From Euglena gracilis (Eukaryota): a DNA stretch of 64,000 nucleotides. The notes beneath the pieces are model-generated. The model was not told where the DNA came from, searched no databases, and saw only the letters and a list, made by a program, of their open reading frames with translations. Of this stretch, positions 1 to 64,000 are shown piece after piece. Each line of letters starts with the position of its first letter. Position 1 is the stretch's first letter. A program made the translations under genes and the position numbers. The stretch spans positions 30,694,395 through 30,758,394 of the forward strand of contig CP154954.1 in NCBI GenBank assembly GCA_039621445.1, read 5' to 3'.

Positions 1-907
1 GCCGCCGGATCAGCTCCTCGTCCGTCCACCCCGGCAGCCGCCTCGTGCTCACCAGGATGTCGTCGAAGTAGGGGTGGGTGTAGGCGGAGACGTTGTGGCA
101 GGTCGCGTCGATGTCCCTCTGGAGCAGCGCCGGCCCGACGTTGATGCCCTGGGGCACCACGGTCCACTGCCAGAGGCCGCCGGGCAGGTGGATGTTGGTG
201 ATGGGCCGGCTTTCCTCCGCCATGGCCACCTGGTGGAAGGCGTCCCGCAGGTCCACCGTCGAGAAGATCTCACAATTCGCCTGCTCGCTCACGATGTCCT
301 CCGTCAGCGGTAGGAGGTAGGAGTCCATCTGCAGCATCTTGTTGGTCAAGCTGTAGTCGCACACCAGCCTCCACTTGCCCGACTTCTTGCGGATGGGGAA
401 GGCGGCCGCCCTCCACGGCCCCCGCCCCGCCTCCAGCTTGCCGTCCGCCAGGCACTCCCGCTCCATCTCCCTCAGGGCCTCCAGCCGCTCGCCCTTGAGG
501 TTGATGATCCGGCCCACCACTGGGATTGCCCCCGGCTTCAGCCTCAACACCGCCTTCCCATGGGTGCCCCGCGCCTGGGGGCACGGCCACACCCGCTCAC
601 GGAACACCCGGCCTTCGAACTCGTTGATGATCTCGTCCCGCAGCTGCCGCGCCAAGGGATGGCCGACGTCGTCTTCTGTCTCCACCACCCCTCGCACCGC
701 CTTCGCCGCTTCTTCGGCCTCCTTCAGCATCATCGCCACTTCTCGGAATGCTGCCTCGTCCGTGGTCAGCTGCCGCATCTTCTTCACCGTGGAGAGGTAG
801 CCGTCCAGCTCGTCTTCGTCTTCATTGCCATCTTCCTCCTTCTTCTCTTCGTCTCCACGCCGCCTCAGGATCCACTTGGGGTCCGCGTGGAGCTGCAAGG
901 TGTCGGG
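1..907 (-). pseudogene. Gypsy-type reverse transcriptase domain, open to the window edge
   Basis: Manual translation: AFPIRKKSGKWRLVCDY...FSTVDLRDAFHQV...WQWTVVPQGINVGPALLQ...PYFDDILV (YFDD at 59-70). Separated from the protease by a +1 insertion near 952 and a TGA at 908-910. Confidence 0.92.
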
Positions 908-954
908 TCACGGCTGCACATCCAGCCGGTTCTCCCGGAGCCACGGATACCGCC

Positions 955-1260
955 AGAATGAGGTCCGTGCTGATGCAGCCGTTGTACGCCACCACCTTCG
1001 TCGTCCACGTCCTCGGTCTCCGCTCCTCGTCGTCGGTCTGGGCCGCGAACGACAGCTTCAGCTCTGCTTCTCGTTGTCCTCCGGGTAGCGCCTCTCCACT
1101 CACCGTGCGTAGCACCAAGGGTCTCGCCGCCGCGTGGAACACCGACTCCGGGAACAACTCCTTCTTCACCAGAGAGGTCTGCGCCGCCGTATCGATCAAG
1201 GCCTTCGCCTGGATCTTCATCCCGCCTGCCTCCACCTCCACATCCATCAGCAGCTGGTAG
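955..1260 (-). pseudogene. Retropepsin-like aspartic protease domain
   Basis: ALIDTAAQTSLV (DTG-like, here DTA) and TDLIL[G]YPWL once the frameshift near 952 is corrected. Confidence 0.8.
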
Positions 1261-1394
1261 CACCCCCCACGGTGCTCCATCCGGCCGACCGTGAACGGCC
1301 GGTTCGGGAGGTGCTGCCACGGCCGCACCACCACCTTCTGCACCTTCTTCGCCGCCTCCGCCGCCGCCACTTCTTCCCGTGCCTTCTCCCCCAG

Positions 1395-1997
1395 GCACAG
1401 GTACCGCACCACCCCCTCCGGGATGCGGTAGGCTTCCGCCCTCGTGCACCTGCGCTCGCCGCCACTGCCTCCCAGCTGCAGCCGATGTCGTCGTACGCCG
1501 TCTGGTCCTTCCACCATGCTGCCGCACTTTCCACCACAGATGACGTCGTCCAGCTCCTTCGCCATCGCGTTGCTGACCCAGAAGCGGGTCGGCTTGCGAT
1601 ACCCGTACTCCGCGAAGCGGCAGTAGTCCACATCCACGTACCGCACTCCGCGCAGGACTCGTCGCCACCGCAGCAAGCCGAACCTCGGGTTTTCAATCCA
1701 CCACCGCGTAGGCGCCAAGTACTGCACCAGCTCCCTCGTGGCCTTCACCACCGCGTCCGCCATGCGGAGCCTCCTCTTGCGGGTGGTGAGGGCTGTGGAG
1801 TACTCTTTACAGGGCGGGGACGCCGCGATGACCTCGAAGTGGCCAGGAGCGTACTGCTCCCAGTACCTCCACTTCCTCACGTCGGCCACGATGTCCGGCT
1901 TCCTCTTCTCATCCCAGTCCACGCTGATCACCTTGAAGCCCATCTTCTTCAGCGCTCTTCTCACACTTCCCGTTCCGGAGAACAGGTCCAGCGCCCA
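1395..1997 (-). CDS. C5 cytosine DNA methyltransferase domain embedded in the retrotransposon polyprotein
   Basis: Within ORF 822-2069: motif I LDLFSGTG, motif II/III VISVDWD...ADV, catalytic motif IV ASPPC, motif VI IENP, motif VIII-like YRKPTRFW, motif X-like AYRIPEGVV. In frame with the protease, no stop between them. Confidence 0.9.
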
Positions 1998-1999
1998 TC

Positions 2000-4900
2000 T
2001 TTCCTTCTCTTCCTTCGCCGCCTTTTTCACCGGCTCTGTCTTCTCCTTCTTCGCCGGTGCTTTCTTCACCTCCTTCGCCGGTGCTTATCTTTCTTGTGGT
2101 GGTGTCTTGTGGAGACTTGGTGATGCCTTCGGTGATGATGTTGTCGGTGTTGTTGATGGCGATGACGTAGATCCTGGTAGACTCGATCTCGATGCTGTCT
2201 TCGTTGCCGATGCGGTCGGCGTTGATTAGGACGATGATGTCTTCGTTGCCGGTGCCGTCCGCGTTGATGAGGACGATGATGTCACCTTCGCCTTCGGCAC
2301 ACTCGGTAATGTTGATGGGGACGATGGTGTCGGCTTCGCCTTCGACACCTGCCGCAGGCAGGGTCTCTCCCCTTCCTTTGGAGACTTCCTGCCTCTTCTC
2401 TTTTTTTGGACCAGCCGCCATCCTTCTTCTTCATACTCCACCGCTCTTACCAGCCTCGTCCCTGGTGCGGATGTCGTCTGGGGGGTTGACTGCCGGTCCA
2501 GGCCCTTCCCCTCGGGACCTGGACGGCCCCGTCATTGCTGCGTCGATGTCGTCCCGGCCGCTTCTCCTTTGCCGGATCCTTTCTCAACGCCTTTGACTTT
2601 CCCCTTACCCTTGCCTTTGCCTTTTCCACCATCTTTCCCCTTGGCTTCGCCGCCTTTGCCGGTCCATCCTTCATTCCACGGCTGCTGGTTGCCTTTGCCT
2701 CGGCCAGCCCAGCCTTGGGCATCGTTGGAGTCCTTGGTCTCGTCCACCTCCTTCGCTTAACCTTCCTTTTCTTTCTTCACCGCTTCCTTCTTCACTTCCT
2801 TGATGTTGGACTCCTCCTGGACTCCTTGATTGGCCTTGGTGTCGGTCTCGTCATCTTCATCTTCGACATCCACTTCCCGCTGCCATCTTGTGGGTGCCGG
2901 CGGTTTGCGGTGGACCGGCTCGGGGTCGCCCATGGTGGCGGCCCGCTGGTCCAAGCTCAGCCACCGCACCATGAGGTCGTTGACTTGGGTGGCGGTGAAC
3001 TCCACGGTGTCCGGGGCCACCCGGACGATGGCTCCACCGGAAAGCTTCTGCCGGTCGTACACCGCCTTGATGGCCGCCCGGTGGTCGTCATCCGCCGGGA
3101 CCACCTTGATTCTTCTGCCTTGGCGATCCACTTTCTTCGGCAGGGTGGGCTGATGGCTGCACATCTGGCTGGGGAGACATCCCGGTGCCGAACGCCACCG
3201 CGGGTGTCTGATGCATGGCATGCGATGGGTTGGTGTGGACGGCTTGCTGGTACACCGTGCCTTCGGCACACTGCGGATCGGTGCCTTCGGCACCCAGCGG
3301 CTGGCTTGACACGGGCACGGAGACTTGGGAGACTGGTCGGACTTGGACTCGGACAGACTGGGCAGCAGCCACCGGCACCGGAACCGGTGCTGGCGGCTTG
3401 GACATGGCGACGGTCGCGGCTTGCGGGTGGGATGCCGGATGCTGCACTGCTCGGTGCGCTGGTGGGGCGGCGGTGCTGGGGGGACGCGATGCCGGTGCAG
3501 ACGGATGCGACGACAGCGCGCACTGCTGCACTTGCGTGCGGGACGGCTGCGGATGGGACGCTGCACGCTGGACAGCGGAGGACGACGCTTGGCGCTGGGA
3601 CACGGACAGCGGCTCTGCTCGGATGTCTGCGGTGCTCGGTCGCCGGGGAAATGCATACGCTGTTTGCGGCATGGATATCCCTTCCCTTGCCGGGTGCGCG
3701 GTGGTTAACGATGAGGACCGCTCTGCCGGGGCTCTGGCCGCTCCCGCCGATGCAGCCTGGGGGGCGGTTTGGTAGGGATCGGCTGCCCCTCGGGTTGGCG
3801 GCGTGGTCTGAGCCGCCGCGGACACCGGGGGTCCCCCGGCCGGGCGGAGACCGGACATCTTGACAGACCACTGCTTGATCTCCTCCTTCGCCATCTGTAT
3901 CTCCCTGAACAGCGCCGTCACCACTTGGTCAACCTCCCGGAGGGCCTTCTCCAAGTACACCCTGCACTTGCCCTCCAACTCCACAGAAATCCGAACGGCC
4001 AGCTTGTTGAAATACTGCACCTGCAACCCCGGGATCTCGGTCTTGGAGTTGAGCTCCATCCGCTGTAATCGCTCCTCCATCTCCCGCACCACCGTGGCGA
4101 GCTCCCCCCGCGTCACCATGGTTCCCCGGAGACGGGCCACCTACACTTCCGTTTCCGGGTCCACCACCCGGGCCGCACCCTCGCCGGGGCCTGCACGCAC
4201 CATCGCCGTCAGGCCTTGCACCTCTGCCTCGCGGCATCGGTGCTCAGCCTGCACGGCGGCGATTGCTTGGGCCGCCTCATCCACCGCCTTTCTGGCGGCC
4301 GCCTTGGCTTGCGCCACTTGGCCCTCAAGCCGTCCATGCTGGGCTTGGATGGTCTCCATGAACTGCGCGATGACCTTGCCTTGCCCCTCCGCCACTTGCC
4401 GATAGGCCGCCGCGGACGCATCCTTCGTGGCCTTGATCTCCTTGTCCATCTCCTCCAGCGCCGCGGTGGGCCAGTCATCCCATATCTCCCGGGTGCGGTT
4501 GCCCAGGAGGTCGAGCTGGGCCACCACCTGCCCGAGACTCGTCTCCACGCCGCGGACTTGGACACCCACGGCGTCGATGCGGCTCGTCAGCCACACCGCC
4601 ACCTCCTCCGACACCCCGGGATACTCGTCCTGCATGGGCTGGTCTTGCACCGGGACTTCATCCCCGGCACCCATCTCCTCCTGGTACATCTCGGGGGCCA
4701 TATCTTCCTCGTATCTCTCGCCTGCGGGCTCAGCCTCGTCGTACATCTCGGTGGTCTGCTCGTACGTCTCCTCTGCCACGTCATACTCCACCTCTGCCGC
4801 GTCCTCGTCCATCTCCTCCAGGATTCTTGGCATCTTGAGTGGCCGGTGGGACGATGAGGCTTCAGAAAAGGGGGTTCGTTCCCCCCACACCCTTAGATCC

Positions 4901-5037
4901 CCCTTGCGGCTCCCTCTGGGGGTGATGGTGGGGGAGAACAGCAGCGCCCCCGCCGCGGCCAACAGCGGGAAGCGGGCCCGCAGCGGCGTGGCGTCCCGCG
5001 GGGACTCCAGCCGGAACTCTGGCAGCAGGAGCGGCAC
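2000..5037 (-). pseudogene. gag-like region: acidic/coiled-coil N-terminal part, Pro/Ala/Gln-rich linker, GKG repeats, Ser/Thr-rich linker
   Basis: ORFs 4141-5037 and 3088-4140 share a frame across a TAG. ORFs ending at 2757, 2532 and 2226 share the MTase frame. The region lies between the PBS and pol. Confidence 0.6.
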
Positions 5038-5451
5038 CAGCGCAAACGCCGCCGCGGACGCCGCCGCGGACGCCGCCGCGGACCCCCCCGGGGACGGCGT
5101 GGCTGCTGGGGTGGTGCGCAGGGACTGGGACAGGTACGAGGGTGGGGATGGGGTGGGCCGGATGTGGAATGTGAGCTGGAGTGGGAATGGGAGCTGGGGG
5201 TTTGGGCTTATCGCCTTTTCTTGAGCAGGGCTAGGTGGGGAAATGGGGGATTATTTTTCTGCTGTGCACACTGAGGGGGACTGAGCAGCGGCATGCGTGT
5301 GCGGAGGATTGGGATTGGGTATGGGGCGGTCTTTTTCATTTTGGGGAGTCCCATGGTGGGGGACACCCACCACCGGGACGGGGTGAGCCTGTGGAGCCGG
5401 ATCCATCTTGTCGGTGTGGTTAGTTCCCAGGAAATTTTGTTCTGTGAAAAA

Positions 5452-5463
5452 CCTCTGCTACCA
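5452..5463 (-). promoter_or_regulatory. Primer binding site for initiator tRNA-Met
   Basis: Minus strand TGGTAGCAGAGG is complementary to the ...CCUCUGCUACCA 3' end typical of eukaryotic tRNA-iMet, and lies just inside the putative LTR. Confidence 0.8.
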
Positions 5464-5466
5464 GTT

Positions 5467-5676
5467 TCCCGATTGTTGTTGTTTTTGTCTAGCCTTCACT
5501 CCCGGGGGTCCGTGAGGGGGTACCGGCGGGGTGGGGGGTAGGCGCGACGGGCTCTGGGGAGAGGAGTAGGTTCGGGATACTCCCTTTCCCACGTAGGATT
5601 TTTTCCCGGGGACCGAAGGCCCTCCTTTTTGGGGAGTGGTTGGAGGGGGGAGTCCGGCTTGGCGTCCCTTCCGGCA
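5467..5676 (-). repeat. Putative 5' LTR, about 210 bp
   Basis: Starts TGCCG and ends CGGGA (imperfect TG..CA) a few nt before the PBS; composition switches to CpG-poor DIRS sequence at 5677. The partner LTR is outside the window. Confidence 0.55.
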
Positions 5677-6672
5677 GTGGGGGGGTTTTAGGAAAAGGCC
5701 TGGTTGCCCTCCCCTAGGCTTCTTGTCCCCCAGCACCAACACCTTTTTTTGCTTGTACTGCTCCTCCTGCGCCAGCAGATATCCAATCCTTTGTAATCTT
5801 TTGCTTTCTCCGCCCTTGGGATTTTTGACTTTCTTGAACTTTTGCACTTTCTTGGCTCCAGTGCCTTTCCTTGAATTCCTGTAATTCCTTGAAAATTGAT
5901 ACAGTTTGACTTTGGTCTTGATTCAGCCGGCACAATCTTGAATTGAAACCATAGGTAAAGAGAGGGAGCCTGCAGTGAAAACATCAGAACAGTTAGAGTG
6001 CCCTGGCCTTGGTATTGTTGGCCACCCTGGCCTTTGTTCCATCGGCCGCCATGGCCATTGCTGTTTTGGCCGCCATGGCCCAGCTTGCTGTTGTGGCCGC
6101 CATGGCCCAGCTTGAACAAGTTATTGGTGTAACTGGCAGAATGTTAGCCCCAATGGTCCTGGCTCCAATGGCCGTAGTGGCCTGCTGGTTGTTGCTTCTG
6201 CCCATTTCGGGGTCTTCTGACCACGGTCCGTGGCCATCACTTTGGAGGGTTTGGGTTCTGGAAACTTCTGTGGGGAAAATTCTTTTGGGGAAGGGGCAGC
6301 CACGGTTCGCCACAGTTGACCCGCGCCGTCAGGTTGTCCAGCTGCTGCTGCTGCTCCCTCTTGAAGTTCTCCAGCGCTGTGCTTCTTTGAAGTTGCATCT
6401 TTCATTGAACTCTTTCGAAAAATTCAACAACTTTTTATTTGAAGTTCTGCACGAGCGTGACTTTCTGGATAAATTGACTGTATTGATTGTCTTCTTCTTT
6501 TCTCAATTGGTGAGGTCTTTGAAGTTCCTTTCTTCTGGGTGTCGAAGGGCAAATTCGGAATCAGCCAACTCCGGCGAAAAAACTCTTAACCCAGCGCCAC
6601 GAACAATCCAAACAACACCGCCGGCGAGCAAGGCATGGCCTCACAAGGGCAAAGTGCGGAGCCCGAGGTGTC
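5677..6672 (-). mobile_element. 5' part of a DIRS element (left terminus plus decayed gag-like ORF), interrupted by the Gypsy insertion
   Basis: TCAGCCAACTCCGGC and GTGCGGAGCCCGA match the left terminus of the 7864-12437 element; CPST-RRK and QQQL...PW segments resemble its gag region. Confidence 0.7.
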
Positions 6673-6684
6673 TGCTGGTTTGCC

Positions 6685-6900
6685 ATTGGAGGAAGTCCGG
6701 AAGCTTGGTCGGTGGAAAAATTTAGGAGCCTTTCAAGCCCATTATTTGAGGCTTGGGGTCGTATCCAAAAATTAAAAAATTATGGCCCAAAGGGGGGTGC
6801 GCGGTCCCTCAGCACCTCGCAGTGCGGAGCCCGAATGGTCTCGGACTCCAAAGAAACAGGAAGGGCGAGAAAGGGACCAAGAGGGCGACACACAAGAAAA
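6685..6900 (+). mobile_element. DIRS fragment: YR C-terminus plus ICR-like sequence
   Basis: EEVRKLGRWKNLGAFQAHYLRLGVVSK followed by CGCAGTGCGGAGCCCGAATGGTCTCGGACTCC, nearly identical to the reverse complement of about 8290-8460. Confidence 0.85.
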
Positions 6901-6904
6901 TCCA

Positions 6905-7560
6905 TGAAAACAGGGATTACATGTAAATCCTTTAGAAATGCATTCTGCAATCTGCATTCTGCATCACGAGAGGCAGAAAACTCCCCCCTCCACCCCAATC
7001 CGAGCCTCAAATAGCAAAATCCCTTCTGTGTTGGCAACATACTCGGGGGCTAAGTCGTTTTTGTGGCTCACTTTGGCACAGGCGGGGGGGGGGGGCTCCG
7101 CCCCCCGCACCCCCCCCTCAAATAACAAAATCTATGTTGGCAATAGACTTGGAGGGATAAGACCTTTTTTTGTGCAAATTTTGCCTTATACTGAAAATTC
7201 AATGGTCCGGATGGGTCCAAATAAGTGTCTTACGCCTAAATAAACACCCCCAGATGGAAATCGTTGGTCAGTGGGGGGGTCGGTGGGCCCTTGATGGGGG
7301 TCCGGAGGGGTAAAAAAACCACTGATGAAACAGGGATTACACGAAAATCCTTTAGAAATGCAAGCATTCTGCATCACGAGAGGCAAAAAACTCCCCCCTC
7401 CACCCCCATCCGAGCCTCAAATAACAAAATCCCTTCTGTGTTGGCAACATACTCGGGGGCTAAGTCGTTTTTGTGGCTCACTTTGGCATAGGCGGGGGGG
7501 GCTCCGCCCCCCCCGCACCCCCCCCCTCAAATAACAAAATCCCTTCTATTTTGGCAGTAG
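6905..7560. repeat. Direct duplication of about 230 bp (about 6905-7140 and 7325-7560)
   Basis: Both copies contain GAAACAGGGATTAC...GCATCACGAGAGGCA...CATACTCGGGGGCTAAGTCG...CTCAAATAACAAAAT. Confidence 0.85.
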
Positions 7561-7777
7561 ACTTGGCTTGATAAGACCTTTTTTTTGTGACTTATATTGA
7601 AAATTCAATGGGGAGAGGTGTACTTTGTCAAAAGTGGCCCAAAATGGACATTTTCCCTCAATTGTTTTGCATATTCACCCCCGATTGGGGGGTTCTGTAG
7701 CCATTTGGGTGATTTAGACAAAAAAAATTCCCAGGGGGGGCTTAAAAGTCGGCAGTTTTGGCCCGTTAGTACACTAG

Positions 7778-7858
7778 AGTGGGTAGTCGGCCGACTACCA
7801 ATTGGTCCGCCGACCAATTAGTCGGCCGACTACCCAATTGGTCGGCCGACTACCCACT
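7778..7858. repeat. Palindromic mini-array of GTCGGCCGAC units
   Basis: Four units (one variant); outer arms AGTGGGTAGTCGGCCGAC and GTCGGCCGACTACCCACT. Confidence 0.8.
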
Positions 7859-9335
7859 ACCCCCTCGGACTCCCACGACAGAGGAAGGGGGAGGAAGGGA
7901 CCAAGAGGGCGAAGCACAAGAAGATGGTGAGGTCCTGCTTTCCTTGCCGGCTGTTCTGTTCTGGTGTGTTTGTGCGTGCGCGGGGGGTGCTTCTTACTGC
8001 GCCTTTGTTGCCGGAGTTGGCGATGATGAGGCCGCGTCCGACACCTTGGCGAAGCTGAACCGCCGTGGCTCCGCCCCCCCCCCTCTCCCATGGTCGCTTG
8101 GTGGGGGGCCCCCCCCCTGATGGGGATGGTGGTCTCTTTCTGTGTTTCTGGGTGGGTGGCTGGGGTTGCTTGGTTGGGGGTCCACTTTCTGGTTGGGTTG
8201 TCTTTCTTTTTCTGCTGATTTTTTGGGTGGGAGGGTTGGGCTCACCATCTTCTTGTGCTTCGCCCTCTTGGTCCCTTCCTCCCCCTTCCTCTGTCGTGGG
8301 AGTCCGAGACCATTCGGGCTCCGCACTGCGAGATGGTGAGGTACTGTGCACCCCCCTTTGGGCCATAATTGTTTGAATTTTTGAAACGACACCCAGCCTC
8401 AAATAATGAGCTTGGAAGGCCCCAAAATTTTTCCACTGGCCCAGCTGCTGGACTTCTTCCACTTGCAAACCAGCATTTTTCCACCATAAAACCCCAGCCC
8501 CTCTGGTGCTGTGGGGTTTCCAGTGGGTGGTGTCCACCCCCCCCTCCTGCAGAATTTCTTTGGTCAGGGAATTCACCCTTTCTGAAGTCAAAGGTCTTTT
8601 GCCATCCAAAGACCACAACAAATGATTTTTGTGCCCAACCATGTGGGCTGTCCTTCCCACATACTCTTTCAATAAATGCCAGGGGCTGATGAGGGGGGTG
8701 TGTGGCAAAACCAAAATCTCCTCCCACCTTGGGCACTGCCATCCTTTCCTTTGCAATAAAATGAAAATTTTTTCTCCTACGAAACTGATTTTTCGCTGTG
8801 TCCTGGCTAAATCAACCCCCCTGTGGAGGGCCAACAGCCTCCAACAGATGATGAGCCTGTTTCTGAGCTCTTTCACAGATAGGTCTGAGAGGGGTTTGGA
8901 TTTCCTGATGATGTTCTCCAAGAAATCAGTGGGGTCCCAAAAATGGGCATACTTGCAGACATTGGAATTCCATTTCCTCTTCAATGGAGACAAAAGAGGG
9001 GAAAACCTCAATGACCCAAACCCTGGGAGTAATAAAACTGCTGCATATGCATTTCTTGCAGTGTTGAGGCTGTGGGCAGCCAGGTCAAGGATGGCCTCAG
9101 CCATCCTGTGGACTGTGCAGTCCTGCAGGGGCACCCCTTTGTGCAACAATTGGCCCATCAAAGCCTTGAATGCTGAATCATATCTTTTGACATTCCCCAG
9201 ATTTTTTATGTAAGTGTCGATACTGGACATCGAAACTTCCTGGGATTGTAATATTTGCCTGACACAATCAAGCAGGCCAAATTCCACCTTGGGGGGGGCA
9301 TCTCCTCCCCCCAGCAGTTGGTGAACAGACCCCAC
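7857..9335 (-). CDS. DIRS tyrosine recombinase (YR)
   Basis: 492-aa ORF with RHRY-type motifs: HRGVDL, HSTRG, GQW...FQAHYLR. Confidence 0.92.
   Translation of the reverse strand: MGSVHQLLGGGDAPPKVEFGLLDCVRQILQSQEVSMSSIDTYIKNLGNVKRYDSAFKALMGQLLHKGVPLQDCTVHRMAEAILDLAAHSLNTARNAYAAVLLLPGFGSLRFSPLLSPLKRKWNSNVCKYAHFWDPTDFLENIIRKSKPLSDLSVKELRNRLIICWRLLALHRGVDLARTQRKISFVGEKIFILLQRKGWQCPRWEEILVLPHTPLISPWHLLKEYVGRTAHMVGHKNHLLWSLDGKRPLTSERVNSLTKEILQEGGVDTTHWKPHSTRGAGVLWWKNAGLQVEEVQQLGQWKNFGAFQAHYLRLGVVSKIQTIMAQRGVHSTSPSRSAEPEWSRTPTTEEGGGRDQEGEAQEDGEPNPPTQKISRKRKTTQPESGPPTKQPQPPTQKHRKRPPSPSGGGPPTKRPWERGGGGATAVQLRQGVGRGLIIANSGNKGAVRSTPRARTNTPEQNSRQGKQDLTIFLCFALLVPSSPFLCRGSPRG
7864..8021 (-). repeat. DIRS right ITR plus right extension
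   Basis: 7922-8021 is the reverse complement of about 12316-12414; 7864-7931 is the reverse complement of about 8241-8308. Confidence 0.9.
8241..8340 (-). repeat. DIRS internal complementary region (ICR)
   Basis: Joins complements of both termini (plus strand ...GGAGTCCGAGACCATTCGGGC...) and is bracketed by the 10-bp inverted repeat CTCACCATCT/AGATGGTGAG. Confidence 0.9.
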
Positions 9336-11150
9336 TGGGGGGGGGTACCAGCAAAACCTTGCTGCCTGGCTGCCTGATTGACATTAATTGGCGCCACCAT
9401 GATGTCGAAGCCCAGTGGGGTACAATCAACAGACAATTCAGGTCTGGGTTTAGCATCAATCTCTGAACCCACTGGGGGATGATGCTCCAGGGAGGGTTGG
9501 CATAAACTGGGGGGAGACCCCTTAAATCTGCCTTCAAGGCATCCACCAGCAAGGCCCCTTGGTGGGGGTATCGACAAATGAACTTGGGGAATTTTTTGTT
9601 GCTGGGTGTGCAAAACATGTCCACCTCTGGGGTGATGTGGTGCTTGAAAAATTTCAGAATCTGGTGAAAAATGTTCATGTTCAGGGTGTAATCCCCTGGA
9701 TCTTTTTGCTCCCTGGTCAGGGAGTCTGCCAATTGTTCCTTTGTGGGAACCCAAACCACCTGCAAATTGATTTGCTTTTCTTGGCAATGGTACAGAAGGG
9801 GTTTTAGGATGGAATTTAGGTATGGCTTTTTGCCTCCCCATTTTGTTAAATAACTTACTGCCACCTGGCTGTCCACATGAAGAACAATGGTTTGTTTTGG
9901 TTTTGCCAAAGCCTTTACAGTTTCCACTGCAGACATCAATTCTTTTTGATTGATGTGAAGGACATGCAGGTCCCTCCAGAAATCTTGGACCTTTTGACCA
10001 GAATTTTTGTCCAGCCCCCCCCATTGCCAGGTGCTGCTGTCTGAGAACAGTTCTTGAGAGGCCTGGGATTGAAAGGCTCTGCCCACACCTGGCTGCAAAA
10101 ATGCCTTTAACTCCACAATTTGATCTTTGACCCCCTGGGGAATGGTTAGGGTGTGGTCCCAACCCCACTTTGTGTGCAAATCCACCATTTTGCAAAGTTG
10201 ATCTGTCAGAATTCTGAGAAAAGGCATTGAAACTAAATAGCTTCTGACTTGCCCTACAATAGAGCTGAGTTTTCTGCAGCTCATTTTTTGTGCTGTCAGC
10301 ACCTTTCCTAATTCCTTTCTTAGGGATTTTAATTTTTCCTGTGGAATTTCCAGCTGGCCTTTTTTCAAATTGATCCACTGGCCCAAATGCTTTATTTCCT
10401 GTGTTGGTTCCAGACATGATTTGGGGAGGTTTATTCTGAAACCTGCCAGCAAAAGATCTTTTTTCATTTCTGCCAAATGATGGGCTGCTGTCTTTTTGCT
10501 GGGGGCTAACAGCAAAATGTCGTCCAGGTAGATGAAAACTACCTTTCCTTCCTTCCTCCATTTCCTTTCCCAGACTCTCATGAGAGTCATAAACTTTTGT
10601 GGCAGGCTGCTTAACCCAAAGCATGCAGCTTGAAATTGCCACGTTTCCCCCCCCCCACCTGCATGCAAACATGCTTTTCCAGGCTGCTGTGCAGCTTTAA
10701 ATGGAAATAAGCATCTTTCAGATCTATTTTTCCACAGAACCAACCCTTTCTGAGATATGGGAATATGTTTCCCATGTGTTCCAGTCTGAACTTCTGGGGG
10801 GTGAAATGTTGATTTAACTGTCGACAATCTGAAATTAGTCTTTCCTTTGTCTTTCCCCCTTCCTGTTTGGAAATGATAAAATAAGGGACAAAATGTTTTG
10901 CTTCCTCTGGGGGGATTTGCCTGGTTGCCCCTGCACATTCGTATTCCCTCAGAATTTTTTGGGCAGTCATTATTTCTTGGGGAGTTTTGAAGGGAACTTT
11001 TAAGGACATCTGAGGGGGGAGGGGAAGATCTGCCCTGACCCCTTCCCTTATCAGGTTTAATACCTCTGTGCTGGCTCCTGCCTTGACCCAATGGGGAATG
11101 CTGGCCTGCAGGGCCTTGTAAGGGGGTACCCCTGGGTGTAATGTGTCTGG
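9206..11150 (-). CDS. DIRS pol: RT, RNase H and Dam-like N6-adenine methyltransferase domain, with two frameshifts at homopolymers
   Basis: KIDLKDAYFH, CFGLSSLP, IYLDDIL (YLDD 10519-10530); RNase H FSDSS...HINQKEL...VDSQV...LADSLTR; MT VDMFC...VDAL...YANPPW. Frameshifts fall in the C-run near 10647-10657 and the G-run near 9337-9345. Confidence 0.92.
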
Positions 11151-11257
11151 GGATTCCACAGGCCCCATCACTGGGGTCCTGCCTGGCTGCCCCATCACTG
11201 GGGTCACACCTGGCTGCCCCATCACTGGGGTCCTGCCTGGCTGCCCCATCACTGGGG

Positions 11258-12175
11258 TCACCTCTGGCCCTGCCATGGGGCTGTCCAAAGACAGGCTTTC
11301 CCCCTGATTTTGAAAGATTGGGGAAAGTCTGGTCTGCAATGGGGAGGTACATATATAGCTGGGGGGTGTGGGCTGATTACCTTCTGGGGGGGCCCTGGTG
11401 TAGCCAATCTTGGGCCTCCCCCCCAAGGGCTGATGTGATCTTGAATGCACTGGCCTCCAATGGCCACTTGATTTTGATTGAAATGGCCTCCATTGGCCTT
11501 GAAGTCTTGATGCTTCTCCTGGCCTCCATTGGCCTTTTGCATATAATGGCCTCCATTGGCCTTGATATTTTGATGCTTCCCCTGGCCCCCATTGGCCTCT
11601 TGCATATAATGGCCTCCATTGGCCTTCCCCTGAAGGCGGGGTTGGTTGCTTGGATGTGCAGCTCCTGAGGGTTTTGTGTTTGAGAGAGCTGTGGGGTAAG
11701 TTGGACATACCTTTCCCCCGTGGGAGCTTTCCAGGTTTGGACACAGGCTGCCATAGCTTTGCTCCTGGGCCCACTGCCCTCTTGGATGATGGCTTCCATA
11801 GCCATGATTCTGGGCCCCAGGCCCTGTCCAATGATGGCTGCCATAGCCTTGGTTTTGATTTGAATCCTTTGGATTGAGGCTGCCATAGCCTTTGCTTTCT
11901 CCCCTGAAAGGGGAGGAACTGAGAAAAAGGGGTGGAGTCTGTTGGACCTGTGATGGTGGTCCCCCTCTGTCTTCTCTTCCTGACCACAGTTGTCCATGTC
12001 CCATGGCCAACATTTTTAGGGGGGGAGCCTGAAACCTTGAATTTTGAAATCTTTGAAGTACTGGGTGGTGGGGGGGTTGCGATGGCCACGGACGGACGTG
12101 TCGCTGCCGCCCCTCCAGCGTCTGCAGCTGCTGCTGTGTCTCCACCTTCCCCGGCTTCAGCTCTTTGAAATTCAT
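11258..12175 (-). CDS. DIRS gag-like ORF1 (low complexity, overlaps the pol frame)
   Basis: First ORF inside the left ITR; Gln/Gly/His-rich with ANGG repeats; a related copy lies at 5.7-6.6 kb. Exact start uncertain. Confidence 0.55.
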   Translation of the reverse strand: MNFKELKPGKVETQQQLQTLEGRQRHVRPWPSQPPHHPVLQRFQNSRFQAPPLKMLAMGHGQLWSGREDRGGPPSQVQQTPPLFLSSSPFRGESKGYGSLNPKDSNQNQGYGSHHWTGPGAQNHGYGSHHPRGQWAQEQSYGSLCPNLESSHGGKVCPTYPTALSNTKPSGAAHPSNQPRLQGKANGGHYMQEANGGQGKHQNIKANGGHYMQKANGGQEKHQDFKANGGHFNQNQVAIGGQCIQDHISPWGGGPRLATPGPPQKVISPHPPAIYVPPHCRPDFPQSFKIRGKACLWTAPWQGQR

Positions 12176-12315
12176 TTTTCATGGAAGTCCCGTTGTTGAT
12201 CTCCGAGAGTTGAATTCTTCCGTCAGGAAGTTGAAGGTCCGAAAATTTTCGTCCACTTGAGTTCGTAGAAGTAAAGTTCTTTCTCCTTGAGGTCGAAGGG
12301 CAGAAATAGGAATCA

Positions 12316-12437
12316 GCCAACTCCGGCAACAAAAAGCAGTAAGACGCACCCCCCGCGCACGCACAAACACACCAGAACAGAACAGCCGGCAAGGAAAGCA
12401 GGACCTCACCATCTCGCAGTGCGGAGCCCGAATGGTC
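12316..12437 (-). repeat. DIRS left ITR
   Basis: Reverse complement of 7922-8021; outer 33 nt complementary to ICR 8308-8340. Confidence 0.9.
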
Positions 12438-12461
12438 CCCCCAGTCTACGGTTTGGCACTC

Positions 12462-12558
12462 AAAAACACACCAGAACAGAGCAGCCGGCAAGAAAAGCAG
12501 GACGTCACCATCTTCCTGTTTCGTGAGGGTCCGATAGACCGTGCGGAGCCGAACGGTC
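12462..12558. mobile_element. Additional diverged DIRS terminal fragment
   Basis: AAACACACCAGAACAGAGCAGCCGGCAAG...CACCATCT...GTGCGGAGCCGAACGGTC repeats the ITR with substitutions. Confidence 0.65.
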
Positions 12559-13689
12559 GAGCGTTGCTGACACTGGGCCTGCCCGCAGATAAGCGATATA
12601 TGCCGCCTTAAAAAGCTTCTAAAGCTTTCAAAACCTGAATTTTGGAAAATTTAAAAAAAATCCCCTTAAAAATAATGCGTGGGATGTGCCCCCCCCCATT
12701 TTACCGGGCGGCAAGCTTCGCCTTGACCCTGAAGAGAGAGAGCAGAGCTCAGCGACCCCTCTTAATTCCATTTTCTGCAAAACAATTGGAAGTTTGACAA
12801 GGGGCGCACTCCACAAGGGGGACGGGTTTACATATATAAAAGGGACCCCCCCCCCAAGGGCCCCCCAAGGAATTCTGGATCAAGCATGCAGCCCAGCAAC
12901 CCGCAGCAGCATGCCAACGAATCGTCCGACTCCATCTCCGAGACCGAGTCGGGGTTGAGTGGTGCATCATGATACAAAATACATTGCGATGGCCATACGA
13001 TTTGATTTGCAACTATAATTTACATACCACGTGTGGAAGGTAAACGTACTGCTTCTCGAGGCTTCTGAAACCACATCCCCAAGATTCGCTCTCCTGTGCC
13101 AGAGGCATAGTTGAATGGTTTGGCAACTGTTGATAAAAAAAAACTTTTCAGATTCTCAAATGGATCAAACGTGCCATCCAATGCATTTCTGGGGGAAATT
13201 GTGTTGTGCTTGGAAACAAAACGTATGTAGGTTGCAAGATTGTCAAGAAATGAGAATGAATGATCCAAAGTCTCGAACAACAGCAACAAACAGAAGACAA
13301 CACAAACCATAAAAGTTGTCAGAGGGCAACTGAAAGAAAATTAACCCAGGACCACATTTTCCAAAAATCACAACAACTAAGTGCAAAGAGAATTATTACA
13401 ATGAAAGGAATTCTATTGTCATTATGAATGATTATTTTTCATTCACATGGACGTGATGGTCCTGATTTTCACACACACACACATCATCTCAAGCAAATAT
13501 TACACATTCAAAAACAAAAATATACTTTAACGAAATTTAGTTGCATTCTAATCTCAATGGCAGGATGAAAGAAAAAGAACTCATGATGAAGAATTTTTAT
13601 CTGGAAATGTCCCACCCCTCTATGGGTGTGGAAAACGGGATAGATGTGGGCAAGCACCTGTAAAGTTCTGTGGCATTGTGGAATGTAGG

Positions 13690-14797
13690 AAAACCTGATT
13701 AGTTTTCCCCTCAGATGTTCGTTTGGAGCTCCTTTCTTTTTAGGGACAGATCCCCCCCATGTCTGAGCACCACACTCCAGCAGAGGTTTTTTTAGGGCCC
13801 GGTGGTCCAGACCCACCCACCAAATGCAACCTAGTGGGTTGTATCCCTCATTCAAAATGGTGTTCAGCCAGACCATCTCTTACCCCATTCACCACCACCC
13901 CTTTCAACAAGACAACAGCAAAAATCTGGTCAGGAAATCACACTGGCTTCAAAAATCCTGAGGGAATACCAACAAAATGGGGCAACCAAAAAGTTGGAGA
14001 ATGCTTCAGGAACTGCCCATTTGGTACCCTGGTTTGTGTTGTCAAACCCAGAAGAGGAGGGTGTCAAACATCGACTTATCACAGATTGGCGAGACCTAAA
14101 TCGCTGTCCAAAAAGGTTCACTCTGGAAAACATGTCCACCATTTTCCCCACTTTGAAAAAAGGGGACTGGGCAGTGAAACTGGATTTAAAAGATGCATAT
14201 TTTCATCTGTGTCTGGAAAACAATTTCAAAAAAAATTGTCAGAATTCAGACCTGTGGGAGTTTCAGGGGCTTTTTTTGGCCTAAGCACACTCCCAAAACT
14301 GTTCATGTCATTGACGAAAGTCCTGCAAAAACTTTGCAGATCAGAGGGATTGCAAATGTTCGCCTATTTGGACGACATCATTCTGTTTGGTTCAACAGAA
14401 CATTTAGTCAAAAAGCATTTTTAAACATGTTGAACACCCTGGGGGAGGCTGGGTTCAAGATCAGCCAGAAAAGTATATTTTCACCCTCAGGAAAAGGGTT
14501 GGAATTCCTGAATCCACATCCCACAAAATTTGAAGGAGGAAGTCAAAAATTTAAAAGTGTACCTGCAGGAAGGGCTTGGCAGGCCCTTTCTTCAACAGGC
14601 AAAAGGGGTGCTCCATTCAGACTCCTCCACATGGGCCTGGGGGGTGGTGGATTCCTCCCAAAACAAAGTCATCCAAGAATTCTGGAGGGAGAAAATTGCC
14701 TGCACATAACTATAAAGGAATTGATGGCTGCAATGCACACAGTGAAAGCCTTTGGAGGCCTGGAGAAACAGTGCTACTAAATGTAGACAATCAGGTA
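13690..14797 (+). pseudogene. Degenerate DIRS RT/RNaseH, 5' half
   Basis: KHRLITDWR...KFTLEN-like...VKLDLKDAYFH, FGLSTLPKLF, AYLDDII, HITIKEL, VDNQV; many frameshifts. Confidence 0.88.
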
Positions 14798-15578
14798 CCC
14801 CCCCCCTTGTCCAACGAGCGGGTTCCTGCAACCCCCAACCGTCATACACCCCCCCAACCTGCAACCCCCGACCGGGGGGTGGTCGTACCACTAGGGACCA
14901 AAACAAAACCAAAAGCCACAAAAGGTGCAATTTCATAATGGTGGAGGTTGCCACCGGCGCCTCTCAGTATAGAGGTCAGAACGGGCAGTATCCCGTGATA
15001 CAATACACATGATGAAGTGGAACAGAAATGGAAACGGACAACTCATTCTGCCATGTAAAACCCTCGCTTCCTATCCCAAAGCAATTTCAATTTCTTTGGT
15101 GCAGGGGATGTTACAGACGTTGACGACGCAATATCCTGTGGTTTTTGATTTGAACCGAAAGGAGATACACCAATGGCGCGCTCGGAAACCTGTTTGGGGA
15201 TAAAATCCCCGTCTACGAGGTCCTTGGTCAGGTATAATTTGCCATCAAACACATGGGCAAGCCCCCATATTCCGCGACCCGCTTTCCCGAACACCACTAC
15301 TTTCTTTGCACATTCATCATCACTTTCCTCTGACAATAGGGAAACAGCATCATCACTTTGTATCTCCGACCCACTTGCCCCATCATCCGAAAAAGAAGAC
15401 AACCCAGAAAGGCTCTGGAACATGAGTGCACAAATTCCGGCAGTTCACCCATGATTGAACCAGCGGACTCCAAAGAGGAAATCTCCGAAGAATCATTGGC
15501 TGGGTCAAAGTGCAAAGGGCGGACCAAGAATATGTCTAGTTTTCGTTTTGTGACAACCCAGGGCGGGACGTTCCCAAG

Positions 15579-16019
15579 CATTCGTCTCTTTAACGACCCC
15601 GGGGGGGGGGGGGGTGCTGGGCTAGGGCTAGAAATTTGGGCTGGCTGGTCCCCGACCACCAATTCACAGCCATTCCACCGTGTGTGCTTTGTTGCCTGTC
15701 TCCTTCCCCTTGCGGTGGGCAGCTAAAGCAGGTCCATGCACCGACAAGGGGAGTGGTAGCGGACACTTTTCTGCCCCCAACTAGAAAAATGTCCGTCTCC
15801 ACATTCGCAAAGACGAACCATGTTGTGAGGTGTGCGGGAAAAGCGGAAGAGCCTGCGAGAGGATGGCAGTGGTAGAGCGAAAAAAAAATGGGCTGGCTGG
15901 CTGGGCTGGCAGCACCCCCCCCCCCGGGGGGTGCTGCTGCGGCTGGGCTGGGCCCAAATCAGGGCTGGCTGCAGCCGCCCCAGGGGGGGGGGGGTCGCAA
16001 AACCTTAAAGAGATGTATG
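15579..16019. mobile_element. hAT-type MITE nested in the pogo element
   Basis: Perfect 8-bp TSD TTCCCAAG (15571-78, 16020-27); TIR CATTCGTCTCTTTAA / TTAAAGAGATGTATG. Confidence 0.85.
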
Positions 16020-16377
16020 TTCCCAAGGTATGACTGAGGCCACTGAATTTAAACTGCTTTTCCAATTAAAAACCATCATCTTCAACTGTACGCGAGGGAA
16101 GATGTACAGGACAAAAGAAATTTTGTTGAAAGTTACGGTTTGCTTTTACGGACGTATAATAAACGCCAAGAACAAACAAAAAAAGACATGGACATTTTGG
16201 ACAAAATCCTTGGGAAGTCTGATGGAACGACAGATGTGTCCAAAAGCTTTGAGAAGAGCATGCCGCCTGGAAAGTAGGCGGCACGCATCGCAGCGAGGAG
16301 GTCAGAATCCGGAATGCTCAGCCAGGCCTCACAAACCCAAGAAGCGATCTGACGCCGTGAAGGATCTGCAATTTCAT

Positions 16378-17922
16378 CTATTCATCCACAGCCCCCTCCG
16401 CTACACTTTCGTTCACCCATTGTGTGTAAAGCTCATGAACGTGCTGCTGAAAGCGCTTGTTGACTTGAGCCTTGTCGCATGGTTGGGAATAAGGTGCTGA
16501 GTCTGGCGGTGAGAAATATAGACGAAAACCGTTTGCACGTAGTTTTTCACAGATGGATGCATGCATATGCGACGGGGCACCATCAATCAAATAAAGAACC
16601 CTTTCTCCATTTTTAACTGCAATCAACAGGCAATGTTTCTTTGATGATCCTCAACGTTGTACTTTCATTTGTCTTCCCCGTTTCTTCTGCGGTCATATTC
16701 AGATGTGGAATTCAATTACACTGTTTCTGTGTCAGGCTTTTTCAAAAAAAAAAAACAAAGCCTGGTCCCTTTGAATATAACAGTGGGGTTAAAGCAAACA
16801 ACGCACATCAGGAGGGTGCGTGAGTGTCATGAACCGCACCTTTCCATCAGTAAGCACCCCCCTGTGAACGGCAAAAGAACAAACCATTTTCGTCGGCACA
16901 CACTTGTACAGCAAAATGCAAAAAAAAACTGTGATGGGATCCTTCATTTTACCACGATTGAGCACCATGACCCACCTCGACCCTGTGGCCTGTACTGTTG
17001 TTTTGCCGAGGGGCTCCAGAGAAACGGCTGTTTCATCACCGTTTGCCAGCCACGTGTACTTCGAGTTCCGCAGCGCGAGATGAGGACATGAATGCACTAG
17101 GTTTGGGAGGTTAGGGAGAGGGTCCAGATCATAGATTCACTTATCCAGGATGAGGCACTCTTTTCTTTCACTTTTCCACAACCCGGATGCAAGCAATCAC
17201 GCATACACAGTCCAAATACAGAGTCAATCCAAAGACAACCATGGGTGAATATTTGCGCGGTAGCGTTGAACAAGGGGTTCCACTGCTGCTATTGCTCTCC
17301 TGCAGAAACTCGTTACTTCCCGGCGGGGATTTAATTAAAAAAAAGAAATCAGGCTGACGACCTGAAAGAAAAAGCTAATCACACATCCGTCATTTTAAAT
17401 TTCTGTTTTCGTGACTGAAATGTGTTGCCGCTTCCGAAACGCTAACCACCATCGTGAAAATACCCTTTCTGACAGTGCAGCCATCCTGCAGCGAAAGAAA
17501 CAACACAGGTGGCACTCTGGCATTAAAAAGTGTCAACAGAACTGAATTCTCATCCGCAACATTGAAAAGAGCATAAAGCGAGGCGATTCACACATCTCGT
17601 TCCAACATTTGGCCTTGGATATCACCATGCCCTTCGTCACTGATAACCCACGTGAACGACGACACATAATCCATCGACGGAGGTTGATCTCCAAATCCTT
17701 CCTTCCAGAAGCCCTCCCCTGGTGCAAAGACCACCTGTTCCGGCGTATGAGTAGAACTTTGGTCAAATCAGACCTGGGAGGTATGGTGACGACAGGAATG
17801 CAAAAACAAACAGTGGAACACCTGTTCTTTTGCCAGTCCAGGATGCATCCATGGGATTTCATCTTGTAAAACCATGCTGCGGCTCGCACTTCATGCACAT
17901 CTGCGTATGCCAATATTTTCAA
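16378..17922 (-). pseudogene. pogo-family transposase: CENP-B-like HTH plus DDE_1 domain, DD35D
   Basis: DLEINLRRWIMCRRSRGLSVTKGMVISKA (HTH), ANGDETAV (first Asp), LIDGAPSH...SQPCD with 35 residues between the last two Asp; fragmented. Confidence 0.85.
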
Positions 17923-18696
17923 TTTCTGATGGACATCCCATGACGCACGCTCCGGTGCACCAGCCCGCTTCCTTGGACGCTACGGAGAGGAGAATATTGC
18001 ATTCCAGCGGTTAACTTGGGGGCCACACACCGGGGCACGTTTCGGAGAATCCTTTCTACTTCTTCTGTTTTTGGCTTGGGTTGTGACACAATTCACCTGA
18101 TATTGCAAAAAAGGGCGGCATAACGACACATCACACCACCATTAGTTCGGATGCACTTGTGGTTGGTTCCGTTCTCTCTACCTGCGGATCCGCCGTGGGC
18201 ACGGTGTTGTTTGGTTGCAGATCTGGTTCGGGATCAATGTCCTAGCACCTCCAAAAAAAAGAGGGGATTTGAGATTTAAAACACACCGGGGAATAATTTG
18301 GGGTCATTGGTGACCCAGGGGTAATATTCGTCAACCTGGCCTTGTCGTGAACAACATCACGTCCATTGCGTTCATGTTTTATTGCCAAATATTTCTCCCC
18401 ATGAGGTGAGGGACCAATAACCACAGCAGCAACAGAGGGGCCATCACTACGCTCAAACAAAACAGGACTCTTCGGAGGGAACATGAGGAACACTTCTGCA
18501 ATGGACAAGAAACACGGGAAAAAGCTGGTCGACAAGCACATGAGAGGTAAAAAAAAAATTGTGGTCACCTGCAACCCCCAACCGGGGGGGGGGTCGTACA
18601 CCCCAACCTGCAACCCCCGACCGGGGGGTGGTCGGTATATAGGGGTGGTCGGTATATAGGGGTCGTCGGTGGACAAGGGGGGGGGAGGGGCGGGTA

Positions 18697-19707
18697 GCTC
18701 TAAGTTATCTTACCAAATGAAAGGGGCAGAAAGGAACACCTCAATTAGGTTTTGGAACCTCTGAATCACTGGTGTTGGGAAAACCAGATTCATCTGCAGG
18801 TCCAGTGGGTACCCTCTTCAGAAATGTTGGCAGACCCTCTCACAAGGTGGGATCAGAACAGGGGGCAATTATGCCCTGTGCCCAGACCTGTTCAATCAAA
18901 TTTTGCAGTCAGTCAGAAAGGACATTTCTCCAGACACAGACATGTTTTAATATCCAGAAAATGCAAAATTCCAAAAAATTTGTGGCCAGGTGGCCAACAC
19001 CACCAAGCCTTTCTGGTGGATGCACTGAAATGCGATCTGTCATCAGTCAAGGAGGTTTATGCCAATCTCCCCTGAAAGGAGATTTTCCCTTGGCTCATCA
19101 GGCTGAGATTAAACAGAGAAGTGCATTGCCTTTTGGTGACACCCATGTGGGTTCCCCGTCCATGGTGGCCACTATTAATCAAAACCTCAAAACCTGGGAC
19201 AAAAATGTCGGTCATACCCCCCAGGGGGGAATGTTCAAAAATTGTTGGGGACAATCAATGCCAAAGCCAACGTGGCCCCTGGCTTGCACGATTGTATCAG
19301 GTTCCTTTGGAACGGCAGAAAGTGCCACATCAAGACAATGACAATGTCCTGAGAACTTTGGGGCCTCTGAAGCGTTATGACAGTGGGTTCAGAAAATTAC
19401 TGTCATTTTGCAGCTAAAAGGTTTGGAGCCCTTGCAATTATCCAGACAGGAGTTGGCCCCTGCATTGTTGGACCTGCACAAACTTTCACAAGCTGATGCT
19501 CGCTGTGTGTATGCCTCCCTCCGGTATCTACCTGGGTTGGAGTCCATTCGCTTTCATCCTTTACTAACAAAAGTCCAAAGGGAGTGGAAGCGTCCTGTTC
19601 AGAGGCGTGCTGCCTTTTTGGGACCCCCTGCCCATTTTGAAGAAATTGCAGAGTCAGTTTCTGACATGCACATTTCAGAGCTCAGGTGGAAGCTTGCAAT
19701 TTTTTGA
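18697..19707 (+). pseudogene. Degenerate DIRS RNaseH/MT/YR N-terminus, 3' half of the split copy
   Basis: HLQVQWVPSSEMLADPLTR, FLVDALKCDL...VYANLP, NCWGQSMPKP, LKRYDSGF, LPGLESIRFHPLL, all colinear with the intact copy. Confidence 0.88.
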
Positions 19708-22219
19708 ATAATTGTGGACGATTTTAAAAGTGCTTTTCACCCTGCCATTTGAAATTAAATTGAAAGATCGTCAATGGTTTGACAGTGCTGAACCATAATG
19801 CTCTTCTGAAGTCTCTGATATTGTGACTCCGACACTGTCAGGAGGTCTGAAATTATACGCGTTGTCCTTAATGGTTGGAATAAAACCTGTAGTACTACAT
19901 TTCTTCTCAAGATCGGGTCGGTATCATTGAGGGGAGGGTGGTATTTGTTTATTTCTAGAGATGGCGTAAAGTGGAACCCCCACAGTACCCCACAAAATTG
20001 TGGGGTGCCCCACACCCCTCCAACTGGCATCCCACACTCACCCCCCACACTCACTCACTCACTCACTCACTTTCTATTTGGGGGAGGGTTGTTTTTTTGT
20101 GGGGGGTTGTTATTTGGGGGGGGGGCTTCTAATGGGGGGGTTTACAAGGTGTTGTCCAAAACAAACAAACACCAATGAAGGCTGCTTTTTTTTGTATTTC
20201 AGAGACTGTGCCCAGCATTTAAATTATGCCATAAACACACACATCCCTCCACGTATGGCATAAAGTGGAGCCCCCACAGTCGAGTGTGGGGTACTGTGGG
20301 GCCCCTCGGGTTTCCCGCCAAAAATCCAAACAACAGCCCCCCCCCTGACAAAGTTGACCAAAATTCTTCCGAAAAAGGGTGAAAAACTGTAAAAAACTCC
20401 ATGAGAACAGGTCGAAATCAGGAACCAGATTGATATCTGCCTTGAAATATGGCCTATCCACCCAAAACTCGAAAAAAACGCGTCGTGCAAATTTTAAATT
20501 AGGAACCCGTTCGATCCCCGGATCAGCCGCCGGCCGAAGGTTTTCTTTTAGACAAAGGGTATCCAATTAGAAGCCCCCCCCCCTCGGGTTTTCCGCAGAG
20601 TGACCAAATAGTAGCCCCGGGGGCTTCTAATTGGGGGGGTTAAAGAATTCTGTGACATTTTAAGGTGTTATTTGAGGAATATTATTTGGGGGGGACGGGG
20701 CACAGGTGCTTGTACACGAGCTTTGATCTGCATCTCCTTCATATATCGGTCAGTTGCCATACGAGCGCCAATCCAGTTTGTCCCTGACTTTCTCCGGGCA
20801 CATTTGGGGCAGGACAAATCAGAGATGAACTGACAAAAAACCTAACCGAACAAGCCTTCTGGGATGTTGTGAACAATACTAAAAAACAATATTCAGTATC
20901 ATTTTTGTTGCTGGGCTCGGGCTCGAAATTTGGGCTGGCTAGAAATTTGGGCTGGTCAGCACCCCCCTGGGGGGTAGGGGGGTGGGGCTGAACCCCGGCT
21001 GGACCTGGCCGGTCCAGGCTAGGCCGAAATGGGGCAATTGCCCAAAAAATGACCTGCAAAAAGCATTTTTTTTTAAAAAATGAGCATCCGAGAACCCCCG
21101 CAAAAAAATACCCAAAAACATCATTTTGGCCATTTTTGAACACCTTTTTTAAAATAAAATAAAAAACGGCTGGACCCTCCAAAAAAGGGCTGGCTAGCAG
21201 GGCTAACACCCCCCCCCCCCGGGGAGGGTGCTGCTGCGGCTGGGCTGGGCCAAAATCAGGGCTGGCTGCAGGAGCCCCTGGGTGCTCAGGAGGGGGGGGG
21301 GAAGGGACCCTCACCACCTGCCCAAAAAGGAAGGGCTTTCCATCAGGGAATTTTTGAAGGGGACCAGCCTGCCGGCTGGAGAAAGGTGCTGGCTGGGGGG
21401 GAAAGCTGATGTCTGGACTCCCGTTCCCTCCCTCAGGAGATGGGGAACCGGAGGGGTGGGTCTGGCTGGCTGCTAGGCTGGACCCAGCTGGTACCCAAAA
21501 ACGAACAAAAGAACAAATCCAGCTGGTTTAGACTTTTCCAGCCAAAAATTTTGAGGTGAAAAGGTAAAGTGACCTTCAGCTCCAGAAATTCTCTGCTTGC
21601 CATACATCCCTGCCTCTCTGAGGACCAACGTTGACTGCCAAATAACAATCCCGCATCTGCATTACAATGAGCCAACACAAACTAAGAAGCAAATTCAACA
21701 GAAACATATGATACTCACAAATGGGTGATGGAAAAAAGAGCATTTACTGTGGAAAGAAATCTGAAACTACTGACCCTGTATGACGCTCAATAACAATTGT
21801 AATTTCTACAGAGAAAAGAATGCAGAAAATGATCCAAAGAATGATACAAAATGTTCTCTGAAACAGAAGGCATTTGCTTTGAATGCTTTTCCGGGCCGTT
21901 TATTTTCCAAATTTTACCAAAAAAGCAAATTATGCGAGATATTATGCGGTCTGCACTCCCCCCCCCCCGCCTGCTGTAAGGAAAGAGGGGTTATGTTCAG
22001 ATGACGAGGTTGGAAAACCTTCCCCAGAAACCAGGAGCATTGGAGAACAAATAAAATGTGGGCACATTCACAAAATAAAAAAGAGATTAGGGACAAAAAA
22101 ACCCCATAAAATATGGTCACCGACAAGAGAGCACAAAGAAGAATGTGACTGATTCAAGGAGGTTTTGTTTCTAATGATAACAACCGACACAAGGAAGTTT
22201 GAAAAGAAGGAGGAGGCTA

Positions 22220-22794
22220 AACCCCCCCCCCCAAATATAAGACACCGGTGTCTTATATTTGGGTGTCAACCAATTTCGCCAAAGGGTGTCTTATATTTGG
22301 GGGGTGTCTTATATTTGGGTTTCAGGTGGACGACTGAGGGGTGTCTTATATGTTGGACACTTTTCCAGCAAGTATGTTGTTGTGCTAATGTCCTTGTACC
22401 TTCACATATATTTGTACATACATCTATACATACATTGTCTGAACGGCATTCATCACCACTTGCAGTTGGTCGCTTTCTTGTTGTTCAAAATAATAGATTC
22501 TCATCCTTGTTCTGCTACACCCAAAAAGCAGTTGCTTCTGACTAAGAACCTATGATGGATTCCAAATTTTCGTCCGCAGTCGGATTTGCTGCTCCACACT
22601 CACTGTGGAAAGCCTTTCATTAGGGGGGGGGGGGGGGGGTCTTATATTTGGAGAAGTAGGTGCCAGCCCAGGGGTGTCTTATATTTGGGGGGTGTCTTAT
22701 GTTTGGGTGTCGGCCCGAAAATCCCCAAAGGGTGTCTTATATTTGGGGGGTGTCTTATAGTGAGGGGTGTCTTATATTTGGGGGGGGGGGGGTT
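22220..22794. mobile_element. Non-autonomous TIR element with GGTGTCTTATATTTG subterminal repeats (probably pogo/Tc2-like MITE)
   Basis: AACCCCCCCCCCCAAATATAAGACACC and GGTGTCTTATATTTGGGGG...GGTT form inverted ends, with TA close to both ends. Confidence 0.7.
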
Positions 22795-22859
22795 ACTCAT
22801 CATAAGAACTGCTTGTCCTTTAGATTTCTCAGTGGTGGGTTGAGACATGGGCAAAGCCA

Positions 22860-25800
22860 GATCCCAGTAATCATCCACAATAACGTATCCCCCAGGGGAC
22901 AAGAAAGGATAGAGAGGGGGCCGGAACTGGAGCACACCTCTCCCGCCTGTCTGTCACCTCTCCCAGAAAGAGCAAACAAGACTTGCAGGCCTACCCAAGG
23001 AAAAAGGGGGAACTGCTGGGAAAGCGGGAACAGGGGAATGATTGATTTTCAACCGTAAAAACAGGCAAAAAGATAACCCAACCCAACACCCAACACTGCA
23101 TTTTGTGCACTGTTTCACAGGAAATGTGCTGAAATCAGACAAAACCACAACAAACCAAACAGCGAGCCGGTCATCCCCTGGCGAGCCCCACCAGCCAGCC
23201 TGGGGGAGGGGGGGACACACACAGCGCAGTGAGTGACAGTTTCCAACAAACACCCACTCCCAATCCGCAGGAGTTTCCCCGAAAAGATTAAAAGAGATAT
23301 AGGGTCGCACCACCATCTTTCAGAATTCCAAAAGCAAACCAGCCATCACGACAATGAGCCCCATCCCGATAAGACAAACGACTCATAAACGCTCTCATAC
23401 AAATCTCCATCGAGGCGAATGACAGCAAAAGAGGTCCAGCGGGTCACCTGTGATCAAGTTCATGGTGCATGTCTATAGAATACAAGGTCCAGTTAGCAAT
23501 AATACACACTGGAGATGGGGTTTGCGGGACACAGAGGGATTGCTGAAATATGGCAAACGGTAAACAGAAGAAATGTCATTTAGGCTCAATCAAAGAAAGA
23601 GTAGGAGGGAAAGGGGTGAGGACAAATATCGCAGGTGAGGACAGAAATATGTTACTTAAGCGGTGTAAAAAGTGACTTCACTGCAAAAAGTGGTGATTGG
23701 ATGTGTTTCTTCACAATAGTGAGTGTAAACATATGCGAGTATTTATTTATTGCCAAAGAAATGTTTTTGAAAATGCTATGAATCTGAACATGGTGAGGAG
23801 AACAAGTGACTTTATTCCTTCTTTGCTTTGGGCAATGTCTCGTTGAAATACCCAGGAAGCCATTTTACGCTTTCGCCAAGGAGGCGATTCCAGGCCACCT
23901 GGCCTGTTGAATCCCCACCACAGAGCATTTTGGCCCAGATTCCAGGCGCCAGCACAGAAAACGAACGTCCCTCCAGTGACCAACTCAAAGTGGGGAAAAA
24001 GCAAAGTGATGAACCTGAAACAGGACATTTTTTGCTGCTGCTGCAGTGAGAACATACATTCCTCTCCGAGCACGGGGAATTTTCATGTTCTGGGCTCCAG
24101 CCTGGTTCAGCCAGCTCAACCTCCCCCCATCATGCAATAACGGGCGGGGGGGGGGGGAGGTCCACCCTCCGATTTCAAAAAAGTCCATCAGCGTTGGAGG
24201 TGAAACTGTTAGTGTTGGCAAAAATCCCTTAAAAGGTTTGAAAATTGTCTCCGGCGGTTGGCACCGTTCGCACAAATGTGAGAAAACTATTCCTGGAGCC
24301 CCAAACCAAAACGGCACTGAACCGCAAACCAGACAGCCATTATTTTTCCGGGTCATTTTGCTCCCAAAATGAACACCTTGAAAAAAAAACATCAAAAAAT
24401 TAACATCAGTTGGTTGCAACAATTGACATTTGTCAAATTTTATCCATTATGTGTTATGAAAATCGCATTCACCTTCCCACGTCCACTTGAACATAATGGG
24501 AAATGGAGCAGAAAGACCAAGTTCAAAAGGGGGGAGGTCAGAAAGATCAACAACATTGGGGGTAAAAGGGGACCGCCAAAGGTTTCCAAATAAGCAAGAG
24601 TCGAAAAATTAAAAAACGAATGGTTGTTTTGCAAGGCAGATGCCACGCCGATAGCAGAAAAGTGTCAGCCAGATGTTGAGAAAAGGGCAGACTGCCAGAG
24701 GTGTGCTGCATTCAAGACCCACTCCCTTTTCCAGCGAACACTTGGCTGACAAAAGCTGCGGTCCGAACAGGAGGGTGTCCATTGGACACAGCTGTTTGGC
24801 AAAGGCGAAATTCCACTCACAATAACAAAAGTTTCTGTCCGAACAGGGGTGCTCGTTGGACATGGAGGGGGGACTGAATGTGAACTTATTCTGCAGGGCT
24901 GTGGTTTGAAGAAGCGGCCTGCGTCATACTGGTGGAAAGACCCCTGTACGGCGGCCAGGCTGTTCTCGTTCAATATGCGTAACGTGTGCATCCCAGTGTC
25001 GTGGCATGGCTCCCTTAGAACAACAGCATTTTGGAGAGCGTACGTGAGGTTCAGAGTAGCGGAGTGGATGGAGGGTTGAGGGCGGAATCTCTTCGACATT
25101 CTTTACTGAACAGCTTAAGCACGACGGCCTTCCATCGCAAAGAGGAGGGGGGCTGTTTCTTCACACCCAACAACCTCCGACCCAAATCACAGGGCAGAGC
25201 ACTCCCACGGCCATCGTGGTGCTTTTTGTCCACGGCCCATGTGGACAGAGGCAAGGCGAACCTTCGGCAGGGAAGAAACACCTAGGAACACCTATTTGTA
25301 GGAACACCTATTCGGATGAGAATTCATCCAAAAAAAAGTTGATGAAAGCTTTGCAGGCGTCCAATGCCCTCCCAACGGAACGAGGTTGTTCATTTTTGTC
25401 GAACCTTTGGTCGCCTCATCTTGTCCTCTTCTTGAAAGCGCGTTTTTGAGTGTGAGAAAATAGGTGCTTTGTATTGTTGGGATGGAGAAGGAATGCCTGT
25501 GCCTGCCCCTTCCCATTCCGTACGCTTAGCTTGCCTCTTGTCCAACGAATCCCACGCGGGAGAAAGCAATCGTGGCTCAACACACCGTGCGGCAAGCTGA
25601 TCCTCAGCCAGCGACTATTTTTTCAGTGCTTAAATATCAGCCCAGGGTTCGACTCTGGGCGGTTGCTGAGTGGGAAGGGCAGGAAGGGCAGGGAAGGGCC
25701 CACCTTGGGTTGGGGCAGCCCTTCGAAAGAATCGGCCAGCCACACCTTGCGCTGGGGGACCTGGCCGTACGCTCGGAACAGGGCCGCGGCCATCAGGCGG

Positions 25801-26064
25801 AGGGCAGGGCAGCCTCCGCCCAGTCTGCCTCGCAAACCCCCAAACCTTTTTTGGGCGGGCTTGGAGCAAAGCCCTAAGTTTGACCCTAGTTCATAGGCAG
25901 GTTTGCAGGTGGGTGTGTGGATAGATAGGAGGATGAATAGAAGGTGGGTAGATAGGTTTGGAAAATAGGTTTGAAATTGAGTATGTTGGTATTGATTGGT
26001 AATAAATTTTTACAGGTCATGGCAACCAATAAACTTTATTACTGTTATCATTATTACCAATCTA

Positions 26065-26104
<40 letters not shown>

Positions 26105-27490
26105 TTGTTGTTGTCGTCGTCGTCGTCGTCGTCGTTGAATGGGAGTATGTGCCCATGGGGCGTGACACAAATACCACACGATAGATGAGGTTAGGCCAAA
26201 AGACAATTGACATATGCCTTGTTAGTGCGACATCCGTTTGGTGACTATGAGAATAATGGCATCGCTCCACGATATCTGGGGTGCCACTCAGCCTAACCCA
26301 AGACAGGACTGACAGGTGAGCAGGAGAGACATGGCGACAGGAAACAAACCACACCAGGGGGATGGAGAGTCCAAACTGTCCATAATCCAAATGAAAGCCC
26401 ATATTCCAAATAAAAGTTGTCCATATTCCAAATAAATACAAATGAGAAACAATTGCTTTTGCAGTTGAAAACACCTGCCCAAGATGGGGTTCATTATTTG
26501 GGAAGCCAGCAGACCGTTTGGGTGGGGATTCCGCGTGACATTGGTTCCGTGAAACTGGTTATGGTGAAAACGTCTGGGCTTTGGTTGCGTAGCGTCGCGA
26601 AAATCAATGGAATGGAAAATGAATTTTGAGCATACTCAACATTTGGAGAAGAAAGCAAAAATAGAAGGGGAAGAGGGTCAAAATTAGTCCACTTCCTGCA
26701 AGCAGCCAACCTAAAGTCGAAAATATGTGGGGGATTTCTGCCCCAACAATTGTCCAGGTCAGTTTGGCATGCACTCAAATTAGACACCTCCCACAGTATC
26801 ATCAGAGAACATGTTTCCAGCAATGCAAAAACCAAAGAGTCCCAAACTCTACTCAACAGGTCTGTATCCCTATTCTTCTTGGTGCTGCTGAAGCTGCACG
26901 TAATAGGCTTTGGCAAGGCAACCCCACAGCACAAACCGCCTCGCCACACGCCTGTTTCGATGAAATCGCCCGGCACACCGCGGAAGATGGCGTCTTCAGT
27001 CTGAGACACTAGCTAGCAGCCCGGTGACCTTTTTGAGACACATTTGCTTGCGAGAGCATGCCGAATCGCTGACAATCAGACCAAAAATATTGGCCAGCAT
27101 AATCCTTTGCCCCATTCAGCACATTCCCCATTTTTCTTTCAAACCCCCAGCAAGGGGGTCAGCCACCCTTCTTTGCTTGCCATTGTCAAAGGAACCGACT
27201 GGGGTTACTTTTGGTCATTGCATTTTGCTGGAAGACCCAGAGGGCTAATCGTGAAATCCATTGGGAGCTCAGCATGAGCTGATTTTTGAGCTTTTTGCAG
27301 TTTCAATTTCTTCAGACCTGGTTCAAACCCAGCTAACCAGCAGCCTTTTCCAGCCAGCCCAAATTTTCCAGCCTTTGAGCATGGTGTAAACGCGATGCCC
27401 TGGTCCTGTGCCATGTGGTCTAGGAAGAGGTCCAGCAGAAAATTTCTTGTGTGAAGCTCCGCGAAAAAATAGTAAATGGTCAAGAATGAG
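22860..27490 (-). CDS. TylF/MycF-family SAM-dependent O-methyltransferase, multi-exon host gene, termini unresolved
   Basis: Exons 27000-26931, 25798-25705, 25552-25544, 25240-25217, 25001-24925, 23885-23814, 23437-23372 and 22916-about 22860 join in frame to ...[28 protein letters not shown]...KVWLADSFEGLP...YGLLGESVKWLPGYFNETLP...[13 protein letters not shown]...LYPFLSPGGYVIVDDY. Probable upstream exons: about 27490-27381, 27181-about 27170, about 27105-27074. Confidence 0.9.
23886..24924 (-). other. Euglenid-type nonconventional intron, 1039 nt
   Basis: TATG|acgCAGgccgc...gtggcCTGgaatc|GCCTC: CAG at +4..+6, CTG at -8..-6, 8-bp stem, no GT-AG; splicing restores YGLL. Confidence 0.85.
26065..26136. 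repeat. (GTT)n(GTC)n microsatellite inside a TylF intron
   Basis: Directly visible. Confidence 0.95.
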
Positions 27491-30400
27491 ACTGGTCCAG
27501 GGGAGGTTCCTTACCCCCCCCCACCTGTAATGGCTGAACTCCCACAGCCCCTGGCGGGGTGGCGATGAGTTACGCTGCTGGAAGCCAGCCACAGGATCTG
27601 GGGATTCTGAACGGTGGTGGAGTGTGGCAGGCAACCAGGACCGCCTCACATGAGCAGCGATTGCACGTTACGCAGGCGGCGGAAGCCACACCCTGAGCCA
27701 CAATCATTCACACAGAAAGCAGGGGAAGGAAAGCCAGCAACGTCGAAAAAAAATTTTTCTCCGCCTTGTCCAAGACTGGACTAACAGCTGTCACTTGCCC
27801 AAATTAGAGTGGCCGAATTCCATAACTTTGCCCCTTGTCTGGAACGAAATCCCTTGAAAGATGTTCCACAAGGGGAGTTGGAAAGGTACCAGGGAGAAAT
27901 GATGAAATGATCGGCAACATGATAATAATAAAAATGATGGAGAATCGGGTGGACCGCATCGTATTTGCTTCGCGTCACTTTCCGCAACTGTGAGGGGGGG
28001 GAAGCAGACAACTGATTGCTACCCCATTATTCCATCACCTAAGGGGGCTGTGATGGACCGCATATCCCCCTGCCGTATGGCTCCAATGTTTGCAGACGAC
28101 ATGAAAAAAGATCTCCTGTCTCCATCAACCCAGAAGTGGCTGGCCATTTCACTAGACACACTGGGCTAGCCTCCCCCCCCCAGGGGGAGGGGCAGGGGTT
28201 CCCCGACAAGGAAAATATTCCTCTGGCTGCGTACCGAGGTGGAAATAGGAGTCTTAATGAGAGAGGTTTTTTTTGCCAGATTTTGATCTATTCCTGAGAT
28301 ACCTGGGTTCAACCACAGAGGAGTGCTTCCTGAAAATGGGATCGCGGGTTTCTGGTGGTTTTGGTGTCGAAATGCTTGCCATCAAAAGCGTGCCAGGAAA
28401 CTTTGGTGTGAACTGTTTTGCTGAAAATTTGGTGCAAACTCATCCACAAATTGATCCAAAATTTGCGTTAGGCCAATTTCAATATCCCCCAAGACCCCAA
28501 GGGATATCACATTCACAGGAAGGAGTTTAAACTGTGGTTGGAAGAATAACACTTTCTGGCCATAGTCTACACTTTTGTAAATAATATACCACGTAAATAA
28601 ACCCATTTATATGTCTTTTCTCCTCCAGGAAAACTTCGAGAAATTGGTGCTGACGAGCTGCTTCAAATTGAACTCTTGACTCCAAAGCTTGAGGAAATCA
28701 GGGGCCAGCATTCGCTCACCCACGACGCTGGGGATCAGGATAACCGCTTTTTGGGGTCCAAAAAAATGGGGGAACAAAGGGGGACTCAACCCAACACAGA
28801 CGGGGGGGGGGGACACCAGGTCACCAATCAGTTTTAATGGTATTACTCATCAAGGGAGGAAAGTCAGAGGGAGTCCACGTGTCGCCTGCTGACGCTTTCA
28901 AAAGCCACGGGGAGTGAACATGCGACTCGAAGGGTGCTTGCATCGGGGCTGGAAACATTTGCAATGCCATACCCCAGAGCACACCAAAATGACGGCAATG
29001 GTAATGGCACGGGAGTTCACAGAGCACAACCCCCCCAGAAATGGACTCTGATCAAGGGTGATGTGGAGCTGGCAACCAGACAAATTGTGGCCCAGAACAG
29101 CCATAGACAAGACGTACGGCATGCTCTTCGGGGGCCACCAACCGCCATCCATCACGCCCTTGAAAGCCTGAACGTTGTAGCCCAGGACGGACTTCATCAC
29201 CAGACGCAAAGCGGTGCGCAGGACAGTCATAATTCTCCATTTTTCGGCCCAAATAGCTTTGAAGAAGGATGATTCTAAATCCCAAAAAAAGAAGAAAAAC
29301 AAACGCAGGAATTCCCTCCTCGTCTTTATTATGGAAATAATTCTGGAGGGAATGGATCTCCCCTGCTCCTTTTTGGTGGCTTCTGTTTGTGTTTACCATC
29401 ATTTTCATTTTTATTTTTCGAAAATTTGTGCCTTTTGCCTTTCTTTGGGGGAAAATGAGAATCAAGTTCAAACCAAAATTTCCAAAGGTGGTATGTTTTA
29501 TTGCTGTCGTGCAACAAACACGGCAGGTTGTTGAATTCCCCATGGCAGAGTGACCACGATCATTTTAAGCGTGCTGCATTTCCCCACATTCTTTTTTCTG
29601 CAAGACGTAATTTGGATCGCGATGTGGTTTGTGCTTTCTCTGTGAGGCTTAAAAAAGGCTTGTAGGTTGGTGAGGGAGGAGAGGAGAGGAGAGGTTTTCT
29701 TGGTAAAAGAGGGGTCGCTGAGCTCTTATCTCTTTAGAGTAAGAGCGAAGCTTACCACCAGGGAAAAGTGGGGGTCGGACCCGCCCCCCACCCCAACCTC
29801 CCCACACACGGCGGCCCCACCCTCCCCCCCTCGGTAGACGTGCAAATGAAAAATGAAAACAGAGGATTATCACCATGACACACGGCCCGGTTCCGGGGAA
29901 TTTTTTTTTTTCAGATGCGAGCGACTGGATTTCTAGTTTCCGAATCACCTGGGTTTGACCCCCAACTCCCCGCCAGGCCCGAGTTATTCACGCGCGAAGG
30001 GGTCCAAACTGGGTAGGATTTACCCGCCCCCCCCCCTGGATAAGCCCCCCCCCCCCTTTGGACTCTGCCATTTCGGCCAAAAACTGTCAATTTTCAAAAT
30101 ATCTCCAAAATGAAGCCAAGTCAAAGGAAATGTCCGGAGACCTAATTTGAAGCCCTTGGAACGCCCCATCCACCGGTATTTTGATTTCCCCGCAAGTCCC
30201 CGCCTAGCCCGAGATACGGCCGTTTTCGACCCAGATGGCCGTTTTGTACACTTTTCCCACTGTCCGACTTAGCCGTTTTCGGGGGGTGGGGGGTCAAAAA
30301 ATCGATGTTTTCAAAATTTCTCTGAAATGATGCAAAATAAAAGGAAAGGTACACAAACCTAAATTGAAGCCCTTGGAACGCTCTATCTACTGGGATTTTG

Positions 30401-32029
30401 GTTTCCCCGCAGCTCACCGCCTAGCCCGAGATACGGGCGTTTTTTGGCCAATTTAGGCCATTTTAGGCAATTTTGTATACTTTTTCCACTGTTCGACTTA
30501 GCCGTTTTCGGCCAAAAAAAATCAAAAAAAAATCGAAAAAATTTTTTTGCCCGAAACGATGTTTTTTTGGCCTCCCGGACCCGGAAAAACTGTTTTTGAG
30601 CCGAAAACGAGCGTTTTTCGCCCCGCCGGCGCCCTGTTTTGGGCCGCCGACCCATTGACTTTGGGTCAAACCCGGGTCAAAAAAGTCGAAAAAAAATCGA
30701 AAAATTTTTTTTGCTCGAAACGATGTTTTTTGGCCTCCCGGACTCGGAAAACCTGATTTTGAGCCGAAAATGAACGTTTTTCGACCCGCCAGCCCCCCGT
30801 TGCGGGCACAAAACCCTTGCATTTCAGTCAAAAGAGCTTCATAGAATGGCCCGGTGTATATGGGGGGGTCAATGAAGGGGTGGGTGCGCGCTTATCAAGA
30901 GCTCAGCACTATTCAAAACCTGGTCAATGAAGGGGTGGGTGCGCGCTTATCAAGAGCCCGGCACTATTCAAAACCTGGTTACAGAATATTCTGTGAGGTT
31001 CAAATGCACAAAGAATTCACCCCCATTCCGGCAGACATCGGGGGCTAAGAATCCAGACAACAGAAGCCTATATTTAGGCATAGAATTTTCATTGCAGCAA
31101 AATGATTTAGACCTTCACAAGTGGGCACAGCTCCGGCTTCATCGACATAAAGTGACATATCTGGGGTCAATACGAAACCATTCTGCAAAGCACAAGCCTC
31201 CTTGGAGTGTCTTACACTGTTTTGAAGAGGGTTTGCAAAAGATATGTGGGGAAGGGGTCGGACCCTCCCTCCGTCCTCAAACGGATGAGGACACAGAAAA
31301 TTCTTCAGTTTGGGAGCCATCCAAAGGGACCCGAAATTTGTTAGAAGAACCCTGAATCTTATTCAAAAAAAAATCCAAAAAAACTGCCATATTGCACACT
31401 CCTTGGACATTTTCAGAGAGGGAATACATCATGCAACGTCATGCAAGGAAATAAATTTTTGTCTGATTGAAAATACACCGCCATTGAGCCAATATTTCAC
31501 TTTTTTCATTGAAATTTCATGACCAATGAATCATAAGCCATCCAAAAGTATCGAAAACAATACAAAAAAAAACAAGATTTTTGACGCAAAATTTTGTTTA
31601 AAGCAATACTGGAAAAACTACAAAAAAATACATTAAAAAAGGTACAATTTTATTCAGTTTATTCAATTTTACACAAATTATGACAATTATTTTTATTTTC
31701 ATTCCGCACTTTCTGTATTTTTGCTTTGAAAACAAAACTGTGAAGGAAAGAGTTCATGAAGTTTTATGGATTTATGGCAGCCCCATGACACAAAATCCCA
31801 ATGCCACCCAAGTGGAACTCAAAAACCCAGACAACAGCCCAACAAATGACCAAACGCAAAATTGTGGAACAAATCTGTAGGTTTTAGCAGCTCTGCATTT
31901 TTGTGAAAAAACACCTCTGGAAATGGGGTGTACCGCAAAAGTGGAGTCCTAACTTTTAGGTTGCCTCTGCGGAGGCTCAAGGTAACCAGCCTCCGCGGAG
32001 CCTCCACAGAGTAACCAGCCTCCAAGGAG

Positions 32030-32529
32030 CAGGGAATTTCTTAAGGAACCCCCGGGGGGGTCCAGCCTCCGGCTGGCAAAAAGGCTGCTGGCTGGAAATG
32101 AGCTGCTGGCTGGACCCCCCCCCCCCGGGGGGGGGGGGGGGGGGGGGGGTCCGGGGCTGGAGGGGGCTGGGCTGGGCTGGGCTGGGTCAGTGAAAAACAA
32201 TTTTTTTAAAACATTTTTTCCATTTTTCGACAATTTGATGGATGGAGCTAGATCAAGGCTGGGGGGCTGTGATGGAGGAAGCTGTGATGAGGGGGAAAAA
32301 ATGCAGGGATAGGTGAGCTGGGCAGCCCAGTTGGCTGGCCAGCCTGCGGCCGGCTGGCCCGGCCTCCGGCCGGGCTGGACCCGACTTTATTTCAGTCGAC
32401 CCCCGGGGAGGGGGGGAGGCTCCCAGCCTGAATTTGGGCTGCTGGCTGGATTTGAGCTGCTGGCTGGCTGGACCCCCCCTCGGGGGGGGGGGGGGGGGTA
32501 GGGTACCCTCCGGCTTAATAAATTCCCTG
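32030..32529. mobile_element. hAT-type MITE (GGCTG-rich family)
   Basis: TIR CAGGGAATTTCTTAAG / CTTAATAAATTCCCTG; 8-bp TSD CCAAGGAG / CCGAGGAG; inserted in a GGTAACCAGCCTCCGCGGAG repeat. Confidence 0.85.
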
Positions 32530-35500
32530 CCGAGGAGGCTCCAAGGTAACCAGCCTTCGAGGCTCAAGGTAACCAGCCTCCGCGGAGCCTCTGCAGAGCC
32601 TCCGCGGAGGCTAAGGTAACCAGCTTTGCCAGAACATGTTGTGAACTTGGAAATGAACGGAAATTTGTTCTTTTGAGTTATAAAGAGAACCATTATTCAA
32701 TGTCAAACACGGCGACTTCACTCAGTGTCAGATCATCCGCTTCCGAACCAGCGAGAACCTGTCCGTTTTCTGCCCATTTGCACAGAGGATACAAAAAAAA
32801 TCACGGACTTTGGGAGGCAACATACAGTTTAAAACGAAACTGAAAATTAATTTATTCAGCCAGAATTGCACCAAAATTATCCAGAGCCCGCTGAGATTTG
32901 TCTCAACTTTTGATCCCGGATTGTACTGCATCTTCTACCAGGTGAACCAACAGTCACATGAGGGGGAGGTGGTAGGCAAACTGCACAGATGTCATGTTGT
33001 CAGCATGGATGTCATGTTGCAAAAAAAAAAGGTGACGTGAAATACAAAGTGGCGCCCATTTGGCTGTGCCTGTGGGGGGGGGGGCGGGGGGAGGGGAAGG
33101 GGGGGGGAGGGGAACGGGGCGGGGGGGAGGGGGCCTGCGGCTCCCTCCCCCCGCCCCCCTCCCCCCCCGGACCCCCCTCCCCCCACCCCCCCTCCCCTTT
33201 CCCCCCTACCCCTACCCCCTCCCCCGCTCCCCAATAACAATGTCCTTTTGTGACAAAATTTGGTGGACATGGCGTAAATAGCAATCAGGTAAACGATAAA
33301 GGCAAAATCAGGTGGACATGTCATTTTTGTGGCAAATTGATAAATGATTTCGAACAAGTTTGGCAGACATGGTGTAAATGGCAAACGGGTGAACGGTCTG
33401 TGCCACATCAGGCAGACATGTTGTTTTTGTGGCAAATGGGGGGGTATGGGGTCGTGTGAGAGGGAAAAAAGTTTTGTTTTTTTGTGGGGAATGTGGGCGG
33501 TGTTGGAGTCTAAACAAAATTTAAAATTTTTCAGGGATATGTGGAAAAACGGGAAAAAAATGTTTGTGGAGTTGGGGGTGAAAAAAATAGAATATAATTC
33601 CTCTTCCTCTGGGCATTAATGTGGGGGCAGTGGGGAGAGGTTGGCGTCAACCCGTAAAATATTTTTCTTTTTTCAGACGTGGCCCACGTACAAAATTGGT
33701 TGCCTCCGCGGAGGCTCCAAGGGAACCAGCCTCCGCGGAGGCTCCAAGGTAACCAGCCTCCGCAGAGGCCAAGGTTTCCAAAAGGTAGGATTCCACATTT
33801 GCTTGGAAATGGGGTGGATTTCCTGATTTCTTCAGACCAGGTTTTTTCAAAGGAGAATCATTTGCTGTTCACCTTTTGATTTATTTTTATGCACTGCAGT
33901 GCAAAAATTTTGGTTGGCTTTAAATTTGTCTTCCTAGCAAACCACATGGCAGGTGTTTTGGTGCTAAGCAATGCCACATTTTCTTCGTCTTGGTTGTTGC
34001 ATGTCTTGTGAGTGTTTGTCTTGTGAGTCTTTGTTTGCGCTTTTCTTTTTCCCCATGGATGCCTCAATGAAACCATGTCTTTCGTATTTCGCCGATTTTT
34101 GTCAATTTGCTTTTGTTGACGGATCACGTGCCAATTCGGTGACAATTTTGTTTACAGATGTTTTTTTCTTTGTCCCCTTTGCCCAGTATCGGACCAAGGC
34201 AGAAACAGCACCCTCACCAATGTTGATTTGTGGACCGTCAAGAAATTTGGATAGAGGTAGAGTTCGAGGTCAAAACCTCTACCTCTATCTGACCCACCTC
34301 AACCTCTATGTCACCCCTATGTCTATAAAATGTCATAAAATCTCACAAAAAAGAGCCATAAAAACCCCCAAAATGCCTCAAATGTGGCAAATTTGCATCA
34401 AAACACATCCAACTGGGTTCGGAATGAGAATGAGAAATATTATCCAGGTGGGTGGTTTTGAAAGTTGTCATCAGAGATATAGAGATATGTGACAAAAATG
34501 GCCAATTTCTGAAATTTATCACTGATGTCAAAATTCCAAAATTCCCTGAAAAGTGTGCAAAATGAGCAAACATAGAACCGAAAGCACATTCCGGACATGT
34601 GGAATCCAGGTCAAGTGCGTCGCATAGTGCGTCGCTTTGTGAACTTTTTGAAATAATAACTATTTTTAAATGGCTCCCAACCAATCCAAAATCACCACAA
34701 ACGACCAGTCAAAATGAGCGAAAATAATCACGAAGATAAAGAGTGGCGTAAAACGATCCAAAATAGTCGAAATGACCCAAAAGAAATTATAGCCAACAAC
34801 GGCTACAAAAAAAGACAAAATGGTATAAAATGACCTGAAATATTATGCACTTGCTCATTTGACCAAACAAATCCCAAAAGCCACAAATTAGCTCAATTTT
34901 GACCCAAGTTTGTCAAAGTGCCCCCAAATTCACAAAAAAACAAATCCAAATTGCCAAAATGCCGACCAACCAAACCGGATCCTATAAGCCCCTCCCCCTG
35001 GGGAGAGAGAAATGGAAACCGCCAGGGACGATTTTTCCGGCCCCAAACCAACCAAAAACTGATTTTTTGGCAAACTTTTAAGACCGACCATCATCAAAAA
35101 TGCCATTTTTGACCAAATTTGTCGAAAATTGCCAATTTGGGGGTGTTTCGGGGTCATTTTGGGGGTCGGATTTTCACCCAACAATTCCGGATCCTATAAA
35201 ACCCCCACTTGTAAACCCCCCCCCCCTTCGGCCGACCAACCAAACCGGATCCATTAAACCCCGGGGGGGTTATAAGTGGGGGGGGTTTAATGGTGTGGGG
35301 TCAGACCCCCCTACAACCTCAAACCAAAGGTCTTCCCAGAGATCTCTGTGGGTGGCTGTGACAGGGGTTTGTTTGGCTCTGACAGAAACATAGCCGGCAG
35401 GGGGGAGGTATTTGGGGGGATTTCCACTAATTGTTAACATAAAGCCTTGCGAGATGCACTCCAGTTCAATATAGAACAATTCCACCAGCAGGGGGTTCGA

Positions 35501-36060
35501 GCCCGCTGTCGCACCTGGAGTTACACTTGCTAACTGCAATTCAGCCCTCCTCTCAGGGAGTTTCTGGGGGTCCAGGCATCTTTTTTAGCTGTTTTTCTGG
35601 CTGGTTCAGGTCAGGCTGCAGCTCCCCCCAGGTCAAGTGGAACGTTTTTGCAGCCCAGCAAAACCGGGCTGGATTGAAAATTTCAGCAAAGCGTCGAAAA
35701 TTGAAAATGAAAAAAAAGGGTTTAAAAAGCCACATGTGGCCTTTGTCTGAGCAACTTTTTAGCTGAAAAAAAAACTGGATTTGGGGCCTTCTTGCCTGTT
35801 TTCGGGTGCCAGCCAGGTCCAGCCCGGCAGTAGGACCCACCTTGTTTTTAAAGTCCCAGGGGGAGGGGGTCCCACCCACCCGGCCCAGCGAGGGACCCTC
35901 CCCTGTATCTGAGGGCAGGGAAAGAACGGAACATGGACCCTCAAAAAAAAGAGCACAAAAAAAGCGAAAAAACAAACAATAAAAGACAAATAAACACAGA
36001 AAAAAAAACACAAAAAGTGCAAAAAAGCAAATTTGCATGTTAAATCCTTTAAGAGCTCCC

Positions 36061-36348
36061 CAGGGGTTTTTTAAGACGGGGGGGAGGGGGTCGGCACCCA
36101 CCCACCCACCACCCACCCACCCCCTGGGGTGGGGCCCCCCCGGGGGAGGGGGTGGGGCCCACCCACTTTTGCCCAAAAATGGCCAAAAAGCACTAAAAAG
36201 GCACCTTTTTCAAAATTTTCGGCACCTTTGGCGCCAAAAAAGATGTCCCCACCAGCCCAACCCCCCCCCCAGAGGGGAGGGGGTCCAAGGGACCCACCCA
36301 CCCTACCCCCCCCGGGGGAGGGGGTCCAAGACTTAAAAAAAATCCCTG
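36061..36348. mobile_element. hAT-type MITE
   Basis: TIR CAGGGGTTTTTTAAG / CTTAAAAAAAATCCCTG; perfect 8-bp TSD GAGCTCCC. Confidence 0.88.
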
Positions 36349-39112
36349 GAGCTCCCCCAGGTGTACACTTTTCCACAGGGGAGGACTTAAAAAAATATTT
36401 GGCTCTGCCAGGGAGTATTACTTTCATTTTGCATAAAAACAAGCATTTTTTGTTGACCAAGAAATGCAAAAATGACAAAAAATTGACAAAAATTTTAGTC
36501 TAGGGGGAAAATCAGGGCCAAAATCAAAAACTTTCCAGCAAGAATCCAAAATCGCCGGAAAAAAACACAAAAAAAAATGCAAAAAAGCACAATTTTTTCC
36601 AAAACCAAAAAAAACACAAAAAAACACACAAAAAAAAGGTTTGCGTTCCTCCCCCCCCCCCGAAAAGGTTGGACCCCCCCACACCCATTCGGCCCAGAGC
36701 GTGACCCCCCAAGACCTCCCAACCAACTGCCTAAGGCCATTTCCCAAAAATTTTCTTGTACTTCATGCCAAAACTCATACCCGGACCTCCAGTCCTGGTG
36801 GGGTCCCCAGGGCTGTACGGGAAGGCCTGGAGGGGGGGGGGGGCGACCCCCCCATCCACCACAGCACCTGCACAAAGAAAAATTCTTGGTGCCAAACCTG
36901 AAAATGGCCCGGAAAAAATTGGCAGGATTTTTTATGTGAAAACATCCAGTTATGGCAAGATTTCTTCCATGGCAACCAAAAAATGGGGGGAAAATGGGAA
37001 AAAATTGGCAGGATCAATTTTTTCGACCTCCAATTTTTTCCCCCGCGGTACATGATTTTTTGATGGAAAACCACATTTTTTCACAAAACAATCTCAAAGA
37101 TTTCAGGGTTAAAAATTGGTAGTTTTTAGGAGGGGATGAAAAAAACGAAGGTCAAAAAAAAGTGGACCAAAGTTTGGCACAGTCGAAATTTTACTGACAT
37201 TTTTTCTTTTGGAGAATTTTTTTGGGTTTTCAATGGCTTTTTTTTTGCTTCAAAAAACTCTCAAAACTAAATTTTTGAGAAAATGTTGAATTTTTGGAAA
37301 GTGTGAAAAAATGGGGTTTTGAGGGGTTTTTGGGGGGACCTCCCATATGGGTCCCAAAATGGGTCAAAAAAACACCCGGCGCCTTCAGAAAATTTTTTCG
37401 GTCCAATTTTTCGGGTTTCTGTGTATTGGGGGGGGGGGGGGGTCCTTAAGGGGGGGCCCTTAACTCAAAAAAAAACCCCGCCCCTTTTTGACCACCCGGG
37501 GAGGGGGGAGTGGTCCGACCCCTCCCACCCAGGATGGGGGTGAGGGGGGTCAATTGCCCCCCACCCCCCACCCACAGGGTTGCGGGGATTCCCGTACAGC
37601 CCTGCAGGTCCCGGGCCAGGAGGGGGGGGGGGGTGGGAGTCGTCAGAGTTAAAAAGAAGCCAGGTCCAGCCAGCATCTCTTCTCCAGCCAGCACATTTTT
37701 CCAGCCGGCCAGCTGTGCAAACATTTTTGGGGCGCCCCAGGGTGCAGTGCAGAAATTTTTGAGACCCTTGGGCAATTTTTTTTTCACGGCGCTGGGGAAA
37801 AAATTGACAAGTTGGGGCAAATATTTTTGCCAGCCATGGGCAAACATTTCGGACGCTTGGTGCAACGCCGCCTAAGAGAATCCCAGGGGGGGGGGTCTTG
37901 TTCCGAAAAAAATTGCACTCCATCATTTTATTTTGGCTCAATGAAAAAAAAATCTTCTCAATGGAAAAAGATCCACGCCAATTGAAGTTTCAAAGGGCAA
38001 CTGTGCAAAACAGCCAATCCAAATGCAAAAATTTTCGGAACGGAGGCAATATTTTTGGGATATGGTGCAAAGTTTTTTAGGTCAATTGGTGGCATGTGCA
38101 AACACTTTTGAGATAAAATGCAAAAAAAAATATCAGAAGTGCAAAAATTACTGTGTGAAGTGCAAAAAAATGCATTGGGTGTAACTTACATCACGGGTTT
38201 TTGGTGCTTTTTTCCGTGGTGAATAATTTAAAAAAAAATGGCTGTGTTGAAACCTGAGCCCTCTGATTAAGAGAGTGCAACCTGAAAAATAAGGCTCGAC
38301 CCCCCTGTTCTTCTGTTTTATCCATCTGGGTCATTCAACTCCGGGCAGTCCACCAGTCTCGGCTAAAAGAGGTTTTGGATGTTAAAAAATTGTTTTTTGC
38401 GAGTCCAAACAGGGCTGGATAGATGCTAGAGGTGGAGGTAGAGGTGGAGGTTGAGGTTTTCCAACTTCCTCTATCGCTCTATGTCACCTCTATGTCAAAA
38501 ACTTTAAGCACAGAAAAAAGGATTTTTTCCCACAATATCACAAAGTCAAAAAGAAAGAAATTTAAAAAGATGAACATTTTTGTTTTCTATCATCATCGTT
38601 TTTTTGTTCCAAACATATTTTAAAGAATATTTTGAATTCTTCAACATTTTCCTATTTCTTAACATATTTTTGTTTTTCAACTTATTTCGAAAAGCCACAA
38701 TCAACAAAAGAAGTGGGAAACAATCTGTTCATATGTGGCCTGTGTGACCTCACATGCAATACCACACGTGACCAGTTTTTTAGATCCTATTACTCTCAAA
38801 TAGTTCAGGATTTTTTTGTGAATTTGATTCCTAATTTTGGTGCTGACTCCTAATACACCCCCCACTATTCCCATACCCTGACCACGGACAGGCCATTTTG
38901 GCCTATTTGCAGAAAATGGTGAATTTGAAACATTTGCTCAAAAAGATATTTTCCAAAATGTCCGAAAAAACGTCGATTTTGACTTCTTTCACATTCTTCA
39001 CAAAAAAAAAGTGTTCTGTCTGGGCGTTGGGCATTAGGGATGGCACTTTTTGAGAATCTCCTCCTTTTCCCTTTTGAGAAAGATGAAAGTTTGAAGTCTT
39101 TTCTGAATAAAT

Positions 39113-39585
39113 CAGGGAATTTCTTAAGGAACCCCCGGGGGTCCAGCCTCCGGCTGGCAAAAAGGCTGCTGGCTGGAAATGAGCTGCTGGCTGGACCCCA
39201 CCCCACCGGGGGGGATAGGGGGGTCCGGGGCTGGAGCGGGCTGGGCTGGGCTGGGTCGATGAAAAACAAAACTTCCCAAAACATTTTTGCCATTTTCGAC
39301 ATTTTGATGGATGGAGCTAGATCAAGGCTGGGGGGCTGTGATGGAGGAAGCTGTGATGAGGGGGAAAAAATGCAGGGATAGGTGAGCTGGGCAGCCCAGT
39401 TGGCTGGCCAGCCTGCCGCCAGCTGGCCGGCCTCCAGCCAGGCTGGACCCAACTTTATTTCACTCGACCCCCCCCCCCCGCTCCCAGCCCGAATTTGGGC
39501 TGCTGGCTGGATTTGAGCTGCTGGCTGGCTGGACCCCCCCGGGGGGGGGGGGGGTAGGGTACCCTCCGGCTTAAGAAATACCCTG
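39113..39585. mobile_element. Second copy of the 32030-32529 MITE
   Basis: Near-identical internal sequence and TIRs; degraded TSD GAATAAAT / GACTGAAT. Confidence 0.85.
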
Positions 39586-42500
39586 GACTGAATACAGCCA
39601 AAAATAAATTCCATCACTTCCATCAATTTTCAACTTCCATGAATTCTCTTGTGGAAAGCATTTGGGGACACAACCCTCAATGGTTGAAGACAGGAGACAC
39701 AACCCTCAAGGGCTTCTTGCCTTTTTATATTTGTTTGAAAACATCATATTTTTTTGAAAAAAGGTGTTTTTCAAGTATATTTTAAACGTGCTGCCACCTA
39801 TGGTCCTACGTTGCATTCTTCTTTGCTGAGGTAAAACTGGCCAAAGAAAATTTTGTAGCAGGGAAAAACCAAGGGCCTTAAATGGCAAAAATGACCACAC
39901 AAATTAACTGAACTCCAAGCGGAGTTGGAGCTCCTAAAACATATTTTCAATTTTTTGCCAAATTTCACGATTCAAGAAGGGGGGTCAAAGACCGCAAAAA
40001 AATAAAAGGCAAAAAACCTGGGAGTAGGAAAGTGGCATTCACCCCCCTCAGGTTCCAAAAAAAATGGCCAAAATGAGGCATTATTCCAGTGTTCGACGAA
40101 GGTGAACATTGAGACCCGTTTTCCAACACTGTGCTCTGAGGAGTAAGAATGCAACATTCTAATGGAGCCGAAAATTTCTCATGCAAAAATTCATGCTCAC
40201 CCTCATAGCCGGGTCAAACTCCACCCTCATACATTTGTGAAATGAAACATATTTTTGACAGGCCAAAAACGTTCCAAAACGCAAAACTATGCACCGTGGT
40301 ACATAGTTTTGCGGTGCATGCTGTATTTAAAAAAAATTGTCCACAATTCTCAAAATGATTTCCGACTGCCACAGCAAGTCCTCGCATTCATGTTGTGGTG
40401 AGAGCATCCACGTGTCATGGGTCCATTACAAAAAATACATTTAAAAAAATTTTCGGGGGTTCTGCACCTGGTTCCAAAAACTTTTGCAGAAACAGAATGC
40501 ACGGTGGGAGGGAAAATTGCGGAAAAATTGCGGAAAACCTATGCAAAAATTGAACAAATTACGGAAATTGCAGAAAAATTACGGAAATTGCGGCTTTTGG
40601 GAATGCACACTTTTGCTGGAGGGGACTTAGCAAAATTTCACAATTTATTTTGCAACATTGGTGTGCATCTTGAGCTGTTACTCACACCTTTTCCAACAAA
40701 AAGGTCCAAAAACATGCTTTTTGTAATTTTGGGAACATGCTGATTTAAGAGAAATGGAATTTGTTTGCTGAAAAAAACCAAAAATGACCAAAAGAATGAT
40801 AAGTTGACGAAAAGTTTGGTTTCAGGTAAAATCTGGTCAAATTCCAGCGGAAATCAGGGAAACACCTAAAAACCCCCAAGAAATGGCCAAATATTAAAAT
40901 TTGGCAATTTTGCAATTTTGAATTAAATGTTAAAATTTGTAAAATTCAGCAAATTTTGGCAAATTTGCAACAAAAATGACAAAAAAAAACTTGGGTTCCT
41001 TTGTGAAATCTTCAAAAAAAAAACATGGCCAAAACACATTCGGCCATTCATACTACAAGGTTCAAGGCAGAAAAAAATGCTAAATTGCAAAGAAAGTGTG
41101 GAATTGCGAAAATGGCAGAAATTGCGGACAAAATTATTTGTCATTTTAAATTTATATTACTGTTAAAATTATTAGTTAACCTTTATGATAACTCAGGTTC
41201 AAGCAGAAAAAAATGCGAAAATTGCAGAAAATTGTGGACATTGCGGAAAATTGCAGAAATTGCGGAAAAAAATGCAGATATCAATTTCTCCCTGAATGCA
41301 CCGCCAAAAAAACAATGATGGAAATTGACGACGCCGCCTAAGATCCTTAAAATTTTCCTCCCGCCTATGGGACACATCTTCTTTCACTGTTGTGTTACCT
41401 GATTAAAGAATTTTGACCCAATTTACAGCATCTGGACATTCGAATCATTGAATGAATGGCACAGCATGGGTTGCCCTGAAGGCATGCGTTTGAAAGAAAA
41501 GAAAAAAAAACTGAAAAAGGCTTCTGGGTCTTTCAATTTCTTGGGGGGAGAATAAATCCCACGGCTTTGAACAAAATCATGGCGAACTTACAAATGAAGC
41601 ATCCCCTCCCAAAATGTGTCCAAGGTGGGCAGCACAATGCAAATTTCCAACCTCAAAATGAATTTTCTAATTTGAGCTTGTTTGCAGCGTCTTGTGTATG
41701 CCTCATCAAAAAACAAAAGAACACAAAAAAAAAAACAAAACAATAAAAACACAACAAACACGAAAAAAAAGAAAAACAAACAAAACATAAAAATAAAAAA
41801 AAAAAAAAAAAAGGTGTTGGTGTGGGTAGACCCACAACCGCCAACACACCCACACCCCACAACAAACCAACACAGAACCCACACCCAAGCACCCCCCCAC
41901 CCCCCACCATTCCAAAGACAGGTGAGTCCCCGTGGAAGCTCCATTGATGGGCTGAACGCTAATGGGCAATCGAGCACATCAGGAGTCCTCCGCCTTGGTT
42001 TGCCTTGCAGTCACAGAACTGTGTTGATTGTGATGGGTGATATCCACCCATGCTTGGTCAGATTTTTCCTTGTTAAAATATCTCGAATTCCAGATTCTCA
42101 AATTTGTTGTCCTGGCAATTTGTGAAGGTCCTGTTTAGAACTTGAAACATTTTGAACTTTGCATCCGGCTGAAAAATGTGTTTTGGGAAAAAATAATCAA
42201 TTCATTCTTGAAAAAAATCATTTTGGGGGATGCTTACAAGGCATTTGAAACTTAAATAGTTTTGGGGCTCCAGCTTGGAATTTCAAAAATCTGATACACA
42301 CACAAAGTCATATTGGCTTCAATTAGGCAAGGAATTAGAGGACCTCGTAAGGACTTTTGCTCCAGTGTGTACCATGACCCCCCCCATAAATGACCGACCC
42401 CCTTTTGTCATGGCCAGGACCCCAGGACCCCAAAATCTTGACACCACCCCCCACCATTTTTGGGGGAAGTTTTGTGTGAGATTCGTGATCTACACCATTT

Positions 42501-44572
42501 TTTCCATCAGGTCAAAAAATTTTCGGAAAATTCTCAAAAAAAATTAGGTGTTTTATGACCATTTTAACTTACGAAAAATTTTATCAATGTTCCTGCTGGA
42601 CCTTCCAGCCAGACCCCGGAGCACTCAGGGGGGGGGTCGTTTAGGGGGGGGGGGGGTGATGGTAATCACCGACCCCCTCGACTAGGATTTCCAACAGCCA
42701 AATTTGGACTAGTCGCACCCCCTGGGGGGAATACCGCGAACCCTTAAGCAGAAGCTGATTCAAAGGGGAGGGGAGCGAATGCTGAAAACAAAACTATTTC
42801 TTTTTAACATTCCTTTGACTCAATCAACACCTTTCTGGAATTCAAGAATGAGCATTTTTCAGCAGCTGCCAAAGCAGCAGAGAAATCAGGCCGTGGCAAG
42901 TCCAGTAATAATGCGGAGGGAAATAGTTTGGGGGGGTAGGAAAACCACCTCAACACATTTGAAGGGGCAAAAAGAGACGTTGTTGCCAAAAAAAGACATC
43001 CTGAACGGATGAAAACACTTCCTCAAGCCGAAACGGGGGGAGGTGGCAAAATGGCATGGTCAGGTACTCAGTGGGGAGAGGTGCCGACCCCCCTTTAACC
43101 TTTTGAATTTTTGTTCCATTGGGGTATCACTTGATTGGGTCTCATGCCAAACCCCAAAAGAATGTCATTGAGTGGAAGCTCATTTTCCCGGAGTTGGGTT
43201 GGAGGATGCTATTTTTTTTTGAATCCTTCTGTGCAAAAATCCTTTCCTTTCTTCAACAAAATACAAAAATCCCTCTGCAAAAAATCTCCACGTGACGGCC
43301 AGCAAAAATGTATTCGGGGAGAGAGAGCTTGGACAAGGCTATCTCTTTTTGAGAAAGTCATAGTCAACGTCAACAAAAGGGCATAAAGGCATTATCATCA
43401 AATATTCTGTATGGACATGCCACGAATATGAGAGCAAGGGGGTAAAGAAAAAAGACGCGAATGACATCCAGGAAGGAAAAAAAGAATGAAGGCTAAAGCA
43501 TACATGGTATCCTAGAAGACAAAGAGTACGTTGGTGTTTTCCTCCGTTCATCGTAACCCCCAAGGACACCTGTGAACGGAATCTGAAACTAAAACCATAT
43601 GCGGTTATCTCTGTCATAAATATATGTTCGGTGCCGAGCATGCCGTGAACCTAATAGATGTGCCCGAACCCTCCCACTGCAGATCCGTGGATGAATTTGA
43701 GGCTTTTGTGCCCCTTGGGCGTCTCCATGGGAACCCTTGAACCCGAAAGTGTTCATTGGAGGCTAGGTAGTCCACTTTGGGACCCCGGAACCCCACCCCC
43801 TCCACCCCCCCTTGTTCAGTTCACTTTGGAAGTGAACAGGGGGGGGGTCCCGTGACCCCCCCCTCTGTGTTCCTGGCCATACTTGTTCGCTTCGGGAAAA
43901 AAACGAAAACCGGAACGACGGGCGCACACCGATTAAGGCAATTTTTCAAATAAAAAAATCGGCACCTTCGACACTAGACCCCCCCCCTCCGGGAAGTCAA
44001 CATGTCCAATTCAGTTCTGAAGTGAACGGGGGGGGGGGGTCCCAGCCCCCCTGCCCCCGTGTACCTGGGCTCCATTGGTGACCACCGTGGAAACTGTTCA
44101 AATAAGAAACTGCATTCACTTCATTCTTTCATTCATCACTGATTTTCATTTTCATTCACTTTCATTCATTAACTCAATTTACCAACCCCATCCTTGGCCC
44201 ATTGTAACATCGACAACGCAGTTGGGGTTTCGGGATGGACTCTTTGATAATTTCAAGCACATTTGCAAAAAAGTGATTTTTGAAAACGGCCCAAAACGTC
44301 ATTTTTTGAAACTTTTTGGGGGTTTCTTCATAAAAAGTGCTATGACAGGGGGTGTTCCCCCCGCGTCCTGCCCCCGCGTCCCCCCCTGCGTCCCGGATTT
44401 TGGCACATTTGGAACATCTTTTTTGTCAACCAAAGGAAAAATACACAAAATTTGAGTGACGTCAAAGAAAACATGTGGGGGGACAGTCCCCCCCCCCCAC
44501 GTCCCCCTGCGTCCCGAACCACCCCCTGGGCTATTCCCGTCCCCCCCCCCCCCCAAGGGAATAGCTCAGGGG

Positions 44573-45849
44573 CAAGCACCTATGACAGATTCCAAATTTT
44601 AGCCCGCGGTCGGCTGCGGTCGGCCGCGGTCGGCCGCGGTCGGCTGCGGTCGGCTGCGGTCGGCTGCGGTCGGCTGCGGTCGGCAAAATAGTTGGCTGGA
44701 GGTGGGGGGCAGGCCAACAAAAAATGAGCATATATCACAATCACACAATCCACTGTTGCCGACTTTTGGCCACTTTTCGCTGCTTTTGGCCAGTTTTTGA
44801 TGCTTTTGGCCACTGTTGCTGACTTTGGCCACTTTTCGCTGCTTTTGGCCAGTTTTGATGCTTTTGGCCACTGTTGCTGACTTTTGGTCGATTTTTGCTG
44901 CCTTTGCCCATTATTTCCTGCCTTTTGCTTCCTTTTGGTCACTTTTGTTGCTTTTGCCCACTTTTTGCTGGGCTTTGGCTGCTTTTGGCCAGCTTTTGCT
45001 TTGCCTTGCCCTCTTTTGACCACTTTTGGCCTCTTTAACCCACTTTTGACCACTTTTCTCTGCTGTTGGCCATTTTTACCCACTTCTGGCCACTTTCAGG
45101 CCACTTTAAACATCTTTTTGTTGCTTTTGACATCAAGAGCTGTCAAACGTGACCTAAAAATGGCGTAAAAGTGCCAAAAAATTGGTTAAAATGGCCAAGC
45201 CAAAAGTTCCAAAAGCAGGCAAAAATAACAAAAAAAAATGCCCAAAGTGGTCCAAAAAAATGCCAAAAATGGCCCAAAATGACCCTGCTTTTGGCCAATT
45301 TGGGTCACTTTAGCAGCTTTTGTTCACTTTTGGCAACAAACTGGCGCAAAATGCTCAAAATGGTCAAATTGGACCAAAAAGAGACCAAAAAATGGGCAAA
45401 AATAACAAAAGAAAAGGTCGAAAATGGATTTGAATGGTCAAAAATGGCCCAAAATGGCCCAAAATGGCCCAAGAGCAGGACAAAATGGCCCAAAATTACA
45501 AGAAGTAGGCAAAAAGTGGCCAAAAATTGTCAAAATAGGTCAAAATGTGTGAATTATGGTGCCAAATGGGCCAAAAGGGGACAAAAGCGATAAAAAATGG
45601 CCAAAAGTGGCCAAAAGTGGCCAAAAGTGACAACATGAGCCAGATGAGCCAGAAAAATCTCAACATCTGGGATAAAAATGAACCTAATTCCTCATTCTCA
45701 CTGAAAAATTGACATCGATTAGAAAAAAGTTGCGCGGTCGGCTGCGGTCGGCTGCGGTCGGCACCCCACCTATGACAGTCCTGAAACCCGTGGTCGGCCG
45801 CGGTCGGCTGCGGTCGGCTGCGGTCGGCTGCGGTCGGCATAGGTGCCTG
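44573..45849. mobile_element. hAT-type non-autonomous element with (CGGTCGGCTG)n subterminal arrays
   Basis: TIR CAAGCACCTATG / CATAGGTGCCTG; perfect 8-bp TSD CTCAGGGG; internal TTTTGGCC-rich half followed by a GGCCAAAA-rich half. Confidence 0.85.
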
Positions 45850-47919
45850 CTCAGGGGGGGGAAATAGCTTGGGGGGGGGGGGCATGGCAAATTTGTCAAT
45901 TCGAATTTGTGGATTCAACATCTAAGCGAACATGGTGCCCCTCGATCAAAACCCTTCTCAAGAGAAAAACATTTAACGTTCATGGGTGAAATTGTGAACG
46001 TCTCACGCGTGCCCTTGGGGGGTTGGTACGCTGTGGCGAGGGGGTCCGAATAGGGGGGGGAGGGGGGTAAATGGCGTGGCGAGGGGGTCTCGGAGGGGGA
46101 GGGGTGTAGCATGGTTGCAAAATTAAAAATGTGACGGGTGGCGTGGCGAGGGGTCCGGCTTGGGGGGAGGGGGGGGGAATGGCGTGAGCCCCTCGGAGGG
46201 GGGGGGGGGAGGGGTGTACCATCCCCCCTTGGGGGTGACCATGAACACTTTTCGTGAGCACAGAAAATGGGGATTGTTTCCTTCCGGGAGCAACAAGGGG
46301 ATAGGAAAGGAGCTCGCCAGCCGACAAAACGTTGTTGATGGGCTCCCCATTGAAACTTGCAACGGTTTGACTCATGATGAGAGGGGCAATGAGGTCATTG
46401 AAGTGTGGGAACTACTTCAATGATGAGAGCACAATGGCTGAACCTGTGCGAGCTGAAGCTTGTAAAGGCGATAGACCAAATTGACCTAGGTTTGGAAAGA
46501 TGAACAGACGTCAAGCGAAGGCATCCATGTTTCCCAGCCTTGTCCCACTTGGCCTTCAGACAAGCCTCCACCACAGCATCAACTGACCACAATGCCCAAC
46601 CACCAAAACTTTGTCAAGAGTTGAATAAACCACGTCATGTTGCCCACAAATATCAACATTTTCCGAAAAGGCCTTCAAGGCAGCGTGGTTCGGCAATTTT
46701 CTTTTTTTCACCGCCATGGGTTGGAAGAAAATACAAGGTGGGTGCCTTGACATTGTGGCACGGAACCAGTGACCACTAAAAACACCAAAAAATGGGGGTA
46801 ACCTGTGACTTTGTTAAATGGTTTTAACGGAACCAGGGGTTCAAACACGTTTCACGGCGCGAAAATGGGGGGGGGGGGGCGCCCAACAGAGCCCCCGTTG
46901 GTTTTTGCTCTCAAAAAACATATTTAACCCCCCCAAAAACAACAAAGCAACAAGCAAGGTCGAGGGCATGATTTTTTGTTGAAACCATGTATTGGGGCTC
47001 TGGCTTCACACCCGAACCGGCGTCGAGAACGCCGGTTCGGGCGGGAAACCGACGTCTTGGGGACCCAAAATAAAAGTGCCAAAAAGTGTCCAAAATGGCT
47101 TGTGGACATGTGGCAATCATATCTGAGCAGTTTTTGGGGGGTATTTGGCCAGAAATTGTGGTATTTTGTGCAATGGTTTCCATTTGGCCAAATTTGGGGA
47201 ATTTCTGAAATAGAATACCATGCAGCACGGCTGAAATCTAAGGCCATCTGCTGAAAGCCCTTGAGAAGAGCTTTCAAACAAGGGGCAACATGGCAGGTGA
47301 ACAGTGGATTTTGGAATTTTCAAAAAGGGTCGGAACATGCAATCGGCGATTTTCAGGGTGCTGTGCAGTGTGGCTGAGTTCTGAGGGTGCCAAGCGAAAG
47401 GTCTCAGGGAGAGGTTTCGATTGATATGCTGTATGGCACCTGAGGTGTGAGATTTCACAAATTGAGATGTCAAATTTTGGGATACACAATCGCTGAAAAT
47501 AAGTGCTGTGTGCATCATGGCTGAATCCTGTTGCCATCTGTCAAAAGCCCTTGAGAAGAGCTTTCGATTGAAGGGCAACATGGCATCAGATATGTGAAAA
47601 CTTCAATCGGCCGATCGACATGGCCATGCGCCCAAAGGAGGCAAAAAATGCTCAAAAATGTTCAAAAAATGGGTATTCAGAGCGAAATTGGCCGTGACTC
47701 CTTGAACGCCGGTTCGGGCGTGAAGCCAGAGCCCCTAATCCACGGTTTCAACAAACTGTGTCCGAACGCCGGTTCGGGCTGCGGAACTGTGTTGCAGAAC
47801 GCCGGTTCGGGCGGCAGCCCAAACCGGCGTTCTGGAACACAGTTCCGCGGCCCGAACCGGCGTTCTGGACACAGTTTTCGTATCAGAAAACCTTGTATTT
47901 CTGCAAAAATACAAGCTTA

Positions 47920-48008
47920 GGGACACCTGATGCTCAAGGTGAGAACTTGGCACCAAAGCCACCGCCGCAACAACAGGTGGTACTTTGTTGCTTGAATCCG
48001 TGTCCCCA
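47920..48008 (-). pseudogene. Small fragment of a CRE-like retrotransposon
   Basis: LGTRIQATKYHLLLRRWL matches MGTRIQATKYRLLLRWWL of ORF 59738-63205. Confidence 0.75.
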
Positions 48009-51000
48009 ACAAAAAATTTCTTTCATTTGGAATCAAAAATTCGACCCACCCCCAAATGAACCAAAATGACCTCGGAGAAGGCAAGGGATGAATAGCCAAG
48101 TTGTGTCAATTGATCGTTTCAGGTGGCTGAAGGATTACCCTGCCCCCCATTGGACATTTGATTTTCGGATATTTTTTTTGAAACCCTGTTGCAAGTCATC
48201 GTTGTTCGCGTTGGGGATTTTCGGCAGGGAGATCTTTTGGCCAACTTCTTGATTTTCGGATTTATGTGGCACACAAACATCACAGTTTTTAGAATTATCA
48301 TCCCCCCCCCAGGGGAAAGATGTTTGTGCCACAAGGAGGTGCGCATTGACATTCTTTCACAATTTCTCGGTATTTTTCTGCCCCCCCCCTTTTCATGCAA
48401 CGTCACCGATTTTTGTTTCACTTTCAAAGTGATTTCAAAAGCGAATTTCTGAAGTCACCGCATTTTTGGGGGGGAATTTTCGTATCGAATCAACAGTTTT
48501 TTTTTGTTCATTACCATATTCTGTGACCCCCCTATTCGCGGGTGTGAAGCTCGATCATTTCGATCCCCAGGATTTTCAGTACGCATGATTTTTCTGCCAA
48601 GTACTCCGACGGTATGTTTTTTCGTTCTTCCTCCCATTCATGGGTTAAGATGAGACGTCGAAATTTTCCGATGCCTTTTCAAGCATAGTGGGCCGGCCTG
48701 TTTTTTTTTTGACGTTGTTTTTTTTTTTTGTTTTTTTTAATTCTAACAATGTTTTTTTAAAAAAAACAAAAAAAACGCCCAGTGGGTTTTGCATAAAAAA
48801 ATTTTGGAATGCACTTTTTCAATGATTTTTGGCAACTTCTGGGCAATTTCTGCCAAAAACTTCCATCCACAAAAAATGAAAAAAGTCACAAAATTCCATT
48901 TTTGTTGCATTTTTGGATGTTTTTGACCTTTTTTGGTAGTTTTTGAACTTAGTAGGATTCAAAGAATGGTTTGGGAGTTTCATAACGAGTTTTTTCAATG
49001 AAATTTTCCTTTTGTTTTTTTTTGATGTTTTTTTACTGTTTTTTTTTTAAAAAAAAACATGTTGTTTTTGTTTTTTAAAAAAAAACAAAAAAATGCCGAC
49101 TATGTTTTCAAGGCCGTTTCTTTCCCAAATTCTCAAAAATTTTGTATTTTCTGGGAATTTTTGATTGTGTATGCATCATCGGTTTAGTTGTTGATCACAG
49201 GTTTTCATCATCCCCCCCCCAGCCGATTGAGTCGTGTTTTCCTTTTTATCGCTTTTTTTTGATTTTTTGAGATTTTTTGATTCCGCCGCCCAAGGGAATT
49301 GGTTTATAAATTCTCCCCCTCCTTTTTTTTTCCGGCAGGACCCTGATTTTTTTGCCATTTTTGCCATTCGTCGTTTCGTTCGGTAATTTTTGAAGGAATT
49401 CTGGTTGTTTCATACCCCCCCCCCTTTATTTGACCCCCCCCCTTAATTGAGCATTTGGGTCAGGGGAAAATTTTTTTTCATGCGCCGAAGGCGCCGAAAA
49501 TTTTTTTGCCCTATTTCTAAAGGAATTTTTGCCCCCCTTATTTGACCCCCCCCCTTATTTGAGCATTTGGGGGGTCAAATGATTCATGTGCTTGGCTACA
49601 CCAGCCAACCACAAGTCAAAACAGTGGGGTAAAAAACAATTCTACCAACGGTGGAAATTCAGGGTTGCGAAAATGAACGAAAACGTGCAATCAGATTACT
49701 TGGTGTAATACAGATAAAATCAAATGGCAGCCTCCATTGTCATTGAAGGGGGGGGCGATGAATCACGACCACATGGATCTTAGCGTAATGTTTGGAATCG
49801 ACCATGGACCGAGTTCGAGCGATGAGCAACATCCTGGAGGGCGGGCAAAAATCTACCTCCAATCGCCATTTCGCCTCCTTGACACCCACCCGAAGTGGGT
49901 ATTAGTCGGGGGGCTGGGGGTTAAAAAATGTAAATTATGGCCCTGGCTTGCCTAAATCCCTTCCCTCCCTTCCCCTTACCTCCCTTTCCCCCTTTCCCAC
50001 CACATAGCTCGAATATCCACCTCCCTTTGCCATAACCCTTACCCTTGCCCTTACCATTCCCCTTCCCGTCACCCCACTCCGCGCTTGGCCTTGTCGACGC
50101 CTCCAACGGTGTGGCTTCCGAAACGAGGATGTCCGCCAACGGTCGGGGGGGCAGCCCCACTCCTGGCGTATCTCCCCGCCAGCCCATTTTTTTTGTTGGG
50201 GGGGGGGCTGATTCGGGAACCGATATGAATCGAAGGGACGTTGAATCATGGTAAAAAAGTCAAACACCCTCGCAATCTTGTCGGCTCTCCCTTGGTTACC
50301 TCATCGATAAAAATTGTGGCACTATGCCGACCGAATGGCCGGGAGTCTCAAAAACTCCGGCCTCGAAATGGAACGGGCGGCCTCAAAAGCCGATTCCTTG
50401 GGAGTCAAATGAGGTCAGCTTCAAATATAGTGCCACCCTATCCCCTTTGACGAACTTCACTGAAATACGTTTTGTGAACCGTGTGGAGCGAGGGTGTAGG
50501 GGATAGGCACATCATCATTGATGCGGTGTCAATGATTTTGGGTAACCAGCCGACCCCGTTCCAATGCATAATGATGGAAAAATCTGGGCTGGTGGTCATT
50601 CCTTTGTCGCAGGACCGAGAGGGTCAAATGGGGGTGGCGGGGTTGACCCGCCTATTCCCGCCCTCGGCATTGGGGGGCCTCGGTGGCCGGGGCCGCCGGC
50701 GGAGCGCCGATGAGAGCGGGGGCTGTGGGAGCCACGTCCATCACTAAAAAAAAAAATCAAAAAAGGTGAAAAAAAATGGAAATTCAGCATTTCGGCTCCC
50801 AATACTATCCCTTTCGGCCGAATGTGAGAGGGGGGGGGTGAACTCATGAACGGTGAAAATGTCGACAAAAAAAATTCGGTCGAAATGCATTGGAAAACAT
50901 TGTTGTGGTTACGGCCACGGGGGGGGGGGTATCTTAGACCTTATCAACGGATCCAAATTTTGCACCAGGGTCTTAAAAATTCTCTTCCCTGAACAAAATT

Positions 51001-51641
51001 CAAAATCACAGGTCCCTTTGTTGAAGAGAAATCGCCCACAATACAATGGCGAGTGACAGAAGAAAGGGGGGCAAAAAACAAGCCATCGAAATCACATACT
51101 GATGAGGGGAGATTGAGAAAAATAACCTCCTTGAGAAAACGAGCAATAAGGCATGGCAACAACTAGTTGCCGAGAGCCACGCTCTCACACCAAACTTTTT
51201 CCCTATGCATGAATTTGGGGAAAGATCAAATCCAAATGATGTCTTTGATGACGGCAACAAAAAAAGAACCAAAAGAAACGGTAGAGCATCCACCTTGGCC
51301 GTCAAAGAAAGGGAATAAAAAACAACTTTCAGGTGAGATTTTCTTTCAAAACTCGAACCTGAAATTTGAAATCCAAATTTCGTTCCTTAAGACCACACGT
51401 CGTTTGTGTTTTCGGGTCTTAATTCAGAAAATCTGGGGGGGGGGGGCTGAAAAATTGGCACGTCTGAAAATCTGCTGGCTGGAAATCCACATTACGCTTC
51501 ATAAAAAATCTTCTTCCAAAAAAAATGTTGTTGGTTGGAAGAAAGAATGTGACTTTGACTCGGCAACTTTGACTTGTAGGCGTGGTTGGCCAAACCATTT
51601 TAAACCTCCCCATGACAAAAGTTAACCTTTTTCATGGGATA

Positions 51642-51849
51642 ACGTGACCCCCCCCCCTATATGTCACCCCCCCCTAATAGTCGCCCCCCCCCCCTTGGGG
51701 GGGCGACAATTAGGGGGGGGGGTTACCCATGGACCGATGGAAATGTAGGGTAAATTGAGTACCCCCCCCTAATTGTCACCCCCCCCTAATTGTCGCCAGG
51801 GGGGTCAAAACGCTCCGGGGGGGGGGGTGCCATATAGGGGGGGTCACGT
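51642..51849. mobile_element. TA-flanked MITE (Tc1/mariner-type)
   Basis: TIR ACGTGACCCCCCCC..TATATG / CATATAGGGGGGGTCACGT, with TA on both sides. Confidence 0.8.
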
Positions 51850-52262
51850 TAAATGGACCACTGAAATAAAACTGGGGAATCTGAAAAAAGTCAAAAATCC
51901 AAGTGTCACAATGACACCTTTGACGCTTGGCTCGTAAGGTGGAGCAAGAGTATAGGATGGGTAACGTGGGGCGTGGAATCCTTCCATGGGAACTCTGAAA
52001 CAAACAAAAAAGTCCACCATCAAAAGTCCACAAAAATCCAAATCAAAAATCCACAAAAATCCAAATCAAAAATCCACAAAAATCCAAATCAAAAATCCAC
52101 AGAAACCCTCCTCACATGTGATGGCTGCAAAATTCTTCTTCTTGGTCCTCCTCACCAAACACGTACCAGCCGAACACAAGAATTTTGAGCAAATTGACGC
52201 CTTTCGTTGAAAAACAAAAATAAGTGTCCGCAATAAAAATGTTGAGATAAAGAAAAACCATA

Positions 52263-53485
52263 TATTGCAAAAACTGGCTCCTACACTAGACAAGTGTGGG
52301 GGGGGGGGGGGGGGGGTGGGGGGGGGGGGGGGGGGGGTGTGGGGGGGTGTGTGGGGTTGTGGGGGGTGGTGTCGTGGGGGGGGTTGGGGGAGGGGGGGGG
52401 GTTATGGGGGGGTGTGTGGGGGGGTTGTTTTTTTTGGTTTTTGTTCTGTGTTTTTTTGGTTTCTTGTTTCTTGCGTGGTGGGTGGAGTCGGTGGGGGGGG
52501 GTATGGTGGGCGGGGTAGGGGGGGGGGGTGTGGGGGGGGGGGGGGGGGGGGGGGTGTGGGGGGATGTGGGGGGGCGTAGGCCACTGGACCCCTCATCGGT
52601 GGCAATTTTTTGCAACGATGCGCAGTGATAATGGGGGGGGCGGGGGGGAGGGGGGGTGGGGGGGGCGCAGCCCCCCCCTCCCCCCCCCGCCGCGGTGGCC
52701 GTAGGCCACCGGACCCCTCATCGGTGGCAATTTTTTGCAACAATGCGCAGTGATAATGGGGGGGGTGGGGGAGAGGGGGGGGGGCGGGGGGGGAGGGGGG
52801 GGCGCAGCCCCCCCTCCCCCCCCGCCGCGGTGGCCGTAGGCCACCGGACCCCTCATCGGTGGCCGTGGGCCTGGATAATGTCTATCTGGGCTCCAATTTT
52901 TCACGGAAAAAAAACATACATTTTCATGAAAAAGGTACCAAAATTTTCAGGTTTAAGTTGTTTTCAGGAGTGGTGATAAAACTGCGAAGTCAAAAAAACT
53001 GCCCCAAATTTTGGCACACTCAAATTTTATTGACATTTTTTCTCTTGGCAAATTTTTGCTATTTCAACCATTTTTTTGCTTCAAGAACCTACGACATTCA
53101 AACCTTTTAGAAAATTGTGAAATTTGGACGGTGTGGAAAAAAATGTGCGGTCTTGGACGGACCTCCAATTTGCCAACATAGGTACCAAAATGGGTACAAA
53201 ATACCCCAGGCGCCGAAGCCACACTGGTCAAGTGTGGGGGGGGGTGTGGGGGGGGGGTGGGGGGGGGGTGTGGGGGGGTGTGGGGTAGGGGGGGGTATGG
53301 GGGGGTATGGGGGGGGGAGGGGGGGGGGGGTGTGGGGGGGTGTGGGGGGGGTGTGGGGGGGGTGGGGGGGGTGTGGGGGGGGGGGGGGGTGTGGGGGGGG
53401 GTTTGGGGGGAGTGGGGGGGGTGTGGGGGGGGTGTGGGGGGGGTGTGGGGGTAAATGTCTAGTATAGGGGCCAGTTTTTGCAATA
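52263..53485. mobile_element. TIR element with long G-rich subterminal tracts and internal direct repeats of about 120 bp
   Basis: 30-bp inverted ends TATTGCAAAAACTGGCTCCTACACTAGACA / TGTCTAGTATAGGGGCCAGTTTTTGCAATA. Confidence 0.75.
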
Positions 53486-55615
53486 CCTCAGAAAAACACG
53501 AAGCCAAAAAAACCAAATCACGTGAAAAGAGAAAATCAGCTTCACGTCCATTCATGAGCAAACAAAATTCCACGACGCTGAATACCAGGGGGGGGGTATC
53601 CGTTCAATCAAAAAAAATGCACCGTGAAACGGGAAAAATAATTTTTTCCAACCATGGGGGGGGGAAACGACAAAGAAACCCCGAACAATGGAAGGAAGTG
53701 GCCTGGGTGTGCTCAAATAAAGGGGGGGTACCCCCGTTTCATGCGTTTGCCTGCCCCCCCCCCCCGGATGCTTGTTCGCCCTCTTACGACGCGCTCTCCG
53801 TCATATACCCCATTCCATGTATACACCCCATCGACCATTGCTTATTGCTGAATTTAGTTTACAATTTCTGTTTTTATTCCGCTCACCACAATTGATGATT
53901 TTAATTGGATCTTTTTTGCCAATGTCTTCTTTTCATTTCTCATTGTTCACCGACGAAGAAAAAAAAGTTTCACCGAATTTTTCAGTTAAAAAAATTCCTT
54001 GGTTTTTTCTAAGGAGGGGCGTGTAAGAGGTAGTGGGTCGGTGTCCAATGCAGATTTTATGAATTATTAGGAATTTTGACCGCCCAAAGCACTGTTTTCC
54101 CAACCAGTAAAATTAGAGCCGCCGCGCGGCCTGATTACCCCCTACATAGGTCCTGAAGTGGTGAACACCCCCAGGAAGTTTTTTTGCGGCTTCCGCCCTG
54201 ATTTTCTGCCCCTCCCCCCAGCTAGGATCATTTCAAGTGCGGAACTGCCAGAAAAACGGTTTGGCAAAGGTTCAAATTTACATTTGTTTTATCTTTCAGG
54301 ACTCCTCTTTTGATACACAATATTTTTGGGATTTGGTATTGAATCTTGACAACAAGACTTGTTCACAAGTTCTTTCAAGTTGTATTTGTGCTTCAAGTGC
54401 TTGTCCACAAGTTGTGTTCAAGAATTGTTTTGTTGGATCTCAATTGGCACTTATTGACCAAACAATCATCATTGGTACAAACCAAGTCAATTGACCAAAG
54501 AAAGTTATATTTCACCGCAACACTCACATCAAGACATCAAAGGTATCCAAGCTTGTGTTGTGCTTTGTCTTGGGTTGGGAAGCGAAGGAATTAAAGGCTA
54601 GGAAAAGGGGGCAAATTCCATTTTCAGTTAAAATTGATCCTACGCCCGGGGCCTGAGCCCTCCCCAGAAAAGCAGGTTTTTCTGCAGGAATAAAAATTTT
54701 CTGCGGGAAAACCCCCCTCAACATGATTTGTGACGCCGACGGCGTTACTGGAGGTCAGGTAGTGCCGGTGGATGAGGGGCCCTGGTTAGACAGCCTCATA
54801 GTGACAATCAGCCTTCACCCCAGACACGGCCCGCCCCGACCTCGCCCCCCGACCTGCCTCCGAAACAGACCCGGCTCCTCTCACCTCAGACTCACCCCGA
54901 CCCCAGAGCACTCTGTTTGGGCCCCCCTCAAGACCTCCCGCCAGGGCTTTTGGGAGGCCTCCCTTTCGGCCACGTCGCCAGCCCGGCGGCTTTGGCCGCA
55001 GCCGAAAGGCTCTTACTGGCACAATTACCAATCTCTCTCCCTAGCAGCGCCTCGTCGTCCAATGACATCCTAAGCCCGGCTGCCGTCGCCGCGGCCGTGG
55101 CACGAAACCCGGCTGCCTTTGCCTCCCCTTTCCTCTCCAACCTCCCTCAGCTCCCCCCCCCCCCGGCCCACACCCTGCAACTGTGGCCACCTCCGTCGCC
55201 CTCCTTGGCTGCCCGGTTCCGGGGCCCCAGGTCTTCACCCCCGTTCCTTGCCCTCCCCGAGCTCAGACCCCGCCAAACGATATGCTTGCGCCTTCCCCGT
55301 CTGTCTTTGACCCCACGACAGCAGGAATTCACTCATACTCCACCTCAACTGTGTTCACCACGCGCACCTTAGTCTGCTGTGTGGGGACTATCTCCGTGAT
55401 CTCCAAGTTTGGTTTTGGTGCAGTGACCCCCCAACGCAATGCTGCATGAGCTCGTCCAGTGCGTGTAGCAGCCGCAAGGGGCTGCCCGAATCCCCTTCTC
55501 GAATGAGCTTAGCCAAATGGGCAGGCCGAAGTCCGGAAGGGCCTGGGGCACTCCCACGGGGGAACGATAGTGTGACGTGCCGAAGGGCGGAGAGCCGATC
55601 CTCTAGGCAGGTATT

Positions 55616-55955
55616 GGGGGTGTCTGGGACGCGGGGGGGACGCGGGGGGGGGGGGGGCGGGGGGGGACGCGGGGGAGACGCCATTTTTGGGACGGTGAAA
55701 TTAGGAATTTGCTGCGAGAAAATTTTAGCCAAATTAGGATTCTACCACAACAAATTAGGACAAACCCACCCCCAATTAGGAATCACCCACCGCAAGTTAA
55801 GAATCACCCACACCAAATTAGGAATCACCAACCTCAAATTTTCCTGAAATTAGGAATCAGCCTCCTAAATTTAGCTGTCTCGAGAACAAAATTTTGGTTC
55901 CAAAGTGGGACGCGGGGGAGACGCGGGGGGGGGGGACGCGGGGGAGACACACCCC
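55616..55955. mobile_element. MITE with 3-bp TSD ATT (PIF/Harbinger-like)
   Basis: GGGGGTGTCT / AGACACACCCC ends; ATT at 55613-15 and 55956-58; removal restores the frame NCYAN|TCLEDRL...SFPRG. Confidence 0.8.
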
Positions 55956-58461
55956 ATTGGCATAGCAATTGCTGCGCTTGGACGCCAGACGTTGGCGGTC
56001 GGTTGGCCAGGCGAAGCCCGCACCTGTGGGGTGTAGGTCCTGGAGGGCGGAGAAGACCGGGCCGGACCGAGGGTCATGCATCCCCTTGCTAAGCAGCCGT
56101 TTAGCGGCCTTAGAAAAGGCACCCTCGGCCACGAGGGAACGAAGGGAGCGCAGTAAGTCAGCACTGCGGCTGTCTGCCTGGAGGTCAGCAGGGTCGGAAT
56201 CGGAGTCGGAAAGGCGGGGCCGTTTGCGGGTGGTGCGATCCATGGGTGAGCGCTCACTTTCGGAGAGTTCTGTCCAAATGGCTGCCACCAGGAGGGAGGG
56301 TAGGCGGAGGGCGCAATCCGTAACGAGGTCCCGGAGGGCGCGTTGTGCACGTTCATTGGCCCCCCCACGGGTGTCAGCACATAGGCAGAAGCGAGGGAAG
56401 GCAAAAAGGCGGAAAAGCACCTCCCATGTGGGACGGCTGTGCAGATGACGTATCAGTTCTGCAAGACAATGTCCAAGGGCAGTGCGGGAGCCGCGCGGAG
56501 TGTGCCGCATAATGGGGCAGCGGAGTTGGAAGAGGCCGGAGATGTCCGGGACGGTGGGGGGACGTGCGCTATCGAGGGAGGTCTCGAGGGAACCTGATGT
56601 GGGGCGGGGAAGGGCAGGTTGAATGATGGCGATTTCGTGTGGGGCCCGTGGTTCGGGCCCAGAAGGGCCATCACGAAGGGCACGAGACCGGCGTGCAACC
56701 CGTTCGTCCCGCTCGATCAAGGCGCAGGAATTGCCACCACAGAGGCCGCGTAAAGGGGACAAGCGGCAGCAGTGCCCTTTAGCAGCTGAGTGGCTCTGCT
56801 CCGCCAACCTCTTCCCCCTCCGGAAGAAGGACCACGGTGTTCGGCCGGTCGCGGTGGGCCACACGTTGCGCCGGGTAGTGGAGAAAACATTGCTCTCCCT
56901 TCCCGAAACAGCACAAGCCGGAACGAACCTTCGGCCCCTTCAATCCGCCTTTGGAGGGAAGGTCGCCCGCGAAAAGATCGGCATTACCCTGCAACACCTT
57001 TGTATTGCACAAGCAAGCAGAGGAGTCCGACTGGGTATTGCTCCAAATCGACATTCGCAACGCCTTTAACTCCATACAGCGGCAAGCCATCCTCGACGCG
57101 GTCCACCGTGCACCCCACCTGCTGCACTGGTGTCGCCTCTCGCTCCAGCCTTCGTGGCTCTTCGTAGGGGATTCCATCCTATGGAGCACAGAGGGTGGAC
57201 AACAAGGAGCCCCCTTGGTCCCTCTCCTCTTCTCACTGGCCATTCATGACGTTCTGCAGTCAGCACCGAGTCGGGATTGCGCCTTTTGGTATCTTGACGA
57301 CGGTTCCTTTCTGACAAACGTCCCCACGGCCAACCTCACTCTCCACCACATTCAGACTGGCCTCGCACGGCTCAGTTGTTCCCTCAACCTTGCGAAGACC
57401 ACAATCTGGGGCCCGGGGACCTCCCAACTAGACTCCCTTCCACCGGATGCCATCCTTCGACAAGCCGCCCTCATCCCTTTCTCCCCCGACTCCGGGGTCA
57501 CCGTCCTGGGTGTCCCCATCCATCACCCTGCCTCCGCTGCCTTCGTACAGCAGCAGCTGGAAAGCTCTGTGGCCAAACACGAAGCCGCCACAGGCATCCT
57601 TGCATCCGTGCGCGACCCACAGGTACAACTTGCCCTCTTGCGCTTCTGCTTTGATGCATGCAAGTTCAGCTCCCTCCTGCGAAGCGCCCACTGCCTCCCT
57701 TTCCGGGACCTTCTCTCCCGTGCTAATAACTGTCTCCGCAGCACTTTCCAACAGATTCTGGACTGCTCGGGCTTGCTCCCCTCTACGCCACGGAGGTCTG
57801 GGCATTTGCCCGTCTACGTCCACAGTACTCCCGGCCCGCCTGAGCGCGCTCCTTTCCTGGCTCACCCATGCGCCCGACGACCTCGGCCTCCAAGACATCA
57901 TTCACGCCCCCCTGGACGGCCTGCTTGACCTACCGAATGGTCTCCGCTCCCAACTCGGTGACACCTTTGAACCAATACAAAAATGGTTCACAACCGGGCA
58001 GCTCGACCCCGGTGACACGAGTCATCACGACCAAGCCTGGTGGATCAGCTCCGCCTCGCATCCAAGACCGCCTTCCTCGCGTCCCTCAATAACCGGGACC
58101 GTGTCCGCTTTGAGCACCAGTCTTCCCCAATCAGCTCAAGTTGGATCGGCGCCCGGCCGTGCAAGGCCGCAGGAATGGTGATCGACGGCGCGGCATTCCG
58201 GATGATGCTGAAATGGCACCTTGGGCTGCCTATAATTCCATTGAACTTGGCGGGCTCCCCTTGCCCCCTCGGATGTGGCCAAGTGATCGACCCGTTCGGA
58301 GACCACGCCCTGTGCTGCCGGAAGAACAAACTCTGGGAGCGGCATCACCGCATTCAGCACTTTCTGGGACTCCAACTGCAAGCTCGGGGTATCCCCCACG
58401 CGCTTGAGGTTTCCGTGGCAGTCGACCAGAAGCGGGATGCGGACATCTTCCTCCCCCACTG

Positions 58462-59143
58462 CAGGGTTAGGCAATTAACCGTCATTTTCCAGGTCAAGCG
58501 ATTAACCATGGTTAATTAGGGGTCGGGAGTCGATTAACCAATTTTCGATTACCCTCCCCCCCTTATTGTCCCCCCCCACATATTGTCCCTCTGCCCCGCG
58601 GACGGGGGGTTTTTTTGGCTTAGCCAATGAAAATCCTTTGGTACCCCCTTATTGTCCCCCCCCTTATTGTCCGGTCGGGCCTCCCGGGGGGAGGTCGGTG
58701 GGACAATAAGGGGGGGGGGGTGGTAACCGTGCCTGTCCCTCGATTAATTTCGATCAACCGCCACCGTATCATCCCCCCCCTCCCAAAACAAATGCCATTT
58801 GCCTTTCTGGCTTTACCTTCGCCACTCCACAATTGGCCAAAACCCCCAAATTTGTCGTCCAGAAAATTTGGTATCAAAAACAGAGTTTACATTCAAGGCT
58901 TTTTGAAAGAATTTTTCATCCACATTAGCATTGAACACAACCTTGCCATCTTCCTTGATGAAATGTTCCCAAACTAGAGACATTTCTTCTTCTGACAACA
59001 AAAAAAGAAGCGATTAACCACGGGGGTCACATGCGATTAACCGTTTTTCGATTAACCATGGTTAATTGTCCCCCCCACAAACGACCGATTAATTGGGGGG
59101 GTCACAAGCGATTAACCGTTTTTCGATTAACCATCCAACCTTG
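58462..59143. mobile_element. hAT-type MITE (CGATTAACC repeats) inserted in the CRE endonuclease region
   Basis: Ends CAGGGTTAGG / CCAACCTTG; TSD (C)CCCACTG; removal restores DIFLPHW. Confidence 0.8.
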
Positions 59144-59737
59144 CCCACTGGTCAGGGGCTGCCTCATGGGCCATCGACGTGGGTAGAAACCACCCCTCAT
59201 CACCCAGTGCCGCGTGGGGGACATGGTCGGAATCAAAACACTTGGGAGGAGTAAAATACACAAAAACTGTTTTAAACATGTTTCAAACAGTTTCCAACAA
59301 TTCAGATCGCGAAAGACAGCCTGATTCCTAACTCATGTGTCGGCCGAAAAAAAAAGGCCGCTAAAGCGGCAATATCGTTTTCGAGTTCGCGGCCAGGCCC
59401 CACTGGATACAAGGCATCGGCTGATCTTCAGCGGCGTTGCTCTGCTTTTCCTACGGTCCGCCTCCTTCCCGCATCGATTCGTTCACCCGACCTGCACAGC
59501 TTCTCCTGAGACCATTTGAGTCTGGCACGTGTCGGTAAACGACCAAGGCCATTGGGCAAGGATGTCGCGATGAACCACTGGATTACGACCCGCCGGTACC
59601 ACTCACGTGGCCGAAGAACTCCGGAAGCTGATCAACAACGACCTCATCTCGCCCTGTTTCCTATTCCCTAAGCTCACCCGTTTTACCTTCCCTCACTGTC
59701 GCCTCTGTACATAGCCTTACTCCCCTGCACTCCTCAA

Positions 59738-62700
59738 ATGTACATAGCTCCCTCCTCCCCTGAACACTCAAATCCAGTAGGCAGTGCCACTGGTCGGTGG
59801 ATTCGGTTCGCCCCACCACCGCATAGCTTCCTTATAACCACAATCGAACTTTCAAAAAACTCCCCAGCCGCATCCCTCCATGATCCTGGTGCAGCATTTA
59901 TGGTTGCCAACCACTCTTCCAGTGTCATCCACCTCGCTCCAATCCCACCACCACCACCACCTGCTTACTCATCAGCTTCAGCTCAAACCACAGCACCACC
60001 AATTCACCGCAACCGAAAGCGACGAGCCGAACCGGAGTGTGGGTCATCAGACTCCGATCAAGATGAGAATGGCGTTTTCTACTGCCCATTTCCGCATTGT
60101 TGCAAGTCTTTGCGACATGGCTTCCAAGGATGGAACGCCAAGCGTCTTTCAATCAATCACGTATCCATGGTACACGTCGCTGCAGGTGAAATCCCAACCT
60201 CCGTGTGGCTACTACATGCACAGCGCTGGGTGTGTGGGCATTGTCTGCGACTCCTCCCCGAAGGCAAGCGGTGCACAGGGGAGAATTGCTTTCCCGTGCG
60301 AGCGGATGCAACGCCATCCCGCTTGCCATCGCCAGCCCACCCGCCACCGAGCCGAGCTGCGTCCTCGTCAACGTCGCACAGCAATCGCATCACCCCCTTG
60401 GAGTCTCCGAATCCTGGCATGTCGGCCGCAATACATGAAATTATGTCCAAGGTGAGACCATTGTTCTGCCATATCCCGCGTGCGGCAATCCCTCTTTGGG
60501 GTATGGCATGGGCCGGAGTGCAGCACCGACTTTGCTCTGAAAGATCGTGGGAAGCATTGCCAGACTGGGCCATCTTCCAAAAGGTGACGCTGTGGTCCCC
60601 AAGAGGTGGCAAAGGCCACAAAGGGCAAGCGGCACAACTCATCCGCTCCCGGGTTGACCGTTTCCAGGCAGGAGACAAGGCTACCTTGTGGGAAGACTTC
60701 TGCCAGGGCCTGCCGCGACCAGACCGCAAGAAGCAGAAGGGCATATCCACCATGACCTTGAACGACAAGGTGGAAAGATTGCAAGAAGTCCCATTCTCAA
60801 ACACGTTGCGCGGCCTTATGGACGATGGTGCATTTGGCAAGGCTGTCCGACACCTGATGTCTGATGGGTTGCATGATGCATTTGACTTGAATGCGCAAGC
60901 AAAGCTGAGAGAAGTGCACCCCAGAGGACCAGAAGTTGCGTGCACAGAGCCAGTCTCCAAGCCCTTTCCGTTCCCCAAGGAGGCTTCCAGCCAAGAACAA
61001 CATGACCTGAACCATTTCCTTCGGGAAACATTGTTGTCCTTTCCGAAGGCTGCAGCAGCCGGGCCTGACGGTCTGCGGCCACAACATCTACAAGACGTGG
61101 TGCGACTGGATGCGGGGGCTGCATCCCAGGTGCTTTCTGCTTTGAGCACATTCACAAAGGCGGCGCTGGAGGGGTCATTACCAATGCCATCAATGCAGTT
61201 CATCTCCTCGGCATGCCTGATTCCATTGCGGAAGGACGGGCCAGCAGGTGACGTGAATGTGCGACCCATTGCAGTGGGAAACACAATCCGTCGGTTTGTT
61301 GGCAAGTTTGCGATGAATTCGACCTGTGTGAAGCAACGTGCAGCAGAATTACACCCCAAGCAGTGCGGCGTTGCAACGAAAGGGGCATGCGAGACGATTG
61401 CACAGGGATTGCAGGCACTGGTGGAAGCAGGCGGCAATGATTGGACAGTCTTGCAAGTGGATCTGCAGAACGCATTCAATGACATTGATCGGCAAGCGCT
61501 CATGAATGCAGTACGCAAGCGGGCCCCAGAGCTGGAAGCGTGGGCCCGATTGTCGTATGCTTCTCACTCTGCATTGTACCTCCAAGGCCACAAAATGTCC
61601 AGTGAACAAGGGGTGCAACAAGGAGATCCTTTGGGTCCCCTCTTCTTCGCCCTGACTTGGCAAGATGTGGTGATGGCGCTCCCGAGTGACTTGATAATGA
61701 ATGTGTGGTACCTGGATGACGGGCATCTTGTTGGGACACCGGAGGCGCTGGCTTCAGCCTTGGCAATCATCCAGGCGAGCAGCATCAATGTGGGTGTCCG
61801 GCTCAACCTTCAGAAGTGTCGCCTCTGGGGCCCAGCCCAAATGGACCAAACATTGGTGGCCCATCAAGTCCTCGGCTCCATTCCCCGTGTCCCATGGGAG
61901 CCCGGGCAAGGCTTGCGAGTCCTCGGCTTTCCGGTGGAGCACCCAACCACGACGACGTTTCGCCAGAAGGAGATGCAAGCAGTAGTGGACAAACTTGAAG
62001 AATCGTGCCACGTCTTGAGCAACCTGGGCGACCCACAGTGCCATCACATTTTGCACGCAGGCATTTTGTGTGCACTAAAACAGTTCCAACTGCTCCAATT
62101 CCCACCCCAAGCATGCACAACGCCATCGGATTTCATCGAGGTCACAAAGGAGCTGCAATGCACCTTGGGCGTACAGTTCTCTCCACTACCAGAGTGGGTA
62201 GAGAGGAAGCAACCGGTGAACGTCGAGGATGACCACAGAAGTCAGCGTTGGTGGTCAGATAAGGTCCATCTAGCACGAAAAGATGCCCTGAAGAAGGTCC
62301 TCCCACTCCGGGACAAGTGCCGGCTGCGCCTGCAATCCATGCCGCACACCACAGCCTGGGTGCAGACGGTCCCAAACAAAGGAATGGGGACGCGCATACA
62401 AGCAACAAAGTACCGCCTGCTGCTACGGTGGTGGCTTGGAGCCAAGATCTCTCCATGGGCATCCGGAGCCCCATGCCCCATGTGTGGTGATTCCCTGGAT
62501 CCCTTCGGGGACCATTTGCTATGCTGCAAAAAAAACAAACTCGTCTTGCGCCACAATGCAGTACGAGATGCGCTGGCAATGGTCCTCCGGGAGAATGGTG
62601 TCCACACAAGGACAGAGGTGGCCGTCGGTGGAAAGAAGCGCCCAGCCGATGTGGCATTTGATGGAGTTGATCCTGCGGGGCCCTTGGCGGTGGACCTTGT

Positions 62701-63205
62701 CGTCTTTCACCCGCTCCGAAAAGGGTTGTCCTGGGAAGAAGACCTAGCAGTGAAGAACATGGCCATGGCAGAACACAAGAAGATCACCAAAAACCAGCCA
62801 ATATGCGAGTCGGCCGGATGGCTGTTCAGTCCACTGTCATTCCACCCATGGTCAGGTCTGGGCCCCCTGGGCTCAGGGCTACTTGGCCGGCTGGTGAAGC
62901 AAGCACTAGGCGACAAACAAGGCTGGGCAAGGCAACACTTGGCCCAAGACATTTGGCACCGTATATCCTCGGCATTGATGGCGTTTGTGGCTGAGCAACT
63001 CTCTGCTGTGTTGGCAGCACGAGGGCACGAGGAGCTCCCGCTAACATCAGCGCCGCGGGATGCACCACCGCCTAGGACAGCACCAGGCCCACAACGAGGA
63101 ACCTCCGTGGCGGCGGTGGATATGCAAGGATGGCAAAGAGCATCCATGACCGAAGATGGAATGAATGTGGGCCCCATCCGCATCCAATGCACACGGCCGA
63201 GGTGA
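59738..63205 (+). CDS. CRE/SLACS-clade non-LTR retrotransposon ORF: zinc finger, RT, CCHC, restriction-like endonuclease
   Basis: CPFPHC..H..H; GPDGLRPQHL, VRPIAVG, VDLQNAFN, GVQQGDPLG, WYLDDG; CPMC...DHLLCC...RHN...RPADV...VD...EHKK. Confidence 0.93.
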   Translation: MYIAPSSPEHSNPVGSATGRWIRFAPPPHSFLITTIELSKNSPAASLHDPGAAFMVANHSSSVIHLAPIPPPPPPAYSSASAQTTAPPIHRNRKRRAEPECGSSDSDQDENGVFYCPFPHCCKSLRHGFQGWNAKRLSINHVSMVHVAAGEIPTSVWLLHAQRWVCGHCLRLLPEGKRCTGENCFPVRADATPSRLPSPAHPPPSRAASSSTSHSNRITPLESPNPGMSAAIHEIMSKVRPLFCHIPRAAIPLWGMAWAGVQHRLCSERSWEALPDWAIFQKVTLWSPRGGKGHKGQAAQLIRSRVDRFQAGDKATLWEDFCQGLPRPDRKKQKGISTMTLNDKVERLQEVPFSNTLRGLMDDGAFGKAVRHLMSDGLHDAFDLNAQAKLREVHPRGPEVACTEPVSKPFPFPKEASSQEQHDLNHFLRETLLSFPKAAAAGPDGLRPQHLQDVVRLDAGAASQVLSALSTFTKAALEGSLPMPSMQFISSACLIPLRKDGPAGDVNVRPIAVGNTIRRFVGKFAMNSTCVKQRAAELHPKQCGVATKGACETIAQGLQALVEAGGNDWTVLQVDLQNAFNDIDRQALMNAVRKRAPELEAWARLSYASHSALYLQGHKMSSEQGVQQGDPLGPLFFALTWQDVVMALPSDLIMNVWYLDDGHLVGTPEALASALAIIQASSINVGVRLNLQKCRLWGPAQMDQTLVAHQVLGSIPRVPWEPGQGLRVLGFPVEHPTTTTFRQKEMQAVVDKLEESCHVLSNLGDPQCHHILHAGILCALKQFQLLQFPPQACTTPSDFIEVTKELQCTLGVQFSPLPEWVERKQPVNVEDDHRSQRWWSDKVHLARKDALKKVLPLRDKCRLRLQSMPHTTAWVQTVPNKGMGTRIQATKYRLLLRWWLGAKISPWASGAPCPMCGDSLDPFGDHLLCCKKNKLVLRHNAVRDALAMVLRENGVHTRTEVAVGGKKRPADVAFDGVDPAGPLAVDLVVFHPLRKGLSWEEDLAVKNMAMAEHKKITKNQPICESAGWLFSPLSFHPWSGLGPLGSGLLGRLVKQALGDKQGWARQHLAQDIWHRISSALMAFVAEQLSAVLAARGHEELPLTSAPRDAPPPRTAPGPQRGTSVAAVDMQGWQRASMTEDGMNVGPIRIQCTRPR

Positions 63206-63436
63206 GAAACCTCGCAGATGGTAGCACCATCCCCCCCCACAAAAAAAAAGAAAGAAAGGGCCCACGCCCCTCAGGGTCAGGCCAACGGAAATCGAAGTGA
63301 AACCGCCCAAGTGACAGGCGGGTGCAACGGCACGCGGTGACCCGTCCCGACGGCAAAAGAACAGCACGCCGACACGGGCGACGCGCCCGCACGGGCGACG
63401 CGCGAGCACGGGAGCCGCGCGAGACGCGAGACGCGC

Positions 63437-63557
63437 GCCGTGCTGTGCCGTGCCGTGCCGTGCCGTGCCGTGCCGTGCCGTGCCGTGCCGTGCCGTGCCG
63501 TGCCGTGCTGTGCCGTGCCGTGCCGTGCCGTGCCGTGCCGTGCCGTGCCGTGCTGTG
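63437..63557. repeat. (GTGCC)n pentanucleotide microsatellite
   Basis: Directly visible, about 24 units. Confidence 0.95.
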
Positions 63558-63565
63558 TCCCGGCA

Positions 63566-64000
63566 AATTGGGCAAGCCTGCAATTGGATTTCTCCAATGC
63601 CTTCAATTGCATGGTCAGGTCACACCTTTTGTTGGAGGCAACTACCAGGACACCCTGCCTCTTCAATTATCTCAACTTCGCATACAAGAACCCCGCCCCC
63701 CTTTTCTGCGCTGACAAAGTCCTCTGGTCCCGCTGCGGCACACACCAGGGATGCCCACTGGGCCCCGTCGGCTTCTGCATCGGCCTGCAACCCCTGGCCG
63801 AAACCATCACAAACAACGCAGAATTACTGTGGAGTTCCTGGTACCTGGATGATGGTATCATGGTGGGACAGCCTGACAAACTGCAGAAAGTCATCTCCTT
63901 CCTCCAGGGTGAGGCCACACGCTGCGGGTTACAATTGAACCTCCGGAAGTGTGTGGTCTGGGGGCCAGCCGGCAATTCAATCACTTCTGCACCAGAAATG
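63566..64000 (+). CDS. Third CRE-like RT, 5'-truncated, runs off the window
   Basis: Manual translation: LQLDFSNAFN...GTHQGCPLGPVGF...WYLDDG...GLQLNLRKC, open to the edge. Confidence 0.88.

What the first reader, a model, noticed from the sequence alone, without database searches (positions are those of the whole stretch)
822..2069. Gypsy LTR retrotransposon carrying its own C5 cytosine DNA methyltransferase fused upstream of the protease
Seen: a full C5-MTase motif set (FSGTG, SPPC, ENP, RKPT-W, RIP) with a short Cys/His-containing variable region (CGGKCG...H). It is in frame with a retropepsin, upstream of an LTR-type RT, inside an element with a tRNA-iMet PBS. The MTase has no stops although the flanking gag and PR/RT regions do. 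Known: DNMT-bearing retrotransposons have been reported in Symbiodinium dinoflagellates and the alga Klebsormidium; I know of none from euglenids. Inference: an independent capture or horizontal acquisition. The protease could release the MTase inside the particle to methylate the new cDNA, for self-silencing or host mimicry.
Basis: partly seen in the sequence, partly recalled or inferred. Interest (0 to 1): 0.85.

Follow-up and report, generated by a model that had tools for sequence, protein, structure and literature searches.

The report
Retrotransposon carrying its own cytosine methyltransferase
A dead copy of a very abundant jumping gene encodes its own DNA cytosine methyltransferase, of a short virus-like type, between its coat and protease genes; this is real, but closely related elements were described in a 2026 preprint.

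Summary
On the minus strand, window 2084-822 is one 420-codon frame holding a complete C5 cytosine-methyltransferase motif set. A retropepsin follows in frame, then an LTR-type RT that runs off the window start. A 12-nt primer-binding site lies upstream at 5463-5452.

The window copy is dead. It has in-frame stops, a frameshift and an altered protease active site, and several of these defects are absent from sibling copies.

The methyltransferase is not a one-off. Thousands of contigs from the same organism cover it as deeply as gag and RT. Of 40 longer database relatives, 36 are polyproteins with protease and/or RT.

All 58 retroelement-borne methyltransferases fall on one side of a well-supported branch, away from 152 stand-alone viral or metagenomic relatives. 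The best structural match is a Tetraselmis virus 1 enzyme.

The window sits in a subclade ordered gag-DNMT-PR-RT-RH-IN-chromodomain, with no adenine methyltransferase (DAM) seen. This subclade nests among relatives that also carry DAM, which is the "EpiLTR" architecture reported for Euglena gracilis in a May 2026 preprint.

So this is a new member of a known kind. Self-methylation of new cDNA is inferred, not shown. The host organism was not identified.

The parts
5452..5463 (-). Primer-binding site TGGTAGCAGAGG. The 5' LTR must lie at higher coordinates and was not delimited.
   Evidence: Single exact match in the window, with 0.01 expected by chance. It lies about 620 nt upstream of the first ATG of the gag-like frame. 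Complementarity to the 3' end of initiator tRNA-Met is recalled, not tested. No tRNA gene is in the window.
2088..4833 (-). gag-like region. It is low-complexity and coiled-coil-like, has no Pfam family, and is broken in this copy.
   Evidence: First ATG at 4833-4831. In-frame stops at 4141-4143, 2757-2759, 2532-2534, 2226-2228 and 2085-2087, and a frame change somewhere between 3091 and 3704. At 4141-4143, 2757-2759 and 2085-2087 the sibling copies carry sense codons. No Pfam family above threshold.
1380..2003 (-). C5 cytosine DNA methyltransferase domain (residues 28-235 of the 2084..822 frame). All catalytic motifs are present. In place of a normal target-recognition domain it has a short region with a conserved Cys/Cys/Cys/His set.
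   Evidence: Motifs located. Homologues. Cys92 and Glu131 are invariant in 125/125 retro-side and 187/187 other rows. Cys155, Cys183, Cys187 and His200 are kept in 124-125 of 125 retro-side rows. Model pLDDT 89.2. Fold matches.
915..1262 (-). Retropepsin, in the same frame as the methyltransferase. The active-site motif reads D-T-A in this copy.
   Evidence: LIDTAAQ at 1179-1199. Sibling copies differ at 1186 and give Gly at that residue. The region is colinear with the protease regions of P0075, P0076 and P0116. Pfam RVP is weak, E 0.042.
908..952 (-). Break between the protease and RT frames: one extra base near 952 and a TGA at 908-910.
   Evidence: tblastn with P0075, P0076 and P0116 switches from frame -3 to frame -1 at about 950. 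Contigs of other copies lack one base at 952: 6 contigs in each DNA run, carrying nearly all the depth there. They also differ at 908. The effect on the codon was computed.
2..907 (-). Linker and N-terminal part of the reverse transcriptase, cut by the window start. RNase H, integrase and any chromodomain or DAM would lie outside the window.
   Evidence: RVT_1 at E 5.2e-21, on residues 172-289 of this frame (window 41-394). It is 64% identical to the RT of P0075.

Best explanation
Window 1-5463 (minus strand) is the 5' two-thirds of a dead copy of a very high-copy Ty3/gypsy-type, probably chromovirus-like, LTR retrotransposon.

In this family the Gag-Pol polyprotein carries an integral C5 cytosine DNA methyltransferase between gag and the protease.

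The enzyme module:
- It is about 210 residues long and of a short virus-like type.
- It keeps all catalytic motifs.
- A Cys3-His cluster, probably a small zinc site, replaces the usual target-recognition domain.

Origin of the module (inferred from the trees):
- It entered LTR retrotransposons once, from or shared with short viral methyltransferases.
- It was then moved to several positions in Pol, with or without an adenine methyltransferase (DAM).

Likely mode of action (inferred, not shown):
- The protease frees the enzyme inside the particle or pre-integration complex.
- The enzyme methylates the newly made cDNA.
- A new insertion then enters a heavily CpG-methylated genome already carrying the host's default mark.

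The copy in the window is itself inactive.
For: Anatomy:
- The order PBS, gag-like region, DNMT, PR, RT is on one strand, with DNMT and PR in one open frame.

The methyltransferase belongs to the family:
- With reads laid at 85% likeness or more, 5717 contigs (run X1) and 2604 contigs (run X14) of 'organism A' lie on window 1-5300.
- All 30 bins are covered.
- Summed depth over the DNMT bins (886-2124) is 121k-225k in X1. Elsewhere it is 89k-251k.
- No listed joint removes the domain. 15 joints were shown and 31 were not.

The arrangement recurs in diverged elements:
- 36 of 40 longer relatives have a protease and/or RT match.
- P0075, P0076 and P0116 are colinear with the window through DNMT, PR and RT.
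- P0116 (2513 aa) reads DNMT, RT, RNase H, integrase, chromodomain.

Functional constraint across the family:
- Catalytic Cys and Glu are kept in 125 of 125 retro-side rows, and Arg167 in 121 of 125.
- This holds at only 40-60% overall identity.

Fold:
- The model has pLDDT 89.2 and pTM 0.83.
- It matches DNMT3A/3B, MET1, M.HhaI and DNMT1 at E about 1e-7 or better.
- The best viral match is the Tetraselmis virus 1 putative cytosine methyltransferase: E 1.8e-18, TM 0.73/0.82, rmsd 2.1 over 218 columns.

One origin within retroelements:
- FastTree, 312 rows: one branch (support 95) has all 58 retroelement-proven rows and none of the 152 viral or metagenome loci.
- IQ-TREE, 48 rows: the split has support 100/99.

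Host context:
- Flanking DNA has CpG observed/expected of 0.35-0.57, against 0.87 in the element. This fits a CpG-methylating host.

Precedent:
- Some retrotransposon DNMT domains methylate CG de novo in yeast, and self-methylation of cDNA was proposed (PMC5890265, abstract and section 10).
Against: - No activity, cleavage site or methylation data exist for this enzyme.
- In the 2018 yeast assay only the SymbioDIRS-Dnmt3 domains were active. The LINE and Gypsy ones gave nothing, which the authors called inconclusive.
- The window copy is dead, and its methyltransferase part has private substitutions, one of them next to the catalytic Cys.
- Pfam PF00145 on this copy is below the curated threshold.
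- The 3' part of the element and the second LTR are outside the window. So LTR pairing, integrase, chromodomain and presence or absence of DAM are inferred from relatives that are only 52-60% identical in the methyltransferase.
- Contig depth is not copy number. Contigs cannot show that each individual copy is full length.
- The trees are unrooted with respect to other DNMT families. So 'virus to retroelement' could equally be 'retroelement to virus'.
- The runs taken as RNA (X16, X17) are only guessed to be RNA. They give low-depth contigs that are 95-99% alike at best.
Confidence: 0.8

Rival explanations
1. One-off chimera. A methyltransferase gene, of host or viral origin, was inserted into or misassembled next to a single retrotransposon copy.
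For: Only one copy is present in the window, with no second LTR. The preprint warns that in E. gracilis nested insertions or assembly artefacts may create chimeric elements.
Against: The methyltransferase bins are covered by contigs of two independent DNA runs as deeply as gag and RT. DNMT and PR share one frame. 36 of 40 longer relatives carry PR and/or RT in the same protein. Three relatives that are 44-65% identical are colinear across DNMT, PR and RT.
Confidence: 0.03
2. The domain is kept by the family but is not a DNA cytosine methyltransferase in practice. It could act on RNA (DNMT2-like), or serve as a SAM- or nucleic-acid-binding structural module of Gag-Pol.
For: The target-recognition region is tiny. 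Authors of PMC12344493 note that for orphan DNMTs without companion domains one cannot predict DNA versus RNA substrates (passage read). An earlier scan note (e1-2850094) describes a catalytically dead DNMT fold in a diatom gypsy Pol.
Against: Here the catalytic Cys, the ENP Glu, motif I and motif VIII Arg are nearly invariant, unlike a pseudo-enzyme. The closest relatives are viral enzymes annotated as DNA methyltransferases: phrog_757 and the Tetraselmis virus 1 protein. Those names are annotations, not assays.
Confidence: 0.12
3. The methyltransferase acts after integration, in trans on the host genome or on sibling copies. It could spread or reinforce CpG methylation, or dampen the element's own activity. 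On this view it does not act on cDNA in the particle.
For: The family is extremely abundant. The flanks are CpG-depleted. The 2018 paper raises the idea that such elements could shape the host epigenome (abstract). The preprint reports that 5mC is nearly the default at CG in E. gracilis and that LTR expression there is low.
Against: Nothing in the sequence distinguishes this from cDNA methylation. The position between gag and PR suggests packaging with the polyprotein. The host has not been identified.
Confidence: 0.25

Closest known systems
Euglena gracilis 'EpiLTRs': LTR retrotransposons with chromodomain + DAM + DNMT (bioRxiv 10.64898/2026.05.21.726589, May 2026; abstract, passages, and sections 7 and 11 read)
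   Same: Ty3/gypsy-type LTR element carrying a C5-DNMT in the polyprotein. The window's DNMT falls in one clade with database polyproteins of exactly this make-up. P0091 reads DNMT-DAM-RT-RH-IN-Chromo. P0093, P0088 and P0089 read DAM-DNMT-RT-RH-IN-Chromo.
   Different: No DAM lies between PBS and RT in the window. The window's starred 9-row subclade, including the full-length P0116 and P0083, shows none. The preprint screened for DAM first, so DAM-less relatives may not have been collected. It places the DNMT sister to DNMT4, which I could not test. Its figures and supplements were not visible to me. I did not show that the window or the database proteins come from Euglena.
KnitGypsy-Dnmt3 of Klebsormidium nitens (PMC5890265, section 9 read)
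   Same: An LTR Gypsy element with a DNMT inside the Pol polyprotein. Key residues are conserved and purifying selection is reported.
   Different: That DNMT is a Dnmt3 by the authors' phylogeny. The present one is a roughly 210-residue enzyme whose best relatives are short viral methyltransferases. Here the domain sits between gag and the protease.
SymbioLINE-Dnmt and SymbioDIRS-Dnmt3 of Symbiodinium (PMC5890265, section 6 read)
   Same: A retrotransposon-encoded DNMT with conserved catalytic residues, very high copy number, and a host with pervasive CG methylation.
   Different: The element classes differ (LINE, DIRS). None of the 58 long relatives scanned here had an endonuclease or tyrosine-recombinase domain at E<=1e-5. 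Of those 58, 21 had RVT_1, 11 rve and 7 Chromo. A sequence relationship to the orphan SymbioLINE DNMT was not tested, because no reference sequence was at hand.
Short stand-alone viral C5-methyltransferases (phrog_757; Tetraselmis virus 1 putative cytosine DNA methyltransferase A0A2P0VN45; IMG/VR contigs including giant-virus bins)
   Same: Same length class, same motif order, same Cys/Cys/Cys(/His) mini region, and 27-48% identity. Structural match TM 0.73/0.82 and rmsd 2.1.
   Different: These are stand-alone genes in low-G+C viral contigs (median G+C 0.32-0.34). None of the 160 loci has an RT or protease like the window's. Of 6 loci checked, 3 encode a D5-type primase/helicase protein. They lie on the other side of a 100/99 branch.

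Membership tests
C5 cytosine DNA methyltransferase (Pfam PF00145 fold) | Motif I FxGxG (SAM binding) | tested here: met
   FSGTG at 1968-1982. Phe35 and Gly37 are each kept in 110 of 125 retro-side rows; 14 further rows have gaps there.
C5 cytosine DNA methyltransferase (Pfam PF00145 fold) | Motif IV Pro-Cys with the catalytic cysteine | tested here: met
   SPPC at 1809-1820. Cys92 is kept in 125/125 retro-side and 187/187 other rows.
C5 cytosine DNA methyltransferase (Pfam PF00145 fold) | Motif VI ENV/ENP glutamate and motif VIII arginine | tested here: met
   ENP at 1686-1694, with Glu131 kept in 125/125 rows. KPTRFW at 1578-1595, with Arg167 kept in 121/125 rows.
C5 cytosine DNA methyltransferase (Pfam PF00145 fold) | Score above Pfam's curated threshold | tested here: not met
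   The window copy scores 17.5 bits against a cut-off of 22. Relatives pass, for example P0091 at 28.2, P0119 at 27.2 and P0092 at 27.1. Pfam matches only about the first third to half of the domain.
C5 cytosine DNA methyltransferase (Pfam PF00145 fold) | Three-dimensional fold of solved C5-MTases | tested here: met
   Model pLDDT 89.2. Foldseek against PDB gives DNMT3A/3B, MET1, M.HhaI, DIM2 and DNMT1 at E 3e-8 to 5e-7, probability 1.00 and TM about 0.45-0.55.
C5 cytosine DNA methyltransferase (Pfam PF00145 fold) | Transfers methyl to C5 of cytosine in DNA | not testable with these tools
Ty3/gypsy (chromovirus-like) LTR retrotransposon | Pol order PR-RT-RH-IN | tested here: inconclusive
   PR then RT are seen. 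RH and IN lie outside the window. The closest long relatives have RT-RH-IN(-Chromo).
Ty3/gypsy (chromovirus-like) LTR retrotransposon | Paired LTRs with a target-site duplication | tested here: inconclusive
   The 3' end is outside the window. No repeat of the 5' region occurs elsewhere in the window.
Ty3/gypsy (chromovirus-like) LTR retrotransposon | tRNA primer-binding site next to the 5' LTR | tested here: met
   TGGTAGCAGAGG at 5463..5452, unique in the window. Which tRNA it matches is recalled, not tested.
EpiLTR (DNMT + DAM + chromodomain LTR element; 2026 preprint) | DNMT of the same lineage as in DAM+DNMT+chromodomain polyproteins | tested here: met
   The retro clade has support 100/99. 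DAM-bearing rows are interleaved with DAM-less rows, needing 5 label changes on the tree. That these rows are the published elements is not verified.
EpiLTR (DNMT + DAM + chromodomain LTR element; 2026 preprint) | DAM (PF05869) domain in the same element | tested here: not met
   No Dam match in any frame piece from gag to RT. None in P0116, P0083, P0076, P0075, P0077 or P0078 of the window's subclade. The part of the element beyond the window start is unseen.
EpiLTR (DNMT + DAM + chromodomain LTR element; 2026 preprint) | Chromodomain at the C-terminus of integrase | not testable with these tools
   It would lie outside the window. It is present in relatives P0116 and P0083.
Dnmt3-type retrotransposon DNMTs (SymbioDIRS-Dnmt3, KnitGypsy-Dnmt3) | DNMT branches inside eukaryotic Dnmt3 | not tested
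   No reference Dnmt3 sequences were available for a tree. Structural matches to DNMT3A/B (E about 3e-8) are far weaker than the match to a viral short enzyme (E 1.8e-18).

The most novel reading that the evidence does not exclude
A mini C5-methyltransferase of viral stock was captured once by chromovirus-like LTR retrotransposons. Its target-recognition domain is reduced to a Cys3-His knuckle. Since the capture it has been shuffled among at least four positions in Gag-Pol:
- before PR
- between PR and RT
- between RH and IN
- next to DAM

It has also spread across several protist lineages.

In hosts where CpG methylation is the default state, the element pre-methylates its own cDNA so as to look like 'self'. 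The massive amplification of such elements may in turn have helped create the host's hypermethylated genome.

The DAM-less gag-DNMT-PR lineage seen here would be a branch of this radiation that has not been described.
Probability: 0.3. Interest if true: 0.7.

Novelty: new member of a known kind. Interest (0 to 1): 0.45.

Why it matters
Retrotransposons that bring their own DNA-modifying enzymes show that mobile elements can write epigenetic marks and do not only suffer them.

This case adds three things:
- The DNMT module in these LTR elements belongs to a large family of short viral methyltransferases. That gives a concrete donor pool.
- The module is highly mobile within Pol, and it occurs both with and without the adenine methyltransferase.
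- A conserved Cys3-His mini region replaces the target-recognition domain. This makes a compact enzyme that should be easy to express and test for specificity.

The general phenomenon was published in 2018. The Euglena case with DAM was published as a preprint in 2026. The finding therefore refines existing knowledge and does not overturn it.

Tried and rejected
- Own-genome search: no genome is held for this window. Sibling copies, LTR pairs and Ka/Ks could therefore not be obtained.
- Rfam over the whole window: 0 matches.
- tRNA genes: 0.
- Self-comparison of window 1-7000 against the whole window, and direct repeats in 1-9000: no second copy and no LTR.
- phmmer of the domain against PDB sequences: only a chance hit. 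The profile search gave weak DNMT1 motif IV-VI matches at E about 3e-5.
- NCBIfam: nothing for the domain.
- Earlier scan notes: none for this genome or sequence. One loosely related note came from another genome.
- Organism identity: run names are coded. The named database hits carry only a 'Genlisea aurea' label. The other large frames in the window are further retroelements, not host genes. I therefore cannot confirm 'euglenid'.
- CpG context of private changes: 6 of 18 visible G/C-to-A/T differences are at consensus CpG. That is about what base composition predicts, so there is no signal. Only 40 of 292 differences were visible.
- Runs X16 and X17 are only guessed to be RNA. Their low-depth contigs over the element are no proof of transcription.
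- DAM labels in the tree are imperfect. P0111, which I labelled DAM-less, has a sub-threshold Dam match at its truncated N-terminus. Several 'DAM-less' rows are partial proteins.
- I considered a complex prediction (dimer) and a second fold. I judged that neither would change the verdict.

Full report
**What is in the window**

The finding lies on the minus strand. Window 2084..822 is one open frame of 420 codons.

Its first 235 residues carry a full C5 cytosine-methyltransferase motif set, located:
- FSGTG at 1968-1982
- SPPC, with the catalytic cysteine, at 1809-1820
- ENP at 1686-1694
- KPTRFW at 1578-1595
- CGGKCG at 1521-1538, followed by His at 1485-1487
- YRIP at 1419-1430

About 60 residues further on, in the same frame, is a retropepsin motif (LIDTAAQ, 1179-1199).

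A second frame, 907..2, encodes the start of an LTR-type reverse transcriptase (RVT_1, E 5.2e-21). It is cut by the window start.

Upstream lie a broken gag-like region of about 2.7 kb, with its first ATG at 4833-4831, and a 12-nt primer-binding site, TGGTAGCAGAGG, at 5463..5452. That site occurs once in the window against 0.01 expected. I recall this as the complement of the 3' end of a eukaryotic initiator tRNA-Met; that was not tested. The 5' LTR could not be delimited. The 3' part of the element is outside the window, and nothing in the window repeats the 5' region.

**Is it a real methyltransferase?**

An open frame is weak evidence in DNA of 64% G+C, because other frames here are open for 300-450 codons. 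Pfam on the window copy is below threshold (PF00145, 17.5 bits against 22). The homology evidence is nevertheless overwhelming:
- 69 near-length relatives, the best 58% identical at E 2.5e-83.
- 2717 cluster representatives at E<=1e-3, and 1183 at E<=1e-10.
- phrog_757 'DNA methyltransferase' at E 3.5e-19 over nearly its whole length.

An AlphaFold model built on 25 sequences is confident (pLDDT 89.2, pTM 0.83). It matches solved C5-methyltransferases (DNMT3A/3B, MET1, M.HhaI, DIM2, DNMT1) at E 3e-8 to 5e-7. Among predicted viral structures the best match by far is the 218-residue putative cytosine methyltransferase of Tetraselmis virus 1: E 1.8e-18, TM 0.73/0.82, rmsd 2.1. The ESM Atlas likewise points to clusters of 209-219-residue viral PF00145 proteins.

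The enzyme has almost no target-recognition domain. In its place are four residues, Cys155, Cys183, Cys187 and His200, kept in 124-125 of 125 retroelement-side sequences. I read this as a probable small zinc site. That is inference; I could not inspect the model's coordinates.

**The window copy is dead, and the family carries the methyltransferase**

In this copy:
- The gag-to-DNMT frame has in-frame stops at 4141-4143, 2757-2759, 2532-2534, 2226-2228 and 2085-2087, plus a frame change between 3091 and 3704.
- The PR and RT frames are offset by one base near 952, and a TGA sits at 908-910.
- The protease reads DTA where relatives read DTG.

I laid the contigs of two DNA runs of the same (coded) organism on window 1-5300 at 85% likeness or more:
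- 5717 and 2604 contigs lay on it, at all levels of likeness. In X1 the counts were 1842 at 99% or more, 1999 at 95-99%, 1518 at 90-95% and 358 below 90%.
- All 30 bins were covered.
- The bins over the methyltransferase have the same order of summed depth (121k-225k in X1) as gag and RT (89k-251k).

In those contigs the stops at 4141-4143, 2757-2759, 2085-2087 and 908-910 are sense codons. One base at 952 is absent, and the protease residue is Gly. So these defects are private to this copy, and the family reads through from gag into DNMT, PR and RT at those points.

For the stops at 2532-2534 and 2226-2228 and the frame change in gag I have no information, because only 40 of 292 differences were listed. 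The methyltransferase part also has private amino-acid changes, one of them next to the catalytic Cys. Its freedom from stops therefore says nothing about selection on this copy.

Two runs guessed to be RNA gave 36 and 34 low-depth contigs, 95-99% alike at best, some of them over the methyltransferase. That is at most a hint of transcription of sibling copies.

**Relatives and their architectures**

A search among longer proteins gave 40 hits at 38-60% identity. Of these, 36 also match the window's protease and/or RT. P0075, P0076 and P0116 are colinear with the window through DNMT and PR (frame -3) and RT (frame -1), switching frame at about 950.

P0116 (2513 aa, 53% identical in the domain) reads N-terminal region, DNMT (627-823), RT, RNase H, integrase, chromodomain, with no DAM. 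This is the best guide to what lies beyond the window.

Other relatives place the same module elsewhere:

| Arrangement | Examples |
|---|---|
| PR-DNMT-RT | P0103 |
| RH-DNMT-IN-Chromo | P0092 |
| DNMT-DAM-...-RT-RH-IN-Chromo | P0091 |
| DAM-DNMT-RT-RH-IN-Chromo | P0093, P0088, P0089 |

I scanned 58 long relatives together; the three longest, scanned separately, were left out for the size limit. At E<=1e-5:
- 21 had RVT_1, 16 RT_RNaseH_2 and 11 rve.
- 7 had Chromo, 6 Dam and 1 a PHD finger.
- None had a LINE endonuclease or a tyrosine recombinase.

By contrast, 202 metagenome stretches and 207 IMG/VR stretches encode stand-alone relatives at 27-48% identity, some in giant-virus bins. None of the 160 loci kept has an RT or protease like the window's, and their median G+C is 0.32-0.34. 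I looked at nine large frames from 6 of these loci. Three of the loci have a D5-type primase/helicase protein, one has an SF1 helicase, and two have nothing recognisable.

**Trees**

I cut the domain from every protein and locus with at least 85% profile coverage: 311 rows plus the window, 312 of which 297 are distinct. Rows below that coverage were dropped.

In the FastTree tree, one branch (local support 95) has on one side all 58 rows proven to sit in a retroelement, 62 rows of unknown context and 5 short proteins. None of the 152 viral or metagenome loci is on that side.

A careful IQ-TREE run on 48 chosen rows separates retroelement from viral/stand-alone with support 100/99. The 48 rows were the window, 27 retroelement proteins of known domain content, and 20 viral or stand-alone rows, 14 of them drawn at random.

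Within the retroelement side:
- DAM-bearing and DAM-less rows are interleaved, needing 5 label changes.
- The window sits in a starred (99/92) nine-row subclade with P0083, P0116, P0078, P0001, P0115, P0075, P0076 and P0077. All have DNMT before PR/RT and none has a DAM in the part seen.
- P0075 is the window's sister (94/96).

Caveats:
- There is no outgroup from other DNMT families, so the direction of transfer between viruses and retroelements is open.
- Some 'DAM-less' rows are partial proteins.
- P0111 has a sub-threshold Dam match.

**How it probably works**

Shown:
- An integral, catalytically complete methyltransferase domain sits in the Gag-Pol of an abundant LTR family.
- Catalytic residues are kept in 121-125 of 125 relatives at only 40-60% identity, which implies selection for enzyme function in the lineage.

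Inferred:
- The protease releases the domain.
- The domain methylates the new cDNA, or the element after integration.
- Insertions therefore carry 5mC from the start.

The flanks of the element are CpG-depleted (observed/expected 0.35-0.57), while the element is not (0.87). This fits a young insertion in a CpG-methylating genome.

The 2018 study showed de novo CG methylation in yeast for SymbioDIRS-Dnmt3 domains only. Its LINE and Gypsy domains gave no signal, which the authors called inconclusive (PMC5890265, section 10).

**What is known already**

PMC5890265 (abstract and sections 6, 9 and 10 read) described DNMTs in Symbiodinium LINE and DIRS elements and in a Klebsormidium Gypsy element. 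These are Dnmt3-type, except for the orphan LINE enzyme.

The preprint 10.64898/2026.05.21.726589 (abstract, passages, and sections 7 and 11 read; figures and supplements not visible) reports that:
- a subset of Euglena gracilis LTR elements encodes a chromodomain together with DAM and DNMT ('EpiLTRs');
- their DNMTs group with those of Cymbomonas elements, sister to DNMT4.

The DAM+DNMT+chromodomain polyproteins I found are of that make-up and share the window's DNMT clade. The kind is therefore known. What I did not find in print is the DAM-less gag-DNMT-PR arrangement and the link to short viral enzymes. My literature searches were:
- 2 papers
- 9 papers
- 3 papers
- 3 papers

The preprint's screen started from DAM, and its supplementary DNMT tree may already show this.

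PMC12344493 (passages only) mentions 'orphan' eukaryotic DNMTs, some from LINE elements or endogenous giant viruses.

**Limits**

- The guess is consistent with the preprint, but no tool result here proves it.
- No sibling DNA was available, so there is no Ka/Ks, no LTR pair and no view of the 3' half.

**Verdict**

This is a new member of a known kind, with moderate interest.

Noticed in passing
window 7857-12650 (-): DIRS-like retroelement next to the LTR element. It has a tyrosine-recombinase-like frame (PF00589, E 4.4e-5, below the cut-off) and an RT frame (RVT_1, E 2.5e-9). The stretch after the RT in that frame contains an 'NPPW' motif typical of N6-adenine methyltransferases (seen in the translation). 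Pfam Dam was not detected at E<=0.001.
   Followed up: partly
proteins P0107 and P0114: Two relatives are labelled 'hypothetical protein M569_12700 / M569_12800, partial [Genlisea aurea]' in NCBI. By precomputed Pfam, P0107 has PF00145 plus PF05869 (Dam). These may be retroelement fragments of a protist living in the plant's traps and not plant genes. This was not tested.
   Followed up: no
window 2479-2655: In the two runs guessed to be RNA, summed contig depth jumps to 885 and 789 here, against single digits in most other bins. The stretch encodes a Lys/Gly-rich low-complexity part of the gag-like region. It may be shared with other abundant transcripts or elements.
   Followed up: no
window 1-64000: CpG observed/expected is 0.35-0.57 from 5464 to 50000 and 0.70 from 50001 to 64000. 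It is 0.87 in the LTR element and 1.01 in its methyltransferase part. GpC is 0.87-0.99 throughout. This suggests a CpG-methylating host and a relatively young, G+C-rich element.
   Followed up: partly
window 56879-57928 (+), 59672-63205 (+), 63341-64000 (+): Three further reverse-transcriptase frames (RVT_1, E 7.5e-13, 1.3e-13 and 6.7e-9) lie in a second G+C-rich block. They are unrelated to the DNMT element by tblastn. No host gene was recognised in the window.
   Followed up: partly
window 6954-7585: Direct repeats with 410-nt spacing: a 163-nt unit at 91% identity, with shorter sub-repeats. They lie between the LTR element and the DIRS-like element.
   Followed up: no
window 2118-2273 (-): Three 42-nt direct repeats (67-88% identity to the reference copy) lie just upstream of the methyltransferase. 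They encode a repeated 14-residue unit at the C-terminal end of the gag-like region.
   Followed up: no
proteins P0092 and P0190: In these relatives the methyltransferase sits between RNase H and integrase. An earlier scan note (e1-2850094) reported a catalytically dead DNMT-like fold at the same position in a diatom gypsy element. The two could be related; this was not tested.
   Followed up: no
alignment A2: One of the 58 long relatives also carries a PHD finger (E 4.3e-10). That is another chromatin-reader module joined to this methyltransferase.
   Followed up: no
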